This document shows, piece after piece, positions 1 to 64,000 of a DNA stretch of 64,000 bases. Every line of letters begins with the position of its first letter. Positions within the stretch are counted from its first letter, which is position 1. This DNA comes from a virus. The notes beneath the pieces were generated by a model. It was not told the origin of the DNA. It saw nothing but the letters and a program-made list of their open reading frames with translations, and did no database searches. A program made the position numbers and the translations under genes. The DNA is taken from IMG/VR virus record IMGVR_UViG_3300046660_000488, positions 408,640 to 472,639 of that record, one strand, 5' to 3'.

Positions 1-306
1 TTCCTTCAGGAAGTCGCGATCTCCAACGCCGTAGTTGCGGTAATTCAGGTCGGTGGATTTGACCGTGTGCCCATGCGCTTCCAGCACCCGGCTGATGGCG
101 CCGTCACCGCATGCCGGTTCCCAGATCGAGCCCGTGAAGGTCTCGTGGGCCAGCAAGGCTTCCGTCGCCTCCGGCGGCGTGGGGTAGAAATCGTCATCCG
201 GTCGGCCAGCAGACGTCCCAACTAGACTTTGCGCGCGCTTGAGCTTGGCGTCGATGGTTTGGGTAATGAAATGGTCGTAGGCTTCGGGAGGGAGTTCGTC
301 ATTCAT
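1..306 (-). CDS. SAM-dependent (adenine-N6-like) DNA methyltransferase, N-terminal part; the gene runs off the window edge
   Basis: The minus-strand translation starts at ATG 306..304 and reads MNDELPPEAYDHFITQTIDAKLKRAQ...DDDFYPTPPEATEALL...EPACGDGAIS. The DFYPTPP motif and the ExxCGxG SAM-binding motif I are typical of amino-MTases. The ORF was not in the track because it is truncated by the edge. Confidence 0.5.
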   Translation of the reverse strand, partial: MNDELPPEAYDHFITQTIDAKLKRAQSLVGTSAGRPDDDFYPTPPEATEALLAHETFTGSIWEPACGDGAISRVLEAHGHTVKSTDLNYRNYGVGDRDFLKE

Positions 307-336
307 GATGACGGTATTTAGTGCCGACTTTATTCT

Positions 337-1857
337 TTACTTGCTGTCAATCATTTTCTCAAGCATCGCGCTGACGCGACCAAGAACGACCTTCTCCCAG
401 CTTTCACCGTCTTGCTGGTGGATGATGTGCATGGTCGGATACCACGGAGAATCGTCCCGATTATCGAGCCAGCGCCAGCAGCCGTCAAACCGCGACAGCA
501 TCCACACCGGCTTACCCAGCGCACCCGCGAGGTGAGCCCCGGCCGTGTCCACGGTGATCAGCAAGTCCAGCCCGGCGATCCATTTGGCGGCGTACAGGAA
601 GTCGCAGTCCGGCCCGGCCAGCACGTTCTGGAAATAGTGGTCTTGGTCGTCCGGGTCGTATTGCAGGTTGACGAAGTCGATCTGGCGTTCGAGGCCGAGC
701 ATGAGGTTAAGCATCGTCCCTTTGGGGATCGAGCGTTTCTCGTCGATGGCCTGAAGCTCGGGGTTGCCCGGCCGCGCTTGCCCCGCCCAGATCAGCCCGA
801 CGCGCAGCTTGTGGCCGTCTCCATTCACCACGTCGGGAACGCTGAGGTACGGCGCCGGAGGTATGGACTTGAGGGTCGTGTTGAACAGGCGCGGCGCGCT
901 CAGCATCGGCAACTCGAAATCGTAGTCGCCGACCTCGTCGCGGCTGGTGACCACCGGCAGACCAAGGGTCTCGAACAAGGCCTTCAGCGTCCACGGCACG
1001 AGGATCGTCACCTTCCCGGCGTGCTCGGCCAGCAGCGGCGCGTAGCGAACAAACTGGATGCTGTCGCCGAAGCCTTGTTCGTGGCAGAACAGAACGTGCT
1101 TGTCCTTCGCGTCGGCGAGCGACGGCAGGAACGGCTTGACGAATTCCGTGCGGCTATTGGCCGACATCGCGCATTCCCAGCGGCGCTCGTAAAGCTCCCA
1201 GCCTTCCCCGAAATGGCCGAAGCGCAGGCGGTGGGTAGCCCGGTTGAAGTCAAGCTCGGGACTGTTGATCGGAAGCTTGGCCAGACTGTCGAACATCTGG
1301 AGCGCGGTTTTGTACTCGCCCCGGTCGGAGTGGGTCACGGCCCGGTTCAGATTGATCCGCACGAAGGCGTCGAGATTGCCTGAGCCCAAGACGGTCAGGG
1401 CATGCTCGTAGCCTTCCAGCGCCGCGTCCAGATAACCGAGCCGCCGCTGGGCGTTGGCATGGTGGAAAGCGTATTCCCAGTTTTCGGGCTCGCGGTTGGT
1501 GGCGACGTGGTAGTGCTCTTCGGCGCCGTGCAGGTGGCCGAGCGCCGAACGGACGTGGCCGATCATGAAATTGACCGCCGGATGGTCCGGGCATTCCTCG
1601 TCGGCCGCGTCGATCAGCGATTCCGCCAGTTTCAATTGGCCAGCGTCGAGCAGCGCCGACATGCTGTTGCAGAACCACGCTGGTGCGGGAGATACGGACA
1701 CGGCCGCCAGCAGCAGGGTGAAGGCCTCGTCATACCGCCCGAGCGCCACGAGGGACAGGCCGGTCACGTGCATGGTCTCGGCGGCAGACGCACCAGCCTG
1801 AAGCACGGCGTCGTGCCGACCGGCGAAATAGTCCTGCCAAACTGGATTGGTACTCAT
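337..1857 (-). CDS. TPR-repeat glycosyltransferase (GT9/GT41-like C-terminal domain)
   Basis: A 506-aa ORF. The N-terminal half has TPR-like helical repeats (GRYDEAF..., YLDAALEGYEHAL). The C-terminal half has the GFGDSIQFVRY and TVDTAGAHLAGALGKPVW motifs typical of TPR-fused glycosyltransferases. Confidence 0.6.
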   Translation of the reverse strand: MSTNPVWQDYFAGRHDAVLQAGASAAETMHVTGLSLVALGRYDEAFTLLLAAVSVSPAPAWFCNSMSALLDAGQLKLAESLIDAADEECPDHPAVNFMIGHVRSALGHLHGAEEHYHVATNREPENWEYAFHHANAQRRLGYLDAALEGYEHALTVLGSGNLDAFVRINLNRAVTHSDRGEYKTALQMFDSLAKLPINSPELDFNRATHRLRFGHFGEGWELYERRWECAMSANSRTEFVKPFLPSLADAKDKHVLFCHEQGFGDSIQFVRYAPLLAEHAGKVTILVPWTLKALFETLGLPVVTSRDEVGDYDFELPMLSAPRLFNTTLKSIPPAPYLSVPDVVNGDGHKLRVGLIWAGQARPGNPELQAIDEKRSIPKGTMLNLMLGLERQIDFVNLQYDPDDQDHYFQNVLAGPDCDFLYAAKWIAGLDLLITVDTAGAHLAGALGKPVWMLSRFDGCWRWLDNRDDSPWYPTMHIIHQQDGESWEKVVLGRVSAMLEKMIDSK

Positions 1858-1880
1858 CCGCGCATTTTAGCGCAGAGGGA

Positions 1881-1903
1881 GTCTGGTTTACCAGACCTTT
1901 TTG
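1881..1903 (+). terminator. Hairpin GTCTGG-TTTA-CCAGAC followed by CTTTTTG; it also carries a copy of the TGGTTTACCA palindrome
   Basis: A perfect 6-bp stem plus a T-run are visible in the sequence. The orientation is antisense to the flanking minus-strand genes. Confidence 0.35.
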
Positions 1904-2130
1904 TCCTTGACGCATTTCGGGCAGAATTGGCGGTCGTCGCGCTTGCTGATCTTCCAGCCGCGCGCTTGGACCTGCCCGACGCATTCGCGTTCGGTCTGTC
2001 CGGTGGCTTGCGCGAAACCGCCGCTGCGGTCGCCGGGGGTGATGGCCGAGCACACGAACAGGCTCTCGCCGCCGGATGACTCCGTGCTGTTGGTGCAGTA
2101 GACGTCGATGGAGTAGCAGCCGACCAGCAT
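1888..2130 (-). CDS. hypothetical small Cys-rich protein (C-terminal CPKC)
   Basis: An 80-aa ORF in the minus-strand early block. Its stop overlaps the start of the upstream gene. Confidence 0.35.
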   Translation of the reverse strand: MLVGCYSIDVYCTNSTESSGGESLFVCSAITPGDRSGGFAQATGQTERECVGQVQARGWKISKRDDRQFCPKCVKDKKVW

Positions 2131-2504
2131 TAGATCAAACGCTCCCCAACCAGCAGCAGGGCATCTTCCCGCGCTTCTTCGATCTCAGCGTCGGACCACG
2201 TGACCTTGCCGGTGATTTCGCAGTCGCCCACGCGCCAGATCACGCCGCAGACGCCCGAACCGGTGACGTACTGGGCTTCCTCGCGGGTGCACCACACCAG
2301 ACGTTTCTTGTCCGGGCCGTGGCGACCGTTGCCAGATTGCTCGTCTTCGAGCCAGATTTCGTAGGAGAAGCGCTCCAAGAACGGAGCGTCGGCGGCAGGC
2401 GCGACCAGATCGGGCAGGGCCTTCATCCAGCCGCTAACCCGGTACGTGCCCGACAGGCTTTCCGAGTTGGTGGAGCGGATGATGTCGCCTACGTCCGGGG
2501 CCAT
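2130..2504 (-). CDS. hypothetical protein
   Basis: A 124-aa ORF with AGGAGA immediately upstream of the ATG. It is preceded by conserved promoter-like element A. Confidence 0.45.
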   Translation of the reverse strand: MAPDVGDIIRSTNSESLSGTYRVSGWMKALPDLVAPAADAPFLERFSYEIWLEDEQSGNGRHGPDKKRLVWCTREEAQYVTGSGVCGVIWRVGDCEITGKVTWSDAEIEEAREDALLLVGERLI

Positions 2505-2529
2505 GTGGTCTCCTGTCGCCGTTGAGAAG

Positions 2530-2565
2530 TGCAGATTAGCACACTCTACTTTGATTGCAAGCGAA
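2530..2565 (-). promoter_or_regulatory. conserved about 32-bp promoter-like element, copy A (TTGCAA-N15/16-CTAATC on minus)
   Basis: The block cagaTTAgCACACTCTACTTtgaTTGCAAGC is shared almost exactly with copy B at 3100..3136. Both copies lie directly upstream of minus-strand gene starts. Confidence 0.4.
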
Positions 2566-2568
2566 TAC

Positions 2569-3030
2569 TTAGACCTGTTGCGGGATGATTGCCTTCATCA
2601 GCTTGGCTTCGAGCCACATCGGGTCGGAGGTGTTGACGCAGACATGCTGTTCCTTGCCTTCGATGACGACGACCGCGCGGAACAGCAGGGTATAGTTGAT
2701 CCGCATGCCGCTCATGCCCGAACCGCCGCCGACGTAGGCTTGGGTGTTCGACATGTTGTTGATGGAGACGTTGAACGTCGAGACGCCGGAGACTTGGACC
2801 TCGTAGGCCGTGTCGATAACGCGCATCATCTGGCGAATCTTCGCCTTGTTGTACTCCGGCAGTTGCTTGCCGTTCCAGCTATCCATGTAGCCGTCGCGCT
2901 TCAGTTTCTTCAGCGTCTTGCGCGTGTGGACCAGCGCGTCGCGCAGCAGGGTCTTGCGATAGTACTTGCCGTCAACCCCGGCCATGGCCATGTCTCGCGA
3001 GACCCGCGTTCCGATGGCGATCTTCGGCAT
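2569..3030 (-). CDS. hypothetical protein (start chosen at MPKIAIGT, downstream of element B)
   Basis: The track ORF is 2569..3147. The upstream part of it overlaps the promoter-like element, so the internal ATG at 3030 was preferred. Confidence 0.4.
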   Translation of the reverse strand: MPKIAIGTRVSRDMAMAGVDGKYYRKTLLRDALVHTRKTLKKLKRDGYMDSWNGKQLPEYNKAKIRQMMRVIDTAYEVQVSGVSTFNVSINNMSNTQAYVGGGSGMSGMRINYTLLFRAVVVIEGKEQHVCVNTSDPMWLEAKLMKAIIPQQV

Positions 3031-3099
3031 CGGGATTTCGTAGACGGGGCCGGTAGGACGATCAGGGTGGGTCAAGCGAGGTCTCCTGCGTTTCAACAA

Positions 3100-3136
3100 G
3101 CACAGACTATCACACTCTACTTGCTTTGCAAGCAGA
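3100..3136 (-). promoter_or_regulatory. conserved promoter-like element, copy B
   Basis: The block cagacTAtCACACTCTACTTgctTTGCAAGC matches copy A. Confidence 0.4.
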
Positions 3137-3162
3137 TTCTGAAGCACAGATGGAGAAAGTTG

Positions 3163-3483
3163 CTACTCGGCGGTGACCGCAGCCAAGGTTTCGGACAGGA
3201 CCGCCGCTTGGCGCTTGTTGTGGGTGAGCTTGGCGTGCTTGATCTCTTGGTTGCAGATCGTCAGCGAATGCTGGAGCTTGGCGACGGCGGCCTTGGCCTC
3301 AGCTTCGGTGAGGCCATCGAGCAGCAGCCAGTCGGCCTTGCGGGTCGCCGGAGCAGCGTCTTCGTGCTCGGGCTTGCTGATAAACGTCACCGACTTGTCG
3401 GTTTTCTTGACCAGAATGGCGGAGAAGGTGGGCTTGTCGAGGAAGTGGAGGTGTTGCAGGATCGCCCAGTTGCGTTCGGTCAT
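3163..3483 (-). CDS. hypothetical protein
   Basis: A 106-aa ORF with a GAGGAGA SD 6 nt upstream and a consensus sigma70 promoter further upstream. Confidence 0.55.
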   Translation of the reverse strand: MTERNWAILQHLHFLDKPTFSAILVKKTDKSVTFISKPEHEDAAPATRKADWLLLDGLTEAEAKAAVAKLQHSLTICNQEIKHAKLTHNKRQAAVLSETLAAVTAE

Positions 3484-3515
3484 GATGATCTCCTCAACTT
3501 CATTTCGAGAAAGGC

Positions 3516-3543
3516 ATCATAGCACAGTTAGTATAGGTGTCAA
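3516..3543 (-). promoter_or_regulatory. sigma70-type promoter (TTGACA-N16-TATGAT)
   Basis: On the minus strand: TTGACA (3543..3538), a 16-nt spacer, then TATGAT (3521..3516). A GC/T-rich upstream tract is present. The hexamers are consensus-quality. Confidence 0.55.
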
Positions 3544-3574
3544 GCAAAAGCCCCCGGAATTGCTTCCGAGGGCT
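3544..3574 (-). terminator. rho-independent terminator after the 3600..4679 gene
   Basis: On the minus strand: AGCCCTCGGAAGCAATTCCGGGGGCT followed by TTTTGCTT. Confidence 0.5.
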
Positions 3575-3599
3575 CCACTTACTCGATACTGTGTTACGC

Positions 3600-4679
3600 T
3601 TAGGCGTAGGTGATGACCACGTTGGCCGTACCGACCGTCGCCGCGCCGGTGACGTAGATCGCGATGTCCGTTTCAGCACCCGTGGGGAACTGGTAGATCG
3701 GAGTCGTGACATACGAACCAGCGCCTTGCAGGTCGTTTTGGTCCGCGCCCATCAGGCGGGCGTTGTCGCCAGCGTCACCGACGCTGATGGCGATGTCGCC
3801 GTCGAAATCGGCCGTGACTTCAACCGAAACCTCAACCACGCGAGCGCCGTTGCCGACCTTGCCCAGAGAGATCGTGCCGGTCGAAGCAGCGGTGATGGCC
3901 ACCTTGGTCGTCAGGTTGTCGGAACGAGCCGAATCCTGAGTGGCGACCAGACGCCAAGCCGTGCCGTCGTACAGGTAGTCAGCGTATTCGCCAGCCGCAG
4001 CGTCGGTCGGGATGCCGCTCGCGTCGATGACGTGAACGAAATCGCCAGCACCCGGCGTGAGGCTATCGCGAGCCGCGATATCGGCGACGACCGAAGACTT
4101 GGTCGCCGAAGCACCCTTGGCGCCGATGTACTTGTAGACTTCGATGTAGACGCCGTTCGAGGCGACGGAGAACGTGCCCGTACCGATGGTCGCAGCCTTA
4201 CCGCTCGGGATCGTGCCCGTGAAGTTCAGAACGCCAGAGATATAGTCGTAGACGTACTCTTCGCCAGTCGTGTCGGGGAAGATACGAGCAGCGTTGCCGC
4301 TGTTCGGGTCGCCCAGATAGACCTTGACGAGATAGCCGGAACCGAACGTCGTCGGAACGAAGTCGATCAGGCGCGAGCCCGTGTCGTTGTAGGTCGCCGT
4401 GGCCAGCCACGTCTGGTTGGACGGGGCGGTCGGGTCCATCGTCATACGGATGCGCGAGGCGCCCGTGTACAGTTGGATCGTGGCCGTGGTCGAAACAGGC
4501 GGCAGGGTAGGGATCGCAGTCGAATCCGATTGTGCCCAGATGTTCGCCGAATAGACCGGCGTGGGCGAAGCAATCGTTTCGTTCGAACCAGCCTTGTTAG
4601 CGGCCGATGCTGTCTTCGAAGTACCGAAGATTACCTTCTTCCAAAGGAAGTCAAGCTTTTCGCTGTCAGAAATTGCCAT
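3600..4679 (-). CDS. virion structural protein, probably associated with the tail fibre
   Basis: A 359-aa ORF, rich in Thr/Ser/Gly/Ala. It sits immediately downstream of the tail-fibre gene in the same operon. Confidence 0.5.
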   Translation of the reverse strand: MAISDSEKLDFLWKKVIFGTSKTASAANKAGSNETIASPTPVYSANIWAQSDSTAIPTLPPVSTTATIQLYTGASRIRMTMDPTAPSNQTWLATATYNDTGSRLIDFVPTTFGSGYLVKVYLGDPNSGNAARIFPDTTGEEYVYDYISGVLNFTGTIPSGKAATIGTGTFSVASNGVYIEVYKYIGAKGASATKSSVVADIAARDSLTPGAGDFVHVIDASGIPTDAAAGEYADYLYDGTAWRLVATQDSARSDNLTTKVAITAASTGTISLGKVGNGARVVEVSVEVTADFDGDIAISVGDAGDNARLMGADQNDLQGAGSYVTTPIYQFPTGAETDIAIYVTGAATVGTANVVITYA

Positions 4680-4694
4680 GATGCTTATCCTTCC

Positions 4695-6509
4695 TTAGTT
4701 GCTGAAGCTGAGTGCGGTGATGGCTTGGCCAGCGTTCAGGCGGAAGCGCACGAGGATTTCATTCCCCGTTGCCGACGTCGAAGAAGCCGTACCGAAGGTC
4801 ATTTGGAACGAGCCAGTGGCGCCGCTCATGACCGTACCCGACGCACAGCCAGCGACGGTGTCGCCAGCTTCACCGGGGATACCGGCGCCGTCATAGGGTG
4901 CGAAACCGTTCCACCAAACGCCGCCCAGCGAGTTCGGCTGAGCCGTCGAAACGCCCGGAAGAGCGATCCAGCAGCCAGCGTACGTGCCGGTGACGTTGAT
5001 CTTGAACTGCGAGAGAGCCGTACGGGCGAACGAGAACGTCACGTACTGGACTGCATCGCGGCCCGAGAGGTTCGGACCAACCGGCAGATAACCGGTCGAG
5101 TAGTTGGTTTGGTCAGCCTTCAGGATACCGCCGACGACAGCCGCTTCGTGAGCAGCCAGCGCAGCCGTAGCGTCCCAAGCGACAGTCGAGGCGTTCGGGG
5201 TGTTGCCCGTGCCCTTGCTGACGCGGATGGCGTTGTTCGCGTTCGGCGAAGAGCCCAGACCCGAGACCGGGATGGACAGTTCGTCAACCTTCGAAGCAGC
5301 CGCGACGCCGCGCTTGACCAGAACGATGTTGCTGGTCAGGTTCGTTGCCGTGCTGGAGCCGTTGACGTTTTTGGCGACGGCCGTGAGAGCGCCCATGCCA
5401 TGCGTCGCGCCGTCCACGTTGATCGTCACCGGCGTGATGGCCGTGGCGGTCGTGGTGTTGGCGGCGAACGGGGTCGAGAGACCCATGTTCGTGTAGGTGA
5501 AGGTCTGCGACGAGATCACCGAGTTGGCGCCCGAGACGACGACCGGGTCAGAACCACCGTAGTAGGTTTGGCCCGACAGGTTCGACATCGACAGACCAAC
5601 AGTCAGCGTGCCCGACGTGTTGTAGTGCGGAACCGACGACGAGTAGGCGACCGTACCGGCACTGGCCTGAGCCAGCGACGTTGCGGTGATCGCCGGAACG
5701 GCCGTGACGTTGTCGCGAACGAGGAAGACATCCGAAGTCGTGCCCGAACCGGTGTGGTTCAGCTTGATCTTGTTGATGCCGGTGCTCGTGGCGCCGCCAG
5801 TGATCTGGATGTCAACCGACTTCCAGAAACCCGGCGTAGCGACCGGGAAGTCTTTCTGATCGGAAATGACCAGACCCGAGAACGTGCCAGCGTCGCCCGT
5901 ACCCGTGAGGGTCTTGGAGCCGACGACAGTGCCGTTCAGCAGGAATTGGACCGTGCCCGAATTGCCCGGACCCATGTCGTTGAAGACGTTCGAGTTGACG
6001 GCAGCGATAGTGCGGGTGACCGCGCTACCAGCCGACAGGCCCGAGCCACCGCCCGAAGCGTCAGCAGCACCGGTGGCGAGCAGCGGAGTGCTACCCGAGG
6101 TGTTGGCGACGGTCAGAGCGTTCGCGTTCGGGAACGACGGCGGCGATGCCGGGACCAGAAGGCCCAGAATTTCGTTCAGACGGTCAACTGCTTCCGAGAC
6201 CGGAGTCGCGTCAGACAGTGAGACGGCGCCCGGCGTCCACGAGCCATCGCCATTGACGGCGACGTTGCCCAGCGGGACGTGGAAACCGTCGTTAGCAGCA
6301 ACCGCGTTGGACACGAAGGTCGTAACTTGACCCAGTGTGACAACGTCGGTGTCGCTTACGGCGTTAGCAGCACGCATAACGGCCAGACCTGCGTCTGCCG
6401 CGTTGCGAACTTCGACAACACCACCGTTCACTTTGAGGCGAGGACCCGCCTTACCAAACTGAACGTTGGTGCCTACGCCTGTAAGCCCAAAGTTTTTAAT
6501 TTCAGCCAT
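4695..6509 (-). CDS. tail fibre protein
   Basis: A 604-aa ORF. Its N-terminus MAEIKNFGLTGVGTNVQFGKAGPRLKVN matches the widespread phage tail-fibre N-terminal motif. The rest is a long G/S/T/A-rich shaft. A CTAAATAC late box (minus) lies at 6536..6544. Confidence 0.65.
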   Translation of the reverse strand: MAEIKNFGLTGVGTNVQFGKAGPRLKVNGGVVEVRNAADAGLAVMRAANAVSDTDVVTLGQVTTFVSNAVAANDGFHVPLGNVAVNGDGSWTPGAVSLSDATPVSEAVDRLNEILGLLVPASPPSFPNANALTVANTSGSTPLLATGAADASGGGSGLSAGSAVTRTIAAVNSNVFNDMGPGNSGTVQFLLNGTVVGSKTLTGTGDAGTFSGLVISDQKDFPVATPGFWKSVDIQITGGATSTGINKIKLNHTGSGTTSDVFLVRDNVTAVPAITATSLAQASAGTVAYSSSVPHYNTSGTLTVGLSMSNLSGQTYYGGSDPVVVSGANSVISSQTFTYTNMGLSTPFAANTTTATAITPVTINVDGATHGMGALTAVAKNVNGSSTATNLTSNIVLVKRGVAAASKVDELSIPVSGLGSSPNANNAIRVSKGTGNTPNASTVAWDATAALAAHEAAVVGGILKADQTNYSTGYLPVGPNLSGRDAVQYVTFSFARTALSQFKINVTGTYAGCWIALPGVSTAQPNSLGGVWWNGFAPYDGAGIPGEAGDTVAGCASGTVMSGATGSFQMTFGTASSTSATGNEILVRFRLNAGQAITALSFSN

Positions 6510-6535
6510 TGCAATCTCCCAAGAAAATGCCTCGG

Positions 6536-6544
6536 GTATTTAGG
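6536..6544 (-). promoter_or_regulatory. late-promoter-like box CCTAAATAC
   Basis: The box lies about 28 nt upstream of the tail-fibre ATG. A GGGAGA SD sits between them. Confidence 0.45.
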
Positions 6545-6624
6545 CAGTGGCCAGCTATGTTCTCGTATAGCTTAAATGTTTTTGAAGTTAAACCTGACGT
6601 TATTACTTCGTCGGGTGGCCGACG

Positions 6625-6941
6625 CTATTCCAGATACTTTTCGATAATCTCGGAATACTTGCCATCGAGCTTCATGCAGAACACCAACCAGCCTTTGTTC
6701 CAGACTGGACGTGGGTTTTCGGAGATCGTTTCGACGATCTTGGGGAAGTCCTGAAGGATGAACAGGACATCGTCGGCCATGGCGATAGCCGAGTTGACAA
6801 TGTGGTTGGTGTCGATCTGCGCGTCGAAGATGTTCGGGATTTGCCCGACCCAGACCGCCCGCGCCACAGGCGACATGCTGACGATCTCAGCGCGCATTTC
6901 TGCACGCTGAGCAGTCGTCAAATGACCGATCCGGTTCATGC
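6625..6941 (-). CDS. hypothetical protein
   Basis: The start was chosen at MNRIGHLT. This ATG overlaps the stop of the upstream gene in an ATGA arrangement. Confidence 0.4.
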
Positions 6942-7742
6942 CTTCGGCTTGGCTCTCGACTTGCGGGGCTTGCGCGGCGCCTTGCCCTGCTCTTCGATCT
7001 GGGCCTTCACGGCTTCCATCGCCGCGCAGGCGGCTTCCCATTGGCCGCTTTCGATCAGACGGCGCTTGGCGTTGGCTGCGGCCTGTTCCATCGTGATCGT
7101 CGGCTTGCCGTCTTCGACCGCTTTCTTGGCGGCGGCGTGCTTGTAGTCGAGGGCTTCGTTGGTCAGGCGGTGCAGACGTTCAGTCGCCTTCGCGTCCAGC
7201 ATCACTTCGTCCCAGTGGCCGTACTTGGAGTGGCGGCCCATGATATAGCCGAGACCCAGACCCAGACGCTTCCAGAAGCCGGTGGCCAGATTGCTCAGGT
7301 AGGGCTTCAGGTAGAAATCGCCATCGACTGGGTCGAGCACGAATTTGAACACGTGGTCATCGCTGTGACATTCGCACTCGAAGTATTCGGTCTTGGTGTC
7401 CTCGTCGTCGAACGCCTCGTGGTCCTTGTCGCAGTGGGCAAGGCCAGTGTTGGGATCGGCCAAGGCGTCAGAGGTGTCGTGCGTCTCCAAAGCCTTGTGG
7501 ATGGCGATGGTGGCGTCGATGATCGAGGTCTGAAACTCGGGGGTGAGTTCGGTGTAGGCCTTGTCGCGGATTTGTCCGGCGAGGACTTCCAGCGGAATGG
7601 CGGCTTCGACGAGCGCCCGGCGGCCGGAGCGGACTTCAGCGACCAAGAGAAGCATCAGTTGGGTCATGCCCGTCTCGTCCGGCTCTGACAGCTTGTCGCG
7701 GCAGATGCGGTCGAGGTCGTCCAGAAGTTTTTGCGTGAACAT
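6936..7742 (-). CDS. hypothetical protein
   Basis: A 268-aa ORF with the start chosen at MFTQKLLDD. Another in-frame ATG lies at 7787. Confidence 0.4.
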   Translation of the reverse strand: MFTQKLLDDLDRICRDKLSEPDETGMTQLMLLLVAEVRSGRRALVEAAIPLEVLAGQIRDKAYTELTPEFQTSIIDATIAIHKALETHDTSDALADPNTGLAHCDKDHEAFDDEDTKTEYFECECHSDDHVFKFVLDPVDGDFYLKPYLSNLATGFWKRLGLGLGYIMGRHSKYGHWDEVMLDAKATERLHRLTNEALDYKHAAAKKAVEDGKPTITMEQAAANAKRRLIESGQWEAACAAMEAVKAQIEEQGKAPRKPRKSRAKPKA

Positions 7743-7828
7743 GAAATGTCCTAAAAAATGAAGGGGGAGCTTTCTGTTGACAGGCAAGCCCCGAAGGACC
7801 GGCTCCCTAACCCCGGAACCATCACCGC

Positions 7829-8026
7829 TTACGCGGCGACAGCGTAGTCCATGGCAACGTTGTCGTTGGCATTTACAATTGTGAACTGATCGTCGGCCGT
7901 GTCTTGCCGGATATCTCGCAAACCCTTTACCGCCGCGAATCGATGCTGGTCACCCCCACTTAGAAACCCATCGCGGACGATGGGCTTGTATGGTGGAGGT
8001 GCGGGGAATCGCACCCCGGTCTTCAT
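7829..8026 (-). CDS. hypothetical small protein
   Basis: A 65-aa ORF. It is preceded on the minus strand by a CTTAAATAC box and a TGGTAAACCA palindrome. Confidence 0.3.
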   Translation of the reverse strand: MKTGVRFPAPPPYKPIVRDGFLSGGDQHRFAAVKGLRDIRQDTADDQFTIVNANDNVAMDYAVAA

Positions 8027-8091
8027 CGGCTTATTACAGTCTGGTCATCAATATCGTCTGTATTTAAGCATGGTTTACCAAATGGCACAAG

Positions 8092-8556
8092 CTAAATCGA
8101 ATTCTCGTCCATTTTGGTGATCCGCTTGGCGGCCAAGGACTTTTTGCGTTCCTTTTCCGACTGGTGCGCGCGGTACACAATGCACGGACCCATCCAGCCA
8201 TATGGCCCCACGAACAGTGCGGTGATCAGCCACCAGTCTTGGTTTTTAACGAACCACGGGATGTGGTGCGTGACCGTCAGCATGCCCAGCGTACCGAAGA
8301 ACACGAGCAGCAGAAAAGTCGGGCCGAACGTGATGATCTCAGACCTGATCCACCGGCGCCGAGCATCTTGTTCGTCCGGGGTCACCAGCAGACCAAGCTC
8401 GTCTTCCAGCATGGCCTGTCGTTCGGCCATCGCGCAGACCTTCTTGAACCAGTGGCGGTCGTTGATGCCAATGGGGCACGGTCCGGTCTCCGGCGTCCAC
8501 GAGACGAAATCGGCGACGATCTTCTGAGCCCGGTCGGCCACCACGGGTTTCATCGG
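8092..8556 (-). CDS. membrane protein with two predicted TM helices
   Basis: The start at MKPVVADRAQ has its ATG overlapping the serS stop (ATGA). Hydrophobic stretches are IITFGPTFLLLVFFGTLGML and WWLITALFVGPYGWMGPCIVY. Confidence 0.45.
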   Translation of the reverse strand, partial: PMKPVVADRAQKIVADFVSWTPETGPCPIGINDRHWFKKVCAMAERQAMLEDELGLLVTPDEQDARRRWIRSEIITFGPTFLLLVFFGTLGMLTVTHHIPWFVKNQDWWLITALFVGPYGWMGPCIVYRAHQSEKERKKSLAAKRITKMDENSI

Positions 8557-9827
8557 ATGACTTCCAACCCGTTCATGTAGGGTTGCAGGACGCGGGGCAC
8601 GCGGATCGAGCCATCCTCGTTCTGGTAATTCTCCATGACGGCGACCAGCGTGCGGCCGACCGCCAACCCCGAACCGTTGAAGGTCCGCAGGTAACGGTTC
8701 TTGCCACCGTCGCTGGGCTTGTAGCGGGCGTTCATCCGCCGGGATTGGAATTGCCCGAAGTCCGACACGCTCGAAATTTCGCGGTAGGTCTCTTGGCTCG
8801 GAATCCAAACCTCGATGTCGATGGTCTTGGCGGCCGAGAAGCCGGTGTCGCCGCCGCACAGCAGTACCGTGCGGAACGAAAGCTCCAGAGCGCCCAAGAT
8901 GCCTTGGGCGTTGATCAGGATGAAGTTGTGCTCGTTCGCCGTTGCGCTGTCAGTTATCGAGACCAACTCGACCTTGTAGAATTGGTGCTGGCGAATCAGG
9001 CCGCGCGTGTCACGTCCGGCCGAACCCGCCTCGGCGCGGAAGCATGGCGTCAGAGCCACGTAGCGCAGGGGAAGCTGATCCTCGGGGATGATCTTGTCGC
9101 GGACAAGGTTGGTGATCGAAACCTCGGCGGTCGGGATCAGCCAGTGATCCGACTCCGGAATGTGGAACAGGTCGTCCTTGAATTTTGGAAGCTGGCCGGT
9201 CCCGATCAGAGCGTTGGCGTGGACCATCAGCGGAGGATTGACCTCCATGAAGCCGTTCATGGCGTGGCGGTCGAGCATGAATTGGCCAAGCGCCCGTTCG
9301 AGACGCGCCAGCGGACCCTTGGTCACGCAGAACCGGGCGCCGCTCATTTCAGCCGCCGCCTCGAAATCCATCATGCCGAGATTTTCACCCAGCGTGACGT
9401 GGTCCTTGGGTGTGAACGAGAAATTCGGGCGAAGTAATGGGAAGTCAGAGATCACCTTGTTGTGGCTCTCGTCCACGCCGATGGGCACACCAACGTCCAG
9501 CATGTTCGGGATACGCAGCAAGGTTTCTTGAACTTGCTCGTGCAGCTTGCGCTCGTTGGCCGTGGAATCCGAGAGGAAGCCCTTCAGCGCGGTCATCGAC
9601 TCAATCGCCCGCTGGCGCTCGATGCCTTGAAGCGTTGGGATGCGGGCAGATTCCTCGTTGCGCTGCTGAAGCAGGCTTTCGGAATTTTGAATGGCCTTGC
9701 GGTGCTGCTGGTCCAGATCGACCAGCGTGTTGATCAGTACCGAAGCTTCGGCGTGGGTCATCCCCTTCCGGCCAAGCTCGCTGATGACAGCATGCGGGTT
9801 GTCGCGGACGAATTTCAGATCAAGCAT
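8550..9827 (-). CDS. serS: seryl-tRNA synthetase
   Basis: A 425-aa ORF. It has an N-terminal coiled-coil arm and class-II aaRS core motifs (FRAEAGSAGRDTRGLIRQHQF, GSGLAVGRTLVAVMEN). The overall collinearity with SerRS is clear. Confidence 0.85.
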   Translation of the reverse strand: MLDLKFVRDNPHAVISELGRKGMTHAEASVLINTLVDLDQQHRKAIQNSESLLQQRNEESARIPTLQGIERQRAIESMTALKGFLSDSTANERKLHEQVQETLLRIPNMLDVGVPIGVDESHNKVISDFPLLRPNFSFTPKDHVTLGENLGMMDFEAAAEMSGARFCVTKGPLARLERALGQFMLDRHAMNGFMEVNPPLMVHANALIGTGQLPKFKDDLFHIPESDHWLIPTAEVSITNLVRDKIIPEDQLPLRYVALTPCFRAEAGSAGRDTRGLIRQHQFYKVELVSITDSATANEHNFILINAQGILGALELSFRTVLLCGGDTGFSAAKTIDIEVWIPSQETYREISSVSDFGQFQSRRMNARYKPSDGGKNRYLRTFNGSGLAVGRTLVAVMENYQNEDGSIRVPRVLQPYMNGLEVIR

Positions 9828-9830
9828 ATG

Positions 9831-9882
9831 GCCGGGCCTTTTTACGAGGCCCGACCATAGGGATGTGACTAATTTTCGTCAA
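9831..9882 (-). promoter_or_regulatory. serS leader: sigma70-like promoter (TTGACG-N16-TATGGT) plus a 9-bp stem hairpin abutting the start codon
   Basis: On the minus strand: TTGACG (9882..9877) and TATGGT (9860..9855). Next comes GGTCGGGCC-TCGTAAAAA-GGCCCGGCC directly before the ATG. No free SD is visible. Confidence 0.35.
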
Positions 9883-9892
9883 CCAGAATTGC

Positions 9893-10000
9893 TGGACATT
9901 TGCCGGACATCGCCGGACATGGATCAGCTAGTTAAGTCATTGATTTTTATGAGGGTGGCTCTGGCATCCGAACATTTGCTGGACATTTGCTGGACATCAA
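9893..10000. repeat. two clusters of short direct repeats TTGCYGGACAT (5-6 copies)
   Basis: Cluster one reads gctggacatttgccggacatcgccggacat. Cluster two reads tttgctggacatttgctggacat. The two are separated by an AT-rich stretch. Confidence 0.45.
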
Positions 10001-10209
10001 CCCAGCAAGTGCTCGATGACGCTACCAAAGACCCCGGAGTCGGGATCAGAATTATGTGGTGGATGCGCGTTTCTCGCCTTGACCTCTTCCACTTCATCTG
10101 GAGAGACAAGGACCATCCGGCCGGGGTATTTGAGCCACGTGTGGCCGTCAGCAACCCATAGGGTCTCAGAAACCCAAACCATGCCGTCTTCGTCGGGTTC
10201 CATCATTTC
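9997..10209 (-). CDS. hypothetical small acidic protein
   Basis: The sequence is MEPDEDGMVWVSETLWVADGHTWLKY... Its start overlaps the stop of the 10203..11156 gene. Confidence 0.35.
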   Translation of the reverse strand, partial: EMMEPDEDGMVWVSETLWVADGHTWLKYPGRMVLVSPDEVEEVKARNAHPPHNSDPDSGVFGSVIEHLLG

Positions 10210-11156
10210 AGGCCGACCAGCCAAGCGGCATCGTGCGAAATCCGGGTGTCGAAGATCGAGAATTCCGTGATGGTCTTGGGGACCTCGAAGCCGATGCCAC
10301 GCAGTTGGGTCGCGATGTTCTCACAGCTTCCCTTGAACCTTTCGTACGTGCCGTCGTATTTCCGGTAGGTGACCATCATGACGTAGGTGTCGTCGCTGAT
10401 TTTCTTGAAGGCATTCCGTGAGACGTGGGCGTCGAGATCGTAGGCGGCGGCGCGAAGGCCTTCGATCCGGTCGTCGCTGACCACCACGTTGAAGTGGGCC
10501 TCAAAATAGCACGCCGGGGGCATCGCCTGACGACTGTGGCTATTGGACGGAGCCGCCGGATGCCACGGAACAGTCTCGATTTTCTGGCGGGCCACGTTAT
10601 AGCCGCGTTCGACCAGATCATCCTTGATCCGGCTCACTTCAAGGAACGCCGAGCGGTTGTCGCCCATGTGGACCGACGAGGTCTGGGCGTCGAGCATAAC
10701 GGTCTCGCCATGTTGGTTGTGCAGGTCGATCAGCAGCGGCTTGACGCCGATCTCCGCGCAGTCGGCCTTGTACTGCTCGATGTTCAGGCCACCCTCGCCC
10801 GGCGAGACGGTGACGTGGATTTCGTAGGGGAGCGGGTAGGTGACGTCGCGCTCGCGGGTCTGAAGTTCGTCCCAGTACTGGGCCTTCTTCATCATCATCG
10901 ACCCGATGTCGTCGTGGCTGTAGCCCAACTGGTAGGCGACACTCAGCGCGCAGAGGATGACGTCGGCCGTCTCTTCAAGGATGCGCTCGGAGGTGACGAA
11001 CCGGTGGGTCGTGGTCGGCACGTTGTCGAAGGGCAGGACGGCCTTGGCCAGTTCGCCGACTTCTTCAGCCGTCTTCAGGGCCTTTTCGGTCAGGGTCTTC
11101 TTATCCTTGGCGGACAGCGCGGCGATATAGTCGAAAATCTCGGGTTTCATGACCAC
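10203..11156 (-). CDS. MazG-like nucleotide pyrophosphohydrolase domain protein with an unknown C-terminal domain
   Basis: The N-terminus EEVGELAKAVL...ILEETADVILCALSVAYQLG resembles the all-alpha MazG/NTP-PPase fold. Confidence 0.45.
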   Translation of the reverse strand: MVMKPEIFDYIAALSAKDKKTLTEKALKTAEEVGELAKAVLPFDNVPTTTHRFVTSERILEETADVILCALSVAYQLGYSHDDIGSMMMKKAQYWDELQTRERDVTYPLPYEIHVTVSPGEGGLNIEQYKADCAEIGVKPLLIDLHNQHGETVMLDAQTSSVHMGDNRSAFLEVSRIKDDLVERGYNVARQKIETVPWHPAAPSNSHSRQAMPPACYFEAHFNVVVSDDRIEGLRAAAYDLDAHVSRNAFKKISDDTYVMMVTYRKYDGTYERFKGSCENIATQLRGIGFEVPKTITEFSIFDTRISHDAAWLVGLK

Positions 11157-11428
11157 CTCAATTTGAAAAGTGTGAATTTACTCAAATCGTCTGAACTGAA
11201 TTCAATAGTTGTGTCTTGCATCATGCGAAACTGGTCTGTGTACGTATAGTACACTGCATGATACTTGAAGTTGTTCTCTTCGGACCATTCTTTGAATTCT
11301 TCGGTGAGTTCAAGCTTGACGCCGAGTTCTGTCGTAATGGACAGGCCATTGGCGCGATGAACCGGAGCGGCAACCAGCGTCGCTACGTCCGGGCCAACTT
11401 TCATCCTGAATTTTCCGCGAACGCTCAT
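11147..11428 (-). CDS. hypothetical protein
   Basis: A 93-aa ORF. A TTGGTTTACCAA palindrome lies 16-27 nt upstream. Confidence 0.4.
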   Translation of the reverse strand: MSVRGKFRMKVGPDVATLVAAPVHRANGLSITTELGVKLELTEEFKEWSEENNFKYHAVYYTYTDQFRMMQDTTIEFSSDDLSKFTLFKLRWS

Positions 11429-11482
11429 CGGCCGGGTCCTATTTGGTTTACCAACCTACCCCGACCGGAAATTAGCGCGCAA

Positions 11483-12193
11483 TTAACTTGACTGCGGACC
11501 GGTTGGGTCTGCGTTGGTGTAATCGCTGAACTGGGTCGGATCGTCGGAGACGGGTTGGTCCTCGTCGCTGATGAACAGCCAGCCAAAATCCTCGCCCTGC
11601 GACGCTTGGTAGTCGTCCACGGCATTGGCCACCGCACCATTGGCCACCGCGTCGAGCACGATCAGCGAGATCGGGTCGTAGAGCATGGCTTGCAGGCTGG
11701 TCGCTTCGCTCAGGGTCGCCGACACATTCAAGGCGTTGGCAAAGCTGACGCGCTCCGTGGTCATCAGGTCTTCGACATCGTCGGCCAGCGCCAGCAGGGC
11801 ATTGGCGGTCGAGGGAAGACCATCGGCCGCGACCTGCACGTTGGCGATGATCGCGTTGGCTTCGCCGAGCAGAGAGCCGAAGAAATCGCCCAACGCATTG
11901 GCCGAGTCGTGGACGTTCAATTCGCCGTTGGCCATCAGCACGCCGGTGTAGGCGCCGTAGATGTCCATGTTGGCCGACAGGTTGGTCAACTGGGTGCTGA
12001 GGTGCGAGGACAGTTCGTAGAAGGCGCCGCCGGGCACGGTGGTCTCGGCCACATTGTTGGCGGTCGCGCCGGTCAGGGTTCCGAGCTTGCTGACGATGGT
12101 GCTGACGGCCGTGTTAGCCCGGTCCGGCAGGCTGTTGTCCAGCGCGGTTCCGTTCATCAGGGCGATGTAGAAAGCCTTCTGCGTCTCATCCAT
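11483..12193 (-). CDS. hypothetical protein, possibly a virion or baseplate component
   Basis: A 236-aa ORF, Ala/Asn/Leu-rich and acidic at the C-terminus. Confidence 0.4.
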   Translation of the reverse strand: MDETQKAFYIALMNGTALDNSLPDRANTAVSTIVSKLGTLTGATANNVAETTVPGGAFYELSSHLSTQLTNLSANMDIYGAYTGVLMANGELNVHDSANALGDFFGSLLGEANAIIANVQVAADGLPSTANALLALADDVEDLMTTERVSFANALNVSATLSEATSLQAMLYDPISLIVLDAVANGAVANAVDDYQASQGEDFGWLFISDEDQPVSDDPTQFSDYTNADPTGPQSS

Positions 12194-12195
12194 GG

Positions 12196-13008
12196 TCAGC
12201 GCATCTTCTTCAGGCCGGAGACATAGTTGCCGTTGGTCACGGCGGTGAGGACTTGCTTGCGGTTACCGGTGCGGTTGAAGCTACCGTGCAGCCACGGGCG
12301 GTTGCCCAAGTACTCAAGGATGAATTGATCGTAGCAGACGTTGTCCTTGATCCATTTCGCACGGACCCAGTACTCATCGTCGCTGATGTTCAGGAACTGC
12401 ACGTCGGCGGCCATGCCGCGCTCATGCTGGCTCTTCGACGAACCGGCCCGGAAGCCAGACGTGATGATCATGTTCCGGCGGCCGTATCGGGCGGCCAGAG
12501 GTTCGAGGTAATTCGTGCACATCCCTTTGAGGTTGCACACGATCTGAGCCACGGTCAGGCCATGCTGGGCGACGACGCCTTGACGGCTGATGGCCGTGCC
12601 GACCGTCACGTCTGACAGCTTGAAATTCGGGGATAGCTGCAAGCTGTATGGGACCGTGCCGCGAATGTTCGCGCAGTCGGCTGGTAGCGGACCCGTGTTG
12701 TTCGTCACGAGGTCGTCGGTGGCCAGCGGCGATCCGGCCGATCCCGTCAGCGAGTTCGAGCGGGCGCGCTCCATCGCGGTGGGCGAACGGCCATAGACCG
12801 GGGGATAGACGGCCAGCCCGTCATCCGACTCGGGATCATCATCCTCGGAGCCGAGATCACGTTCGTCATAGATGACGACCTGACCGTTGATCGAATAGCT
12901 GATCGAAGGCGATCCCGTCGCCGGGTCGGTGAACATGCTGCTCGCGCCGGTGACGATCTTGTCGCCCTTCGCGGTCAGACTTCCAACTCTGGCAACGGGA
13001 AAAGCCAT
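12196..13008 (-). CDS. PAAR-like spike-tip domain fused to a peptidase M15 (LAS-family D-Ala-D-Ala / L-Ala-D-Glu peptidase) domain
   Basis: The N-terminus MAFPVARVGSLTAKGDKIVTGASSMFTDPATG...INGQVV has a PAAR-like AARVGD/ING pattern. The C-terminus ITSGFRAGSSKSQHERGMAADVQF matches the M15 SxHxxGxAxD zinc motif. Confidence 0.55.
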   Translation of the reverse strand: MAFPVARVGSLTAKGDKIVTGASSMFTDPATGSPSISYSINGQVVIYDERDLGSEDDDPESDDGLAVYPPVYGRSPTAMERARSNSLTGSAGSPLATDDLVTNNTGPLPADCANIRGTVPYSLQLSPNFKLSDVTVGTAISRQGVVAQHGLTVAQIVCNLKGMCTNYLEPLAARYGRRNMIITSGFRAGSSKSQHERGMAADVQFLNISDDEYWVRAKWIKDNVCYDQFILEYLGNRPWLHGSFNRTGNRKQVLTAVTNGNYVSGLKKMR

Positions 13009-13009
13009 T

Positions 13010-13342
13010 TTAGACGATCAGGCCCGACTTGGGCGGCGTCACGATGGACGACGTCGCTTGGATGTAGGCGTCCTTGATGTCCTGACGCGGCGCGGCCGGG
13101 GCCACGAGCACGTTGGCCTTGTAGAACACGGCCTTGTCGTTGTTGGCGACCGTGGTCATGAACGGGCCAAAGCCCAGCGACGGCTGTCCAGTTTCCGGGT
13201 GAGCTTGCAGACCGCAAAGCACCGGCTTGCCGATGACGAGTTGAGTGTCGGTATCCGAAATCAGTTTTCCGACGATTTCCTCGCCTGTGCTGATGCGGAA
13301 GCAAACAACGTCGCCCTCGCCAGCTTTCTTCTCGATGATCAT
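13010..13342 (-). CDS. hypothetical protein
   Basis: A 110-aa ORF and the first gene downstream of the sigma70-like promoter at 13364..13391. Confidence 0.45.
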   Translation of the reverse strand: MIIEKKAGEGDVVCFRISTGEEIVGKLISDTDTQLVIGKPVLCGLQAHPETGQPSLGFGPFMTTVANNDKAVFYKANVLVAPAAPRQDIKDAYIQATSSIVTPPKSGLIV

Positions 13343-13363
13343 GAGGGGAATTCTCCAAAATAT

Positions 13364-13391
13364 ACGCCATCATAGCACTCGGCGACGGCGT
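13364..13391 (-). promoter_or_regulatory. sigma70-type promoter (TTGAGA-N16-TATGAT)
   Basis: On the minus strand: TTGAGA (13391..13386) and TATGAT (13369..13364). A GGAGA SD lies 9 nt before the ATG at 13342. Confidence 0.45.
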
Positions 13392-13537
13392 TCTCAATTT
13401 CCACATTTCGTAAAGTCTATTTATTTCGGCCGTGGAGCAAGTATCCGGCCGCTATGGGGTAAATACACAACTTAAGCCTTGCCACGCTATCCTTCTGATA
13501 ACGCCTATGTTTACGGGAGGAGATAGACGGCCTCGCG

Positions 13538-13545
13538 CTAAATAC
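13538..13545 (+). promoter_or_regulatory. late-promoter-like box CTAAATAC upstream of the tail sheath gene
   Basis: The box lies about 32 nt upstream of ATG 13577. A GGAGG SD sits between them. Confidence 0.45.
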
Positions 13546-13576
13546 TCAAAAGACGTTTTCTCGGAGGTCTTACTTA

Positions 13577-16513
13577 ATGGCTACTCTCGTTTCGCCGGGC
13601 GTCGATGTTCAAATCATCGACGAATCCTTCTACAGCAGCGCTGGTCCCGGTACGGTCCCGCTGATCATCATCGCGACTGCTGCAAACAAGACTGCGGCTT
13701 CGGGCGGTACGGCTCCGTACACGATCCCGTCGATGGCAGGCTCGCTCTATCTGGCCACTTCGCAGCGCGAACTGGTTCAAAACTACGGCGTCCCGACTTT
13801 CCAGACCGTGCAAGGCACGCCTGTTCAAGGTTCGGAACTCAACGAATACGGCTTGGATGCTGCGTACAAGTTCCTCGGCATCAGCAACCGCGCTTATGTG
13901 CTGCGCGCTGACATCGACCTTGCTGCTCTGCAACCGTCCACGACGGCGCCGGTCGGCAACCCTCTGCCGGGCACTTACTGGTTCGACCTGAGCGAGACTT
14001 CGTTCGGTGTGTTCCAGTCGTCGGGCAACGCCAATCCGGGTCTGGCTTGGTCCACCCAACCTGTCCTGATCGCTGCTGAAGGCAACGTTGTCCCCGATGG
14101 CGACACCGATGTCCCGAACCCGGCGTTCGGCAACGACGGCGACTTCGCCGTGGTCGTCACCATGTCGGACAACCTGATCTACGAAAAGATCGACGGTGCT
14201 TGGTATCAAACCGGTTCCGACGAGTGGGCCGCTAAGCGCCCGACGACGATCACCGGCCGCACGACGCCGAACAACATCATGACGACGGACACCATCGTCA
14301 TCACGAGCGACGGCCAGCAATACACGGTCGCCTTCGACACGACCCTCGACCTCGGCGGCAATGCCGTCGTCGGCACGGGCGCGCTGGACGAAGTCGTCGC
14401 CAACATCAACGCCGCCGCTATCCCGAACGTCGTCGCGACCAACACGAACGACGCTCTGGTCATCAAGGACACGACCGGCGCCGACATCACCATCGGCAAC
14501 GGCGCTGGCACTCCGCTGACCACGCTGGGCATCGTTCCGAACCTGTACCGTGGCGTGAAGGTCTACTTCACCAACAACGCCCAGTACCCGGCTAACTCGG
14601 CGACGGGTTCGGTCTGGATCAAGGGTTCGATCCCGAACAAGGGCGCTCTGTGGAAGATTAAGCTGTGGAGCAACACCGGTGGCTGGACCACGGTTGCTGC
14701 ACCGTTCTACGCCTTCAACTCGTCCCTGAACGACGGCGTCGCCTCGAAGGACCAAGCCGCCACGGCCGCCTTCGGCACTCCGCTGATCGGCACGGTCTAT
14801 GTTGGCTTCGACGCCGACACCGGCGTGCAGCAACTGCGTCGCTGGAGCGGCCTGCGCTGGGAAAACCTGAGCTACGAAGCTGGTACGGTTCCGCCGACCA
14901 CCGCTCCGGCCTCGGGCACGTACTGGTACAACGCTGATTTCCGCGCCGACATCATGTACGGCGACGGCACGCAGTGGGTTGGCTACAAGCGCAAGTACAC
15001 CGAAACGGACCCGGAAGGCGTTCTGTTCGCGGGCACGGCGCCGCTGTATCAGTCGGACGGCACTGAACTGGTCGATAACGACCTGTGGGTCGATACGAGC
15101 GACCTCGAAAACTATCCGATGCTGTATCGCTATGACGCGACCGCAGTCCGTTGGAACCTGATCGACAAGACCGACCAGACGACGCCGTTCGGTATCGCCT
15201 TCGCCGACGCTCGTCAGAACTCGGGAACCAATTACACCGGCAACCCGAACCCCGGCACGTACGCCTACAACTCGGAAGAAGCCGCCGACATGCTGGCGTC
15301 CAATTTCGTCGATCCTGACGCTCCGGATGCCCGCACGTATCCGGACGGCATCCTGATGTTCAACACCCGCTACGCGACGTACAACGTCAAGGAATGGATG
15401 CCGAACTACTTCAAGCGTGGTGGTTTCGACGAGAACACCGACTACACGATCACCGACTACCACAACAGCGGTAGCGCTGGCCTGTTCCCGGCTCTGGCTT
15501 CGGCTGGCCGTTGGGTCACGGCTTCGGGCAACAAGGCTGACGGCACGCCGTACATGGGCCGCAAGGCTCAGCGTCTGATGATCGTTCGCGCCATGGCCGA
15601 AATGATCGCTCAGAACGAAGATATCCGTTCGGAATTGGTCTACTTCAACCTCATCGCGGCTCCGGGTTATCCGGAACTGATGGATGAAATGGTCGCGCTG
15701 AACACCGACCAGAAGGAAGTGGCGTTCGTCGTTGGCGACACCCCGATCCGTCTGGCTCCGGGTGGCACGACTGTCTCGGCTTGGGCTGGCAACACGAAGA
15801 ACGCACCGTCCACGGGCGAAGACGGTCTGACCGTCGCCAACCCGTACGTCGGCGTCTACTACCCGTGGGGTCTGGGAACCGACCTGAGCGGCAACGAAGT
15901 GATGATCCCGCCGTCCACGATGGCGCTGAACACCATCGCGTACAACGACCAAGTTGCATACCAGTGGTATGCTCCGGCTGGTTACCGTCGCGGTCTGGTC
16001 ACGAATGCTTCGTCGGTGGGTTACCTCACCAGCGAAGGCGAATTCAAGCCGGTCATCCTCAACCAAGGACAGCGCGACGTCCTGTACAGCAACAAGATCA
16101 ACCCGATTGCCTACATTCCGGGTCGTGGTCTGGTTGTTTACGGTCAGAAGACGCTGCACAGCACGACTACCGCGCTGGACCGCATCAACGTTGCCCGTCT
16201 GTCGAACTACCTCAAGTACAACCTCGACAACATCGTCAAGCCGTTCCTCTTCGAACAGAACGACGAACAGACCCGCTCTTCCGCACAGGCGACTGTCGAG
16301 AGCTTCCTGAACGGTCTGGTCGGTCTGCGCGCACTGGAAGACTACGTGGTTCTCTGCGACGAATCGAACAACACGCCGACTCGCCGCGACCGCAATGAAC
16401 TCTGGATCGACATCGCTATCAAGCCGCTGAAGGCCGTCGAGTTCATCTACATCCCCGTGCGAATTGTAAATTCGTCGGCGGACCTCACCGACGTTTCGAC
16501 GACTTTCGTCTAA
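13577..16513 (+). CDS. tail sheath protein (gp18-like)
   Basis: A 978-aa ORF. The N-terminus MATLVSPGVDVQIIDES matches the conserved sheath start (T4 gp18 MTLLSPGIELKE). A strong terminator follows the gene. Confidence 0.75.
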   Translation: MATLVSPGVDVQIIDESFYSSAGPGTVPLIIIATAANKTAASGGTAPYTIPSMAGSLYLATSQRELVQNYGVPTFQTVQGTPVQGSELNEYGLDAAYKFLGISNRAYVLRADIDLAALQPSTTAPVGNPLPGTYWFDLSETSFGVFQSSGNANPGLAWSTQPVLIAAEGNVVPDGDTDVPNPAFGNDGDFAVVVTMSDNLIYEKIDGAWYQTGSDEWAAKRPTTITGRTTPNNIMTTDTIVITSDGQQYTVAFDTTLDLGGNAVVGTGALDEVVANINAAAIPNVVATNTNDALVIKDTTGADITIGNGAGTPLTTLGIVPNLYRGVKVYFTNNAQYPANSATGSVWIKGSIPNKGALWKIKLWSNTGGWTTVAAPFYAFNSSLNDGVASKDQAATAAFGTPLIGTVYVGFDADTGVQQLRRWSGLRWENLSYEAGTVPPTTAPASGTYWYNADFRADIMYGDGTQWVGYKRKYTETDPEGVLFAGTAPLYQSDGTELVDNDLWVDTSDLENYPMLYRYDATAVRWNLIDKTDQTTPFGIAFADARQNSGTNYTGNPNPGTYAYNSEEAADMLASNFVDPDAPDARTYPDGILMFNTRYATYNVKEWMPNYFKRGGFDENTDYTITDYHNSGSAGLFPALASAGRWVTASGNKADGTPYMGRKAQRLMIVRAMAEMIAQNEDIRSELVYFNLIAAPGYPELMDEMVALNTDQKEVAFVVGDTPIRLAPGGTTVSAWAGNTKNAPSTGEDGLTVANPYVGVYYPWGLGTDLSGNEVMIPPSTMALNTIAYNDQVAYQWYAPAGYRRGLVTNASSVGYLTSEGEFKPVILNQGQRDVLYSNKINPIAYIPGRGLVVYGQKTLHSTTTALDRINVARLSNYLKYNLDNIVKPFLFEQNDEQTRSSAQATVESFLNGLVGLRALEDYVVLCDESNNTPTRRDRNELWIDIAIKPLKAVEFIYIPVRIVNSSADLTDVSTTFV

Positions 16514-16544
16514 GCTTCGGCTCCTTAGTACCTCCGAGAAGGAA

Positions 16545-16577
16545 GGGCGGCTCCACATTGGGGCCGCCCTTTTTCTT
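16545..16577 (+). terminator. rho-independent terminator (probably bidirectional)
   Basis: GGGCGGC-tccacattggg-GCCGCCC followed by TTTTTCTTT. It lies between convergent genes. Confidence 0.55.
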
Positions 16578-16993
16578 TAGCGCCGCTCAAGAAGGTGGCG
16601 GTGAACTGCGATCACCCGGCGGGAGACCATCACCAAGGCTTCAGCCTCGGGGTCTTCTTCATCGGCGAAGTCGTCGAGGAACGCCAACAGGTTGGAGTCA
16701 GCCGTTGCCGCCACGATGTCCAGAGCGACATCCGGGCCGATCTTGAACCGGTAATCCTGAAGAATCTGGATGACGATGGGAAGAAAGGCGCCCGCCTCTT
16801 CGGCCAGATCACGCGCGAATACCAACCCGAAATAGTTGGTGAAGAACGACTTGCTGTCGTCGGGGATTTCCGTGAGCAGGTCAACAAGCACTTCGGCGCG
16901 ACGTTTGGCCTCTTCAGAGTCCATGATCTCCGTGATTTTGCGGTTTTGCTCGATGATTTCTTCGATACGAGAAGACTTGTTGTCGTCAGTCAT
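16577..16993 (-). CDS. hypothetical acidic protein
   Basis: The start was chosen at MTDDNKSSRIEEIIEQ. A GGAG SD lies 10 nt upstream. This ORF was preferred over the plus-strand ORF 16595..16999. Confidence 0.45.
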   Translation of the reverse strand: MTDDNKSSRIEEIIEQNRKITEIMDSEEAKRRAEVLVDLLTEIPDDSKSFFTNYFGLVFARDLAEEAGAFLPIVIQILQDYRFKIGPDVALDIVAATADSNLLAFLDDFADEEDPEAEALVMVSRRVIAVHRHLLERR

Positions 16994-17033
16994 GGGTAAA
17001 TGTCTCCAGTAAACACTGACTATAACTCGCCTC

Positions 17034-17042
17034 CATAAATAC
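17034..17042 (+). promoter_or_regulatory. late-promoter-like box CATAAATAC upstream of the tail tube gene
   Basis: The box lies about 50 nt upstream of GTG 17093. Confidence 0.4.
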
Positions 17043-17092
17043 AAGCAAGAAACGAAGCGCATCCAGCGCCAGTATTTTTCGAGGTATACTAC

Positions 17093-17680
17093 GTGAGCAC
17101 ACTACAAAATATGGGTGTTCCGCTTGGCGGTGGCACTGGTCGTGGCGGTCTTCTGATGCCGAAGACCCGTCAGAAGTTCCGCGTGCGGGTCACCAATTTC
17201 GGTCCGGTCAACGGTGGTCTTGAACTGACGCAGCAAGTCGTCAGCGTCGGTCGCCCGTCCGTCTCGATGTCCGGCCAAGCCGTCCACTCGTACAACTCTA
17301 TCGGCTACTACGCCGGTAAGGCCGAGTGGTCCACGCTTGATCTGACGGTTCGCGACGACATCACCAACGCGGTCTCCAAGCTGGTGGGTCACCAGCTTCA
17401 GAAGCAAATGAACTTCTATCAGCAGACTTCTGCTGAAGCAGGTTCCAACTACAAATTCCAGATGTTCCTTGAAACGCTGGATGGCGGCAACGACACCGTC
17501 ACCGAGCAGTGGATCATCGAAGGCTGCTTCCTCGAATCGATCAACTACGGCGACTTCGCCTACGATTCGTCGGACGCCCTGACGATCCAGATGACGGTTC
17601 GCTACGACAACGCCACGCAGCAGGGTGGCCTGATGCCGGTCAACCCGCAACTCGGCGTTGGCAAGATGGTTGGTTCCTAA
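17093..17680 (+). CDS. tail tube protein (gp19-like)
   Basis: A 195-aa ORF with a GTG start and GAGG SD. Its size, position after the sheath, and C-terminal pattern WIIEGCFLESINYGDFAYDSSDALTIQMTVRYDNA are tube-like. Confidence 0.6.
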   Translation: MSTLQNMGVPLGGGTGRGGLLMPKTRQKFRVRVTNFGPVNGGLELTQQVVSVGRPSVSMSGQAVHSYNSIGYYAGKAEWSTLDLTVRDDITNAVSKLVGHQLQKQMNFYQQTSAEAGSNYKFQMFLETLDGGNDTVTEQWIIEGCFLESINYGDFAYDSSDALTIQMTVRYDNATQQGGLMPVNPQLGVGKMVGS

Positions 17681-17694
17681 GACAGTAGGACGCA

Positions 17695-19095
17695 ATGCCC
17701 GACTTCATTAAGAGTCCTCGGCAGGCGACAACGGTTTTTGGCCTTGATGGTCAGTCCGTCCCGCGCAAGAAGAGCTTGTTCTATGTCCGCTTTCGGCGGG
17801 CAGACAACGCTCAAGCGGGACGGGCTGGCTGGCAAGACAATCTGGGTTTCATGGCGAAGTCGGTTGACCGACCTTCTGTCCAGCCCCAGATTGAAGAGCT
17901 TAACCAGTACGGCAAGAAGCGCCAAGTCACCACCGGAATCAAGAATCAACCCGCGCGGATCGTGTTGTATGACACGGCCGATAGCATGGCTATGCGTATG
18001 TGGGTGGAGTACAGCCGCTGGTACTTCGGCGAATACCGCCAAGACTCAGATGCGATGTGGGACTACGATGTCACCACAGAAGAAATGTATGGCATGGATG
18101 AGGGTTTCGGCTTCACGCTGCGGAACTCGTCGTCGGATGCTATCGACCTCAACTCGCAATTCTTCTTCGACGCACTTGAGGTCTATCAAGTCTGGGGTGG
18201 ATATTTCACCCAGTTTGACCTGATCAATCCCAAGATCAGCGCGTTCGACCCCGACGAACTTGACTATTCGGTCACCGAGCCATCCACGATCAGCGTCACG
18301 CTGAACTATGAGGCGATGATCCACCAGAACGGCGCCGCGCCGCAGCCGATCTCGTCTGATCCTCTTGTCGCATCGGTGTTCGGCGGTCTGTTCAACGGCA
18401 ACACGTTCGATCCCGAGGGCGCTGCGTCCTCGAAGCCGCGACACGGCTACAATTTCACCGACAAGGATGTGGCCCCCGCGCCGCTGTCCTTCCGGAACAA
18501 GACGCTCGGCCAGATCGTGGACAGCGCTCTGCACACCGCGACCGGGTCGCAAGGCGTTGGCTCGCTGGGCATCTTCGGCAATTTCAACTTCGGCGCGGCC
18601 ACCGGCGTCAACACCGGCAGTCTGGCGGGCGACATTTCGTACCTCGCCACCGGAAACCCGGCGCTGGCATCGGTGCTGAACCAGACGGTCGGCCAAGCCG
18701 CGACGTCTGCCTCTTCGCGCATCCTGTCCACGGGGTCGTCGAACGTCGTCTCCGGCTATTCGTCCAGCAAGGTCGATACGGCCAAGAGCGCCCTGCTCGG
18801 CGCGGCGACGAACGTGTCCAACAAGTACGCCAATCAGTACGTCAACAACAACCTGTTGGGCGGCGTAGTCGCCGCTGGCGTCATTGAAGGCACACCCGCC
18901 ACGGATCAGGTCTCGAAGACTTCGTCCGGCCTGTCCCTGAAGAGCATGGCTCTGGCGGTCATCAACTCCAATCGCGCTCCGGTAAGCCAGATCGGCTTCA
19001 ACCAAGTGACCCAGCTTACCCCCGTCGTTGCTGACAGCAACCCGGCCGGGTTCCTTCCCGCAGGTGTTCCGGACGTGAATTTTGACGAGGATTAG
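17695..19095 (+). CDS. tail tube-related / virion structural protein
   Basis: A 466-aa ORF directly after the tube gene. The N-terminal region looks like a tube-fold and the C-terminus is a G/S/A-rich extension. Confidence 0.45.
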   Translation: MPDFIKSPRQATTVFGLDGQSVPRKKSLFYVRFRRADNAQAGRAGWQDNLGFMAKSVDRPSVQPQIEELNQYGKKRQVTTGIKNQPARIVLYDTADSMAMRMWVEYSRWYFGEYRQDSDAMWDYDVTTEEMYGMDEGFGFTLRNSSSDAIDLNSQFFFDALEVYQVWGGYFTQFDLINPKISAFDPDELDYSVTEPSTISVTLNYEAMIHQNGAAPQPISSDPLVASVFGGLFNGNTFDPEGAASSKPRHGYNFTDKDVAPAPLSFRNKTLGQIVDSALHTATGSQGVGSLGIFGNFNFGAATGVNTGSLAGDISYLATGNPALASVLNQTVGQAATSASSRILSTGSSNVVSGYSSSKVDTAKSALLGAATNVSNKYANQYVNNNLLGGVVAAGVIEGTPATDQVSKTSSGLSLKSMALAVINSNRAPVSQIGFNQVTQLTPVVADSNPAGFLPAGVPDVNFDED

Positions 19096-19097
19096 TA

Positions 19098-19634
19098 GTG
19101 GCCAAAAAGCCAACTATCACGACCGGTGGTGATTTCGAAGTAAAAGTGCAGGCCCACGCCAACAAGAAGAAAACGGCGAACGGCGTCTTCACTCCCAAGA
19201 ACCCCGACAAGTATCACGGCAAGCATCCGATCTCCTACCGTTCCTCATGGGAATTGCGGGTGATGATGAAGCTGGACGACCACCCGTACTATCTGGCGTG
19301 GAGTTCGGAGTCGGTGAACGTCACCTATTACCACCCCTATTACCGCAAGTGGAAGACGTATCTCCCTGATTTCTTGGTCAAATACATGGACCGGAACGGC
19401 AAGCACCACATCGAAATGATCGAGGTCAAGCCGGTCAAGGAAAGCCCGCTCCACGACAGCAAGAAATTGCCGAACGGTAAATACCAGAAACTACGTCTGA
19501 ACGAACAGACCAAAGCAATCCGCAACGTCAATGCTGCGAAGTGGCAAGCCGCCAAAGCATTCTGCGATGCCAAGGGCTGGAAGTTCGTCGTCTGGACGGA
19601 AGAAGAAATCTTTCAATGGGATGGTAGGAAATGA
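19098..19634 (+). CDS. PD-(D/E)xK nuclease-like protein
   Basis: LPDFLV...KHHIEMIEVKP gives a PD ... E-V-K arrangement. The GC content is lower than that of the neighbouring genes. Confidence 0.4.
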   Translation: MAKKPTITTGGDFEVKVQAHANKKKTANGVFTPKNPDKYHGKHPISYRSSWELRVMMKLDDHPYYLAWSSESVNVTYYHPYYRKWKTYLPDFLVKYMDRNGKHHIEMIEVKPVKESPLHDSKKLPNGKYQKLRLNEQTKAIRNVNAAKWQAAKAFCDAKGWKFVVWTEEEIFQWDGRK

Positions 19635-20233
19635 CCCGAGGAATGGAAATCATGCACAACCTTCCGAGCATGGAAGAGTTGATGGACATGGACAAGAAGG
19701 GCAAGGCCGTCGAGGTCATGCCTGAAGTCGAGATCGACGACGAAGATGGTGGGGACTTTGAACCCAACTATGGCGACCTGTCGAATCTCCCGGCGAGCAC
19801 CAGCCGGAGCGAATTGGTCATGAGCGGTATGCCGCTTCAGGATCACGACGACTCGATGGACACCATCCACGACGAGACCCTGAAGCACGCCCAAGACCTC
19901 ATGGACTATGGCTACAGCGCCGAACCGCGCTCGCAGGCCACGCTCTTCGAGAAGGCGAACATGCTCTACAAGACGGCTCTGGACGCCAAGGCCACGAAGA
20001 TCGACGCACACCTCAAAATCCGCAAGCTGATGCTGGATCAGAAGAAACTCGAACTCGAAGAGAAAAAGCTGAACCATGAAATGGGCAACAAGACTGCCGA
20101 CATGGAAGCAGAGGCCACGGTGATTTTCGACCGCAACGACATGGTCCGCAAGCTCCGCGAGGACGCCAAGCGCGAACGTCTGGAAGCGGGCGTTCCGGAA
20201 TGGACTCCGGAACCCGACGACGGTTCTGACTAA
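19631..20233 (+). CDS. acidic coiled-coil protein (scaffold/core-like)
   Basis: A 200-aa ORF, very acidic. Heptad-like stretches include KIDAHLKIRKLMLDQKKLELEEKKL. Confidence 0.4.
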   Translation: MTRGMEIMHNLPSMEELMDMDKKGKAVEVMPEVEIDDEDGGDFEPNYGDLSNLPASTSRSELVMSGMPLQDHDDSMDTIHDETLKHAQDLMDYGYSAEPRSQATLFEKANMLYKTALDAKATKIDAHLKIRKLMLDQKKLELEEKKLNHEMGNKTADMEAEATVIFDRNDMVRKLREDAKRERLEAGVPEWTPEPDDGSD

Positions 20234-20272
20234 GCATAAATAGCTGGAACGCCGTTTTCGGGGATTTTACCT

Positions 20273-21052
20273 ATGAACTTCAAGCAATACGTTGACGAAG
20301 CCACGAGCTTCTACAACTACCGTATCAAGACGATCTGCATTCTCGACGACAACGCCATGGACTGGCTTGAGCGCGTCGTGCTGAAGTATGACCCGGTGGA
20401 CATCAGCAAGCCGCGCAAGCTGATGCTGCAAAAGGCTCCGCTCGATTTCACCAACGTGCCGGTCGGCTCGGAAGTGTGGATGGTCGATATTCAGACCGCC
20501 TTGCCGGTCTCGTCCTACGTCCTCCAGAAGGAACTGCAACTGGCTCTGGGCCTGCCGGAAACGCACGTCGTCGTGCGCGGCGCCAACGATCCGGTCGAGA
20601 TCGAGAACGAGCGCAAGAACGCTGAAGACGAGATCGACAAGGAAGCCGCCGCCAAGGGCATGACCCGTGACGCTCTGCTGAACGATCCAGACTACACCGA
20701 AGCCGATCACGACACCCCGGAACTGTACGGCGACGATTACAACGGCCGCCTGCTCGGCTATCTCCGCACGGTCCAGAAGGAACGTGAAGGCGACCAGAAG
20801 ATCGACGCCCCGAACGCCAAGTTTGGCTGGCTGAACATGCCCAAGCCGGACGTCGCCGACGACAATGGCGCCTACAACTCCGACATCGCCGGTGCACCGA
20901 CCATCGGCCAGCCGGGCGATGGCCAAGACCTGCCGACCGCGCCGCAGGGCAACCTGTCGGGCCACAAGCGCACCTATCGTCGCCTGTACGGCAAGGACGG
21001 TGCTCGCTCGACGATCTCGCGCGACATGGACACGACGAAAGACCCCAAGTAA
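20273..21052 (+). CDS. hypothetical virion protein
   Basis: A 259-aa ORF. A CATAAATAG box lies about 25 nt upstream. Confidence 0.45.
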   Translation: MNFKQYVDEATSFYNYRIKTICILDDNAMDWLERVVLKYDPVDISKPRKLMLQKAPLDFTNVPVGSEVWMVDIQTALPVSSYVLQKELQLALGLPETHVVVRGANDPVEIENERKNAEDEIDKEAAAKGMTRDALLNDPDYTEADHDTPELYGDDYNGRLLGYLRTVQKEREGDQKIDAPNAKFGWLNMPKPDVADDNGAYNSDIAGAPTIGQPGDGQDLPTAPQGNLSGHKRTYRRLYGKDGARSTISRDMDTTKDPK

Positions 21053-21748
21053 ATGGCGAACGTCTACGAATTCTTCGGTGGTCCGGGCAACCTGAGCAGC
21101 AGTGATCGTGATCGGTTGCTGGCGATGTTCCACGACGCCGGTATCGACGAAGACGAAATTCGTCGTGGCATCGAATTGGATCGCTCCGGATACTGGGAGA
21201 TCGCAGAAGAATTTGGTGGCATCAGCGTCAACGATGCCCGCAACATGGTCCACGAGTTGATCCACAGCCTCCGCAACGACATTGAGGAAAGCTACAACTC
21301 GATGGTCAACGAGGACGACAACGACCGCTACGGCTATGAGAGCGACACGCTGGGCAATGTCACCGTCCGCGACGCTGAAAGCGGCCGTAGCCGCTTCCTG
21401 AAGGGCTCCATTGCGTCCAAGCTGAAGGCTATGCTTGCAGCCCATCCGTCCGGCGAGCAAAACATCATCGCCCAGTTCATGGGTGAAGCACTCGAAGAGA
21501 GCCTGTTCTTCGAGGAAGACGACGACGATTACGCCGGTGAAGTCAACTCGACGCGCGGTACTTACAACTTTCCGTGGACAATTGCCGGAAAACATGGTAC
21601 GGCCACTGCTGATTACAGCGGTCGCGGTGACCCCGATGCAATGACTATCGTTTCCGTCCGAGACGCAAGCGGTAAGGAATTCGACGCGGAAGCCCGTGTT
21701 CTCGCTGAACTGAAGAAGCAGGCTATCGCCTTTATTGGGAACGCATGA
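21053..21748 (+). CDS. hypothetical protein
   Basis: A 231-aa acidic ORF. Confidence 0.45.
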   Translation: MANVYEFFGGPGNLSSSDRDRLLAMFHDAGIDEDEIRRGIELDRSGYWEIAEEFGGISVNDARNMVHELIHSLRNDIEESYNSMVNEDDNDRYGYESDTLGNVTVRDAESGRSRFLKGSIASKLKAMLAAHPSGEQNIIAQFMGEALEESLFFEEDDDDYAGEVNSTRGTYNFPWTIAGKHGTATADYSGRGDPDAMTIVSVRDASGKEFDAEARVLAELKKQAIAFIGNA

Positions 21749-22290
21749 TGGACATGAGAGACCTGTTCGAATCGTCTATCGACGATGAAGAAGACGACGG
21801 CGCGTATCACGACAACGAATCGGATCACGCTGACGCGCTTCAACGGACCGGTTTCTGGGGTTCCGCCGGTGCGGGCCTTGTCTTCTTGTCACGTCGAACC
21901 GGTCGCCTCCTGCTGGCCCACCGTTCGTCTGAAGTCGAGCAGCCCCACACGTGGGGAAACTGGGGCGGCGCTGTAGATCGCTCCGAAATGAAGAACCCGG
22001 CCGCCGCCGCCATGCGCGAGGCCCGTGAGGAAACCGGATATTCCGGAACCATCGACATCGTCCCGGCTTTCCGGTTCCAGTCGGGAAGCTTCCAGTATTT
22101 CAACTTCATCGGCGTCGTCGATAACGAATTCGCGCCGCATCGGAATTGGGAAACCCAAGGCTTTGAATGGTGCGAGTGGGGCCACTGGCCGTCACCGCTG
22201 CATTTCGGCCTCCAAGCCCTGTTCAACGACCCCGCCTCGGCGCGCACGATCAAGACCCTGATCAGCGATTTCCGGTCGCGCCCAGCTTAA
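21745..22290 (+). CDS. NUDIX hydrolase
   Basis: The Nudix box GNWGGAVDRSEMKNPAAAAMREAREETGY is present. The N-terminus MMDMRDLFESS resembles the shared N-terminal peptide of the effector island. Confidence 0.7.
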   Translation: MMDMRDLFESSIDDEEDDGAYHDNESDHADALQRTGFWGSAGAGLVFLSRRTGRLLLAHRSSEVEQPHTWGNWGGAVDRSEMKNPAAAAMREAREETGYSGTIDIVPAFRFQSGSFQYFNFIGVVDNEFAPHRNWETQGFEWCEWGHWPSPLHFGLQALFNDPASARTIKTLISDFRSRPA

Positions 22291-22357
22291 CCACATTTTT
22301 GGTTTGCCAGTTCAAAACTGGCTGGCTATGATCCGCCCACTCGTTTGAGGTGCGTGC

Positions 22358-22645
22358 GTGAACCGTCAAGCTAAATCCGACCAAGCCCTGTCGTTCCAAT
22401 GTCCGACATGCCAAGCGGAACCCGGCCACAAATGCCGGGATTGGCGAGGAAATTTCGTGCTTGCACACCGCCGCCGGGTGACCTTGGCGGCCGGTCAGCA
22501 GGCTTGGGACAGGCGCCCCGATCTCGACAATTACGAAGGGGCAATCGACGACTTGATTGCCAAGCTTCAAGACGTTAAAGCCGCAGGCTTCAGTCACGTG
22601 TTCATGGACAGTGGCGTAGCTCCGATTTACGCGAGGGTGCGATGA
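22358..22645 (+). CDS. small Zn-ribbon protein
   Basis: CPTCQA...HKC. Confidence 0.4.
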   Translation: MNRQAKSDQALSFQCPTCQAEPGHKCRDWRGNFVLAHRRRVTLAAGQQAWDRRPDLDNYEGAIDDLIAKLQDVKAAGFSHVFMDSGVAPIYARVR

Positions 22646-23019
22646 GCCGACACATGATCATCACCGGCAAAGACGGTGATGTGGAATTCGTCTGGGACAA
22701 AGACCAAGACGACGCCGTCCGCGCCATGATCGAGAAGAAGCTGTCGGAGGGCGTGCGGTTCATGATCCGCAAGCCGATCCTCGGCTCGGCTCTCAAGCGG
22801 ACGAAGGAGATCAAGAAGGTCTCCCAACTCAAGGGCCGCAACGTGATCGCCAAGACGATCAACGATCAAGACATTCGCGACCTGTTCACCAGCGGCAAGG
22901 TTGAAATGGCCCGCGCCGACGACAAGTGGTACGCCAAAGAGACGCCGGTCGTCTCGACCAGCGCCGACGAGATCATGAACAGCCAATCGGTCGGCCTCGC
23001 GCCCATGCGCGGGGGTTGA
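22642..23019 (+). CDS. hypothetical protein
   Basis: A 125-aa basic ORF. Confidence 0.45.
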   Translation: MSRHMIITGKDGDVEFVWDKDQDDAVRAMIEKKLSEGVRFMIRKPILGSALKRTKEIKKVSQLKGRNVIAKTINDQDIRDLFTSGKVEMARADDKWYAKETPVVSTSADEIMNSQSVGLAPMRGG

Positions 23020-23022
23020 TGC

Positions 23023-24219
23023 TTGGTCGCGCACGAGAATAGCTGGTTTCTCGACTGCTCCCTGATCCTCGGGGACATCGGCCCCGACACCTACTACTAT
23101 TACCAGAACGTCGATCCATACACGGATGACGTGATCGGCAACTATCGCAGCCCGCCGGGCATGGTGTTCGACACCCACGGCGATAGCCTGTCGTATCAGG
23201 CGCTCATGATGGAAGCCCGGTTCACCGAGTGGCGCGCGGCCTTCCCCAAGGCCGCGTTGGGTGTCTCCGTGTCCAGTGTCGAGACCTTCGGCCATGTCCT
23301 ACAAAATCACGTCAGTGAATTGGCGATTGGCGCCGTGAACCACGGCCACCGGCGCGTCACAGCGGAGGTGCGAGAGGCCAAGCACTTCAACCAGACCACG
23401 AAGGTCATGCGGCGGGCGATGAACAGGATCGCGGCCGACCTTCAGGGCCTCGACCGTGACACCTTGCTTCGCATCGACGCCGAGCACACGGCCTACCTGC
23501 AATCGCGCCTGTACGAGCGCCCGCAGGACGTCGAGGGCATCCCGTTTTATCAGCGAGACCTGCGGCCGATCAAGAACGCCAAGGCCTTCATTCGCCGCGA
23601 GCAGAAGCATGCGCGCAGCATCATGAAGCGCAGCATGAAATTCCTCAGCGCCCTGATCGGCGACGACGCCACGCGGATGTTCGTGAGCGGCGACCGAATC
23701 AGGATTGAGGGCCAGCATTGCGTCTACGAAATCCATCGCACCGGCCGCATGGCCTATGAGCACGGCGGCTCCGGCCTGAAGGTGTTCACCAAGGACGAAG
23801 ACATCCACCTGTGCGACATCTGCATCTACACGCCGAACGTCCCGATCTTCGATCACGTCGCTGGGATCGTCATGCACATCAAGGCTGGTGAGGAAGACAA
23901 GATTCTGGAGATCGGCAACCCCTATAATCTCAGCGAGGCCGCCAAGCAGCAGGAATGGCTCGTTCCCTACCTGCCCAAGCCTCGTGTGCCTCAGCCGCCG
24001 GTGGAACAGCCGGACCGGGATTTCATGGGCATCCGCGCGGTCCCGTACTTTGGGGACCTGCCGCAGGTCTATCGCGGCGCTGACCGCGAGCAACGTCTGA
24101 GAACCATGCGGCATCTGATCGGCCGCCACCTATATGACGACCTTGGCCTTGAGCGCTTCGCGCTGGCCGGTCGTGTTGTGAAAGAACAAAGGGCGTTGGA
24201 ACGTGTACGAGTGGCTTGA
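23023..24219 (+). CDS. hypothetical protein (TTG start in the track; the true start is uncertain)
   Basis: A 398-aa ORF. Confidence 0.4.
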   Translation: MVAHENSWFLDCSLILGDIGPDTYYYYQNVDPYTDDVIGNYRSPPGMVFDTHGDSLSYQALMMEARFTEWRAAFPKAALGVSVSSVETFGHVLQNHVSELAIGAVNHGHRRVTAEVREAKHFNQTTKVMRRAMNRIAADLQGLDRDTLLRIDAEHTAYLQSRLYERPQDVEGIPFYQRDLRPIKNAKAFIRREQKHARSIMKRSMKFLSALIGDDATRMFVSGDRIRIEGQHCVYEIHRTGRMAYEHGGSGLKVFTKDEDIHLCDICIYTPNVPIFDHVAGIVMHIKAGEEDKILEIGNPYNLSEAAKQQEWLVPYLPKPRVPQPPVEQPDRDFMGIRAVPYFGDLPQVYRGADREQRLRTMRHLIGRHLYDDLGLERFALAGRVVKEQRALERVRVA

Positions 24220-24424
24220 TCCGGTCGCCGCCATCGACGATGTTCGAGGTCTTCGCGCCGAGCTTGCATCGGTCAAAGCCCAATTGAGGGAAGCGACCTA
24301 CGAGCCTCGGCGTCAGAAAATCGAAAGCGCCCGTGCCCTCCGGTTCCTTCGGGACGTCAAGGGTCACAAGTTGTCGCCTAGACAAGAAGAGATCATTGCT
24401 ATGTGGGCAGACGGTGAGCCCTAA
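24203..24424 (+). CDS. hypothetical small protein
   Basis: A 73-aa ORF. Confidence 0.3.
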   Translation: MYEWLDPVAAIDDVRGLRAELASVKAQLREATYEPRRQKIESARALRFLRDVKGHKLSPRQEEIIAMWADGEP

Positions 24425-24434
24425 ATAAGGGATC

Positions 24435-25514
24435 ATGATCCCGACGAACCCTGCATATCTGACAAGCAAGGAATACTTGCAGGCGACCAACCAGAGCCGC
24501 AAATGGCACGAAGGCCATGCGTACAATTGGTCGCTTGATCAGATCAACAACGGGTACGGCTCGTCCAACAAAAACACCTTCCCCAAGTTGCTTGGTCGCA
24601 AGATCATCAAGGGCCTGACTTTCGAGTTCCGTCAGAAGGACGAGAGCGAGGGTCCGATGATCGGCGTCTGGAACGAAGAGGGCCAGAAGGTCGGCGGCAC
24701 GCAGGACGAATGGGGCGCCATGCTCGTCTACGTCGCCAAGGAATACCGTGGCTTCGGCCTCGGCCCCATGCTCATCAAGATCGCACGCACGCTTGAGCCG
24801 ATGAAGGACTCAGGTGGATTCACCGACGCGGGCCGCAACAACCTCGTCAAGGCACACCGCGAGTTCGTCCGCGACGCTCTGAAGAACGGGACTTACACCA
24901 AGCTGGTCCGCTCGGGTCAGATGTCCATCGAGCGCGTCAAGGAGATCGTGGACAGCGCGCACCTGTCCATGCGTCCCAAGGCCGACACGGAAGACCTCAG
25001 CAGCAAGCCGCAGGACTGGCTGCTCTACGTCGGCGGCTACGGCGACTTCATCCTCTACGACAAGAAACTGAAGAACCTGATCGGCCGCGATGACCGCGAG
25101 CATTTCCACGACCAGATGATCAAGGGCTACGTGCTGGTCCGCGAGCCGCGCGACGGCAAGGCGATCATCGTCCGCTTCGGTGGACAGAACGACAAGTTCA
25201 AGACCTTCATGATGACCTGCGCGATCTGGTGGGCGAACAAGGAAGGCGCGACCTTCGACGTGGACCCGGAAGACGTCAAGTACGTGGACAAGCGCTTCGC
25301 CAAGGTCTCACCCAAGCACAACATGCAGGTCGGCCACACGCGTTATCGCGTCACCGTGACCGGCGAAATCCCCAATTTCAACGACTTCGCAATGGTCGAG
25401 AAGCACTGGCGTAAGCAGAACGACCAGTACGACGAGTTCAAGAATTACATGATGGACTTGGCCAACAGCATCTACCAGCCTCAGCCGGTAGTAAAGGATC
25501 GTTGGGCGGCTTAA
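24435..25514 (+). CDS. GNAT-like acetyltransferase domain protein
   Basis: AMLVYVAKEYRGFGLGPMLIKIA matches the acetyl-CoA-binding R/Q-x-x-G-x-G/A motif. A CTAAATAA box ends 7 nt before the ATG. Confidence 0.45.
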   Translation: MIPTNPAYLTSKEYLQATNQSRKWHEGHAYNWSLDQINNGYGSSNKNTFPKLLGRKIIKGLTFEFRQKDESEGPMIGVWNEEGQKVGGTQDEWGAMLVYVAKEYRGFGLGPMLIKIARTLEPMKDSGGFTDAGRNNLVKAHREFVRDALKNGTYTKLVRSGQMSIERVKEIVDSAHLSMRPKADTEDLSSKPQDWLLYVGGYGDFILYDKKLKNLIGRDDREHFHDQMIKGYVLVREPRDGKAIIVRFGGQNDKFKTFMMTCAIWWANKEGATFDVDPEDVKYVDKRFAKVSPKHNMQVGHTRYRVTVTGEIPNFNDFAMVEKHWRKQNDQYDEFKNYMMDLANSIYQPQPVVKDRWAA

Positions 25515-25551
25515 AATCGCAGTAAATTATGTTGTGTGCTAAGTTAATAGT

Positions 25552-26031
25552 ATGCACACAATTCTTGAAAACATTGAAGTCGATTACGAGAAAAATCGCA
25601 CGGATCGCATTTCCGGCGCTTCTGCTGGGTACGCGACTATCAAACGCATCACTCAGCCGTTCGCAGAGCGGTATGCTTTGAAGATTTGGCCGGACGAAAG
25701 CCTTCATGTCAATTCCAGATTTGAAGACATCCGTGGCCAGTCGGTGAAAGACCTGATCACGACCAAGCTGAAAGCTCGCTGGACGTTCGAAGCTGCACAG
25801 GGAGCCGCGAGCACGACCGGACTTTCCGCAGCCGACATCGAAGAAGAGATCACCGCATTGCTCTACGAATTTCTGGCCAATGAGATCATCGTGATCCGTG
25901 ATCAATTGCTTTCGGAAGGAAAGATCATGTGCCCATACCTTCCGATTTCGTCGTCGTCAGTCATCATCGACCCCGAGACATTCGAGCCTGTTGTGGCATT
26001 CACAACCAAATACGCGGTGATCAACGCATGA
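25552..26031 (+). CDS. hypothetical protein, tandem paralog 1
   Basis: The C-terminus GKIMCPYLPISSSSVIIDPETFEPVVAFTTKYAVINA is shared with paralog 2. The GC content is lower than the surroundings. Confidence 0.45.
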   Translation: MHTILENIEVDYEKNRTDRISGASAGYATIKRITQPFAERYALKIWPDESLHVNSRFEDIRGQSVKDLITTKLKARWTFEAAQGAASTTGLSAADIEEEITALLYEFLANEIIVIRDQLLSEGKIMCPYLPISSSSVIIDPETFEPVVAFTTKYAVINA

Positions 26032-26516
26032 ACATGCCCTCATCTTTCGCAACGATCCAAGTGCTCGTGGACAACTTGATGCACTACATCAAGTTCATCG
26101 CCGAAAACGGCGTCCGGACTGAACCCAACAACGCCGCCGCAGCCAACAAGCTGTCGCTGGCCTATGCCGCGCGCCATGCGGAATCGCTGTTCCCTGATCC
26201 ACGTCTCTACGTGAAGGACAAGCAGGTTCAGGGCAAGGACGTCGAAATCCTCACCCACCGTTTCTCCACCATCATGGAGTTCGAGGCGTTTCAGGATGAC
26301 GTCACCCGGCGCGGGGAAGCCGCAGAGACAGAATTCCTGCATCAGCTATACGACGGCCTCGTCGTCGAGACTAAGGAACTGATCGCGCGCCATGCGGCTG
26401 AAGGCAAGATCGTCTGCCCGTACATCGTCGCCGGTTCGGCTGGTCCGGTGATCAGCCCAGAGACCTTCGAACCGTACATGCCGTTCTTCATCAAGTACGC
26501 TCTGATCGACGCCTAA
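26028..26516 (+). CDS. hypothetical protein, tandem paralog 2
   Basis: The C-terminus is GKIVCPYIVAGSAGPVISPETFEPYMPFFIKYALIDA. Confidence 0.45.
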   Translation: MNMPSSFATIQVLVDNLMHYIKFIAENGVRTEPNNAAAANKLSLAYAARHAESLFPDPRLYVKDKQVQGKDVEILTHRFSTIMEFEAFQDDVTRRGEAAETEFLHQLYDGLVVETKELIARHAAEGKIVCPYIVAGSAGPVISPETFEPYMPFFIKYALIDA

Positions 26517-26572
26517 GCAGCGATAAAGCCTGATCTAATACGACTCCTCCGCGAATAAATTGGCTTCGCCAC

Positions 26573-26580
26573 CTAAATAC
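26573..26580 (+). promoter_or_regulatory. late-promoter-like box CTAAATAC upstream of the terminase gene
   Basis: The box lies about 55 nt upstream of ATG 26636. A 12-bp inverted repeat flanks it (GGCTTCGCCACC ... GGTGGCGGAGCC). Confidence 0.4.
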
Positions 26581-26587
26581 TTTGTAG

Positions 26588-28231
<1,644 letters not shown>

Positions 28232-28235
28232 AGAA

Positions 28236-28266
28236 ATGGGGTGTGGAAACGCACCCCATTTTTCTT
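28236..28266 (+). terminator. rho-independent terminator after the terminase gene
   Basis: GGGGTGT-ggaaac-GCACCCC followed by ATTTTTCTT. Confidence 0.5.
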
Positions 28267-28353
28267 GGGTTGCTACCACAATTTGGTTGACCGAAACGCA
28301 AATTGCCCGTATGAGTCCGGCATTGGATCAACGATCTCGGAGACCCGTCCGCC

Positions 28354-29091
28354 ATGTTCGACAAGCATCCCACCAAAGCACCGGCCGCCCCCAAGGAAGC
28401 CGTGGTTGAAGTCGGTATCGCTGGCATGCGCGACGTCGCGGTGATCGCTAAGGCGCTCGAAGCGCTGAAGACCGAATACGACACCCGTCTGGGCGGCATC
28501 AAGGACGGCCCGGTTCTGGATTACTTCGTCAACACCGGCGCCAAGACCAAGTCCCGCCCCGACAACTTCCGCGCCGTCGAGGAAGACGGTCAAGCCAGCG
28601 TCGTGCTGCGCGACCGCACCACCGGCCTGAAGGAAAGCGAGATCGCCCTGTGCAAGGCGAACCGCATCAAGACCCGCAAGGTCGTCACCGTGCCGGGGAC
28701 CTACCTCTTCAACCCGGAACACAACACGGCCGAAATGCGCGCGTTGATCACCAGCCTTCTGCAAGGCAAGGAAGGCATCCCGGCCGACCTGTTCATGTGG
28801 CAGGACGAGCAGAGCGCCACCATGCCGGAAGAGGGCGCGATGGAAGCGCTGTTCAAGACCGGCAAGGCTGACCGCATCCGCACGATGATCCCGGTCCTCG
28901 GCCAGATCGCCGTCACGCCGACCTTGAAGGAAAACGAGCTTGAAAAGCATCTGGATCGCGTCAAGACGCTGATCACGGACGCCGCCGTCGCCCTGACCAA
29001 GGCCGTCGCCGCCGCTATCCAAGCCAAGGCCGACAAGGCTGCGGCCAAGGCGGCTGGCAAGGGCAAGAAGGGCGTTCCCGTTGCCGGTTGA
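28354..29091 (+). CDS. hypothetical protein with a Lys/Ala-rich C-terminal tail
   Basis: A 245-aa ORF. The C-terminus is KADKAAAKAAGKGKKGVP. Confidence 0.45.
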   Translation: MFDKHPTKAPAAPKEAVVEVGIAGMRDVAVIAKALEALKTEYDTRLGGIKDGPVLDYFVNTGAKTKSRPDNFRAVEEDGQASVVLRDRTTGLKESEIALCKANRIKTRKVVTVPGTYLFNPEHNTAEMRALITSLLQGKEGIPADLFMWQDEQSATMPEEGAMEALFKTGKADRIRTMIPVLGQIAVTPTLKENELEKHLDRVKTLITDAAVALTKAVAAAIQAKADKAAAKAAGKGKKGVPVAG

Positions 29092-29398
29092 TAGCAGCGG
29101 CGGGTTCGCCAGTCCTCCCCGTGGCCCTATGGTCATTGGGACTGACACACCCCGCATCAAACCCCAAGACGGAGACCTGCGTCCTCTGCCTGACGGCACG
29201 ACGCAGATTTTCCGCAACGGCAAGTGGCGACAGATCGAATTCAACATGGCCGTCGAGCGAAAGAAAGCCTACGCCCGTCATCAGCGGCAGGTCCACTGGA
29301 TGCAGAACGGCATGTGGTATTGCTTCGGCATCGCCACGGCGTGTTTCATCGCGTGGCTCTTCCAATTCATCTTGGGTCAGCATGCCCCATTTAACTGA
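29081..29398 (+). CDS. small membrane protein
   Basis: A C-terminal TM segment MWYCFGIATACFIAWLFQFIL is present. Confidence 0.35.
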   Translation: MPVDSSGGFASPPRGPMVIGTDTPRIKPQDGDLRPLPDGTTQIFRNGKWRQIEFNMAVERKKAYARHQRQVHWMQNGMWYCFGIATACFIAWLFQFILGQHAPFN

Positions 29399-29624
29399 CC
29401 TGACCGACCGCGAATGGATTCGCACGCTGGTCGCGCACGACATGCGCGCCTACGCTCTGGCTGATGCGCTGGCTGACGGTCCCAAGGTCCGCGCCGACAT
29501 CGCCCAAGGTACGTCCAGCGTCATGAACGACATGATCCGCGCCGAGTACGTCACCGAGCAAGACGGTCTCTTCGATCTGACGGAAGACGGCCGCACGTTT
29601 TTCAAGCCCAAGGGTACAGCATGA
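29382..29624 (+). CDS. hypothetical small protein
   Basis: An 80-aa ORF. An internal ATG of the longer track ORF was chosen to avoid overlap with the upstream gene. Confidence 0.35.
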   Translation: MPHLTDLTDREWIRTLVAHDMRAYALADALADGPKVRADIAQGTSSVMNDMIRAEYVTEQDGLFDLTEDGRTFFKPKGTA

Positions 29625-30115
29625 AGCTGGCAATCATCATTCCGTCGCGGTTCATGGACCAGACCTTCGACAGCGTGGCGGCCGTCCGCTCGCTGATCGA
29701 ACGCTTCGGGCGCCCGGTGAAGGACACCGACGAATTCGAGGGTGAATTCTCGTGGTCTTACGAAGACACCATGGCGGACAACGATTTCACCCGTCGCGCC
29801 GTCTACATCTACCTGACCGACAACGCGGAATTCGAAACCGCGCTGGTGGAAATGGTATCGGACCATGAACACGTCCGCATCGAATTCACCGATCTGGGCA
29901 ACCCCAACCCGGCGTTCTTGGTCGTCGGCGGCCTGCTGGACAAGGTGCAAGCCGGACCTCCGGTCTTCAAGGCCACGCCCACGGTTGTCGGCCTCTATCC
30001 GACGCGCACCAAGGCGCGAGAAGCGTGGAAGGCCGCCTCGTGGTCGAACGTGGACAACGCCCACGCTCGCTACCTGATCATCCCGCTCAACGGCTTCGAT
30101 TTTCTGAGGGACTGA
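29621..30115 (+). CDS. hypothetical protein
   Basis: A 164-aa ORF. Confidence 0.45.
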   Translation: MKLAIIIPSRFMDQTFDSVAAVRSLIERFGRPVKDTDEFEGEFSWSYEDTMADNDFTRRAVYIYLTDNAEFETALVEMVSDHEHVRIEFTDLGNPNPAFLVVGGLLDKVQAGPPVFKATPTVVGLYPTRTKAREAWKAASWSNVDNAHARYLIIPLNGFDFLRD

Positions 30116-30118
30116 CCC

Positions 30119-30916
30119 ATGACGGTTCAGATCATCCGCGACCTGTTCGACAAGGGCGACATCGCCCCCGATCACGCCATCAAGCAACTTGACGACTACG
30201 TCAAGGACATCCAGTCCTTGGGCCGTACTTTCGATGAGGGTGACATCGAAGACCGCCGGGACGCGGTCAAGGCCGCTCGCGCCCTGCAATATCTGATCCG
30301 GCGCCGCACGGCCGCCGAAGCGCAGATGTCCGAACCCTTCGACCCCGATTTCGAATCGTTCGCGCAGCAGGAATGGGTCAAGTACAGCTTCGAGCAATGG
30401 CATGTCGAGCGCAACGGCGAGCAAGTCCGTCCGCGCGCCGAGTTGGCCACGATGCTCGGCACGGAAGACCCGTTCATGTGGTGTCCGACCATCGACCCCA
30501 GCCTGAAGATGAAGGGCGATCCCGACTATGTGCCGATCTATTACTACGGGGACGTCGCCGCCCTGTGGGAATGTTTCTCGGCCGGGTTCCTGACGGCGAC
30601 CAAGCGGTCGGGCAATGGCAAGGAAGTCCACGCCATGCCCGAGTACCGGTTCTTCTGCTTCCTCCACCGCTCCAGCCACGCGGCGCTGATGCGTCAGGGC
30701 TTCAAGCTGACCGACGTTGGCGACTGGGCCGTCTACGGCGAGAGCGAGGACAACAGCCCGTCTTCCAAGACCCGTGGGCCACTGCTGGGCGTCGTTAGCG
30801 GCAAGCTCCGCAACGCCATCGGCTGGGCGGTCACGCAGGACAAATGGATGGTGTGGGGCGGCGGTGGTGAGATCGAGGCGTTCGTCACCAAGCCGCCCAA
30901 GATCGTGAAGGTCTGA
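30119..30916 (+). CDS. hypothetical protein
   Basis: A 265-aa ORF. Confidence 0.45.
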   Translation: MTVQIIRDLFDKGDIAPDHAIKQLDDYVKDIQSLGRTFDEGDIEDRRDAVKAARALQYLIRRRTAAEAQMSEPFDPDFESFAQQEWVKYSFEQWHVERNGEQVRPRAELATMLGTEDPFMWCPTIDPSLKMKGDPDYVPIYYYGDVAALWECFSAGFLTATKRSGNGKEVHAMPEYRFFCFLHRSSHAALMRQGFKLTDVGDWAVYGESEDNSPSSKTRGPLLGVVSGKLRNAIGWAVTQDKWMVWGGGGEIEAFVTKPPKIVKV

Positions 30917-30917
30917 C

Positions 30918-31142
30918 GTGGACGTCGAGACCCAGTATCCGGACCACTGCCGCCGCACCCGCCTTGCGCTGGAGCGGCGGTATGGCAAGGTGTCGAAGCC
31001 CAAGTTCAACCGGTTCGACTACATGACCGGTTCGATCACCGTGCGCTGTCAGAACACCGAGACCGGCGCCTACATCGTCATGCGCTATGGGCACGACGGC
31101 CGGGCGAAGGGAACGCTCGTGGACGAATTTCCGGGCGCCTAA
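30918..31142 (+). CDS. hypothetical small protein (GTG start)
   Basis: A 74-aa ORF. Confidence 0.35.
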   Translation: MDVETQYPDHCRRTRLALERRYGKVSKPKFNRFDYMTGSITVRCQNTETGAYIVMRYGHDGRAKGTLVDEFPGA

Positions 31143-31159
31143 TTTTCGTTTACCAGATT

Positions 31160-33088
31160 TTGGTTTACCACAATGGTATGGCCATGGTACTCGATGGAGA
31201 GTTATTAACCATCGAGGCTTCTATGCCGCATTTCCTTCAAACCATTCTCGGTTTCTGGTGGGTTCTGCCCATCCTGCTGGCCATCATTTTCTGGCCGATC
31301 ACATTCCGCCTGTTCGGGGTCATCCTCGTTCCGCAGGACAAGATCGGCATCGTCACCAAGAAATTCCGTCTGATCGGTGAAGACATCCGCCTGCCGGACG
31401 GCGCCCTCGTGGCTCTGAAGGGTGAAGCTGGCATTCAGGCCGACTGTCTCGCACCCGGCCTGCACCTCTGGTATTGGCCGTGGCAGTACGACATCAACCT
31501 GTCGCCCTTCACGACGATCAAGGAAGGCCATGTCGGCATCGTCGAGGCCAATGACGGTCTGCCCATCCAAGTCGGCCGGGTTCTGGCCCGCACGGTCAAG
31601 GAAGCCGACTCGTTCCAAGACGCGCGCGCCTTCCTGACCAACGGCGGCCAGCGCGGTCCTCAGATCGACGCCATCCGCCCCGGCACGTACCGGATCAACA
31701 CGGCGCTGTTCTCCATCCGCGTCGTCCCGGCCACGCAGATTCCGGAAAACAAGGTCGGCCTCGTCACCACCTACGACGGCACGTCTCTGCCGACCGGCGA
31801 CATCGCGGGTCCGGAAGTCACGGGCCACCACAGCTTCCAAGACGGCCAAGCCTTCATCGGCGCGGGCGGCTACAAGGGTCGCCAAGAGCAGGTCATTCTG
31901 GCCGGTACGTACTACCACAATCCGAACTTCGTTTCGGTTGAGTTGGTCGATCTGGTGAGCGTGCCCATCGGTTACGTCGGCGTCGTCAACGCCTTCGTCG
32001 GCAAGATTCCGCTCGACAAGGAAGTCAGCGATATCCACGCCAACATCGTGCAGCGCGGCTTCAAGGGCGTGTGGGACAAGGCGCTCGATCCGGGCAAGTA
32101 CCCGATGAACACCTACACCCATAAGGTGGAAATGGTCCCGACCACGAACATCGTGCTCAACTGGGCGGGCGCCAAGACCGAGAGCCACGCTCTCGACCGC
32201 AACCTCTCGACCATCACGGTGCGTTCGGCGGATGGTTTCTCGTTCAACCTCGACGTCTCGCAGATCATCCACATCGCTCCGGATGACGCTTCGAAGGTCA
32301 TCGCCCGCTTCGGCTCGATGCAAAACCTCGTCACGCAGGTTCTGGAACCGCTGATCGGCAACTACTTCCGCAACTCGGCTCAGGCCTCCGACATCATCCA
32401 ATTCCTGTCGGGCCGCGCTGAAGAGCAGAAGAAGGCCAAGGAGTGCATCGACGCGGCGATCACCGCCTACGCCGTGCAGTCCGTGGACACCCTGATCGGC
32501 GACATCGTGCCACCGGAGGAACTGATGAAGACCCTGACCGACCGGAAGGTCGCTCAGCAACGCATCGAAACCTTCAAGCAGCAGGAAGCCTCGGAAGTGG
32601 CCCGCCAGTCGCTGGAAGAGTCCAAGTCGAAGGCTGACACCCAAGGTCGCGTCGTTGACGCCCAGCGGGCCGTGGAAGTGGCCGAACTGGACGCCAAGGC
32701 GAAGGTCAAGAAGGCCAGCGGTGACGCTGAGTCCAAGACCATCAACGCCAAGGCTGACGCCGAGGTTCTGACCATGGTCGGTGAAGCGACGGCGGCCCAG
32801 AAACTGGCGGTCGGTAACGCCGAAGCCACGGTTCTGCAAGCCAAGGTCGAAGCGGTCGGCAAGGAAGCCTACGCCCAGATGCAAATCTTCGGCGATCTGG
32901 CGGTCAACAAGACCCAACTGGTTCCTCTCGTCCAAGCCGGTGGCAATGGCGAGGGCGGTGGCTCTCTGATCGACGCCATGTTGGGCGCCCTGCTGGCCAA
33001 GGAAGTTGGCGGTGACACGACCAAGCAGGAGATCGCGCGTCTCCAGCGCCTGTCGGGCATCACGCCTCCGGGCGGCAAGTCCGAGTAA
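31160..33088 (+). CDS. flotillin-like SPFH/band-7 membrane protein (the start may be at 31205)
   Basis: There is an N-terminal TM segment (ILGFWWVLPILLAIIFWPITF) and a long SPFH-like core. The C-terminus is a coiled-coil with flotillin-type Ala/Glu/Lys repeats (AEVAELDAKAKVKKASGDAESKTINAKADAEV...). Confidence 0.65.
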   Translation: MVYHNGMAMVLDGELLTIEASMPHFLQTILGFWWVLPILLAIIFWPITFRLFGVILVPQDKIGIVTKKFRLIGEDIRLPDGALVALKGEAGIQADCLAPGLHLWYWPWQYDINLSPFTTIKEGHVGIVEANDGLPIQVGRVLARTVKEADSFQDARAFLTNGGQRGPQIDAIRPGTYRINTALFSIRVVPATQIPENKVGLVTTYDGTSLPTGDIAGPEVTGHHSFQDGQAFIGAGGYKGRQEQVILAGTYYHNPNFVSVELVDLVSVPIGYVGVVNAFVGKIPLDKEVSDIHANIVQRGFKGVWDKALDPGKYPMNTYTHKVEMVPTTNIVLNWAGAKTESHALDRNLSTITVRSADGFSFNLDVSQIIHIAPDDASKVIARFGSMQNLVTQVLEPLIGNYFRNSAQASDIIQFLSGRAEEQKKAKECIDAAITAYAVQSVDTLIGDIVPPEELMKTLTDRKVAQQRIETFKQQEASEVARQSLEESKSKADTQGRVVDAQRAVEVAELDAKAKVKKASGDAESKTINAKADAEVLTMVGEATAAQKLAVGNAEATVLQAKVEAVGKEAYAQMQIFGDLAVNKTQLVPLVQAGGNGEGGGSLIDAMLGALLAKEVGGDTTKQEIARLQRLSGITPPGGKSE

Positions 33089-33108
33089 TCGGGCCTGACT
33101 GAACGCGA

Positions 33109-33139
33109 AAGGCCCCGGAGAAATCCGGGGCCTTTTTCT
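33109..33139 (+). terminator. rho-independent terminator between convergent genes
   Basis: A perfect 8-bp stem GGCCCCGG-agaaat-CCGGGGCC followed by TTTTTCTT. Confidence 0.55.
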
Positions 33140-33636
33140 TAGCTGAACCGCAGTTTGAAATAGGTCTGGTCAGTCTCATTCTCCAAGATGGTCACGAACC
33201 GGTTCTTGCTCGCGTCGGCCACGAAAAATCGCCAGTCGCCCTTGGTGAATTCGTTGCACCACATGATGATCTCGTCGTCACCACCCTCCACAACGACCCT
33301 GTAGGCCCGTGGACCGGCCTGTTCGCACATGTAGACCAGCATGTCCCGTTGGTCTCTCACGACGTCCACGGCCTCTATGAGGGCGTTGAACGAGTTGAAG
33401 CCTTTGCGGACGATGCCGTTGTAGTGTTTTTCGAGATCGTTCCAGTCATCGACTGAAATGTGGGTCGAGTTCAAACGCCCCATGATCTCGTAGAATTTCT
33501 CCTGATATTTCTTGGTGTGATAGGCTGGCGAGCCTTGCAGGTCACTCAGGGACGACGGGTGAGCGAACCATTGCTCCCACGGAACGTCGTAAACGATCAC
33601 GCTGCTCTCCGAACGAAAATCAAGGGATAAATACAT
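33139..33636 (-). CDS. hypothetical protein
   Basis: The start was chosen at MYLSLDFRSE. A GGAG SD is adjacent. Confidence 0.4.
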   Translation of the reverse strand: MYLSLDFRSESSVIVYDVPWEQWFAHPSSLSDLQGSPAYHTKKYQEKFYEIMGRLNSTHISVDDWNDLEKHYNGIVRKGFNSFNALIEAVDVVRDQRDMLVYMCEQAGPRAYRVVVEGGDDEIIMWCNEFTKGDWRFFVADASKNRFVTILENETDQTYFKLRFS

Positions 33637-33661
33637 ACTCCATGCCACTTGGAGAACCAAA

Positions 33662-35332
33662 TTGATTTCGTTCAGCACCGTCGCCGCAGAGGTTTTCCAA
33701 ATCCTCCGGGCGTTCAATTACACGGTCAAAATGTACGGGGATGAAGGCAACCGGGTTTACGAACCCGAGGATGCTCGACGCCTGTTCGCCGAGACCACCA
33801 AAGACGACGCTGACACTCCAACGAACGGCAACCTTTTTGTGTCGTTGGTCGAGTCCGGCGAGAACAGCAGCATCCGCCTTTTCATCAGCAAGTCCGTGGA
33901 TTTGGCCGACGTCGTCGGTCTTATGGACTCGCTGCGTTCGTGCGCGAACAAGTTCAGCATGCTGTTCAACGCTCGTGAAACCGGCCGCGAAATTGAACCC
34001 ACGGACTTTGCCAGCAGTGCATCCGTTACAGAAGACGAGGACAACTATACTATGGGAACGGATATCATTCTGGAAGGCATGTACGGCACGACGAAGTCGT
34101 CCTACCTGAAGCTGGAGAACGCTCGCATGATCGTTCGCCACACCAAGCCGGTCAAGGAAGACGTCGTTGGCGGCCGTAGCCGCAACATCAAGGGCATCTT
34201 CGTCGAAGACGCTCAGGGCCAGCGTTTCCTGTTCCCGACCCGCCAACTGGCTCCGGCGCGCGCGATGACGCAGCACGTCAACCAAGGCGGCAATTTCTAC
34301 GACCAAGTCGGCGCCCAGATCACCCGCATGGCTCAGGACTATTCCAGCCTCGCGCAGGCTTCGAACTACATCGGCGGCGAGGCCATGGCGCTCGGCGAGT
34401 CGGCCCAGCCGATCCGCGAGAACTGCCGTCGTCAGATGAAGGAAATGCGGAAGTGCTTCGAGCGCCTGTCGCGCGAGAGCGGCTACCTCAATGAGAGCCA
34501 GCGCATCGCTGAACTGCCGCAGGGAACCCTGAACGAGGCTGACGAGGCCCTGTCGGACGAAATCCGCGAGACGATGTACGTGGAAGGTCGCGAGATCGAC
34601 GAGACGATCATCGTGGCGGTCACCGAAGCGGTCAAGAAGTGCCGCTGCGAAGACGAGGCCATGGCTGAGGATGTCGAGCCCGCTGTCGATGACGACGGTC
34701 TGGAAGAGAACGCCGACGAAGACATCGTGGACGAAGAAGCTGAAATGGAAGGCTGGATCAAGTCCGAAGCCGTCCAAGAGTTCAGCGAATGGCTGGACCA
34801 ATTCTCGCCGGAAGCCGTTCTGGCCGAGCGTGACGAAGAAGAAGAGGACGATGAGGCAGAAGTGATCGAAGAGCGTGGAAGCATGGACGATTACCCGGCC
34901 CACGACGACGGCAACGACGCCCGCGCCACCACCGCCGATCTGGAGGACGCGGTCAATACGTTCGACGTCGAGAAGTTCCTTGCTTCGGAAGGCGAAGAGT
35001 TTGGCTGGGGCGAGCATGAGGACGACAAGAAGTACAGCCGCAAGTTCATCCGTCGCCTCGTGGCCTATTACCTGCAAAGCATCGTCGAGTACAACACCGG
35101 CGCCAAGACAGAAATCTCCGACGAATGGGTTGACGCAGTCTGGCCGGACGTTGAGCAAGTTCTGAACAACGGTGGATACGAGCTTAGCGAAGGAAAACTG
35201 ACGCGATCCAACGTTCTGATCCCGACCGATCAGGGCGAAGACTTCAAGCGCGAAGTCGAGGACCCCACGGCAGACGCTGGAAGCATCGACCGTCTTCGTG
35301 CTCTGGCTGGTTTGCAGGGCCGCTTCCAATAA
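33662..35332 (+). CDS. large acidic protein (candidate prohead scaffold/core protein)
   Basis: A 556-aa ORF with an extremely acidic C-terminal half carrying many (L/I)xE sites. A GATAAATAC box lies 30 nt upstream. The start codon is TTG, preceded by a GGAGAA SD. Confidence 0.45.
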   Translation: MISFSTVAAEVFQILRAFNYTVKMYGDEGNRVYEPEDARRLFAETTKDDADTPTNGNLFVSLVESGENSSIRLFISKSVDLADVVGLMDSLRSCANKFSMLFNARETGREIEPTDFASSASVTEDEDNYTMGTDIILEGMYGTTKSSYLKLENARMIVRHTKPVKEDVVGGRSRNIKGIFVEDAQGQRFLFPTRQLAPARAMTQHVNQGGNFYDQVGAQITRMAQDYSSLAQASNYIGGEAMALGESAQPIRENCRRQMKEMRKCFERLSRESGYLNESQRIAELPQGTLNEADEALSDEIRETMYVEGREIDETIIVAVTEAVKKCRCEDEAMAEDVEPAVDDDGLEENADEDIVDEEAEMEGWIKSEAVQEFSEWLDQFSPEAVLAERDEEEEDDEAEVIEERGSMDDYPAHDDGNDARATTADLEDAVNTFDVEKFLASEGEEFGWGEHEDDKKYSRKFIRRLVAYYLQSIVEYNTGAKTEISDEWVDAVWPDVEQVLNNGGYELSEGKLTRSNVLIPTDQGEDFKREVEDPTADAGSIDRLRALAGLQGRFQ

Positions 35333-35389
35333 AATCGCCCTGAATTTCCCACTGTGGTACAACTGAACAGTGGGATCGCCTCTTGAATA

Positions 35390-35424
35390 GGGGAGAGACC
35401 GACAACTTGGTCTCTCCCCTTTTT
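35390..35424 (+). terminator. rho-independent terminator
   Basis: An 11-bp stem GGGGAGAGACC-gacaactt-GGTCTCTCCCC followed by TTTTTCG. It is preceded by a second hairpin at 35348..35374. Confidence 0.55.
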
Positions 35425-35591
35425 CGTGGATTGACGGGAATATTGCCCGGAATTTTCGACTATGAGATCATGAATAATCAGCGGTGTTAATTTCCAATAC
35501 CGAGGATAAATACAAAGCCGGAAGCACTGAGTGGCCCCGGTTATTGGCAAAGAACTACTAATACTTTAGGCAAATTAAGAGGCAAAACATT

Positions 35592-36617
35592 ATGACTACG
35601 AACGCAAAAGCAGCACTCGTTGCGGCCCTGAAGGCCGCCAAGGAAAAGAGCAGCGGCCAAGGCCAACGCACCACCACGAGCACTGGCGACAACGCTTCCT
35701 ATCCCTTCTGGAAGATGAATGTCGATGAGGACGCCCTGCTGCGCTTCCTCCCCGATGGCGACGAAGCCAACCCCTTCTTCTGGACCAACCTCGAACGCAT
35801 CAAGCTGCCCTTCGCCGGTCAGGAAGGCGGCGACTATCCGACCTCCAAGCAGGTCGAAGTCACCATCCCCTGCGTCGAAATGTGGGGCGAGAAGTGCCCG
35901 GTCATCGAAGCCATCCGCCCTTGGTGGAAGGACGAGGCCCGCAAGCCGACTGCACGCATCTACTACAAGAAGGTCAGCTACATCTTCCAAGGCTTCGTGA
36001 AAGCGTCGCCGTTCGCGGAAGAGAACGCTCCGGAAAACCCGATCCGTCGTTTCATCATCAACAAGTCGATCTTCAAGAAGATCGAGGACAGCCTGATGGA
36101 CCCGGACATCGAGAACATGCCGACTGACTACCTGTCGGGTCTGGATTTCCGGATCAAGAAGGAACAGCGCGGCGAATACGCCAACTACGACAACTCGAAG
36201 TTCATCGTCACCAAGCCCCGCTCGCTCGACGAGCAGGAACTGCTGGCCATCGACCAGTACAAGCTGTTCGACCTGAAGCAATTCAAGGGCGAAAAGCCGG
36301 ACGCTGATCGCATCGCCGCCATCAAGGCGATGTTCGAGGACTCGCTGGCTGGTCGTCCGTTCGACTTCGCGTCCTACGGCCACTACTACCGCGCCTACGG
36401 CGGCGGCAACGGTGGCGGCGGCAACGACGACAACGCCACGGCGTCGGCTCCGGCCTACGTCCCGGCTGCTGTCGCTGCTGCTCCGGCGCCGGTGGTTCAA
36501 GCTGCGGCTCCCGTCGCCGCTGCTGCTCCGGTCACGGAAGCTGCTGCTGCTCCGGCTGGCGCCTCGCCGCAAGACCTGCTGGCGATGATCCGCAACCGCA
36601 CGCAAGCCAACAGCTAA
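35592..36617 (+). CDS. single-stranded DNA-binding protein (T4 gp32-like)
   Basis: NASYPFWKMNVDEDALLRFLPDGDEANPFF resembles the gp32 FLP region. An acidic Ala/Pro-rich C-terminal tail is present. A GATAAATAC box lies about 85 nt upstream. Confidence 0.65.
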   Translation: MTTNAKAALVAALKAAKEKSSGQGQRTTTSTGDNASYPFWKMNVDEDALLRFLPDGDEANPFFWTNLERIKLPFAGQEGGDYPTSKQVEVTIPCVEMWGEKCPVIEAIRPWWKDEARKPTARIYYKKVSYIFQGFVKASPFAEENAPENPIRRFIINKSIFKKIEDSLMDPDIENMPTDYLSGLDFRIKKEQRGEYANYDNSKFIVTKPRSLDEQELLAIDQYKLFDLKQFKGEKPDADRIAAIKAMFEDSLAGRPFDFASYGHYYRAYGGGNGGGGNDDNATASAPAYVPAAVAAAPAPVVQAAAPVAAAAPVTEAAAAPAGASPQDLLAMIRNRTQANS

Positions 36618-36708
36618 GCGTCAACCTACGTCCCGAGGGGTCAAACCCTCGGGACACCTTCCTCCCACAATTGAAAGCTCGTCACGTGGCATGACCGCGC
36701 GATGAGTC

Positions 36709-37827
36709 ATGAAAGCAAACATGGTTCTACCTTTTGACATTTCAAAGCTGCGGAAGGGGATCGATAAGTCGATCCAAGGTCTGTCCCATGGCTTCAACGA
36801 TCCCAAGACGTGGCTGAACACGGGCTGCTACGCCCTGAACTATCTGATCTCTGACGATTTCTTCGGCGGAATTCCGCTGGAAGGCAAGTTCACGATGTTT
36901 GCTGGGGACTCCGGTTCCGGCAAGTCCTACATCGCGTCGGCCAACCTGATGAAGGACGCTCAGGCGAAGGGTGTGTTCCCGATCCTCGTGGACACCGAAA
37001 ACGCTCTGGACGAGTCGTGGCTGAAGGCTCTGGGCGTCGATACCGCTCCGGACAAGATGCTGAAGATCAGCGGCGCCACCATCGACGACGTGTCGCAGAT
37101 GATCGGCATGGCCATCGACAACTACAAGGCCGAGAACGACAGCAAGCCGTATGCGGAGCGTCCCAAGATGCTCTTCATCATCGACTCGCTGGGGATGCTG
37201 ATCACGCCCAACCAAGAAAAGCAATTCATGGAAGGCGATCAGCGAGGCGACATGGGTCTGAAGGCCAAACAGATCACGACAATGCTTCGTGTGACGATGG
37301 CCAAGATCGCGTCGCAGCCCATCGGCCTGCTGGCCACAAACCACGTGTACGACTCGCAAGACCAGTACAAGCCCGACACGATCCCCGGCGGCAAGATGCT
37401 GGAGTTCGCTTCGTCGGTCATCATCCAGATGAACAAGTACCTTCTGAAAGAAGACGAAGAAGGCAACAAGCTCACTGGAGGTGAAGTGGCAGGCATCCGC
37501 TCGACGGCCGTGGTTCGCAAGAGCCGCTACGCCAAGCCGTTCGAGAAGCTGTATATCAACATCCCCTACGACAAGGGCATGGACCCCTACTCGGGTCTGT
37601 TCGACCTCTTCGAAAAGAAGGGTCTCGTTGTCCGCGAGGGCATGCGGTACGTCTATACTTCGCCGGTCACCGGTGAAGTCTTCAAGGACTTCCGCAAGCG
37701 CTACAAGGCCAACGGCTGGCTCGACATCATCATGGGCGAGAAAGAAGGCTGGGACGTCGAGGAAGCACCCGCAGGTGGTTTCGACCACACGGACTCCGCA
37801 GATTACGATCCGGTTTCGGACAAGTAA
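36709..37827 (+). CDS. RecA-family recombinase (UvsX-like)
   Basis: Walker A FAGDSGSGKS is present and the RecA-like core is collinear. Confidence 0.8.
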   Translation: MKANMVLPFDISKLRKGIDKSIQGLSHGFNDPKTWLNTGCYALNYLISDDFFGGIPLEGKFTMFAGDSGSGKSYIASANLMKDAQAKGVFPILVDTENALDESWLKALGVDTAPDKMLKISGATIDDVSQMIGMAIDNYKAENDSKPYAERPKMLFIIDSLGMLITPNQEKQFMEGDQRGDMGLKAKQITTMLRVTMAKIASQPIGLLATNHVYDSQDQYKPDTIPGGKMLEFASSVIIQMNKYLLKEDEEGNKLTGGEVAGIRSTAVVRKSRYAKPFEKLYINIPYDKGMDPYSGLFDLFEKKGLVVREGMRYVYTSPVTGEVFKDFRKRYKANGWLDIIMGEKEGWDVEEAPAGGFDHTDSADYDPVSDK

Positions 37828-37906
37828 AATCTGAAGTTGGATAAGTAGGTTTCTAACCTTGGGGGTGGCGGCAATCACCCCCATTTAGAGACAGTGGAGT
37901 ATCTAC

Positions 37907-38146
37907 ATGAAAAGTGAGAGCAAGGTGATTGCCGAACTGTGGGATTTGGTTCGGGATCACATTCCTGTCGCTCGACGACTGGAAACCGCAATCTCGTTTC
38001 TTCGCATTTTTGAAGAATACGGGTTTGAAGACAAGGACATGCAGGACATCGTAGACGAGGACAAAGTTTTGGCCCGCGCTTACGACGATCTGTATGGCAA
38101 TGACGAGCCGGAAGACGATTCCAGCTACGACGAATACGAGGACTGA
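37907..38146 (+). CDS. hypothetical small acidic protein
   Basis: A 79-aa ORF. Confidence 0.35.
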   Translation: MKSESKVIAELWDLVRDHIPVARRLETAISFLRIFEEYGFEDKDMQDIVDEDKVLARAYDDLYGNDEPEDDSSYDEYED

Positions 38147-38148
38147 GT

Positions 38149-38622
38149 ATGGCGCGCTGGTTTCACAAAGTTACGGCGGACCCCGCTGTCTACCCGACCC
38201 TAGCGCAAGCACTGCTGTACTTCTTCAACGAGTACGACAAGTCGGGCGAGGATATCCGTCCGCCTCGTGGTACGAAGCTCTGGGACGTGTCGGTCAAGTT
38301 GCCGGGCGTCATGGAGTATCGGTTCGGGCAACTCCAAGAGATTGAAGCATTGCTGAAGCTCTTGGAGATTCGCTACGACAAACTCTACACCGAGAAGAAG
38401 CGTCACTTCCTCGAAAACTACAATCGAAACGTCAGCGACCGGCAGGCCAGTGAAATGGCCAACGTCGAGCAAGACGTCATCGAAGTGCGCGAGTTCATCC
38501 AGCAGACAGCACTTATTCGGAACCTCTATTTGGGTCTGATTAAGGGTTTGGAAACGCTGCACTATCAGATGGGACACCTCGTCAATCTGAGACGTGCACA
38601 AATCGAAGACGCGACCTTCTGA
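38149..38622 (+). CDS. hypothetical protein
   Basis: A 157-aa ORF. Confidence 0.45.
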   Translation: MARWFHKVTADPAVYPTLAQALLYFFNEYDKSGEDIRPPRGTKLWDVSVKLPGVMEYRFGQLQEIEALLKLLEIRYDKLYTEKKRHFLENYNRNVSDRQASEMANVEQDVIEVREFIQQTALIRNLYLGLIKGLETLHYQMGHLVNLRRAQIEDATF

Positions 38623-38638
38623 TGCTGTTCGTGGGAAA

Positions 38639-38646
38639 CTAAATAC
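38639..38646 (+). promoter_or_regulatory. late-promoter-like box CTAAATAC
   Basis: The box lies 24 nt upstream of ATG 38670. Confidence 0.4.
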
Positions 38647-38669
38647 CACAACTATTCGAAAGGCCGTCC

Positions 38670-39101
38670 ATGTCTTCAGCAGCAGTTTACTCGAACCACG
38701 CCGGTACGATGTCGGAATCGTTTGTCATTGGCAAACGAGGCGTCAAGCTGCTGCAAGGTGTTGGCGATCCTACCGGCATTTCCGCGCCGGTTGGATCGCT
38801 CTACCTCCGCCGGGACGGCGCCCGCTGCGTCTATCAAAAGAACGCCGACAACTGGGTTGCGCTGCTGTACGCAGAAGCGGTCACCAAGTTCGCCACCTTC
38901 ACCAATTCCGATCTCGTGTCAGGCGTCCTGACCATCGTCCACACGCTGGGCGTCGAGTTCCCCATCGTCCAAGTGTGGAACGACTCTCGTGAATTGGTCT
39001 TCCCCGACAAGATCACATGTGTCGATGACAGCACAGTTACGATTGACCTGAATTCGTCTGGTGCAATTTCAAGTACTTGGCGCGTCAGAGTTAGCCTATA
39101 A
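38670..39101 (+). CDS. tail fibre-related protein (shares its C-terminal domain with the 39152 gene)
   Basis: The C-terminus TIVHTLGVEFPIVQVWNDSRELVFPDKITCVDDSTVTIDLNSSGAISSTWRVRVSL is paralogous to the C-terminus of the next gene. Confidence 0.5.
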   Translation: MSSAAVYSNHAGTMSESFVIGKRGVKLLQGVGDPTGISAPVGSLYLRRDGARCVYQKNADNWVALLYAEAVTKFATFTNSDLVSGVLTIVHTLGVEFPIVQVWNDSRELVFPDKITCVDDSTVTIDLNSSGAISSTWRVRVSL

Positions 39102-39151
39102 TCAAACCGCCGTTCTTCTAAATAGGGACTCCATATAGGGGAGTCTATACT

Positions 39152-40327
39152 ATGGAATACGGCAATATTCTTGCTCACGGTTTCTTCAAGCAGACCGCGA
39201 CGTCTTACCTTCAAGTCGCGGCAGGCACAACCGCGCAGCGTCCGGTGGCAAATGCCGCCGCAATGATCCGTTTCAACACGGACAACACCCGCCTTGAACT
39301 TCATAACGGCACGAACTGGGCCAATGTCGGCTCGGGCGACGGCACGGTCACGTCTGTCGGCCTGACCTCGAACACCGGCGGCATCACGGTCACCGGCGGC
39401 ACGATCACCACAAACGGTTCTTTCGTCCTCAATCTGGGTGGCGAACTGGCTGGACTTAACGCTCTGGCCGCCACGGGCATCGTTTCGCGCACCGGCGCGG
39501 CAACCTATACCCCGCGTCAAATCACCGCATCTTCGGCCGCAGGCGCTCAAGGGATCACGCTGACCAACGGCGACGGTGTCTCGGGCAACCCGACTGTCGG
39601 CATGTCGATCAACGCTCTGGCGAATGCCGCCAGCGTTCTGGGCACGCACACCACGGCGGTCTTCGACGGCACGAACAACGTGAAGGCCACCTTCGCGCAG
39701 ATCGCCACGTTCATCGACAGCCAGTTCGTCAGCCAAGCTGGCGACACGATGACCGGCCTGCTGGTCCTGTCGGCCGACCCGGTTGCCCCGCTCGGCGCCT
39801 CGACCAAGTCCTACGTGGACAACGCCGTCGTCTATACGGCTGGCAACGGTATCGCGATCTCGGCTAAGGCCGTCAGCGTCAAGACCACCGGCGTCACCAC
39901 CGGCATCGTCTCCAGCAACGTCGCGGTCATGTCGTCGGCTATCGCTGGCCAAGTCCTGCGTTCGACGGGTTCGGCTGCTGCTGAAGCTGCGTACGGCGCG
40001 GTTGACCTGACCAATGCCAACGCCGTCACCGGCGCTCTGGGCATCGCCAACGGAGGTACGGGCGCCACCACGGCCGCTGCTGCTCGCACGGCTCTGGGCA
40101 TTCCGGGCATCTACCGCACGGCGTTCACGAACGCCACGCTGACGGCCGGTGTCCTGACCGTGACCCACAGCCTTGGCAACAAATTCGTGCAAGTACAGGT
40201 CACTGACAACACGGACAAGGTTATCCAGCCGGACGACATCACCATGACGAGCACGACGGTGACGACCATCGACCTCACGTCGTACGGCACGCTTACTGGC
40301 ACTTGGAATGTCTGCGTCGTTGGATAA
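39152..40327 (+). CDS. tail fibre protein with a Phage_fiber_2-type repeat
   Basis: SYLQVAAGTTAQRPVANAAAMIRFNTDNTRLELHNGTNW carries the GTTAQRP...R(F/Y)N motif. The shaft is G/T/A-rich. A CTAAATAG box lies upstream. Confidence 0.65.
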   Translation: MEYGNILAHGFFKQTATSYLQVAAGTTAQRPVANAAAMIRFNTDNTRLELHNGTNWANVGSGDGTVTSVGLTSNTGGITVTGGTITTNGSFVLNLGGELAGLNALAATGIVSRTGAATYTPRQITASSAAGAQGITLTNGDGVSGNPTVGMSINALANAASVLGTHTTAVFDGTNNVKATFAQIATFIDSQFVSQAGDTMTGLLVLSADPVAPLGASTKSYVDNAVVYTAGNGIAISAKAVSVKTTGVTTGIVSSNVAVMSSAIAGQVLRSTGSAAAEAAYGAVDLTNANAVTGALGIANGGTGATTAAAARTALGIPGIYRTAFTNATLTAGVLTVTHSLGNKFVQVQVTDNTDKVIQPDDITMTSTTVTTIDLTSYGTLTGTWNVCVVG

Positions 40328-40335
40328 CTAATAGC

Positions 40336-41136
40336 ATGAGAGAAGGTGCAGCAACTACCGGGAACATTACCCAAGTATCGTCTGGCTTCTTCAAACTGGC
40401 AAGCGGAACGACGGCCCAACGGCCGTCGTCTCCGTCTGCCGGGATGATGCGCTACAATTCCGATCTTGGTTATGTCGAAATCTATCAGTTGGGCTCGTGG
40501 CAAGCACAGATCGATGCTACCCTGAGCAATGCGGCAATTCAGCTTCCGGCTGGTACGACAGCACAACGCCCCAGTCCGGCGACATCTGGGATGGTGCGCT
40601 ACAACTCGAACAACGCTCTGATCGAAACCTACGCCAACGGCACGTGGAACAACATGCCGCAACTGGGTAGCACGGTTTTGTCCGCGCAGAACCTGACGTT
40701 GCTTGACGGCAATCCGACCGGTTACATGGCCTATTGGAAGGACCCACTGACCTACAACAAGACGTTGTCGGTCATGATGCTGGCCTACCATTTCTCCGTT
40801 GCTACAGCATACAATTTGACTTGGCTTCAGATCGATCCTTCAATTACTGGCTCTACGGTCGGGTATATTGCCCCGACGAACATTACGCTGACGTTCATGA
40901 CTGCGTTCACGGACAAGGCATCCGCGAAGACGATTTCTCTGTACATCGAGGACGTCGAATACACGAACCGCGTCATCTTCACGGGTAGCGGCGACATCAC
41001 TGACGAAGCTCACTCGGCTCCGCTGAACATCGACGTTTCCGCCGGGCAGAAGATTCGTCTGCGTTGCCGGGCGTTGAACAGTTCGGACCAAGGCTCCCTC
41101 GTCTGTGCAGTCTACTTCATGACTAGAAAGGTGTAA
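40336..41136 (+). CDS. tail fibre protein with two Phage_fiber_2 repeats
   Basis: The motifs are ASGTTAQRPSSPSAGMMRYNSDLGYVEIYQLGSW and PAGTTAQRPSPATSGMVRYNSNNALIETYANGTW. The C-terminus is ...FMTRKV. Confidence 0.6.
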   Translation: MREGAATTGNITQVSSGFFKLASGTTAQRPSSPSAGMMRYNSDLGYVEIYQLGSWQAQIDATLSNAAIQLPAGTTAQRPSPATSGMVRYNSNNALIETYANGTWNNMPQLGSTVLSAQNLTLLDGNPTGYMAYWKDPLTYNKTLSVMMLAYHFSVATAYNLTWLQIDPSITGSTVGYIAPTNITLTFMTAFTDKASAKTISLYIEDVEYTNRVIFTGSGDITDEAHSAPLNIDVSAGQKIRLRCRALNSSDQGSLVCAVYFMTRKV

Positions 41137-41137
41137 T

Positions 41138-41917
41138 ATGGGTGTTATCTACAACCCTTCAACGACTGATGACGTTGAAATCGAAGACCTCGGCATCACT
41201 ATTGTGGCCGAACAGGTGTTCGATATCACTTACATCCGCCGACTGACGGTAAAGACTTCACCGGGGCTGTACAACGCGATTTCGAATGGTGTTCTGTACT
41301 ACGTTAGAGACGTCACGAATGGCGTCGTCACTACCATGTCGATCAGCGACGGTCTCGAAATGATCGAGAACGGCGTCACCGGCGCCCAAGTCGGCGTCAA
41401 CAAGCCGACTCGTCCGGGCATCATCGTCGGGAACTTTTACGGCGTCTCCACGGACGAGCCGTTGATCGACGACGACACCCCGGCCGATCACCTCAACGCA
41501 ATCGCGGTGAACTATCTCGACGAGCATTTCAACCGGATCGGCGTCTGCGTCACGACGGCGGTGGCCAATGCGGTCATCCGCCTTGGCGTCTACGAGAACG
41601 TCAACGGGTTTCCGGGCAAGCTTCTCCTCGATGCTGGCGCGGTCCCGTGCGACACGGCAGGCAACAAGGAAATCGTCATTGATTTCCACACGCCGAATGA
41701 CTGGTGCTTCCTAAGCACCCACACCAGCCATGACGTTGAAATGAAGTCGGTGACGTCTCAGAACAGTGTATTCGGCAATTCGGGTACTGATCTGACGAGC
41801 GTTGTCCGACACATCCACACCGATCTCACCTATTCAGGCGCGTTGCCGGATGTATTCCCGGCCAACGCTGTAACCTCCAGTTCGTATCCGCCGTTCGTGT
41901 GGTTCAGAAAGGTATAA
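41138..41917 (+). CDS. tail fibre tip / receptor-binding paralog
   Basis: The C-terminal region LGVYENVNGFPGKLLLDAGAV...PPFVWFRKV is paralogous to the C-terminus of the 42491 gene. Confidence 0.5.
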   Translation: MGVIYNPSTTDDVEIEDLGITIVAEQVFDITYIRRLTVKTSPGLYNAISNGVLYYVRDVTNGVVTTMSISDGLEMIENGVTGAQVGVNKPTRPGIIVGNFYGVSTDEPLIDDDTPADHLNAIAVNYLDEHFNRIGVCVTTAVANAVIRLGVYENVNGFPGKLLLDAGAVPCDTAGNKEIVIDFHTPNDWCFLSTHTSHDVEMKSVTSQNSVFGNSGTDLTSVVRHIHTDLTYSGALPDVFPANAVTSSSYPPFVWFRKV

Positions 41918-42379
41918 ATGGCAACCAGAAACGAAACATACGACGGTTCGGGCAATCTAATTTCCCTCGTGGACGACCGCGACATCAATGATGTCAAAGT
42001 TAACAAGTGGAATCAGATCAACGTCTTCCGCGAAGTCGTCCTCAATCGTGGCCTGTGGTATCTCGGATACCTCTGGAACACCGATGAGCGCAGCCGTCAA
42101 AACATCACCGGTGTCACCGCAGGCATCGCGGCGGGCATCGGCCTCCCGCCGGGCTTCACGTGGCGCGACATGAACAACAACAACGTTCCGTTCACAACGA
42201 CGAACACCGTCACCCTCGCCGGGTTGACGATGGCCTACGTGAACATGGTCTACAACGCTTCGTGGGAAATGAAGAACGAAGTAGATGCGTTGACCACTGT
42301 AGAAGAGATCGACGCCTATTCCATTCCCGACAATGCGAATTGGCCGAACGGTGATATGGACGGCTCCAGACCTGCGTAA
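41918..42379 (+). CDS. hypothetical protein, probably fibre-associated
   Basis: A 153-aa ORF. A hairpin terminator lies at 42378..42403. Confidence 0.4.
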   Translation: MATRNETYDGSGNLISLVDDRDINDVKVNKWNQINVFREVVLNRGLWYLGYLWNTDERSRQNITGVTAGIAAGIGLPPGFTWRDMNNNNVPFTTTNTVTLAGLTMAYVNMVYNASWEMKNEVDALTTVEEIDAYSIPDNANWPNGDMDGSRPA

Positions 42380-42418
42380 AACCCTTGTAACTACGGGTTT
42401 TCTTGCCGTAAAAGTTAA

Positions 42419-42426
42419 CTAAATAC
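42419..42426 (+). promoter_or_regulatory. late-promoter-like box CTAAATAC
   Basis: The box lies 65 nt upstream of ATG 42491. Confidence 0.4.
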
Positions 42427-42490
42427 CCCCTAACAATTCACTGGGGGCAATTGCCCGAACGTTCAGCGTTCGGGCAATCTTTATGAGCGC

Positions 42491-43351
42491 ATGAGAGTCG
42501 GAACAAGATCAGTCGCAGACATGTGGCAAACGTCTACTGGATATTTCCAAGTGGCCGCAGGGACAACTGCCCAGCGCCCGACGTCACCACGAAGCGGCAT
42601 GATGCGGTTCAACACCACGTTCCAGAACTATGAATACTACGCCAATGGCGCGTGGTTCCAGAGCCCCAACAACAAATACGACGGCGTCCGAGCGCCCACC
42701 GAGCAAGATTCGTCCGGCTTCGCAATCGGGAGCACATGGTTTTGGGGTGATCGTGTTTTCGTCTGCGTTGACGCGACCTCGGGCTCGGCTGACTGGATGG
42801 AAATTGCAACCGAAATGGACGTTCAGGCGGATCATCCGGGTGTCGCGATTGGTCGGTATTACGGGACTGCAACGGACGGCATGATGTCCACGTACACATT
42901 TTCGGACAGCGTTCTCTATGCGATTCCGTGTCAATTCCCGGCCGGTTACACGTTCAACCGGATCGGTGTTGAAACGATCTCTCGCCATACCGGATACAAC
43001 GTCCGCTTGGGAATCTACAGCAACGTGGACGGGTCGCCAAGTTCCCTGCTGCTCGACGCCGGTATCGTTTCGGCTTCGACGGTCGGTCTCAAGGAAATCG
43101 TCACCAATTTCACGACCGATGGCGACTGGTTCTGGCTGGTGTGCAATTTGCAGACCGACATGATCCTTCGGTCGATGAAATGCCCAAGCTGGGTCGCCGG
43201 TGGGGCGGTCCTCGGGCGGATGGTCAGCGGTGGTGATCCAGTCGTCCGGGTGTCGGCGACGCAAGCCTACGGCCCGCTCCCGTCCACGTTCCCGGCTTCG
43301 AAGACCGCTTCGGCCGACGACGCTCCCCAGCTTTGGCTTCGAAAGGTCTAA
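42491..43351 (+). CDS. tail fibre protein paralog (Phage_fiber_2 repeat plus a shared tip domain)
   Basis: The motif GYFQVAAGTTAQRPTSPRSGMMRFNTTFQNYEYYANGAW is present. The C-terminus LGIYSNVDGSPSSLLLDAGIV...PQLWLRKV is shared with the 41138 gene. Confidence 0.6.
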   Translation: MRVGTRSVADMWQTSTGYFQVAAGTTAQRPTSPRSGMMRFNTTFQNYEYYANGAWFQSPNNKYDGVRAPTEQDSSGFAIGSTWFWGDRVFVCVDATSGSADWMEIATEMDVQADHPGVAIGRYYGTATDGMMSTYTFSDSVLYAIPCQFPAGYTFNRIGVETISRHTGYNVRLGIYSNVDGSPSSLLLDAGIVSASTVGLKEIVTNFTTDGDWFWLVCNLQTDMILRSMKCPSWVAGGAVLGRMVSGGDPVVRVSATQAYGPLPSTFPASKTASADDAPQLWLRKV

Positions 43352-43791
43352 ACGCAGCGCGCGGTCGAGCGCAGCATCCAACGGTGTTTCTGGTGGGTCT
43401 CGATGCGCTCACCAAGGAAATTGGCCAGACCCTGTTGGTTCTCGTCGGTGGCCATCTGGAGCGCGACGGTCATCAGGTCGATCAACGTCTCGTGGGCTTC
43501 CATGAGGGCCAGCAGCACGCCTTGCAGGATGAACGGCTGCGGGTCGATCTCACCGACCATGCTCAGGGCGCTATAGGCCGACAGGGACGCAGGTGCCTTG
43601 GCGTCGAGCGCACGAAGCTGCTCGGCGTGGCGATCAAGTGCTTCCCACTGATCATCGTATTGATCCTTGAACATGCTGTGCAGGCCATAGAAATTCGGCC
43701 CCTCGACATTCCAGTGTGCACCATGGGTGGACAGGTAGACTGAGAAAGCGGTCGCGAGGACTTGCTGCATGATGGCGGTCAATTCTTCCAT
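43348..43791 (-). CDS. Dps-like ferritin / DNA-binding protein from starved cells
   Basis: The start was chosen at MEELTAIMQQ. LATAFSVYLSTHGAHWNVEGPNFYGLHSMFKDQYDDQWEALDRHAEQLRALDA matches the Dps ferroxidase-site pattern. A CACTAAATAC box lies immediately upstream on the minus strand. Confidence 0.6.
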   Translation of the reverse strand: MEELTAIMQQVLATAFSVYLSTHGAHWNVEGPNFYGLHSMFKDQYDDQWEALDRHAEQLRALDAKAPASLSAYSALSMVGEIDPQPFILQGVLLALMEAHETLIDLMTVALQMATDENQQGLANFLGERIETHQKHRWMLRSTARCV

Positions 43792-43881
43792 GGCCGTATT
43801 TAGTGCAGATCGTCCTTGCATTTTTCGGTCAATGTGGTATCCCAGATTGAAATTGCAGCGCTAACCAGCAGGGGTATTTCG

Positions 43882-44610
43882 ATGGCCGGGAAGATGGACG
43901 TCAAGCAATCCGACATCGACGCCTTGATGGACATGTTCGGTCCGGAAGACCTGCATCCCGATCTGGTCCATCGCATCGAAGAGCGCGGGAACGGCCACAA
44001 GGTCTTGCACCATCCGCTGATCATCGAGCCGATGTACATGCCGCAACTGCACAAGCGCATCAACCTGATGTACGCGCAGAAGACTGCCGCGCTCGAAGAG
44101 GCAATCGCGGCGCGCAACTGGCCCAGCTACGTCTACCTCCACGAGCGCCCGTACCGCTTCGACGCCCTGACCACGGTGATCTACACCTACCTCGACGGCG
44201 AGATCGACGCCAAAGGCTGGGACCTGATCGGCGGCGTCTGGGTGGACAGCGAGAACATCTATCAGAACCTCGAAGACTGGGAATGCCTGTGGGACGGGAC
44301 CGACCTCGGCGACCGCAAGGCCAGCATGAGCAAGGATGAGCAGAAAGCGTTCAAGGCCCTGCCGCCGGTGATCGACGTGTGGCGCGGATTTGCCCATGAC
44401 GAAGCCATGCTCGGGATGTCGTGGACAACCGATAAAGAACGTGCGATTTGGTTTGCGAAACGATTTGCCGCCGACTCCACTCGCAAGCCGATGCTGGCGT
44501 CTGGGCGGGTCAAGAAGAAGCACGTGTTCGCCCACTTCCTCGGCCGCAACGAGTCCGAGATCGTGACGCTGGGCGAGTACGTCGATGGCGTGACGATGGA
44601 GAAGCTGTGA
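43882..44610 (+). CDS. hypothetical protein (start uncertain)
   Basis: The ORF runs 43816..44610. The start at MAGKMDVKQ is the one past the convergent Dps gene. Confidence 0.4.
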   Translation: MAGKMDVKQSDIDALMDMFGPEDLHPDLVHRIEERGNGHKVLHHPLIIEPMYMPQLHKRINLMYAQKTAALEEAIAARNWPSYVYLHERPYRFDALTTVIYTYLDGEIDAKGWDLIGGVWVDSENIYQNLEDWECLWDGTDLGDRKASMSKDEQKAFKALPPVIDVWRGFAHDEAMLGMSWTTDKERAIWFAKRFAADSTRKPMLASGRVKKKHVFAHFLGRNESEIVTLGEYVDGVTMEKL

Positions 44611-44960
44611 GCGACCGTGACCTGAAGGCGTGGATCATCCTCCGCAAAGACTTGCCCGTCATCAACACCGAACCGACCGCCTTCAGCGTCGCCGTCGCCG
44701 TGGACATGATCCACATCGACAAGAAGGGCACGTACGGCGAATGGCTTGACGCCACCAAGGGCAACCGGAAGAAAACGATCATGAAGGTCGCCGACCTGCC
44801 CACGTTGGAGCAGATCGCCAAGGCGCTGGTCAACGCCAACGTCGAGCACGCCATGATCCACGAGAAGGGTGACGCGGTCGCAACGCCGACCACCACCGGC
44901 CTCCTGATCTACCCGACCTTCGAGTGGCGCCTGCCCTCGTTCTTGAGGAAGCCAGCATGA
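44607..44960 (+). CDS. hypothetical protein (GTG start)
   Basis: The second half of track ORF 44448..44960. Confidence 0.35.
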   Translation: MSDRDLKAWIILRKDLPVINTEPTAFSVAVAVDMIHIDKKGTYGEWLDATKGNRKKTIMKVADLPTLEQIAKALVNANVEHAMIHEKGDAVATPTTTGLLIYPTFEWRLPSFLRKPA

Positions 44961-45157
44961 GCATCGACACCGATCTCGCCGACGAACTGTCGGACGTCGT
45001 CCTTCACGTCCAGAACCGGCTGAAGGGCAACTTCGGCGGCCAAGACAACACGGTCGAAGTCGTCACCGGCGTCGTGCAGGCCTATGCCATCGTCAAGGCC
45101 TCTTATGTCGCCAAGGGCTGGGTCAAGCAACCACAGGCGCGGAGCGCGTGGGACTGA
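44957..45157 (+). CDS. hypothetical small protein
   Basis: A 66-aa ORF. Confidence 0.3.
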   Translation: MSIDTDLADELSDVVLHVQNRLKGNFGGQDNTVEVVTGVVQAYAIVKASYVAKGWVKQPQARSAWD

Positions 45158-45381
45158 TGCGGGGCCGCAAGCTCCAGACCGGCCGCTACGAGACGCGAGA
45201 AGAGCTTGAGGCCGCGATCCGCGAGGATTACCACGGCACGTCCTTCACCGTGAAACAGGTCGCCTTGCTGAACCGCTGCTCGATCCCGACCGTGCACGCG
45301 GTGCTGAACGGCAAGACCGCGATCCAGAAGGAACGGCTGGCCAAGCTGCTGGAGGCTCGTGATGCCTTGCCCAGTCTGTAG
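45148..45381 (+). CDS. small HTH DNA-binding regulator
   Basis: A 77-aa ORF. FTVKQVALLNRCSIPTVHAVLNG looks like a helix-turn-helix. Confidence 0.4.
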   Translation: MGLMRGRKLQTGRYETREELEAAIREDYHGTSFTVKQVALLNRCSIPTVHAVLNGKTAIQKERLAKLLEARDALPSL

Positions 45382-45580
45382 GTCCAACAACCTCTGGGAC
45401 GACAATCTCGCGTGGGGCTGCGACGACTGCGATTTCTTCACGACCGGTGGGATCAGCAACCGCATCAGCCCGGCTGACAAGTTCAACCAGCCTCGCGCGC
45501 CAAAGCCGATCAAGCGGGTGTGCGACTGCCGCGAGCATGGGCATCACTGCACATGCCACGTACCGGAAGTCCCCTTTTGA
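45359..45580 (+). CDS. small Cys-rich Zn-finger protein
   Basis: CPVC...CDDC...CDCREHGHHCTC. Confidence 0.35.
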   Translation: MMPCPVCRSNNLWDDNLAWGCDDCDFFTTGGISNRISPADKFNQPRAPKPIKRVCDCREHGHHCTCHVPEVPF

Positions 45581-45837
45581 AGACTCGCGTCGTCAACCTT
45601 CGGAAGTCCCGATACGACGTCTACATCGGCCGGGGGTCGATCTGGGGCAACCCGTTCGTCATCGGCAAGGACGGCGACCGCGCCACGGTGATCGCCAAAT
45701 ACTGCGACTACCTGATGCACCGACCAGACCTTCTCGCCCGGCTGGGTGAACTGAAGGGCAAGGTGCTCGGATGCTTCTGCCATCCTCTCCAATGCCATGG
45801 CCACGTGCTGGCCGAACTCGCGGATGCTTACGGATGA
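45520..45837 (+). CDS. DUF4326-like protein (start uncertain)
   Basis: YDVYIGRGSIWGNPF...GCFCHPLQCHGHVLAEL. Confidence 0.4.
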   Translation: MRLPRAWASLHMPRTGSPLLKTRVVNLRKSRYDVYIGRGSIWGNPFVIGKDGDRATVIAKYCDYLMHRPDLLARLGELKGKVLGCFCHPLQCHGHVLAELADAYG

Positions 45838-46046
45838 AAACCCACATGCAACTGGCCGACGCCATGGTCGAAGTCATGCGAGCGCGCGAAGCGCTGGACA
45901 AGGCGCGCGCCGACGAGAAATACTGGGAAGGTGGCTTCAATCACAAATGGAACGAAGCCATCGCCAAGCGCACCAGAGCAGAGGCCCGGTACGAGGCCGC
46001 CGCCAAGGCCTACGAGAACGCCGTGAGCATCTGTGTCGATGCCTGA
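45834..46046 (+). CDS. hypothetical small protein
   Basis: A 70-aa ORF. Confidence 0.3.
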   Translation: MKTHMQLADAMVEVMRAREALDKARADEKYWEGGFNHKWNEAIAKRTRAEARYEAAAKAYENAVSICVDA

Positions 46047-46374
46047 GCTACGTCCGCGCCTAAACCTCGTCTCTGAGGCTCCTGACGGCTCTGGGGCGGG
46101 CCTTGGTGGCTATCTCTGGGTGGTGCTGTCCAGACATTCCGATCCGGTGGGGAAATTCCCGATCATGGCAGGCGCCATGGAGGAATCCTTCGCGAGCGAG
46201 GCGCGGGCGATCTTCGGCGCGCGCTATCGCCTGTACTGCGGCTGGCCGCACGTGGACGTGTACAAGACCGTAGCCCTGTCGATGGCCGATACACGCAAGC
46301 CGGAGGACATCCCGGCCGACGAGGACGCCGACCTGATCGCGGCCATCGAGCGCTACAACAACTCGGAAAGCTGA
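46033..46374 (+). CDS. hypothetical protein
   Basis: A 113-aa ORF followed by a terminator. Confidence 0.4.
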   Translation: MSMPELRPRLNLVSEAPDGSGAGLGGYLWVVLSRHSDPVGKFPIMAGAMEESFASEARAIFGARYRLYCGWPHVDVYKTVALSMADTRKPEDIPADEDADLIAAIERYNNSES

Positions 46375-46389
46375 ACTAAAAAGGCCGAG

Positions 46390-46417
46390 CGCGAAGCCCG
46401 GCCTTTTCGTTGTGGAC
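46390..46417 (+). terminator. rho-independent terminator at the end of the plus-strand small-gene block
   Basis: GGCCG-agcgcgaagcc-CGGCC followed by TTTTCGTT. Confidence 0.45.
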
Positions 46418-46500
46418 GTGGTGATGGTGTTCTCCATGGCAGGTCGGCAGATCGCAAGCGATCCCCGTACGCGGAAGCCGTAGCCACCAACGCATTCCCC

Positions 46501-46737
46501 TCACGGGGCGTCTGGTCCCGCAGCCGTAGCTACGCCGTTTTCCTCGCCCGACAGCGAGTCCACGGATGGAGGAACGAAAATTTCAGGAATGTACGGACAG
46601 TAGATGCGGTTGGCTTCGCCATCCGGGCTCACGGAGTACCAAGGCCTGCGGTGGTCGATCTCGGCAATCGTCACCTCTTCGCCGTCTTGGAAGTAACGCT
46701 TGACGGTCGTCTCGCTGGCCGGAAACTTAGAAACCAC
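46501..46737 (-). CDS. hypothetical small protein
   Basis: A 78-aa ORF. Confidence 0.3.
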   Translation of the reverse strand: MVSKFPASETTVKRYFQDGEEVTIAEIDHRRPWYSVSPDGEANRIYCPYIPEIFVPPSVDSLSGEENGVATAAGPDAP

Positions 46738-46921
46738 TGGTTGCCCTATAGTCTGTGTACAGCGACTTCAGATCGCTGTCGGTGAGGCCGTACTGATACT
46801 TCGCCCATTCCGCCGATGCGGTATAGTCGCGGAAGCCTTTGACGGCGACGCCATCGACGATGATGTTGACGCTCCCCAGCACTTCACGAAGCTGGATCGT
46901 CTTGCCGTTCTTCTCGACCAT
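46727..46921 (-). CDS. hypothetical small protein
   Basis: A 64-aa ORF. Confidence 0.3.
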   Translation of the reverse strand: MVEKNGKTIQLREVLGSVNIIVDGVAVKGFRDYTASAEWAKYQYGLTDSDLKSLYTDYRATSGF

Positions 46922-46941
46922 GGGTCACTCTCGCTGTTGGA

Positions 46942-47078
46942 TGGTTTCGGGGGCGGGCTTCGAACCCGCGACCTCCCGCGCGGAACATGTCTGGCCAGAC
47001 CATGTCCCATGTTGCACGAGCGCTCTTCTCCGCCTCAGCGCCTTAACAAGGCGCCTCTGGTCCTCTGAGCTATCCCCT
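46942..47078 (-). tRNA. tRNA-like element with a GTT (Asn-type) anticodon arm, a T-arm and an encoded CCA; 137 nt long, so non-canonical
   Basis: On the minus strand: GGGGATAGCTCAGAGG... GCGCC-TTGTTAA-GGCGC (a 5-bp stem and 7-nt loop with U33). After a roughly 60-nt insert carrying a 12-bp hairpin comes GCGGG-TTCGAAG-CCCGC-CCCCGAA-A-CCA. The acceptor strands do not pair as written. Confidence 0.3.
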
Positions 47079-48392
47079 AGACGTGGGTGTGCACATATTA
47101 GGTGGCACGGGCCGGACTCGAACCAGCCTCTAGGTGACAGGCATTGTGCACATGCAAGCCACCCCAAACGGCAACCATCTGACCGCTAATCAATGGGCGT
47201 GTATACCACCCACCTTCCGCAGTCCCGCTGACGCGCCAAAGAGGTGATGCAGGATCGAAGTGGCTTCTCCCCGGCATCGAGCGTCCCGCCATCGTCCATG
47301 TCTCTCGCGCGGGTAACATGGAAAACTTTGGCCTGTGCAATTCCCGCAGCAACACCCCACTATGCTTAGGACACGCCGAAGCGCACCCACCACCGTGCTG
47401 CAACGTTTTCGCAAACGCTATGCCCGATGCCTTGCGGCAGAGCGGGAACCTGTGTTGCCCGATACGGGCGAATTTTGTCGAGGTGAAGCCTTTAGGTCAG
47501 CCTTCACGTGTGCTGTCCACGAGTGCGGCCTACCCCTAAACGGTGGCGGCTCCGTCTCGCGTACGTCTTCACCTCGAATCCGCCCTAGTCCATGCGCTCA
47601 GAGGCCTCATCGGCATGGAGGGAGGCGAATATGGTAGAGAACGGTCGGAAGTCTCTCCGACATGCTCCGGTGACCGGAGTGCTTTAGCCGTAACCGCCCT
47701 AGCCTCGTTGTATACCCAGCGCGACGAGGTCCGGACCTCATTGTCACGCCTTCGTCTGGCAACCTTCAGGTGGAGTGCGCTTATTAAGCTACGTCCTCGT
47801 CTCTTGTGCTCATACGAGCAAAACTCTGGCGGCACGATTGGAACCGGAAATCGAACCTTCACCGGCGATCTTGCGACCGCCTTCCAGTGCCCTCACGAAC
47901 ACTGCCAACTCGTTTCACTGTCAAGTCACTGGGCAATTACTCCAGATCGTCTGTTGCGAGTGCGAGGACCCTACCTCGTAGTGCCGCCGTCGTCGGGGGT
48001 TTCGTCCCAAAGCGAGTCTGGGGATCGAACCTGCCGATTGGTGTGCCTGTTCAGGCAAATTGTGGGGAAGGCATGGACAAGCCATGCTCTGATCCTCGTG
48101 GACCATTCCAATCCCCGGTCTACCCCATCTTCATGGCCAGAAGAATGGCCTGTGGCAGACTTTTCGTGTTGCCCATTGCGGGCGAAAGGTGACGGACTAT
48201 GGACTTTTACCCCGGCTTTTTCGTACAGGTGGTTCCGCAACGCCCGTACACCGCATTCTCATGCGTCAGCTTCACGCACGATTTTCTCAACGAGAGGATC
48301 AGCGACTGTTCTTTCGCAAGTCTGGCAGTTTCACCGCCTAACTGATCTTCTCGAATTATCGCATGGCGCGCGGGAACCACGTTCGTCCCATA

Positions 48393-48459
48393 CATTCGTT
48401 CGAGGGTTCGAACCCCGGACCTCCGCTTCCGCGACGCTCTCCCACTGAGCTAAACGACC
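48393..48459 (-). tRNA. tRNA-like element (D-arm and T-arm canonical; anticodon region too short)
   Basis: On the minus strand: GGTCGTT-TA-GCTC-AGTGGGA-GAGC ... CGGGG-TTCGAAC-CCTCG-AACGAAT. Six of seven acceptor pairs form. Only 18 nt lie between the D-stem and T-stem, where about 22 are expected. Confidence 0.3.
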
Positions 48460-49357
48460 AACTCGCCATGCTATCCCCGGTTTGGTGGCCACCTCACCGA
48501 GGAATTCCTGTGGCCGTTCATCACGGCCGAATGTTCCGGCTACTGGGGGCTCTTTTTCACGAGTGGTCTAATCTCGCTACTAGACAGCCCTTTCCACCGT
48601 GGACGTTAGACCGAATGGGGACCAACCCATCCTTTTTCACGCCCGTCTTGCTTGCGGGTGGGACGCGACCCCCACTGTCTGCATTGCCAACCGGATGAAC
48701 CGGGCTCTCCGCAAATTCTGTTGCCGTTTCCGGCGAATGGCTGACACGGGCAATCCTACTTCCCACCGTCGCGGGTGTCGGATGCTCCTATGAAACCATG
48801 TCGGCCTCGAACCGATCCTCCCCCGATCAGGGGGCACACTACCCGTTGTGCTACAGCTTCCGTGTCCAAAGGGAGTCTATAGCCTCCCAGAGGTTGTTGC
48901 TCATGCGAGCGAATTTTGACCAGCGATTGACATCAGCAGCGCTACTTCAATCACGAACGAGGTGGGGGCGCCAGTCCCCACTTTCCCCAGTGTTTGCTGG
49001 GGTCTTATAAGCTGATAGATCACTCGTTCTACGCTTGGTCGTTCAGCAGTCGGCGCCGCTCAAGAGACAGCACCGTCGCCTACACTTGGATGCCCATGCG
49101 GGCAAATGGTTATGCGCGGGCGGATTTATACCACCGGCCTCCCCGTTGGAAACGGGCTCTCTCGCCCTCCGACCGTTTACTGACAGGTGCGTTTGCAACC
49201 GCGCCCTGCGTTCAACGTATCGAAGCCCAACGACGTCATGGTCACATCCGACTAACGGCGGGTAGTTTACCCCATGCCAGTTCGTTGCCTGAGCTACGCG
49301 CAACTTTGATGCCCATGCGGGCAAATTGGTACGCAGATGGGGTTTCCCGAGGAAACT

Positions 49358-49424
49358 ATACCGGTTGGATTCGAACCAACGCGCACGAGCAATGCTCGCT
49401 GCTCTCCCGCTGAGCTACGGCCCT
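49358..49424 (-). tRNA. tRNA-like element (canonical 5' half and T-arm; acceptor 3' strand mismatched)
   Basis: On the minus strand: AGGGCCG-TA-GCTC-AGCGGGA-GAGC ... GTTGG-TTCGAAT-CCAAC. The middle is CGAGC-ATT-GCTCG, a 3-nt loop rather than an anticodon loop. Confidence 0.3.
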
Positions 49425-50477
49425 TCAATCATGTGGGGATTGTAACCCCTGCACCGCCGAACGGGCACGATCATCTACGATCTCGATTTCCATCCTGTTT
49501 CGTCAACCGGTCGTCCAGAACCGATGCTCGAAGCATCAGAGACCCATCACCACTGACCACCCGCATTGCGCGGGTGACGGGGATTGAACCCGCCGGTCTC
49601 ATTCTTTTCGATCCTTGTACTTCGGACCCATAAACGACCGATTGACGGAACAGGATAGAATGTCTTGAACTTTGCATGTAACCAAATCTCGACTATCGCC
49701 GCAGTGTTGCACACCGCGTGGGACTGTCTCCCACTGTTCTCCGTCCAAAAGCTGGCAATACGCCGCCCTCGCATCAAGCAGGGCGTGGGGCATTCTCCCA
49801 CTGCAAATCGGTTAGAACCTGCCCTATTCCGCTCCCGCTGTGCGGGAGGTGGTCATCACCACTGAATTGGTTACAAGCAAAATCCAAGTTGTTGTTGATG
49901 CGAGACCGCCGACCATCTGCACAAGCCCGAAGGCGGCATGATCGTTCGGCGGTCTCGCCTCACCACGTCTCACAATGTCAAAGAACCCTTCCGAGGAAGG
50001 TGTCAGTGGGTTGCCCCGCCAACGTTTGAACCGTATACTTGAGTGCCAAGTTGAAGTCAAGCACTCATTTCGAATTTCGTGAAGGTTTCTTTCCCACCTA
50101 CAAAGTCAGCCTTTCGGCAGTTGCTTCTAAACGCCCAGCCCCGCGCTTCTTAGGGTCGAAACCCTCCACGTCACCCGAAGGTGAAAGGCTTATCCAACTG
50201 GCAGATTCAAACCGTCCCAACCCGTGTCGGACCTTGCGGGCAATTATTGAGACGTACCGGGCCTGCTGATCCAAGTGGGAACACAGGAGGCATCCGCTTT
50301 ATCCCAGACCGGATTATTCTGGTCAACGAGAAAACGACGGCCCCGACGCGAATGCACGAGTGAGGGGTGTCGAACCCCCACAGACCGCTTTCGGTTCCCG
50401 TTCTGCCTGCTGGTCGGCCCGGCATAATAGGTACTACGATCACCCGTGCATTCACGACGAGGCCGTCGCTTCGAAGA

Positions 50478-50756
50478 TTAGGGGACGACGCCGTCCTTGT
50501 ACAGGTTGCGGTCCACACTGATGTAGATCGCTTCCCAGCCCGCGTCGCGCGCCAGCGTGACCATGGCGTTGAAGATGCCGTCGCTGACCGGGCCGCTGGC
50601 GCGATGCTCGACGAACTTCCGCCACGCCTTGGTCGCATCGGTCGAGACCGCCAGCGACGCCGCTTCGAGATCGACGCGCGGCTTGCCCATGGCCGGAACC
50701 GTCCGGCCAATGATGTAGGCCGACGTCCAGTCCGGCTTGGTGACCTCGTCGGTCAT
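50478..50756 (-). CDS. hypothetical protein
   Basis: A 92-aa ORF. Confidence 0.4.
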   Translation of the reverse strand: MTDEVTKPDWTSAYIIGRTVPAMGKPRVDLEAASLAVSTDATKAWRKFVEHRASGPVSDGIFNAMVTLARDAGWEAIYISVDRNLYKDGVVP

Positions 50757-50995
50757 GCGTCTTCCTTCTCGACCACCGCCATGGCGGCGGTCAGGGTTTC
50801 GACGCCGTCGATGAAGCAGGCTTCCTCGGCGTCCACGTCGGACGGATAGCTATCCCACTGGTAGCCCGGCACGCCCGGCTTGCGGTGGCTGTCCTTGATC
50901 CATCCGCCATGGGCCGGAGAATGCTCCCAGCCCAGCTTTTTGGCGGCGGCCGTCCACACCTTGTGTGCAGCGGCATGGTCGATGCCTTCGGTCAT
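50753..50995 (-). CDS. hypothetical protein
   Basis: An 80-aa ORF. Confidence 0.4.
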   Translation of the reverse strand: MTEGIDHAAAHKVWTAAAKKLGWEHSPAHGGWIKDSHRKPGVPGYQWDSYPSDVDAEEACFIDGVETLTAAMAVVEKEDA

Positions 50996-50997
50996 GG

Positions 50998-52284
50998 TCA
51001 GAATTCATCCTTCTCGCGGAAGTTGGTACGGAACCCGAAACGCTGCTCGAAGGCAACCTTCATCCAGTTTTCGGCGAACCAGACTTCGAAGCCGCCGAAG
51101 TAGCTGTCCTTGCGGGCATAGACCGTGGCGTTGACGCACTTGGCCCAGCGGCGGATTTCGGCGAGCTTGGCGTCGCACTCGTCGAACGTGGTGTAGTCGC
51201 GGTCCAGACGGGTGAACGGCAGGGGCGCGACCGAACCATCGGCGTTCAGCATCGGGACCGGCCGCTCGATCAGCCATTCGCCCGCGCCGAGATCGGCGCC
51301 GTGCATGGTGATGAATTGCTCCATGCCCTCGTTGGCCGCCTTCTTCCGCATCTTCTCGACGGCGTAGTGCGACCGGGCGCGAGCCTCGACCGGGTCCTCG
51401 TGGACCTGACCTTCGTAGGGCGACTCGTAGGTCTTGCCACGCCACAGTTCGCGGCCGGTCGCCCGGTCGATGTAGGCGAAATAGGTCTCGTAGGCGACGG
51501 GCTTGGGCTGCTGGTCGTCGGGCAGGGGGACTTCCTCCCAGACCAATTCGGTCCGGGGCTTGGGCGGATAGCCGTAGGCCGGATAGGCGTTCCCGTACTC
51601 GTCCATTTCGAAGACGTGGGGGTAGCCGTTCTTCTTCGCGGCCATGTAGTCGCGCGTGCTCATCGCGCCGCCCGGATGGCGGCCGTTGTCGCGATAGCGG
51701 TCATCGTCGTCGCGGACCGTGCGGCGAACCTGCACGCGCTCGGTCAGTTGCCTCGGCGAATTCAGTTCGTACCAATTGGCGGGCCTGATCTGCTCGACGA
51801 CGTAGCGAGGCCAGAACGACACCGTCGCCGACCGGTCGTAGAACGCGCCCTTGTAGAACATCGAGCCGCGCTTGCGGCCTTGCTCGTCGTACAGGGTGGA
51901 CCACATCGAATGGTCGTCGGCCCGCATTTCCCAGCCCGGTGGGAAGGTGACGTTGACGAACAGGTCGTCGATTTCCTTGCCGTAGGTGAAGCCGAACGAC
52001 TCGGCCGTGGCGCGGGTCTCGGCCTCGTCAGCCAGCGTGTTGGCCTTGGCGCGTTCGTCGTAGAACGCGGGATCGCGGTGATAGCGCGGCAGGCGATCTT
52101 GGCGACCGGTGGCGCGACGTTGCTCGCGCGCTTCCTGCGCTTCAATCCCACCCGGTGTGGCGGCGGCCAGCACGTTCTCGATTTCCTGCGCGCCACCACC
52201 GGCGGCGAGGGTCATCCCCAGCAGCATGTCCAATCCCGAACGCAAATCCAGCCTCCACAAATCGGTTGAAGAAGCCCTAGACAT
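50998..52284 (-). CDS. hypothetical protein
   Basis: A 428-aa ORF with the start chosen at MSRASSTDLW. It is Tyr/Trp/Arg-rich. Confidence 0.45.
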   Translation of the reverse strand: MSRASSTDLWRLDLRSGLDMLLGMTLAAGGGAQEIENVLAAATPGGIEAQEAREQRRATGRQDRLPRYHRDPAFYDERAKANTLADEAETRATAESFGFTYGKEIDDLFVNVTFPPGWEMRADDHSMWSTLYDEQGRKRGSMFYKGAFYDRSATVSFWPRYVVEQIRPANWYELNSPRQLTERVQVRRTVRDDDDRYRDNGRHPGGAMSTRDYMAAKKNGYPHVFEMDEYGNAYPAYGYPPKPRTELVWEEVPLPDDQQPKPVAYETYFAYIDRATGRELWRGKTYESPYEGQVHEDPVEARARSHYAVEKMRKKAANEGMEQFITMHGADLGAGEWLIERPVPMLNADGSVAPLPFTRLDRDYTTFDECDAKLAEIRRWAKCVNATVYARKDSYFGGFEVWFAENWMKVAFEQRFGFRTNFREKDEF

Positions 52285-52416
52285 GACAGGTTTTACGGTA
52301 AAGTCAAGCAACAATATCATCTATGCTTGTATTTTGCTGTCGAGAAAATAATCGAATTAAGTCTGCGAGACGAAATAGGGTCGGTGGTGTCTTGCCACGA
52401 CAAATTGGAGCAACAA

Positions 52417-52782
52417 ATGGAAATGACTGCGGTACGTTTCACCATGCGACGGATCGACTTCGCCCCCTTCCACGACTGGATGGACGAGCATTACCCCGGA
52501 TGGGCCTACCACGTTGACGTCGGGCCTCTCGACAAAAGCAAAGAGCGCAGCTACCGCGCCGTTCTGGTACAATGCGGTGTGATCGCCGCGCATCCTCGCT
52601 ACATCGACCGTGACCCGCCTCTGGGCGCGGGGATGTCGATCCTGATCCCCGCCGACATGCAGCCCAAGCCGATCACGGAACGATGGGCCTTGCCCGGCTA
52701 TGCGTACGCTTACAAGTGGATTCCGGACATGGGTTGGCGAACCGTGCCGGTGTCAATGCAACTGCCGCTGACCGATAGCTAA
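52417..52782 (+). CDS. hypothetical protein
   Basis: The start at MEMTAVRF has a GGAG SD 6 nt upstream. Confidence 0.4.
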   Translation: MEMTAVRFTMRRIDFAPFHDWMDEHYPGWAYHVDVGPLDKSKERSYRAVLVQCGVIAAHPRYIDRDPPLGAGMSILIPADMQPKPITERWALPGYAYAYKWIPDMGWRTVPVSMQLPLTDS

Positions 52783-53366
52783 GCCGCGATCATGTGCTTG
52801 ATGATCGAAGTGACCTGCATTTCGGTTTCTTCGAGCGTCCCGCCGGTGTCGATGATGAAGTCGGCCATCTTGCGCTTGTCCCGGTCGGGCATTTGCTTGG
52901 CCAAGATCGTCTCGAACACCGCTGCGGTCATGTTCGGTCGAGCAAGCACGCGAGCGCGCTGGACAGAAGCTGGCGCGCTCGCTACCACCACCTTCACGCC
53001 GTCGAGGAATTTCGGCTTGCTCTCGAAGTAGAGCGGGACGTCATAGACAATCATCGGGAAGTAGGTATGCTTGCGCGCGAAGGATTCGTAGCTTTCGGTG
53101 AGCAGCGGCCCGACGAATAGTTCAAGCGCCGTCATCTTCTCCTGATCGTCCAGAACGATGGCGCGCAATTTCTTGCGGTCCACGTGATCCCAGTCGTCCA
53201 GCACGTCGCCGAACATCGACTTGATCTCAAAGGCGTGTTCAGACGAGTAAATCTCGTGCACGGCCGCGTCCGAGCAATGGACGGGGATGCCGTACTGCCG
53301 GAACATTTCGGAGATCGTGGTCTTGCCCATGCCGATGGAACCGGTGAGGACGAGCTTGGTGGTCAT
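52779..53366 (-). CDS. coaE: dephospho-CoA kinase
   Basis: The start is MTTKLVLTGSIGMGKTT, a P-loop in the CoaE position. The 195-aa length and overall CoaE collinearity fit. Confidence 0.75.
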   Translation of the reverse strand: MTTKLVLTGSIGMGKTTISEMFRQYGIPVHCSDAAVHEIYSSEHAFEIKSMFGDVLDDWDHVDRKKLRAIVLDDQEKMTALELFVGPLLTESYESFARKHTYFPMIVYDVPLYFESKPKFLDGVKVVVASAPASVQRARVLARPNMTAAVFETILAKQMPDRDKRKMADFIIDTGGTLEETEMQVTSIIKHMIAA

Positions 53367-53427
53367 GGTGGGCCTCGTGATACACACCAGCCTACCTCCG
53401 CATTGGGAATTTCGTCAACCAGATTCG

Positions 53428-53435
53428 CTAAATAC
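53428..53435 (+). promoter_or_regulatory. late-promoter-like box CTAAATAC abutting the first effector-island operon
   Basis: The box ends 4 nt before ATG 53440. There is no SD, which implies a leaderless or near-leaderless transcript. Confidence 0.45.
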
Positions 53436-53439
53436 GCCC

Positions 53440-54081
53440 ATGCGTGATTTGATCAGCCTCATGGAAAACTACATCGCTGAATGGGGCGATGAAGACGAAG
53501 ATGATCTCGATGGCGAAGGCCATTGGGGAGACGACGATGAAGCGGAAGATGAGCACGATGATCCGACTGAATATCGGACCAACGGCTATGACTTCGGCCG
53601 TCTGGGAAATTTCTATCACCAAGTGGTGGCGGCGGCCGACAGCCAGATGGATTCCGGATCGGAGATCGAGTTTTCCGATGTCCAGAATTGGGTCGAACAT
53701 CACGCTGAACTCTTCCAGCAAGGTACGATCACCGTCTTCCGCACCATGCGGCTACAGCATGGCGTCGTCGAGGCGCTGAAGGCTGGCACGGAGCTTGGCT
53801 CGCACTGGACCTACGAATTTGACGAAAGCGCTCTCGATGCCTTCGACATCAATGGTCAGGACGGTGGAACACTCTACACCTTCGCCGCGACGATCCACAC
53901 CGGGCAGGTCGCCTTCCCGCTGACCGTCGCCTACAACTGCCTCTTCCCAGAAGAGAAAGAAATCTACCCGTTTGGCCATGCGTCGCTGACGCTCATCGGG
54001 ATTTACGAGACCGAAGACATGGAAAACCCGCAGCGGGTGAACCTGCGTCCCGATCTGGTCGGTAAGGAATTTCCAATCTGA
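53440..54081 (+). CDS. effector-island protein 1 (shared N-terminal peptide MRDLISLMEN; acidic linker; unknown domain)
   Basis: The N-terminus is MRDLISLMENY. An acidic stretch follows: DEDEDDLDGEGHWGDDDEAEDEHDD. Confidence 0.55.
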   Translation: MRDLISLMENYIAEWGDEDEDDLDGEGHWGDDDEAEDEHDDPTEYRTNGYDFGRLGNFYHQVVAAADSQMDSGSEIEFSDVQNWVEHHAELFQQGTITVFRTMRLQHGVVEALKAGTELGSHWTYEFDESALDAFDINGQDGGTLYTFAATIHTGQVAFPLTVAYNCLFPEEKEIYPFGHASLTLIGIYETEDMENPQRVNLRPDLVGKEFPI

Positions 54082-55292
54082 TGCGCGAGTTCATCCAAAT
54101 CCTTCGTGAATCCTACCTCACCGATCAGATCAAGCTGGACGACAAGCTTGTCGCCGCCGTCAAGGCGCGCTTGATGAAGGGATCGTTCTACGATTACGAC
54201 ATGCCCTCGGATGAAAGCGAGTTTTTCGACGACGTCGAGGCCGCTTATCACAAGGTGCTCTGGAACACGCTGTTCAAGGACAATGCGGTAACGATCTATC
54301 GCGCCGAGCTTCGGCCGCGCGGTCGCAACTTCGGGTCCGTTGGCATCTATTGGTCGTTCCGCCCGGAAGGGGCTCAGGCGATCTATGGGCACGACCATGG
54401 CCCGGAAATCCACGGCGGCGCGGCACTGCGCGAAATCGTGTTCATGGCGTCGGCGCCGATCACGTCGGTCGATTGGATCGCCACGTTCGCGGCCAACATC
54501 GCCATGCCGAAAGAGCTTGAAATCACGCTCAAGAACAACGCGCCGTTGACCTTGGAGCAAGCGGTCGTCGGCAACCGTAAGACCACGCTGAACATCAAGT
54601 CGTTCGCCAGCAACATCACGCAGTACGACATGATGGAGACGCCGGTCAACGAAGTCGAGATCGGTGGTGGCGTCGAAGTTTCGGACCTCGACGACGATCC
54701 GGGCCACGACTACACGAACAAGCAACGCGATCTCTTCCGCGACACCCCGGCCGGTGAGCCGGAGCTTCCGCAGGGCTACAAGCTGGTCAACCGCGTCGGT
54801 GATTTCTGGGTCGCGCAGTGCCTGAAGAACATGGACCAGCACAGTGTCATGTACGTGTTCATCAAGGATGGCGCGGAGAATGCGGCTGGCTACATCGCCG
54901 CCCATAAGTGGCACATCGACAAGCTGAACTATCGTCACGAAAACATCTACCAGCCCATGTTGGGTGGCAAGGGTCTTCGGGTCGGCGCGGTGTACGTGCG
55001 CGAGCAGTATCGTGGCTCTGACCTGTCCTTGGTGATGTACAAGTGGATGCTGGAGAACGTCTGCGATTACCTGATGGCCGACAGCTTGCAGACCATGGGC
55101 GGCGTCAAGATTTGGAAGAAACTCCAAAGCCGCAAGCCGTTCCACGTCGAGGTCTGGAATGGCAATCAGGACACGACCCGCAAGCACCGTCGCGGCAAAG
55201 ACTTCGACCGCGTCTACGACAACGGCTACATGATCCCTTGGGTCACCATCGACAGCAAGTTGGACATCGTCCACTCCGATCCGTACGAGTAA
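54081..55292 (+). CDS. effector-island protein 2 (N-terminus MREFIQILRE; C-terminal GNAT acetyltransferase)
   Basis: The C-terminus VGAVYVREQYRGSDLSLVMYKWMLENV is GNAT-like. The ATG overlaps the upstream stop (TGATG). Confidence 0.55.
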   Translation: MREFIQILRESYLTDQIKLDDKLVAAVKARLMKGSFYDYDMPSDESEFFDDVEAAYHKVLWNTLFKDNAVTIYRAELRPRGRNFGSVGIYWSFRPEGAQAIYGHDHGPEIHGGAALREIVFMASAPITSVDWIATFAANIAMPKELEITLKNNAPLTLEQAVVGNRKTTLNIKSFASNITQYDMMETPVNEVEIGGGVEVSDLDDDPGHDYTNKQRDLFRDTPAGEPELPQGYKLVNRVGDFWVAQCLKNMDQHSVMYVFIKDGAENAAGYIAAHKWHIDKLNYRHENIYQPMLGGKGLRVGAVYVREQYRGSDLSLVMYKWMLENVCDYLMADSLQTMGGVKIWKKLQSRKPFHVEVWNGNQDTTRKHRRGKDFDRVYDNGYMIPWVTIDSKLDIVHSDPYE

Positions 55293-55299
55293 TGCAACC

Positions 55300-55758
55300 A
55301 TGGACATCCGCACCGCCATCAACCTGTTTGAACACGCGCCACCGCCGCCAGTCCGCAAGCACCTGCTGGCGGCCATCGCCCATGCGGACATCTACGGTGA
55401 TGCGAAATGGAAGCTAAGCCAGTTCGATCTGAAATACGTCGGGTTCCTGTCGGTCGAAGAGATCGCTCATTATGACGACGTGCATGGATGGATGGACGTT
55501 CAACAACCAAGTGATTTGGCCAATTTCCGTGACGGCGATTTCTATTTCCCTCCGGGCGAGCGCATGCCGCCTGTCATCCTGATTACGGCACCGGATGGTG
55601 AGGCAGATAGTTCGTCGCGCTTGCACAACGGCAAGGTCGCAGGCGGCTGCATGACGCAGATTGGCGATGGTCGCGGACGCATCAACTACGCTAACGCGCA
55701 CAAAGAACGCCTTCACGTCTATCACATGATCTTCAAAGGCTGCGGAGAACAAGTTTAG
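55300..55758 (+). CDS. effector-island protein 3 (N-terminus MDIRTAINLFEH)
   Basis: A 152-aa ORF in the same operon. Confidence 0.45.
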   Translation: MDIRTAINLFEHAPPPPVRKHLLAAIAHADIYGDAKWKLSQFDLKYVGFLSVEEIAHYDDVHGWMDVQQPSDLANFRDGDFYFPPGERMPPVILITAPDGEADSSSRLHNGKVAGGCMTQIGDGRGRINYANAHKERLHVYHMIFKGCGEQV

Positions 55759-55775
55759 ATTCGAGCGCTGTAGTA

Positions 55776-55807
55776 CATTGACATGCAGACCGCAGTGTGT
55801 ATGCTCT
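55776..55807 (+). promoter_or_regulatory. sigma70-like promoter TTGACA-N16-TATGCT
   Basis: ttgacatgcagaccgcagtgtgtatgctc lies directly upstream of ATG 55813. Confidence 0.35.
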
Positions 55808-55812
55808 GCACC

Positions 55813-56742
55813 ATGGACACCAGCATCTTCACGTCGATCAACGCCTGTGAACGGATCGCCGCACGGACGATACGCAACCTTGCCATATCCAGAACCCATC
55901 CGAGCGTCAGCCTGCTCGACGTTCTGAAGCCATCGTTTCACCGCATCTACGCCGCTGGCAAGCTCACCCGCGATGAACTCGCGGCCGTGACGCGCAAGGT
56001 CCGCGACAAGCTCAATCAGAGCGAAGCGGTGGTCAAGAACACGCTGATCATCGGCAACAAGCTCAGCACCCGCGACATGAACGAGGGGCAGATCGTCTGC
56101 CTGCAAGGCGCGGGCGAACAGTGGCTGGAAATGTGGGGCGTCGGCGTGATGATGTCGCGCAAGCGCATCGTCGTGTTCTCGGCGCCAGCCGAATTCAAAG
56201 TGCACCGCCACGCGCTCACCCGCTACATGGGCGGCGAGCTTCAGTATCCCGAGCACCTTGCCGCGAAACTGCTGGACGCGGCTCAACTGTCGATCCCGAT
56301 CATGGCGGCCATCCTCGCCCACCGGACGGACGACAACCTCGCCATTCCGGTCGGCGACGGCATGCTGTTTGGCAAGATCAAGCTCTTCGACGGCTACGGC
56401 GAATTCATGACCGTCCGCACGGGCCAGAACGGCGTGGGCATGGTCCCGCGTCGGCGTTCGGGGATGCTGAAGGACAGTACGACCGAAGCCAACATGATGA
56501 CCTATGTGGACGCCGACCGGATGGTCGAGTCTCGCGTTGAACTGCATGGCCTGCTCAGCGAGTTTGCCGCCAAGCACCACCGCATCTGCGCGGCGATCTT
56601 CGAGGACTGTGTGTTCGAGACGAACCGCCCCTACCAGAAAGCCATCATCGACGAATTGCAGGAGGATGCCCGCAAGCTGGTGACCAGTCCGACGTGGTCA
56701 CAGTTCGCGGGCACGGCCAACCGGGTCACCACCAGCGCTTAG
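55813..56742 (+). CDS. hypothetical protein
   Basis: The start at MDTSIFTSIN lies within track ORF 55783..56742. Confidence 0.45.
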   Translation: MDTSIFTSINACERIAARTIRNLAISRTHPSVSLLDVLKPSFHRIYAAGKLTRDELAAVTRKVRDKLNQSEAVVKNTLIIGNKLSTRDMNEGQIVCLQGAGEQWLEMWGVGVMMSRKRIVVFSAPAEFKVHRHALTRYMGGELQYPEHLAAKLLDAAQLSIPIMAAILAHRTDDNLAIPVGDGMLFGKIKLFDGYGEFMTVRTGQNGVGMVPRRRSGMLKDSTTEANMMTYVDADRMVESRVELHGLLSEFAAKHHRICAAIFEDCVFETNRPYQKAIIDELQEDARKLVTSPTWSQFAGTANRVTTSA

Positions 56743-56911
56743 GCGCTGGCTTGACCCACGGCTTGTCGCTCTTCCACGTGTGCTTGTTCAGGGTGTCGTC
56801 TTCGGGACGCCGTCCACCGATGGCCTTGGCCAGTTTCTTGAGGTTGTCGCCTCGCGCTTCGGCGTAATAGGTGTGGGACTTGACCCACAGTTCGCAGTAG
56901 AAACCACGCAT
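56726..56911 (-). CDS. hypothetical small basic protein
   Basis: A 61-aa ORF. A CCTAAATAGAGCCATGCG box lies about 90 nt upstream on the minus strand. Confidence 0.35.
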   Translation of the reverse strand: MRGFYCELWVKSHTYYAEARGDNLKKLAKAIGGRRPEDDTLNKHTWKSDKPWVKPAPKRWW

Positions 56912-57040
56912 AGTCTTTCTCCATAGCTCCGCACCGCACTGATTTGCGGTTTCAACGGAGTCATAGGAGAGGGAGTTATGGTGCTTGACGCATGGCTCTA
57001 TTTAGGATGTGGGCGCCATTGCTGACGCCCACACGGCCCA

Positions 57041-57976
57041 TTATTTCAGAGGGTAGACGCGGACGTAGTCCACGGTCATGGCCGCCGGGTAGACGCCCTT
57101 GGCCGGGTCACCGGCCGTGATGTCGCTCACCGCGACGTTCATCAGCAGGTACATCGGCTTGTCGTAGGCGAACGGCGTGCGATAGACCTCGACGTTGTTG
57201 ATGTAGAACACCAGTTCAGTCGGGGTCCACAGGACGCCGTAGGTGTTGAAGTTGGTCGTCGCCGTGGGCACGGTCGGCTGAGGCTTGGGCGACAGGGCTG
57301 TCTCGTTGCCGGTGACGCCGACGTGCACGGTGATGTTGTCCACGTTGGTGCGGTTCAGCGGCACGCCCTTCATGACCTGAATGGTCTTGTGCGGCCCGGC
57401 ATAGTGTTCGAGCACATCGATCTCCGGCAGGCGCCCGCCATTGGTCGCGGTCTTCTCGACCGGGAGCAGCCAGAACGCCGCCCACGTGCCGTCAGCCTTC
57501 GGCATCACCGCGCGCCATTCCCAGTAGCCGTAGGTCTGGGTGAAGCTGCGCTGGGTGGTCAGCAGGCCGCTGATGAAGTTGCGCGAGCCTTGGCCGCACG
57601 TTTTCTTCACGTAATCGGTGGCGCGGATGACGTTGATGCTCAGGTTGCCGTTGCCCTGATAGAAGACGTTCTGCCCGCAGTACTCGGTGTCCACGTAGAC
57701 CTGTTGCTCGCCGGTCAGGGCGCGCGACGAGAACTGTTCGGTCATGGTCAGCGGGCGGCTGGCCTTCTCACGCTGGTTGCCGAAGTAATAGTCGGTCTTC
57801 CAGACGCCCTTCGGGTTCTTTGTGCTCAGCGTGTCCAGCGGCGTGCCGTTTGGGGCGTTGAACTCAGCAGCAAAGGTTGGGGTCGGATTGAGGATCGAGC
57901 GATCCAGTGTGGCAGACATGGCTGGCGTACAAAGCATCAGAGCAATGGCCGCCGAAATGGCTTTCAAAAATTTCAT
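57041..57976 (-). CDS. secreted glycoside hydrolase family 16 (beta-glucanase/laminarinase-like)
   Basis: The signal peptide is MKFLKAISAAIALMLCTPAMSA. The GH16 catalytic motif LPEIDVLEH (ExDxxE) is present. Confidence 0.7.
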   Translation of the reverse strand: MKFLKAISAAIALMLCTPAMSATLDRSILNPTPTFAAEFNAPNGTPLDTLSTKNPKGVWKTDYYFGNQREKASRPLTMTEQFSSRALTGEQQVYVDTEYCGQNVFYQGNGNLSINVIRATDYVKKTCGQGSRNFISGLLTTQRSFTQTYGYWEWRAVMPKADGTWAAFWLLPVEKTATNGGRLPEIDVLEHYAGPHKTIQVMKGVPLNRTNVDNITVHVGVTGNETALSPKPQPTVPTATTNFNTYGVLWTPTELVFYINNVEVYRTPFAYDKPMYLLMNVAVSDITAGDPAKGVYPAAMTVDYVRVYPLK

Positions 57977-57977
57977 G

Positions 57978-58062
57978 ATATATTGGCTCCAAAAATTCAA
58001 GCCAATAGTAGTACAGTATTTACTATACTGTCAACATGAACGTTTACAGTTGTCAACGGTCG
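57978..58062 (-). promoter_or_regulatory. AT-rich promoter region for the GH16 gene (TTGACA-N18-TACTAT plus an embedded GTAAATAC box)
   Basis: On the minus strand: TTGACAgtatagtaaatactgtacTACTAT...GGAGCCaatatatcATG. The composition is strongly AT-shifted compared with the genome. Confidence 0.4.
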
Positions 58063-58254
58063 CTATCCATTGATGACGCGGACGTACACGGCTCGAAGAC
58101 GTCCGCTGGAGGTCATCTTTACGCGGAAAGTCACCACCTGTCCTTCGGAGTAGCACTTGCCTTTGCCGATGAGAAAAATGGGTCCGCCACCATCGGACGG
58201 GGTGATCATCCCGAAACCGCGAGAGTCTTTGAACCACTTGATTTGCCCGAACAT
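58063..58254 (-). CDS. cold-shock protein (CspA family)
   Basis: MFGQIKWFKDSRGFGMITPSDGGGPIF carries the RNP1-like KGFGFI motif. Confidence 0.65.
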   Translation of the reverse strand: MFGQIKWFKDSRGFGMITPSDGGGPIFLIGKGKCYSEGQVVTFRVKMTSSGRLRAVYVRVING

Positions 58255-58316
58255 GCGCGGGCCGGGGAGCGTAGGGGTCATCCCATCAGCCTACCAAATC
58301 TGGTAAACGAAACCCA

Positions 58317-58324
58317 CTAAATAC
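58317..58324 (+). promoter_or_regulatory. late-promoter-like box CTAAATAC
   Basis: The box ends 4 nt before ATG 58329. Confidence 0.45.
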
Positions 58325-58328
58325 GGAC

Positions 58329-58694
58329 ATGCGTTGGAACGAGATCATCACCGAAAGTGAAGTGCCGTGGGTCGATAATGCGACCAACACGTTGAGCGTC
58401 GGATCGACGACGCTGGAATTTGACCTGTATCGCAACGACGTGCAGATCAAAGACCTCGACACGCCGGTCGCCGACCGTGGTCAGGGCCAAGCACGCAAGG
58501 CCATGCTGATGCTGGCCGCCAAAGCCGATCAGGTCGGTGCCAAGATTTCGCTGCTGTCCTACCCGCAGGATGAAGTCACAAAGCAGGGACAGTTGAACAA
58601 ATTCTATCGCTCGCTTGGCTATAAGGCCATCCGCAAGTACCCGGACGGCGACGTGCTGATGGTTCGTCAGCCGAAAACGCCAAAAGGCGCTTGA
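58329..58694 (+). CDS. effector-island protein 4 (N-terminus MRWNEIITES; small GNAT acetyltransferase)
   Basis: VADRGQGQARKAMLMLAAKADQVGAKISLL...KFYRSLGYK. Confidence 0.55.
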   Translation: MRWNEIITESEVPWVDNATNTLSVGSTTLEFDLYRNDVQIKDLDTPVADRGQGQARKAMLMLAAKADQVGAKISLLSYPQDEVTKQGQLNKFYRSLGYKAIRKYPDGDVLMVRQPKTPKGA

Positions 58695-59002
58695 CACTCA
58701 GGCCGCGTATGGTAGTGTGCGTTTCTCACTGAAGTAGGTGAGCGGACTGCTCCACCTCGGTGGAGAACATGCACCATTAACCGCCGCCTCGTCGCCGGAA
58801 GAATGATCGGTAGTTCCTTTGGGCTATGCCTCACGGCAACGATCTTTGGAAGGTTTGGACAAGACGAGGCTGTAGTGACGCTGCGAAAGCAGAGAGTAGC
58901 CGCACCAAACCCGGCTAGGCGGGACGTCATATCGTGACATCGGAAGGCTGTCTGATCCAGAGGTCAGACGGCGCGGTCCACAAGCTGAACACGACAGCAG
59001 GA

Positions 59003-59031
59003 AGGGCGGGGAGCAATCTCCGCCTTTTTTC
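59003..59031 (+). terminator. rho-independent terminator ending a roughly 330-nt non-coding stretch
   Basis: GGCGG-ggagcaatct-CCGCC followed by TTTTTTCTATTT. Confidence 0.45.
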
Positions 59032-59464
59032 TATTTGGCTGTCTTCTGTAGAGTGCGCGCATGAGCCAGACCGCCACACCTCCGTCTGAATACCTGCCCA
59101 GAACCGCCGTGGAAGCGCTCGTGCGCGCCAATGCGAATGGACACACGCCGGAGCGCGCTCAAGGCGCCGAGCACTGGCGGTGCAGCACCTGCGGCTATGT
59201 CGCCTCGCAAGTTCGCTGGTGGCCGATCACTTGCGAGGCCACGTCCACGTCCTCCGCGTGAAATAATGGAAGAACGGTCGGTCGAAGGCGATGTTCACCA
59301 AGCCTTTGCCCAGAATTTTCAACAGCAGCCACCGCGTGTCGAGTGACATGCGGCCGGTAAATGGTTTTCCGAAGGCGATGCAACGAACGCTGTGAAAGAT
59401 CACGCGCCATTCGTTCTTACTGATAGCTCTCATCAGCAACCTGTGCTGTATCAAGAGCAAACCG

Positions 59465-59746
59465 TCAAGAGTCGATAGCCCACCAAATCGCTTCGTCGGA
59501 CTCGCGATCCTCGACCGTGGGGTCATCGTGGAAGCCGATGATGTTCTTCTGCTTCATGCGCGTCGGGAAATAGACGCAGCCGCACGACGAGCAGATGTTC
59601 GCATCGGTGATCACCGGGATGATGTCGGGTGCGACTTCCGCAATTTCGGAAAGCTGAGAGTGGTGGATTTTGGCCTGACGGTTCAACGTCGGGCGCTCGC
59701 AGTTACGATTAGGGCAGGGCTTGTTCTGCTTCGAGCGGTGGGCCAT
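59465..59746 (-). CDS. hypothetical Cys-rich protein
   Basis: A 93-aa ORF with CPNRNCE...CSSCGC. Confidence 0.35.
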   Translation of the reverse strand: MAHRSKQNKPCPNRNCERPTLNRQAKIHHSQLSEIAEVAPDIIPVITDANICSSCGCVYFPTRMKQKNIIGFHDDPTVEDRESDEAIWWAIDS

Positions 59747-59761
59747 GATCGTATTTATGGA

Positions 59762-59769
59762 CTAAATAT
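59762..59769 (+). promoter_or_regulatory. late-promoter-like box CTAAATAT
   Basis: The box ends 4 nt before ATG 59774. Confidence 0.45.
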
Positions 59770-59773
59770 TGCC

Positions 59774-60640
59774 ATGCGCGAGTACATCAACATCGTAGAA
59801 TCCAACACCTATCCCATCAAGGGTGGAACGGTTCAGGTCGTGACCCGAGAACTGCGGGGCAATCGCTACAGCTTCACGGCCACGGTCGATGGACAGCGAG
59901 CCGCCATCGGTGAATTCCAAGCGCAAGACTCGATGAATGGCGACAAGGGATCGGTGGAAGAGATCACTGTCGCTGCGGCGTTCCGGCGCCGTGGGATCGC
60001 CTCGGCGATCTACAGCCATTTCGAGAAGATGGGCTTCACCGTTGTTCCATCCGATGATGTCCGGCCGGATGGCCAAGCGTTTTGGAAGAGCCGTCCGCTG
60101 ACGGAGTTGTCGCGGCCGGTCTTCATAGATGAAGTCGATCCGATCTTGAAGAAAGCCGGGTGGACCCGCGTCGGCTCTGGCTACTATGCCTCCGTCTACG
60201 CCAAGGAAGGCGTGAACTACGTCCTCAAGCTGTTCAGCAATCACGACAAAGGCTACATCGATTTCCTGAAGCTTGTTCAGCAGCATCCGAACAAGCACTT
60301 CCCCACGCTCCGTGGCCTGCCGCGTCGGATCACGTCGGGATACACGGCGGTCCGCATGGAGAAACTTCTGCCAGCCGGTTATGGTGACGACGTGCCAAGC
60401 CTTGGCGTCTACCTGCTCTGCCGCGACACCGGTCCCTATGCCAAGAACCAGTATCAGGTGAAGGCCTACGAGCACGTGGTGGAATATCTCCAGAGCCAGC
60501 CGGAACTGAAACGCGCCCTCGACTTGATCATCGACAATCTGCTTCCCAAATACAACGAAGACCTGCACAGTGAGAATTTCATGAAGCGCGCTGACGGAAC
60601 GCTGGTCATCATCGACCCGGTCGGTTTCGTTCGGAAATAG
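59774..60640 (+). CDS. effector-island protein 5 (N-terminus MREYINIVES; GNAT acetyltransferase fused to a protein-kinase-like/aminoglycoside-phosphotransferase-like domain)
   Basis: The GNAT part is EEITVAAAFRRRGIASAIYSHFEKMGF. The kinase-like part has a G-loop WTRVGSGYYASVYAKEG, a Lys in VLKLF, and a catalytic-loop-like LHSENFMKRADGTLVIIDPVGF. Confidence 0.55.
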   Translation: MREYINIVESNTYPIKGGTVQVVTRELRGNRYSFTATVDGQRAAIGEFQAQDSMNGDKGSVEEITVAAAFRRRGIASAIYSHFEKMGFTVVPSDDVRPDGQAFWKSRPLTELSRPVFIDEVDPILKKAGWTRVGSGYYASVYAKEGVNYVLKLFSNHDKGYIDFLKLVQQHPNKHFPTLRGLPRRITSGYTAVRMEKLLPAGYGDDVPSLGVYLLCRDTGPYAKNQYQVKAYEHVVEYLQSQPELKRALDLIIDNLLPKYNEDLHSENFMKRADGTLVIIDPVGFVRK

Positions 60641-60679
60641 GCAGGTTGACCGGTCGAGGCTATGTGGTAAACCAACGCC

Positions 60680-60940
60680 ATGCAGCTTTCGTTTGATGAA
60701 TGGTGCGGCTCTGTCCGCGACAGGTTCGAGAAGACGTTCGGGTACACCGCCCCGAGGTCGCCATCGCTTGTCGAACTGGACAGCCGGGTGCAGGAACGGA
60801 TCATGCGCTGTGGCGTCGAGGCCCATCGTTTCGGCCTTGAGCATTACGACGAAATGGCTGTGCTCGCGCACCACACGCTGATCCTCGAAGACGTCAAGGC
60901 CGGAATGTCGAACAGCCATATGCGGTACGTGGCGCCTTAG
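60680..60940 (+). CDS. hypothetical small protein
   Basis: An 86-aa ORF. Confidence 0.35.
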   Translation: MQLSFDEWCGSVRDRFEKTFGYTAPRSPSLVELDSRVQERIMRCGVEAHRFGLEHYDEMAVLAHHTLILEDVKAGMSNSHMRYVAP

Positions 60941-61422
60941 ATTGTCGCCGGGATATTTGTGGCGATGGTCTTGTCCGTCTCGATGTCATAGAACCGGGCG
61001 ATTACAACCCGTGAACCGGGGCGAAGCGTGATCTCTTGATCGCTATCCCACCATCCAATGGCGCGCGCCATCGTTTCCGGCCAGTTGATAGCCGCCTGCG
61101 GAACGGTAACTTGCATCACGTAGTCGCCGTAATGGACGTCGGCATTTGTCTCGGGTGCAATGGCCCAGTGGATGCCGAGTTTGTTGCGATTGACGCTCGT
61201 CGTCGGCAGTCGCCGATAGAGGGTGACGTTCCCTTCGGACCACGGTTTCAATGCGGCTGACAATTCTTGTGTCCGGCCGACCATCCACTCGTCGAAGTCG
61301 TCAAACGCAAGTTTGTAGTTGTGGTAGAGACCACGAAGATCACCGGGGCCATAGCGGAAAGCATTGAGCACGGTATCCGGCGTAACGTCGGCCAAACTCT
61401 CGTTGATCTCATTGTATCGCAT
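60937..61422 (-). CDS. effector-island protein 6 on the minus strand (N-terminus MRYNEINESL)
   Basis: The start at 61422 lies immediately after GCTAAATATGGG on the minus strand, which matches the same box arrangement. Confidence 0.5.
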   Translation of the reverse strand: MRYNEINESLADVTPDTVLNAFRYGPGDLRGLYHNYKLAFDDFDEWMVGRTQELSAALKPWSEGNVTLYRRLPTTSVNRNKLGIHWAIAPETNADVHYGDYVMQVTVPQAAINWPETMARAIGWWDSDQEITLRPGSRVVIARFYDIETDKTIATNIPATI

Positions 61423-61459
61423 CCCATATTTAGCTGTTTGAGCGTGATGTTCCTGAAGC

Positions 61460-61467
61460 CTAAATAC
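61460..61467 (+). promoter_or_regulatory. late-promoter-like box CTAAATAC
   Basis: The box ends 4 nt before ATG 61472. The divergent minus-strand box lies at 61426..61433. Confidence 0.45.
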
Positions 61468-61471
61468 TGCC

Positions 61472-61888
61472 ATGCGCGAATTCATCAATCTCCTAGTCGA
61501 AGCCCAAATGTACCTCGGTGACAAGGGTACGACTTACTGGAACCATGCTGGCAAGTACGAAGCCGAAATGGGCAAGCTTTGGAAGGAACTGGTTCCCGGT
61601 TCCGGCCCGGCCGAAACACTCGCTGGCGAAGTGCTGCGCTGTGTCTCCAAAATCTACTACCGCCATTTCAATGACGGCGATTCGTTCACCGTGGACAGCT
61701 TCGCGTTCCTGAAGAAGAACATCGGCCATTTCACGACGTACGACGAAATGGTTGACCGTGCGGTCGAATTCGCGATGGACCCTGAGCACCAAGCCATGGC
61801 CAACAACTTCGACAGCGTGCGCGAACTCAAAATCTACGAAGGTCCCGAGTCAGGTTACGACGACGACGAGGATGAAGACGAGTACTGA
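61472..61888 (+). CDS. effector-island protein 7 (N-terminus MREFINLLVE; acidic C-terminal tail)
   Basis: A 138-aa ORF with C-terminus DDDEDEDEY. Confidence 0.5.
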   Translation: MREFINLLVEAQMYLGDKGTTYWNHAGKYEAEMGKLWKELVPGSGPAETLAGEVLRCVSKIYYRHFNDGDSFTVDSFAFLKKNIGHFTTYDEMVDRAVEFAMDPEHQAMANNFDSVRELKIYEGPESGYDDDEDEDEY

Positions 61889-61891
61889 TCC

Positions 61892-62551
61892 GTGCGCGAA
61901 TTCATCACCCTCATCGAGAGCGGCACAGCCGCTGAAGCATTTGACGACTGGTTCGGCAACAGCCGTGTGGTTGATGGTGACGGTCGGCCGCTGATCGTCT
62001 TCCACGGCACGAACCAACCGTTCGAGCAGTTCTCCAAGGCGCGCGGCGGCATGGCCACTGGCCCGCAGGCTGGTGCCATCCACGGGTTCTTCTTCACGAG
62101 CACCGAAGCGGAAGCTTGGGATTATGCCAAGCACGCCGGGAGCAAGGTCGTATCCGGTATCGACCATTTCGAGCAGGAGACGGAACGTCTGCGTTTGGAG
62201 CAGGAACGTCTTGAAAAGCTTGCCCAGCGCACGAACAAGAAATCGGACTGGGATGCGTTCTATGCCGCCTACCAGAATTGGGAAGATTTCGAGATAAATG
62301 CCACGCGCGAGGAAGACGATGTCGGCAACCGCGTCGTCAAGGCCTACCTGTCGCTCCAGAACCCTCTGGAGGTCAATTTCAACGGCACGATGCAGTCTGA
62401 GGCTGGCGTCATCCAAGACGTGGTCGAGAAGGCCGTACGCGACGGCAATGACGGCGTGATCATGCGGAACATCTACGACGGCCCGTATGGCGGCCACACG
62501 AGCGACCACTTCGTCGCGTTCTCACCCGATCAGATTCATCAGGTTGGCTGA
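61892..62551 (+). CDS. effector-island protein 8 (N-terminus V/MREFITLIES; H-Y-E class ADP-ribosyltransferase-like)
   Basis: The GTG start overlaps the upstream stop. RPLIVFHGTNQPFEQFS...GFFFTSTEAEAW matches the [FY]HGT motif of diphtheria-toxin/PARP-like ARTs. Confidence 0.5.
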   Translation: MREFITLIESGTAAEAFDDWFGNSRVVDGDGRPLIVFHGTNQPFEQFSKARGGMATGPQAGAIHGFFFTSTEAEAWDYAKHAGSKVVSGIDHFEQETERLRLEQERLEKLAQRTNKKSDWDAFYAAYQNWEDFEINATREEDDVGNRVVKAYLSLQNPLEVNFNGTMQSEAGVIQDVVEKAVRDGNDGVIMRNIYDGPYGGHTSDHFVAFSPDQIHQVG

Positions 62552-63420
62552 TGCGCTATCGCGAACTCATCGAGGCGGCAAGCGACGAGCCACCGTTCAA
62601 GAAACCCAAGGGCGTTCGCACACCGGCCTTCACCAAGGACGGGCGCCGCATCATCCTGTCGAAAGGTTACATGAGCGTCGATGCCATGATCGACGGCAAG
62701 CCTGCCGGGAACATGCAGATCAGCAGCCCGAGCGACGGCGGACTAGGCTACAGCAATCGGTTCTACGTCAACCGGGTGTGGGTCGAGGAAGAATTCCGTG
62801 GACAAGGCGTGGCCACGGCCATGTACGATTTCGCCTTCCGAGCCGGTTTCAGGCCACTGGGAATGAGCCGCACGCTCACCGACCAAGGTAAGGCGTTCTG
62901 GGACGACCACGTTCGCAAGAAGGCGTCCAAAGGTCTCGGCCGCGACTATCACAGCGATTATCCGAACCGGTTCCACTGGCGACCGTTGCCGATGTCTGAA
63001 GACATCATCAGCGAAGGCAAGGTTCATCAACTGGATACGGGCTACGGTGGAAACGTGCGAATGACGCTCATCTACCAGAATCCGTCTCCCGTTCAAGCAC
63101 AGACAATGGCCAAGAACCAGATGGACCGGTACAACGGCCTTCTGTACCTTCGTGGGATCATGTCCAACGGATCGACGGTCTATGTCGCCGATGGCTGGGC
63201 CTGCACCCATGACGATCTGATGCAGAATTTCTTCCCCGGCAAGAGTGAGAGCGACGAGCGCTTCACGACGTTCGAGATCGCCAACTATGCGGGCGGCAGT
63301 TACGGCGCCGACAGGACCACGTTCCCAGCGAAGGTCGGCGTGGTCAAAGCGGGACATTTCGACGTCGAAACGAACCCGCAGATCGCGAAGATCATCGCCG
63401 GATGCCGGGCGGTCAACTAG
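62551..63420 (+). CDS. effector-island protein 9 (N-terminus MRYRELIEAA; N-terminal GNAT acetyltransferase)
   Basis: VWVEEEFRGQGVATAMYDFAFRAGFRPLG. Confidence 0.5.
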   Translation: MRYRELIEAASDEPPFKKPKGVRTPAFTKDGRRIILSKGYMSVDAMIDGKPAGNMQISSPSDGGLGYSNRFYVNRVWVEEEFRGQGVATAMYDFAFRAGFRPLGMSRTLTDQGKAFWDDHVRKKASKGLGRDYHSDYPNRFHWRPLPMSEDIISEGKVHQLDTGYGGNVRMTLIYQNPSPVQAQTMAKNQMDRYNGLLYLRGIMSNGSTVYVADGWACTHDDLMQNFFPGKSESDERFTTFEIANYAGGSYGADRTTFPAKVGVVKAGHFDVETNPQIAKIIAGCRAVN

Positions 63421-63866
63421 GTCCGGCCGATGGTCAGATGGAAGTGCCGCTTTTCGGGCGGAAGGCCGTAGCGCTCTCGCACGGCCGCAAGTTCGTCGGA
63501 CTCCACGTTAAGCCACCAATGCGCGCCATTCGTATAGATGTCGTGCGTGTACTTGATCGCAATTTCCTCGCCATCGTCCGCACCCCAGAGCGCCGGTGTT
63601 GAAAGCGTCTCGCCGCGAATGACCGACACGTGCGCGCCCCACTTCGAGCGGTGGTGCAGGCCGATCCCAAACCGCACGCGGATCATGTCGGCATAGTACC
63701 GGGCGATCTCGTCATCGACCTGAAGCAGCAACCAGTCGTCGGCGTAGCGCAGCGTTCCCACGACGTCATGTACATACGCGGCATTCTCCCGGTCACGGTA
63801 GGTCGTGATCAGTCGTCCGAATTTGCTCCCAAGGATATGGGTTCCGTGGATGGTGTTTACGAACAT
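63417..63866 (-). CDS. 2H phosphoesterase superfamily protein (LigT / cyclic phosphodiesterase-like)
   Basis: Two H-x-[ST]-x motifs are present: GAHVSVIRG and RHFHLTIGR. Confidence 0.55.
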   Translation of the reverse strand: MFVNTIHGTHILGSKFGRLITTYRDRENAAYVHDVVGTLRYADDWLLLQVDDEIARYYADMIRVRFGIGLHHRSKWGAHVSVIRGETLSTPALWGADDGEEIAIKYTHDIYTNGAHWWLNVESDELAAVRERYGLPPEKRHFHLTIGRT

Positions 63867-63886
63867 GGTACACCCTTAATACCATG

Positions 63887-63894
63887 CTAAATAT
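63887..63894 (+). promoter_or_regulatory. late-promoter-like box CTAAATAT
   Basis: The box ends 4 nt before ATG 63899. Confidence 0.45.
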
Positions 63895-63898
63895 TGCC

Positions 63899-64000
63899 AT
63901 GCGAGATTTGATCAACATCATGGAGGATGCTCAGCAAGAGCAGTTGACTCCGCCGCCCGTTCTCTACCACGGAACGACGCCCTACAACGCGGCTCTGATC
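63899..64000 (+). CDS. effector-island protein 10, partial (N-terminus MRDLINIMED; ART or Tpt1/KptA-like PPVLYHGT motif)
   Basis: MRDLINIMEDAQQEQLTPPPVLYHGTTPYNAALI. YHGT near the N-terminus resembles diphtheria toxin (SSYHGTKPGYVDSI). PP..LYHGT also resembles KptA. The gene is truncated by the window. Confidence 0.45.
   Translation, partial: MRDLINIMEDAQQEQLTPPPVLYHGTTPYNAALI

What the first reader, a model, noticed from the sequence alone, without database searches (positions are those of the whole stretch)
53440..64000. Accessory island of at least 10 paralogous genes sharing a 10-residue N-terminal peptide that matches T4 capsid-targeting-sequence logic
Ten ORFs begin with near-identical N-termini, and the NUDIX gene at 21745 begins similarly. 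The N-termini are MRDLISLMEN, MREFIQILRE, MDIRTAINLFE, MRWNEIITES, MREYINIVES, MRYNEINESL (minus strand), MREFINLLVE, (V)REFITLIES, MRYRELIEAA and MRDLINIMED. The NUDIX gene starts MRDLFES. After this shared peptide the proteins carry unrelated catalytic domains. These include GNATs, a GNAT-kinase fusion, DT/PARP-like ARTs, an acidic protein, and a 2H phosphoesterase next door. Each peptide ends in (L/I)-x-E at residues 8-10. That is the cleavage motif of the T4 prohead protease gp21. It is also the architecture of the T4 capsid-targeting sequence (IPIII/Alt: MKTYQEFIAE). The phage is otherwise clearly T4-like, with a gp17-like terminase and gp18/19/32/UvsX-like genes. The simplest reading is a battery of enzymes packaged into the head and ejected into the host. 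An arsenal of this breadth (acetyltransferases, ADP-ribosyltransferases, a kinase) with one shared targeting peptide has, as far as I know, not been described as a unit.
Basis: partly seen in the sequence, partly recalled or inferred. Interest (0 to 1): 0.92.

Follow-up and report, generated by a model that had tools for sequence, protein, structure and literature searches.

The report
Shared head-loading tag on phage enzymes
A giant phage puts the same 8-11 residue N-terminal tag, ending in the cut site of the T4-type head protease, on at least 14 otherwise unrelated host-modifying enzymes; in a related cultured phage most proteins carrying such a tag were detected in virions, so the tag most likely loads an enzyme arsenal into the capsid for injection.

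Summary
Ten genes at 53.4-64.0 kb, and four more just past the window end, begin with M-R-x-x-x-[LI]-x-E type peptides, with the Glu at residue 8-11. Their bodies are mostly unrelated: two kinds of ADP-ribosyltransferase fold, GNATs, a GNAT plus kinase-like protein, and unknowns. They are not one paralogous family.

The tag is conserved at protein level and lies outside the folded domains. It persists in distant homologues on metagenomic contigs of up to 637 kb.

Eight of the 14 genes have a late-promoter-like [CA]TAAATA box 4-5 nt before the ATG, which predicts leaderless late mRNAs.

The phage belongs to the Atu_ph07/Phosso jumbo lineage (TerL 56-57% identity). That lineage has a T4 gp21-type (S77) prohead protease, and its capsid, scaffold and protease-adjacent proteins carry similar L-x-E N-termini.

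The key support comes from published Atu_ph07 virion proteomics. Among gp1-369, 17 of 22 proteins with a strict tag are virion proteins (p = 6e-7; p = 0.013 with one paralogue family collapsed). Some are enzymes.

The capsid-targeting reading is therefore supported indirectly. Cleavage, ejection and the protease of this genome remain unshown. The principle is known from T4 (CTS, internal proteins, Alt). This is a new, much enlarged variant of it.

The parts
53428..53434 (+). CTAAATA late-promoter-like box, 5 nt before the ATG at 53440
   Evidence: The motif occurs 16 times in the window against 0.86 expected.
53440..54081 (+). Tagged gene 1 (213 aa): tag MRDLISLME|N, an acidic stretch, then a C-terminal R...ExE ART-like domain
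   Evidence: Aligns with the g61422m family in A2.
54081..55292 (+). Tagged gene 2 (403 aa): tag MREFIQILRE|S, an N-terminal R...ExE ART-like domain and a GNAT-like C-terminal half. Its start overlaps the upstream stop codon, and it has no promoter box.
   Evidence: An identical protein, P0148, is recorded on a 578,292-bp contig. The GNAT assignment rests only on a weak BLASTP link to g62551 (E = 0.016) and on the sequence motif.
55300..55758 (+). Tagged gene 3 (152 aa): tag MDIRTAINLFE|H, body of unknown function
   Evidence: No Pfam or PHROG hit. The same tag class occurs on L009 16024 and on Atu_ph07 gp205.
58317..58323 (+). CTAAATA box, 5 nt before the ATG at 58329
58329..58694 (+). Tagged gene 4 (121 aa): tag MRWNEIITE|S, GNAT-like
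   Evidence: tblastn hits an annotated GNAT of phage HRDY3 and Lu11 gp210. Weak BLASTP to Atu_ph07 gp63.
59762..59768 (+). CTAAATA box, 5 nt before the ATG at 59774
59774..60640 (+). Tagged gene 5 (288 aa): tag MREYINIVE|S, a GNAT domain plus a kinase-like C-terminal half
   Evidence: Pfam Acetyltransf_1 at 21.8 bits, above the 20.7 cut-off. Kinase-PolyVal at E = 0.029 and a faint Phage_T7_kinase hit. The motifs GSGxxAxV, VLK, DLHSEN and IID are visible in the sequence.
60937..61422 (-). Tagged gene 6 (161 aa): tag MRYNEINE|S, ADP-ribosyltransferase fold with conserved R...ExE
61427..61433 (-). CTAAATA box, 4 nt before the ATG at 61422 on the minus strand
61460..61466 (+). CTAAATA box, 5 nt before the ATG at 61472
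61472..61888 (+). Tagged gene 7 (138 aa): tag MREFINLLVE|A, unknown body with an acidic C-terminal tail
   Evidence: Weak tblastn hits to hypothetical proteins of other phages.
61892..62551 (+). Tagged gene 8 (219 aa, GTG start): tag (M)REFITLIE|S, ART-PolyVal (PARP-like ART)
62551..63420 (+). Tagged gene 9 (289 aa): tag MRYRELIE|A, a GNAT domain plus an unknown C-terminal domain. Its start overlaps the upstream stop codon.
   Evidence: Pfam Acetyltransf_1 at 28.7 bits, above the 20.7 cut-off.
63417..63866 (-). Untagged neighbour, 2H phosphoesterase (2H-SAK). Context only.
   Evidence: Pfam at 1.6e-5, just below the cut-off. Its N-terminus MFVNTIHG has no tag.
63887..63893 (+). CTAAATA box, 5 nt before the ATG at 63899
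63899..64000 (+). Tagged gene 10, cut by the window end: tag MRDLINIME|D. The full protein is 172 aa and contains 'VLYHGT'.
   Evidence: Full length is L009 12008-12526. Only a weak Tpt1/KptA-like hit.
21745..22290 (+). NUDIX hydrolase outside the island with a tag-like start, MMDMRDLFE|S. Possible member.
   Evidence: Pfam NUDIX at 8.5e-13. The capsid proteins of relatives start MSKLFES. Atu_ph07 NUDIX gp238 and gp303 gave one virion peptide each.

Best explanation
The shared 8-11 residue N-terminus is a capsid (prohead-core) targeting propeptide. It is functionally equivalent to the T4 capsid-targeting sequence.

Proposed mechanism:
1. The tagged genes are transcribed late, together with structural genes, from [CA]TAAATA boxes. 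Where the box sits 4-5 nt before the ATG, the mRNA is probably leaderless.
2. The tag takes each enzyme into the assembling scaffold core of the prohead.
3. The phage's gp21-type (Peptidase_S77) prohead protease then cuts after the Glu of [LI]-x-E. This frees the mature enzyme, starting at residue 9-12, inside the head.
4. At the next infection the enzymes are ejected with the DNA. They are PARP-like and toxin-like ADP-ribosyltransferases, GNAT acetyltransferases and a kinase-like protein. They modify host targets before any phage gene is expressed.

Shown:
- the tag, its enrichment and its protein-level conservation;
- its position outside the folded domains;
- the enzyme folds;
- the promoter-like boxes;
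- the protease and similar N-termini on head-module proteins in relatives;
- the virion presence of tag-bearing proteins in Atu_ph07.

Inferred:
- targeting and cleavage in this phage;
- ejection into the host;
- leaderless transcription;
- the host targets.
For: 1. Motif. Thirteen of 14 island tags end in [LI]-x-E and one in V-x-E, with the Glu at residue 8-11. T4 substrates read from NC_000866 have the same layout: IPII/IPIII MKTYQEFIAE|A, gp24 MAKINELLRE|S, gp22 MLKEQLIAE|A, gp21 MNEPQLLIE|T, Alt MELITE|L. The L/I-x-E specificity and the sufficiency of a 10-residue CTS are published (PMC9026906).

2. Protein-level constraint. Across six class-A tags, nucleotide identity by codon position is 0.76 / 0.87 / 0.51. 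Sixteen of 52 identical-residue codon pairs use different codons. Five tagged genes lack the promoter box but keep the tag. A ferritin-like gene has the same CTAAATA-N5-ATG layout but no tag.

3. Distant homologues keep the tag. Most ART-PolyVal homologues do. So do nearly all members of the toxin-like ART family, which share 21-39% identity with the query in the alignment. Many more tagged genes occur on a 637-kb contig and in L002.

4. The tag is not part of the fold. pLDDT is below 50 for residues 1-9 of g61892. It averages 65 for residues 1-10 of g61422m in a model with mean pLDDT 91.7.

5. Lineage. TerL is 56-57% identical to Phosso and Atu_ph07. Atu_ph07 gp204 is Peptidase_S77 at 1.4e-21 and gp215 is Gp23 at 1e-92. 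More than 8000 protease homologues exist, many on 300-870 kb contigs.

6. Head-module proteins next to the protease carry similar tags. In Atu_ph07: gp205 MDFRQIRALLE|G and gp206 MSIRKFLNIINE|S. In L010: MRAHELFE|S, RKFMNLME|S and MRIKEIVE|S. The scaffold, capsid protein and protease also start with L-x-E motifs.

7. Experimental proxy from the Atu_ph07 virion MS table. The proteins gp43, gp47, gp53-63, gp67, gp196, gp199 and gp305 carry strict tags, for example MRWEQLTE|S, and all are virion proteins. So are gp205 and gp206. For gp1-369 the strict tag occurs on 17 of 100 virion against 5 of 269 non-virion proteins (p = 5.9e-7). With the gp53-63 paralogues collapsed to one family, p = 0.013. 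Tagged virion proteins include enzymes: gp53 Zeta-toxin-like kinase, gp196 amidoligase, gp63 GNAT-like. Several run far below their predicted mass, which suggests processing.

8. Late expression. CTAAATA occurs 16 times against 0.86 expected and lies before the tail sheath and TerL genes. An ATAAATA motif is the presumed late promoter in the Rak2-like phage CBB (PMC5259590). The T4 TATAAATA box lies at -13 to -6 (PMC1524935).

9. Domain repertoire. ART-PolyVal, Kinase-PolyVal, GNAT, NUDIX and 2H-SAK are the domains of 'polyvalent proteins', which are predicted to be injected (PMC5512222). The g61892 model matches a cyanophage pre-ejectosome protein.
Against: - There are no virion proteomics, N-terminal mapping or transcript data for this phage or its close metagenomic relatives.
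- The S77 protease and capsid protein of this genome lie outside the window, and I could not link them to the same contig.
- [LI]-x-E is short. About 9% of unrelated N-termini have it by chance.
- The Atu_ph07 evidence shows virion presence only. It does not show head-interior location, cleavage at the tag or ejection. Eleven of the 17 tagged virion proteins are paralogues.
- Five Atu_ph07 proteins with loose tag matches were not detected in virions.
- The window enzymes have almost no orthologues in Atu_ph07, so the proxy is by tag and not by protein.
- Some tagged proteins are acidic and up to 403 aa, unlike the small basic T4 internal proteins.
Confidence: 0.7

Rival explanations
1. The tag is a virion-incorporation or assembly signal, but not a cleaved, head-internal, ejected-effector signal. 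It might, for example, dock proteins to another virion structure, or act as an uncleaved assembly handle.
For: The Atu_ph07 MS data show only that tagged proteins are in virions. The gp43-67 cluster also encodes a tail-fibre-like protein, and these phages have whisker structures. No cleavage data exist.
Against: The invariant feature is the protease motif [LI]-x-E, at the same position as in proven T4 substrates. The same kind of tag occurs on proteins encoded directly beside the prohead protease, and on the scaffold and capsid proteins. Tail, sheath and fibre proteins of Atu_ph07 lack it. Enzymes such as ARTs have no obvious role on the outside of a virion.
Confidence: 0.12
2. The conservation is at nucleotide or RNA level. 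The first codons would be part of the promoter's initially transcribed region, or a signal for translating leaderless late mRNAs. They might also be a short homology patch for cassette shuffling. On this view the peptide itself has no role.
For: Eight of 14 genes have [CA]TAAATA 4-5 nt before the ATG, and up to about 20 nt are shared across the promoter and start. The same layout recurs in L001 and L002.
Against: Third codon positions vary much more than first and second (0.51 against 0.76 and 0.87), and synonymous codons are used. Five tagged genes have no promoter box and follow the upstream gene closely. The ferritin-like gene has the identical promoter-ATG layout without the tag. Atu_ph07 tags sit behind ordinary leaders with Shine-Dalgarno sites. 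Homologues with different nucleotide composition keep [LIV]-x-E.
Confidence: 0.06
3. The peptide has another protein-level role, for instance a degron or recognition handle for the phage's Clp-type chaperones and proteases, an oligomerisation helix, or a temporary inhibitor of toxic enzymes in the producing cell.
For: The lineage encodes several Clp-family proteins. Enzymes such as ARTs may need restraint late in infection. The tag is a short, probably amphipathic segment outside the fold.
Against: This does not explain the match to the gp21 cleavage motif. It also fails to explain the tag's presence on head-module proteins and the virion detection of tagged proteins. It is compatible with the main model as an additional role.
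Confidence: 0.08
4. The tag is a historical remnant. Repeated duplication or recombination at gene starts spread one 5' end among genes, and it has no current function.
For: The genes are clustered, and adjacent genes share nearly identical starts.
Against: The tag persists in homologues that share only 21-39% identity with the query, while its residues drift but the [LIV]-x-E pattern is kept. This is purifying selection on a pattern, not recent copying.
Confidence: 0.03

Closest known systems
[quoted passage not shown]
   Same: A peptide of about 6-10 residues ending in L/I-x-E (PMC9026906). It sits on proteins that share nothing else (PMC3012670). Expression is late. The lineage has a gp21-family protease. 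One cargo class, ADP-ribosyltransferase, parallels Alt.
   Different: The tag sequence is not homologous (M-R-x-x-x-[LI]-x-E against MKTYQEFIAE). There are at least 14 cargo genes in about 20 kb here, and dozens in relatives. The cargo is mostly enzymes of 121-403 aa, some acidic, rather than small basic anti-restriction proteins. Many genes have their own promoter box abutting the ATG. Targeting, cleavage and ejection are untested here.
Polyvalent proteins of phages and conjugative elements (Iyer, Burroughs, Anand, de Souza, Aravind 2017; PMC5512222)
   Same: The same domain families occur: ART-PolyVal, Kinase-PolyVal (weak), GNAT, NUDIX and 2H-SAK. The predicted logic is also the same: delivery with the DNA at the start of infection.
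   Different: Those are single giant polypeptides of 2-15 domains, often anchored by MuF or portal-associated domains. Here the domains are separate one- or two-domain proteins, each with its own short tag.
Ejection and inner-body proteins of phiKZ-like giant phages (phiKZ, 201phi2-1, SPN3US), processed by a diverged gp21-like protease
   Same: A jumbo phage with many packaged proteins. Propeptides are removed after Glu by a gp21-related protease (PMC9026906, section 3.2).
   Different: That is a different phage lineage. Its propeptides are long and not one shared decapeptide. The cargo is largely non-enzymatic or virion RNA polymerase subunits.
Atu_ph07 virion proteins gp43, gp47, gp53-63, gp196, gp199, gp205 and gp206 (Attai et al. 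2018; PMC6102473)
   Same: The same tag class (MRWEQLTE, MRLIDLLE, MDFRQIRALLE). The lineage is related (TerL 56% identity). The proteins were detected in virions, and some are enzymes.
   Different: The paper's main text has no occurrence of 'N-termin', 'paralog' or 'conserved motif'. The bodies are mostly a different paralogue family. The genes have ordinary leaders with Shine-Dalgarno sites.

Membership tests
T4-type CTS / prohead-protease propeptide system | An N-terminal peptide of about 6-20 residues ending in the gp21 cleavage motif L/I-x-E | tested here: met
   Thirteen of 14 tags have [LI]-x-E and one has V-x-E, with the Glu at residue 8-11. The layout matches T4 IPII/III, gp21, gp22, gp24 and Alt.
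T4-type CTS / prohead-protease propeptide system | The phage encodes a gp21-family (Peptidase_S77) prohead protease and a gp23-type capsid protein | tested here: inconclusive
   Both are present in the relatives Atu_ph07, L010 and L011, and the protease family is very large. Neither gene is in the window, and neither could be tied to this genome's contig.
T4-type CTS / prohead-protease propeptide system | Tag-bearing proteins are found in virions | tested here: met
   Met by proxy only. In Atu_ph07 gp1-369, the strict tag occurs on 17 of 100 virion against 5 of 269 non-virion proteins (p = 5.9e-7; p = 0.013 with paralogues collapsed). gp205 and gp206 are also virion proteins. No data exist for this phage.
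T4-type CTS / prohead-protease propeptide system | The tag alone is sufficient to target a foreign protein into the head, it is removed by the protease, and the cargo is ejected into the host | not testable with these tools
   Needs fusion-protein packaging, N-terminal mapping and infection experiments.
T4-type CTS / prohead-protease propeptide system | Late expression together with head genes | tested here: inconclusive
   [CA]TAAATA boxes lie before eight tagged genes, and CTAAATA lies before the sheath and TerL genes. That the motif is a late promoter is inferred from T4 and CBB (PMC1524935, PMC5259590). There are no transcript data.
Polyvalent proteins (Iyer et al. 2017) | Several (2-15) disparate effector domains in one polypeptide | tested here: not met
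   The tagged proteins have one or two domains. The domain families are shared, but the architecture is not.
ART-PolyVal (PF18760) | Pfam score above the gathering threshold, with a PARP-like fold | tested here: met
R-S-E type (cholera/pertussis-toxin-like) ADP-ribosyltransferases | The ART fold with a catalytic Arg, an S-T-S motif and an E-x-E motif | tested here: inconclusive
GNAT acetyltransferases (PF00583) | Pfam score above the gathering threshold | tested here: met
   g59774 scores 21.8 and g62551 scores 28.7 against a 20.7 cut-off. For g58329, L009 16024 and the g54081 C-terminal half, the assignment rests only on weak similarity.
Protein-kinase-like fold (Kinase-PolyVal / T7 kinase) | A significant profile match with the catalytic motifs | tested here: inconclusive
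   Kinase-PolyVal scores E = 0.029, at 14.8 bits against a 27 cut-off. There is a faint Phage_T7_kinase hit. A Gly-rich loop, VLK, DLHSEN and IID are seen by eye. No PDB sequence match was found.

The most novel reading that the evidence does not exclude
In a large, mostly uncultivated clade of jumbo and mega phages (contigs of 300-870 kb), M-R-x-x-x-[LI]-x-E is a portable 'load into the capsid' code. It often travels with a late promoter that abuts the ATG as a compact promoter-plus-tag cassette. Any captured gene that acquires it would become an injected effector. The injected proteome of these phages would then be readable from sequence alone. It would include dozens of ADP-ribosyltransferases, acetyltransferases and kinases per genome, far beyond anything known for T4. 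Analogous but unrelated tags, such as MKIQLAVA in Pseudomonas phage Lu11, would mean that the strategy evolved repeatedly.
Probability: 0.4. Interest if true: 0.8.

Novelty: new variant of a known kind. Interest (0 to 1): 0.68.

Why it matters
Huge phages carry hundreds of genes of unknown role. What they inject with their DNA is largely unknown outside T4 and the phiKZ group. A short, sequence-recognisable loading tag would allow three things:

- The injected arsenal could be predicted for thousands of metagenomic genomes.
- First-minute host-takeover and anti-defence enzymes (ARTs, GNATs, kinases) could be nominated for biochemical study.
- A ready-made handle would exist for packaging foreign proteins into jumbo-phage capsids, as the T4 CTS is used.

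The tag also gives a concrete, cheap test on existing Atu_ph07 proteomics data. Separately, the promoter-abutting-ATG layout predicts a class of leaderless late mRNAs in a proteobacterial phage, which can be tested on its own.

Tried and rejected
- **Nucleotide search.** Megablast of the island against 50,697 phage records found no match.
- **tblastn to cultured phages.** The ART and a concatenate of eight tagged proteins gave only scattered weak hits. Atu_ph07 and Phosso have no orthologues. The proteomic proxy therefore had to go through the tag, not through orthology.
- **Profile searches.** Pfam and PHROGs found nothing for g53440, g55300, g61422m, g61472, L009 12534 or the C-terminal domain of g62551.
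- **PDB sequence searches.** The kinase-like half and the ART profile gave nothing useful.
- **Atu_ph07 gp56 against the ART profile.** hhalign of the toxin-like ART profile against gp56 was negative. I dropped the idea that gp53-63 are ARTs of that family.
- **Linking the protease to this genome.** The best 120 protease homologues did not include a contig of 578,292, 636,985 or 446,850 bp. The exact-match look-up of P0148 returned nothing.
- **IMG/VR pattern scan.** Scanning for TAAATA-N5-ATGCGNGANTTNATC gave 16 loci, roughly what I estimate chance would give. Only a few look real, so the clade is poorly represented there or the pattern is too strict.
- **43803(-) gene.** I first took it for a tagged gene (MEELTAIMQ). 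It is a ferritin-like protein whose N-terminus belongs to the domain, so it serves as a negative control.
- **Coverage of Atu_ph07.** I scanned only gp1-369 (282 of 490 kb).

Full report
**The observation**

The tenth gene starts at 63899 and runs off the window.

A Logan contig identical to the window from 51892 onward (L009) shows that the island continues. The tenth gene is 172 aa long, and three more tagged genes follow:
- MRAHEIFE|T, 242 aa;
- MDIRNSISLIE|S, 166 aa;
- MRYSQIVNE|D, 193 aa, an ART-PolyVal protein.

Three tag classes can be seen:
- M-R-[DE]-[FLY]-I-x-[LI]-x(0-1)-x-E;
- M-R-[WYA]-x-[EQ]-[IL]-x(0-1)-x-E;
- M-D-I-R-x-x-I-x-L-x-E.

All have the Glu at residue 8-11. In 13 of 14 tags a Leu or Ile sits two residues before it; one tag has Val.

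Chance is excluded:
- There are 696 ATG starts with at least 60 downstream codons across the six frames. Seven match ^MR.{2,6}[LI].E, and all seven lie at 53.4-62.6 kb.
- By crude gene calls, 10 of 19 island genes have [LI]xE ending at residue 5-13, against 5 of 55 genes elsewhere (p = 2e-4).

**What the proteins are**

They are not one paralogous family. All-against-all BLASTP of the bodies finds only two weak links.

- g61892 and L009 19305(-) are ART-PolyVal (Pfam 7e-18 and 1.6e-7). The AF2 model of g61892 matches PARP catalytic domains, RES/ParT/MbcT toxins and a cyanophage pre-ejectosome protein.
- g59774 and g62551 pass the Pfam GNAT threshold. g58329, L009 16024 and the g54081 C-terminal half are GNAT-like on weaker evidence.
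- The C-terminal half of g59774 has kinase motifs and a sub-threshold Kinase-PolyVal hit.
- g55300, g61472, L009 12534 and the g62551 C-terminal domain remain unknown.
- Untagged genes are interspersed: 2H-SAK, GH16, a cold-shock domain protein and CoaE.

**The tag is a protein-level module outside the folds**

- Among six class-A tags, nucleotide identity by codon position is 0.76 / 0.87 / 0.51. Sixteen of 52 identical-residue codon pairs use different codons.
- ART-PolyVal homologues down to 37% identity mostly keep M-R-x-x-x-x-[LIV]-x-E while the residues drift. A variable linker follows before the conserved FxxWFGNS domain start.
- The toxin-like ART family was sampled from a library clustered at 50% identity. 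Its members share 21-39% identity with the query in the alignment. Nearly all start MR[QKTHD][FW]I[DTSN][IL]x[ET] or similar.
- In the models the tag is the only low-confidence N-terminal segment. Residues 1-9 have pLDDT below 50 in g61892, and residues 1-10 average 65 in g61422m.
- Neighbourhoods of homologues hold many more tagged genes, several of them ART-PolyVal. These are a 637-kb ENA contig (L001) and L002.

**Promoter layout**

CTAAATA occurs 16 times in the window against 0.86 expected. It precedes the tail sheath and TerL genes at ordinary leader distances. It precedes six tagged genes in the window, and L009 19305(-) in the extension, at 4-5 nt from the ATG. A related ATAAATA box sits 5 nt before L009 16024, which makes eight such genes in all.

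The T4 late promoter TATAAATA spans -13 to -6 (PMC1524935). An ATAAATA motif before structural genes is the presumed late promoter in the Rak2-like phage CBB (PMC5259590). By that geometry, transcription would start on the A of the ATG, giving leaderless late mRNAs. This is an inference.

The layout does not explain the tag:
- Five tagged genes lack the box and follow the previous gene closely.
- A ferritin-like gene, 43348-43791(-), has the identical box-N5-ATG layout but no tag.

**Lineage and protease**

The window carries a T4-like sheath, tube, TerL, gp32 and UvsX. TerL is 56-57% identical to that of Sinorhizobium phage Phosso (469 kb) and Agrobacterium phage Atu_ph07 (490 kb). A protein identical to g54081 is recorded on a 578,292-bp contig.

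Atu_ph07 gp204 is Peptidase_S77 and gp215 is a Gp23-family capsid protein. More than 8000 protease homologues exist, many on contigs of 300-870 kb.

In Atu_ph07 and in two metagenomic relatives, several head proteins begin with L-x-E motifs:
- protease: MSTKLTE, MANFLTE|A;
- scaffold: METGFEKLLE|G, MNQGLKELLE|S;
- capsid protein: MSKLFE|S ... PLME|N/T just before the Gp23 domain.

In Atu_ph07 and in L010, small proteins encoded right after the protease also carry tags like those of the island: MDFRQIRALLE|G, MSIRKFLNIINE|S, MRAHELFE|S, RKFMNLME|S and MRIKEIVE|S.

N-termini read directly from the T4 genome have the same architecture. Examples are IPII/III MKTYQEFIAE|A, gp24 MAKINELLRE|S, gp22 MLKEQLIAE|A, gp21 MNEPQLLIE|T and Alt MELITE|L. 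The literature gives three relevant facts (PMC9026906, PMC3012670):
- gp21 cuts after L/I-x-E.
- The first 10 residues of IPIII suffice for head targeting.
- The T-even internal proteins share only a CTS.

**Experimental proxy**

Attai et al. (2018) published a virion MS table for Atu_ph07. I extracted the N-termini of gp1-229 from the annotated coordinates. I then scanned 182-282 kb (gp230-369) for tag-bearing ORFs and matched them to annotated starts.

- The proteins gp43, gp47, gp53-63, gp67, gp196, gp199 and gp305 carry a strict tag, defined as residue 2 R or K plus [LI]xE ending at residue 5-13. Examples are gp43 MRLIDLLE|S, gp47 MRYKDLKLNE|D, gp53-63 M[RK]W[EHDQN][QD]L[TNI]E and gp63 MRLFQLLE|T. 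All are virion proteins.
- gp205 and gp206 lack the R or K at residue 2, but they are virion proteins too.
- The counts are 17 of 100 virion against 5 of 269 non-virion proteins (p = 5.9e-7). With the gp53-63 paralogues collapsed to one family, p = 0.013.
- Sheath, tube, baseplate and fibre proteins lack the tag.
- Tagged virion proteins include enzymes: gp53 with a Zeta-toxin/P-loop kinase domain, gp196 with an amidoligase domain, and gp63, whose N-terminal domain resembles the island's GNAT-like proteins.
- Several run in gel bands far below their predicted mass, which hints at processing. gp53 is 87 kDa, yet is most abundant in the band that holds roughly 20-kDa proteins. gp205 and gp63 behave similarly.
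- The main text of that paper has no occurrence of 'N-termin', 'paralog' or 'conserved motif'. My literature searches found no description of the tag.

**Interpretation**

The best explanation is a capsid-targeting propeptide. It would be removed by the S77 prohead protease, and it would load a battery of late-made host-modifying enzymes for injection. I give this 0.7 confidence.

The domain repertoire is that of Aravind's 'polyvalent proteins', which are predicted to be injected (PMC5512222). Here it is split into separate tagged proteins.

The rivals are each less well supported:
- an uncleaved virion-assembly handle;
- an RNA- or nucleotide-level signal;
- a degron or chaperone handle;
- a non-functional remnant of duplication.

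**Limits**

- Nothing is measured for this phage.
- Its protease is not in the window.
- The proxy shows virion presence only, not head location, cleavage or ejection.
- The proxy links by tag and not by orthology.

**Novelty**

The principle is established for T4. Three things appear new:
- the tag sequence and its wide use in a large clade of jumbo and mega phages;
- the scale and enzymatic nature of the cargo;
- the promoter-abutting-ATG layout.

I classify this as a new variant of a known kind.

Noticed in passing
L008 (Pseudomonas phage Lu11, NC_017972, 155.4-163.7 kb): At least eight adjacent genes (gp204, gp206, gp208 and gp210-214) begin with a different shared peptide: MKIQLAVA, MKIQLALA or MRIQLAVA. 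Their bodies look unrelated at the N-termini read. gp210 resembles the window's GNAT-like g58329. This looks like an analogous tag system with another sequence.
   Followed up: partly
window 13538, 26573, 24421, 38639, 39118, 42419, 6543(-), 321(-), 43803(-), 57005(-), plus the island sites: CTAAATA occurs 16 times against 0.86 expected. It lies before the tail sheath and TerL genes but not before gp32 or UvsX, so it is probably the late promoter of this phage. At 4-5 nt from an ATG it predicts leaderless late mRNAs. The same [ACG]TAAATA-N4-5-ATG layout occurs in L001, L002 and L009.
   Followed up: partly
window 43348-43791 (-): A ferritin-like protein (Pfam 4e-23) sits behind CTAAATA-N5-ATG without a tag. 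It is an unusual late gene for a phage, and it is a useful negative control for the tag.
   Followed up: partly
window 57041-58000 (-), 58063-58281 (-), 52779-53387 (-): Untagged genes lie among the tagged ones: a GH16 glycoside hydrolase with a signal-peptide-like N-terminus, a cold-shock domain protein and a CoaE-like dephospho-CoA kinase.
   Followed up: no
window 8550-9827 (-), 31160-33088 (+), 337-1857 (-): A histidyl-tRNA-synthetase-like protein, a 642-aa SPFH/Band7-domain protein downstream of the terminase gene, and a TPR protein with a weak glycosyltransferase-9 hit.
   Followed up: no
window 46.9-50.2 kb and 48791-48860 (-): This stretch has little coding signal. ARAGORN reports one odd tRNA-like element there with an unassignable anticodon.
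   Followed up: no
L011 (JGI contig of 572,229 bp): The portal gene carries an intein. IS605-type TnpB and TnpA genes sit a few kb downstream of the major capsid gene of a mega-phage relative.
   Followed up: no
Atu_ph07 Table S5 (PMC6102473) and L005 39484-41820 (-): Several virion proteins are most abundant in gel bands far below their predicted mass: gp53 (87 kDa), gp44 (86 kDa), gp108 (98 kDa), gp205 and gp63. This suggests extensive proteolytic processing. gp53 carries a Zeta-toxin-like kinase domain.
   Followed up: partly
L024 3916-5442 (-) and 11301-12767 (-); L030: In IMG/VR contigs of 44% GC, a 508-aa protein (MREFINLIEQLNEN) and a 488-aa protein (MREIDKIAENLFDK) follow ATAAATA-N5-ATG. 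The second matches phrog_13484, annotated as a virion structural protein. The same PHROG matches window 33662-35332.
   Followed up: partly
Atu_ph07 record position 262141 (-) (in L032): A 138-codon ORF starts MRYWLILME|N. It is annotated only as a 48-aa gene (gp331) from a downstream start, so it may be a mis-annotated tagged protein.
   Followed up: no

What the first reader, a model, noticed from the sequence alone, without database searches (positions are those of the whole stretch)
57041..58062. Secreted GH16 glycanase with an AT-rich private promoter
The signal peptide plus the ExDxxE catalytic motif indicate an exported beta-glucanase or laminarinase-type enzyme. It could be a soluble EPS or capsule depolymerase, or a biofilm-matrix enzyme, rather than a tail-spike domain. 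The 85-bp upstream region is strikingly AT-rich for this genome. It contains TTGACA-N18-TACTAT with an embedded GTAAATAC box, which suggests dual or host-independent expression.
Basis: partly seen in the sequence, partly recalled or inferred. Interest (0 to 1): 0.5.

Follow-up and report, generated by a model that had tools for sequence, protein, structure and literature searches.

The report
Exported GH16 glycanase in jumbo phage
A giant bacteriophage carries a stand-alone gene for a signal-peptide-bearing family-16 sugar-chain-cutting enzyme whose closest relatives sit in bacterial slime (exopolysaccharide) gene clusters, so it most likely clears the host's slime layer; this is an interesting accessory gene but of a kind already seen in other phages.

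Summary
Window 57041-57976 (-) encodes a 311-aa protein with a Pfam GH16 hit above threshold, an intact EIDVLE catalytic motif, a confident laminarinase-like AlphaFold model and an N-terminal Sec-type signal peptide (heuristics only; no SignalP here). The 86-bp upstream spacer has 36% GC against 58.9% and holds the most AT-rich 60 bp of the window. It contains TTGACA-N18-TACTAT and GTAAATAC.

The window is a jumbo myophage related to Agrobacterium phage Atu_ph07 and Sinorhizobium phage Phosso. The closest cellular homologues (57-59% identity, Caulobacter-like) lie inside Wzx/Wzy exopolysaccharide clusters. The best homologue (61%) sits between tail-fibre and holin genes of an unrelated siphophage. 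Other phage GH16s are mostly larger proteins without signal peptides. The soluble, exported EPS-glycanase reading is therefore the best supported, but the substrate is inferred.

GTAAATAC is one copy of a window-wide motif, TAAATAC (18 copies, about 1 expected), always co-oriented with a downstream gene, including sheath and terminase. It resembles the T4 late promoter and probably depends on a phage sigma factor with host core polymerase, so it is not host-independent. The sigma-70-like element is only modestly supported.

This is a new member of a known kind. In passing: neighbouring genes appear to be leaderless (TAAATAN-N4-ATG).

The parts
57041..57976 (-). GH16 glycanase gene (311 aa precursor)
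   Evidence: Pfam PF00722 E=1.4e-14. PDB laminarinase 3iln E=6.9e-17. AF2 model pLDDT 92, and Foldseek top PDB hits are GH16 laminarinases at E~1e-17. GC3 is 0.86, like the rest of the phage.
57911..57976 (-). Sec-type signal peptide coding part (aa 1-21/22, predicted cleavage AMS|A or MSA|T)
   Evidence: The n/h/c regions pass heuristic tests and there is no lipobox. All seven close homologues have non-conserved hydrophobic N-termini followed by a conserved mature start LDR. In the AF2 model it is a low-confidence helix 3-14 detached from the domain.
57407..57424 (-). Catalytic motif E185-I-D187-V-L-E190 (ExDxxE, beta-bulge type)
   Evidence: Read directly from the sequence. E185, D187 and E190 are invariant in 42 homologues. 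The motif aligns with EIDIAE of laminarinase 3iln.
57977..58062 (-). 86-bp AT-rich spacer between the csp-like gene and the GH16 gene (promoter region and 5' leader)
   Evidence: GC 36% against 58.9%; contains the lowest 60-bp GC of the window.
58016..58023 (-). GTAAATAC: copy of the phage-wide promoter-like motif TAAATAC (T4-late-like -10 element). The predicted transcription start is near 58011, giving a leader of about 35 nt.
   Evidence: 18 copies against 1.0 expected. All are co-oriented with a gene start no more than about 150 nt downstream, including sheath, terminase and virion genes. ATAAATAC / ATAAATA lies upstream of the sheath gene in Atu_ph07 and Phosso. The start position is inferred from T4 geometry and from the N4-ATG copies.
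58005..58034 (-). Sigma-70-like element TTGACA-N18-TACTAT (10/12 match, long spacer)
   Evidence: Local shuffle P=0.02. Region-wide, 9 such sites are found against 4.7+-2.5 expected, so the support is only modest.
58051..58056 (-). Second TTGACA, part of the direct repeat GTTGACA x2 with 22-bp spacing
   Evidence: TTGACA is under-represented in the window (17 against 29.8 expected). The function of the repeat is unknown.
58013..58031 (.). Perfect 7-bp inverted repeat ACAGTAT-N5-ATACTGT that overlaps the TAAATAC box (possible operator or RNA hairpin)
   Evidence: I5; also folds. Function untested.
57981..58007 (-). 5'-leader hairpin (TATTGGCT / AGCCAATA) whose 3' arm contains the SD sequence GGAG (57987-57990)
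   Evidence: (I3). It would be present in a transcript starting near 58011 and absent from one starting near 57998. The z-score is not significant, so this is a hypothesis only.
57003..57040 (-). Strong stem-loop directly after the stop codon (putative terminator or 3' stabiliser; no U-tract)
   Evidence: dG -25.5 kcal/mol, z=-3.6, 0 of 200 shuffles as stable. The terminator scan did not call it, because there is no T-run.
56998..57005 (-). Next promoter-like box, CTAAATAG-N4-ATG, serving the downstream 61-aa gene (56726-56911)
   Evidence: It shows that the GH16 gene is bracketed as its own transcription unit.
58063..58281 (-). Upstream neighbour: 72-aa cold-shock-domain protein (read-through into GH16 is possible)
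   Evidence: Pfam CSD E=1.8e-8. No convincing terminator lies between it and the GH16 gene.

Best explanation
The gene encodes a catalytically competent GH16 endo-beta-glycanase. It is made as a precursor with a cleavable Sec signal peptide, so in the infected Gram-negative host (probably an alphaproteobacterium) it is exported across the inner membrane rather than built into virions. It then reaches the outside by the unknown route used by ExoK-like enzymes, or at lysis.

Its most likely substrate is the host's own acidic, Wzx/Wzy-made exopolysaccharide or capsule, because the phage gene is a sister of glycanases encoded inside such clusters. Cutting that polymer would thin the slime around the lysing cell and its neighbours, so that progeny phage diffuse and adsorb. 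It may also destroy a receptor or a trap.

The gene is a self-contained, moron-like unit: AT-rich promoter region, SD-containing leader, ORF and a strong 3' hairpin. Transcription most likely starts at a phage-specific TAAATAC element, a T4-late-type -10 box read by host core polymerase with a phage sigma factor, so the enzyme would be made together with virion proteins. An overlapping sigma-70-like TTGACA-N18-TACTAT may add host-sigma-driven expression.

Shown: GH16 membership, the catalytic residues, the fold, the signal-peptide features, the promoter-like motifs and their genome-wide statistics, and the gene context of the homologues. Inferred: export, substrate, timing, transcription start sites and benefit to the phage.
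For: GH16 identity.

Export:
- Signal-peptide features are present in the query and in all seven close homologues, which diverge in sequence before a conserved mature start.
- The Cys100/Cys127 pair is invariant in this subfamily, consistent with an extracytoplasmic disulfide.

EPS link:
- Caulobacter sp. HMWF025 (57%) and a MAG (59%) carry the homologue between a WecG-family glycosyltransferase/SDR and an AT3-SGNH acyltransferase, Wzy, Wzx and UDP-glucose dehydrogenase.
- A 46% homologue lies next to Wzz and Poly_export genes.
- The best NCBIfam match is the catalytic half of the EPS glycanase EglC, 150 bits.
- S. meliloti eglC and 'family 16' genes are hit at 34-39% identity over 93-96% of the protein.

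Not virion-bound:
- There is no anchor domain, and the gene is far from the structural genes identified in the window.
- The phiM12 glycanase, reported as abundant in the virion proteome (PMC4621102), is 405 aa without a signal peptide.
- None of 25 IMG/VR loci reaches the query's N-terminal hydrophobicity, and 16 carry the GH16 domain in, or well inside, a larger protein.

Accessory status: no homologue is detected in Atu_ph07 or Phosso. A 61% homologue lies in an unrelated siphophage between tail-fibre and holin genes, and the two phage copies pair in an NJ tree.

Promoter. Group 2.2 jumbo phages lack an RNA polymerase but encode sigma factors and gp33 (PMC7824862).

3' hairpin.
Against: - No dedicated signal-peptide predictor could be run.
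- A Sec signal only takes a protein to the periplasm of a Gram-negative cell, so the extracellular step is assumed.
- The protein fails the curated equivalog cutoffs for EglC (150 against 700 bits) and ExoK (19 against 350 bits), so substrate specificity cannot be transferred.
- The closest solved structures are laminarinases, so a simple beta-1,3-glucan substrate is not excluded.
- The host is unknown.
- No close relative of this phage is available to test whether the promoter region is conserved.
- The sigma-70-like match is weak evidence, and its 18-nt spacer is suboptimal.
- The 3' hairpin has no U-tract.
- TAAATAC being a late promoter rests on analogy, with no transcript data.
Confidence: 0.6

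Rival explanations
1. The enzyme acts in the periplasm on nascent EPS or on periplasmic or cyclic beta-glucans. This would remodel or abolish the cell's surface polysaccharide during infection. The benefit would be exclusion of superinfecting phages that use that polymer as receptor, or easier lysis, rather than clearing slime for progeny.
For: A Sec signal peptide delivers a protein only to the periplasm. From background knowledge (York & Walker), the rhizobial glycanases ExoK and ExsH act preferentially on nascent succinoglycan. Many weaker homologues (about 30% identity) occur in Bradyrhizobium, a genus that makes cyclic beta-1,3/1,6-glucans (background knowledge).
Against: There is no direct evidence. 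The closest homologues sit in Wzx/Wzy EPS clusters, not in osmoregulated periplasmic glucan loci. If the TAAATAC element is a late promoter, expression would be late, which suits exclusion poorly.
Confidence: 0.15
2. It is a general laminarinase/beta-glucanase type auxiliary metabolic gene. It would digest environmental beta-glucans to feed the infected cell and would be unrelated to host EPS.
For: The best PDB sequence and fold matches are laminarinases and beta-1,3(4)-glucanases. JGI annotates the protein as 'beta-glucanase (GH16 family)'.
Against: Identity to laminarinases is only 20-26%, against 57-61% to the EPS-cluster and phage clade. No sugar-uptake or catabolic genes lie nearby. The short infection cycle makes extracellular scavenging a weak benefit (inference).
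Confidence: 0.1
3. It is after all a virion-associated depolymerase (tail-fibre or baseplate accessory), and the hydrophobic N-terminus is not a cleaved signal.
For: Homologous domains in phiM12/phiM9 and in Curtobacterium phages are structural or minor tail proteins. In contig L005 the homologue directly follows tail-fibre genes.
Against: The protein has a 311-aa single domain with no anchor domain. It has n-h-c signal features with an AMS|A site. The gene is more than 20 kb from the structural genes identified in the window and lies among small accessory genes. An exported protein cannot join cytoplasmic virion assembly (established knowledge).
Confidence: 0.05
4. The N-terminus is a signal-arrest-release-type anchor. 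The glycanase would accumulate tethered to the inner membrane and be released when the holin depolarises it, as with SAR endolysins.
For: The h-region is rich in Ala, Ser and Gly-like small residues (AISAAIALMLCTPAMSA) and the context is a phage. In L005 the homologue sits next to a holin-like gene.
Against: The uninterrupted hydrophobic core is only about 11 residues and is followed by Pro and a -3/-1 site, which is typical of cleavable signals. The cellular homologues have the same architecture without any phage lysis context.
Confidence: 0.05

Closest known systems
Sinorhizobium meliloti EPS glycanases EglC / ExsH (GH16, endo-1,3-1,4-beta-glycanase) and ExoK
   Same: Same GH16 catalytic domain. 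The best NCBIfam match is EglC (E=8.5e-44). Identity to pSymB eglC loci is 34% over 96% of the protein. Like ExoK, the protein has an N-terminal Sec signal (background knowledge) and its cellular relatives are associated with EPS clusters.
   Different: It scores far below the equivalog cutoffs (150/700 and 19/350). It lacks the roughly 200-aa N-terminal half of EglC: only profile positions 209-458 match, and no RTX (HemolysinCabind) domain appears in the Pfam scan. It is phage-encoded and its substrate is unknown.
Glycanase/laminarinase of Sinorhizobium phages phiM12, phiM9, phiN3, phiM7 and phiM19
   Same: Also a phage-borne GH16 domain proposed to cleave host EPS (PMC4621102). Identity is 29.5% over residues 90-308.
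   Different: Those proteins are about 405 aa with a roughly 150-aa N-terminal extra domain and no signal peptide. They lie in a baseplate/neck cluster, and the phiM12 protein is abundant in the virion proteome (PMC4621102). The protein here is a stand-alone exported precursor outside the structural genes identified in the window.
Secreted GH16 proteins in Caulobacter-type Wzx/Wzy EPS clusters (Caulobacter sp. HMWF025; MAG GCA_965609265.1)
   Same: 57-59% identity over the full length. They share the signal peptide plus single-domain architecture, the conserved Cys pair and the EID[VI][LF]EH motif.
   Different: They are chromosomal, embedded in biosynthetic operons, and uncharacterised themselves.
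Bacterial GH16 laminarinases (e.g. Rhodothermus marinus 3ILN, SCLam 6XOF)
   Same: Same beta-jelly-roll fold and ExDxxE beta-bulge motif.
   Different: Identity is only 20-26%. The phage protein has extra segments, so TM-score normalised to the query is about 0.6 against about 0.75 normalised to the target.
Bacteriophage T4 late promoter (TATAAATA, gp55/gp33-dependent)
   Same: An A/T-rich -10-only element (TAAATA core) with no conserved -35. It precedes sheath, terminase and other virion genes. The phage group encodes a minimal sigma factor and gp33 (PMC7824862).
   Different: The consensus here is [C/A/G]TAAATA[C/T]. Many copies sit exactly 4 nt before an ATG. No transcript mapping exists.

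Membership tests
Glycoside hydrolase family 16 (CAZy GH16 / Pfam PF00722) | Profile HMM match above the curated threshold | tested here: met
   PF00722: 54.4 bits against a cutoff of 22, E=1.4e-14, residues 118-305.
Glycoside hydrolase family 16 (CAZy GH16 / Pfam PF00722) | Catalytic E-x-D-x(-x)-E motif with nucleophile and acid/base glutamates | tested here: met
   E185-I-D187-V-L-E190. It is invariant in 42 homologues and aligns to EIDIAE of 3iln.
Glycoside hydrolase family 16 (CAZy GH16 / Pfam PF00722) | Beta-jelly-roll (concanavalin-like) fold | tested here: met
   AF2 pLDDT 92.2, pTM 0.88. The top 50 Foldseek PDB hits are all GH16 enzymes, best E=1.2e-17.
Glycoside hydrolase family 16 (CAZy GH16 / Pfam PF00722) | Hydrolytic activity on a beta-glycan | not testable with these tools
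   Needs recombinant enzyme assays.
EglC / ExsH-type rhizobial EPS endoglycanase | NCBIfam equivalog score at or above the cutoff | tested here: not met
   NF052454: 150.2 bits against a cutoff of 700. Only profile positions 209-458 of 459 are matched.
EglC / ExsH-type rhizobial EPS endoglycanase | Glycine-rich RTX repeats / type I secretion architecture | tested here: not met
   No HemolysinCabind hit in the Pfam scan. The protein has an N-terminal Sec-type signal instead.
ExoK-type secreted EPS endoglycanase | NCBIfam equivalog score at or above the cutoff | tested here: not met
   NF052392: 19.1 bits against a cutoff of 350.
ExoK-type secreted EPS endoglycanase | Gene located in, or derived from, an EPS biosynthesis cluster | tested here: inconclusive
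   Met for the closest cellular homologues. The phage copy itself has no such neighbours.
Sec (SPase I) signal peptide | Basic n-region, hydrophobic h-region of 7-15 residues, and a c-region with small residues at -3/-1 | tested here: met
   MKFLK / AISAAIALMLC / TPAMS|A, mean KD 2.56, no lipobox. This is a heuristic; SignalP was not available.
Sec (SPase I) signal peptide | Actual export and cleavage | not testable with these tools
   Needs PhoA/BlaM fusions or N-terminal sequencing.
Virion-associated phage depolymerase (tail spike / fibre) | N-terminal virion-anchor domain, or fusion to a fibre protein | tested here: not met
   It is a single 311-aa domain starting right after the signal peptide. 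Compare the 405-aa phiM12 protein and the 400-1285-aa IMG/VR proteins.
Virion-associated phage depolymerase (tail spike / fibre) | Location in the structural gene module | tested here: not met
   The structural genes identified (sheath, tube, terminase, virion protein) lie at 13.5-35.3 kb. The neighbours of the GH16 gene are CSD, ART-PolyVal, acetyltransferase, CoaE and small proteins of unknown function.
Sigma-70-type promoter | -35 and -10 hexamers with a 16-18 nt spacer, upstream of and co-oriented with the gene | tested here: met
   TTGACA-N18-TACTAT, 10/12. Local P=0.02. Function was not tested.
T4-type late promoter | TATAAATA-like -10 box without a -35, enriched upstream of late (virion) genes | tested here: inconclusive
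   The TAAATAC core is enriched 18-fold, co-oriented with genes, and lies upstream of sheath and terminase here and upstream of the sheath gene in Atu_ph07. It is not identical to TATAAATA (0 copies). No start-site or timing data exist.

The most novel reading that the evidence does not exclude
The jumbo (about 578 kb) phage has captured an EPS-chain-cutting glycanase from a host-type Wzx/Wzy cluster and keeps it as a Sec-exported 'public good'. The enzyme would be made from a phage-sigma-dependent late promoter, so infected cells pre-load their periplasm with a slime-dissolving, receptor-destroying enzyme that is released at lysis.

The same cassette moves between unrelated phages of the same host group. 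It is also the only SD-led gene in a 20-kb region where nearly every other transcription unit is leaderless (TAAATAN-N4-AUG). That would mark it as a recent import into a phage with an unusual, largely leaderless expression system.
Probability: 0.3. Interest if true: 0.55.

Novelty: new member of a known kind. Interest (0 to 1): 0.33.

Why it matters
If the enzyme cuts host exopolysaccharide, it is an example of a phage delivering a depolymerase through the host's secretion pathway instead of on the virion. That bears on how very large, slowly diffusing phages spread through biofilms and soil aggregates. It would also give a small, single-domain, probably easy-to-express EPS glycanase for Caulobacter-like or other alphaproteobacterial slimes.

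The promoter analysis gives a concrete, testable promoter consensus ([C/A/G]TAAATA[C/T]) for an uncultured relative of Atu_ph07 and Phosso. It also points to widespread leaderless genes in that phage. That matters more for phage gene-expression biology than the glycanase itself.

Tried and rejected
- **DNA similarity to known phages.** Megablast of 56.0-59.5 kb against the phage collection found nothing.
- **Single-sequence locus scans.** Scans of genome contigs and viral contigs with the single protein found no relatives. Only the alignment-based scans worked.
- **First structure model.** The AF2 run with an 8-sequence alignment was poor (pLDDT 66) and was replaced by the 42-sequence run.
- **Lipoprotein reading of LMLC.** Rejected, because no lipobox matches.
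- **Alternative TTG start at 58000.** Rejected. It would lie inside the promoter elements, it has no SD sequence, and two gene callers chose the ATG.
- **Rfam.** Nothing at E<=1 in 56.0-59.5 kb.
- **Conserved -35 element upstream of the 18 TAAATAC copies.** None was seen by inspection of the contexts.
- **Caulobacter sigma-73 -10 consensus (GCTANAWC, recalled from memory).** Considered as an alternative identity of the box. It differs from the motif by one inserted base, so I did not adopt it, though I cannot exclude it.
- **TAAATAC enrichment in 43-kb regions of Phosso and Atu_ph07.** None was found. Those genomes have 50% and 38% GC, so the test has little power.
- **Literature searches.** Searches for EglC function and for GH16 phage depolymerases returned nothing directly useful.
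- **Cluster look-up.** It gave no sample metadata that would help name the host.
Full report
**1. What is at the coordinates**

On the minus strand, 57041-57976 is an ORF of 311 codons starting at an ATG. GGAG lies 10 nt upstream of that ATG. The mechanical ORF list extends the ORF to a TTG at 58000. Two independent gene callers chose the ATG, and the identical 311-aa protein is on record as P0001: on a JGI contig of 578,292 bp and on a 67-kb Logan contig. GC3 is 0.86, against 0.80 +/- 0.03 for eleven large genes of the window, so the gene is compositionally at home.

**2. GH16 identity**

- Pfam PF00722 scores 54.4 bits against a cutoff of 22, E=1.4e-14.
- phmmer against PDB sequences gives laminarinases and beta-1,3-glucanases, best 3iln at E=6.9e-17. 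The query's EIDVLEH aligns to the catalytic EIDIAEH.
- In a 42-sequence alignment, E185, D187 and E190 are invariant, as are G150, W169, Y246 and W250.
- An AlphaFold2 model built on that alignment has mean pLDDT 92.2 and pTM 0.88. An earlier 8-sequence run was poor (pLDDT 66).
- The 50 best Foldseek matches listed against the PDB are all GH16 enzymes, with TM-scores normalised to the target of mostly 0.55-0.81.

**3. Signal peptide**

SignalP is not among the tools, so I used heuristics.

- The N-terminus is MKFLK / AISAAIALMLC / TPAMS|ATLD. It has two basic and no acidic residues before the core, a mean Kyte-Doolittle value of 2.56 over the best 10-residue window, a helix-breaking Pro, and a -3/-1 site A-M-S|A. 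It does not match the lipobox pattern.
- All seven close homologues (45-62% identity) have different but equally hydrophobic N-termini. These are followed by a conserved mature start (LDR...FxAEF), which is the pattern expected of a real, cleaved signal.
- Cys100 and Cys127 are invariant in this subfamily, consistent with an extracytoplasmic disulfide. This point is an inference.
- In the model, residues 1-20 form a low-confidence helix outside the domain.

**4. Genomic setting**

The window is part of a jumbo myophage.

- It encodes a 978-aa tail sheath, a tail tube, a T4-type large terminase, a virion protein, a seryl-tRNA synthetase and an SPFH protein.
- The sheath is 48% identical, and the terminase 56-57% identical, to Sinorhizobium phage Phosso (469 kb) and Agrobacterium phage Atu_ph07 (490 kb). 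Pseudomonas PA5oct-like phages come next.
- There is no nucleotide-level match in the phage collection.
- The GH16 gene lies more than 20 kb from the structural genes identified in the window (13.5-35.3 kb). Its neighbours are small genes of mixed orientation: a cold-shock-domain protein immediately upstream, and ART-PolyVal, an acetyltransferase, CoaE and many proteins of unknown function.
- tblastn finds no homologue in Atu_ph07 or Phosso. The only hits are the phiM12 group, some Curtobacterium phages (minor tail proteins) and one faecal contig. The gene is therefore accessory.

**5. Where the relatives live**

| Homologue | Identity | Setting |
|---|---|---|
| P0002 | 61% | Siphophage-like contig, directly after tail proteins, a J-like tail-fibre protein and two large proteins of unknown function, and before a holin-like gene. 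Its fibre protein resembles those of temperate phages of Rhizobium, Sinorhizobium, Agrobacterium and Paracoccus. It also has a signal peptide. |
| P0003 (MAG) and Caulobacter sp. HMWF025 | 59% and 57% | Same chromosomal neighbourhood in both: WecG-family glycosyltransferase, SDR/epimerases, GH16, AT3-SGNH acyltransferase, Wzy, Wzx and UDP-glucose dehydrogenase. This is a Wzx/Wzy-dependent acidic, acylated EPS cluster. The MAG also has a 1079-aa GH16+RTX protein. |
| P0007 | 46% | Next to Wzz/GNVR and Poly_export genes. |
| More distant relatives | 30-39% | Alphaproteobacterial 'endo-1,3-1,4-beta-glycanases', some with RTX repeats. S. meliloti eglC loci are hit at 34% over 96% of the protein. 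|

The best NCBIfam match is the catalytic half of EglC (150 bits, cutoff 700). ExoK scores only 19 bits. In an NJ tree the two phage copies pair as a sister of the Caulobacter-like bacterial clade. From this I infer capture of an EPS-processing glycanase by phages of alphaproteobacteria, followed by exchange between unrelated phages.

**6. Soluble or virion-bound**

The phiM12 glycanase is reported to lie in a baseplate/neck cluster and to be abundant in the virion proteome, and is proposed to cleave succinoglycan (PMC4621102). It is 405 aa, has no signal peptide, and carries about 150 extra N-terminal residues.

I reconstructed the GH16-bearing ORF at 25 IMG/VR viral loci. None reaches the query's N-terminal hydrophobicity. 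Sixteen encode proteins of 400-1285 aa or match only well inside a longer protein; one pair has a hydrophobic but atypical N-terminus. The BFVD fold search finds few phage GH16s. The exported single-domain form in this window, and in P0002, is therefore the minority architecture among phage GH16s. It argues for a free enzyme.

**7. The upstream region**

- 57977-58062 is 86 bp with 36% GC against a window mean of 58.9%. The lowest 60-bp GC of the whole window (27%) lies here.
- TTGACA (58034-58029)-N18-TACTAT (58010-58005) is present, a 10/12 match.
- Region-wide, such matches are not strongly enriched: 9 found against 4.7 +/- 2.5 expected. Shuffling the 86 nt themselves gives P=0.02.
- TTGACA is under-represented in the window (17 against 29.8 expected). 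Even so, two GTTGACA copies lie 22 bp apart here.

**8. The GTAAATAC box**

This is the more informative element.

- Its core, TAAATAC, occurs 18 times in the window against 1.0 expected. No shuffle reached 18.
- Every copy is co-oriented with a gene start no more than about 150 nt downstream. These include the tail sheath (two copies), the gene before the tube, the terminase and a virion protein.
- I saw no conserved -35 element in the contexts listed.
- ATAAATAC lies about 55 nt upstream of the orthologous sheath gene in Atu_ph07, and ATAAATA in Phosso.
- The motif overlaps the T4 late promoter TATAAATA (established knowledge).
- Group 2.2 jumbo phages, which include Atu_ph07, have no RNA polymerase of their own but encode sigma factors and a gp33 orthologue (PMC7824862).

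I therefore read the box as a phage-sigma-dependent, late-type promoter. It would be independent of the host sigma factor, not of the host. With T4 geometry, transcription would start near 58011, giving a leader of about 35 nt.

That leader can form a hairpin (58007-57981) whose 3' arm includes the SD sequence. A transcript from the sigma-70-like element, starting near 57997, would lack the 5' arm of the hairpin. The fold is not statistically distinctive, so this is only a hypothesis.

A perfect 7-bp palindrome (ACAGTAT-N5-ATACTGT) overlaps the box. Its role is unknown.

**9. The 3' end**

Directly after the stop codon there is a stem-loop at 57040-57003, with dG -25.5 kcal/mol and z=-3.6. It has no U-tract, and the simple terminator scan does not call it. 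Immediately after it comes another box, CTAAATAG, for the next gene. The GH16 gene is therefore bracketed as its own unit, which is a moron-like layout.

**10. Noticed on the way: apparently leaderless genes**

- In the 43-68 kb region, 9 of 10 TAAATAN boxes are followed by exactly 4 nt (once 3 nt) and then ATG.
- Those ATGs open the genes that an independent gene caller also called: 161, 93, 213, 121, 288, 138 and 172 aa.
- For the exact motif, 5 of 18 copies have N4-ATG, binomial P=6e-6.
- Two divergent genes start only 27 bp apart (59746 and 59774), with two back-to-back boxes between them.
- With T4 late-promoter geometry, the A of the ATG would be position +1, so these mRNAs would be leaderless.
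- In this region the GH16 gene is the only box-associated gene with an SD-containing leader.
- The 43-kb regions of Atu_ph07 and Phosso do not show the pattern.
- Transcript mapping in AR9 found 5' UTRs of 26-491 nt, and in phiKZ found no leaderless phage transcripts (PMC5312081, PMC8244752).

**11. Verdict**

Membership of GH16 is shown. Export, the EPS substrate, late timing and the benefit to the phage are inferred.

Phage-borne ExsH-like GH16 glycanases have already been described, so this is a new member of a known kind. Its less common feature is delivery by a signal peptide instead of by the virion. Its interest is moderate to low. The promoter and leaderless architecture around it is the more unusual feature.

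Noticed in passing
window 43791-63901 (boxes at 43802-, 53429+, 57004-, 58318+, 59757-, 59763+, 61432-, 61461+, 63888+); also L001: TAAATAN boxes followed by exactly N4 (once N3) and then ATG. These ATGs open the genes that an independent gene caller also called. The extended consensus is CTAAATA[CT]-NNCC-ATGCG. With T4 late-promoter geometry the ATG would be at +1, so most accessory genes here would be translated from leaderless mRNAs. Binomial P=6e-6 for the exact motif. The pattern is not seen in the Atu_ph07 or Phosso regions examined.
   Followed up: partly
window 59746-59774: Two divergent genes (93 aa on the minus strand, 288 aa on the plus strand) have start codons only 27 bp apart. 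The spacer consists of two back-to-back TAAATA boxes and leaves no room for 5' UTRs or SD sequences.
   Followed up: partly
whole window; P0001 contig record: The identical GH16 protein is recorded on a 578,292-bp JGI contig. The phage would then be larger than its nearest isolated relatives, Atu_ph07 (490 kb) and Phosso (469 kb), which share 48-57% identity in sheath and terminase.
   Followed up: partly
L005 (Logan ERR15133365 contig, 23.6 kb), 10001-10921: The closest homologue (61%) of the GH16 is encoded in a siphophage-like element, right after tail-fibre genes and before a holin-like gene. It also has a signal peptide. The cassette seems to move between unrelated phages.
   Followed up: partly
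L002 17616-20855 (MAG GCA_965609265.1): A 1079-aa GH16 + RTX (HemolysinCabind) protein lies at the edge of the same EPS cluster that holds the 59% homologue. This looks like an ExoK/ExsH-style pair of glycanases outside the rhizobia.
   Followed up: no
window 58063-58281 (-): A 72-aa cold-shock-domain protein is encoded immediately upstream of the GH16 gene. No clear terminator lies between them, so read-through co-transcription is possible.
   Followed up: partly
window 8550-9827 (-): A phage-encoded seryl-tRNA synthetase (Pfam Seryl_tRNA_N + tRNA-synt_2b; PHROG 16140, E=8.5e-145).
   Followed up: no
window 31160-33088 (+): A 642-aa protein with an SPFH/Band 7 domain, next to the terminase and virion genes.
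   Followed up: no
window 48791-48860 (-): ARAGORN reports an odd tRNA-like gene with an undetermined, two-base '(ga)' anticodon.
   Followed up: no
window 61892-62551 (+) and 62551-63420 (+): An ART-PolyVal ADP-ribosyltransferase-like protein (219 aa) followed by a weak GNAT acetyltransferase hit (289 aa). Both come from the precomputed Pfam hits of L001 and are probably host-takeover functions.
   Followed up: no
whole window: The hexamer TTGACA is under-represented: 17 observed against 29.8 +/- 5.7 expected, and all 100 shuffles had at least 17. This may reflect avoidance of host sigma-70 -35 sites.
   Followed up: no
window 337-1857 (-): A 506-aa TPR-repeat protein with no PHROG match.
   Followed up: no
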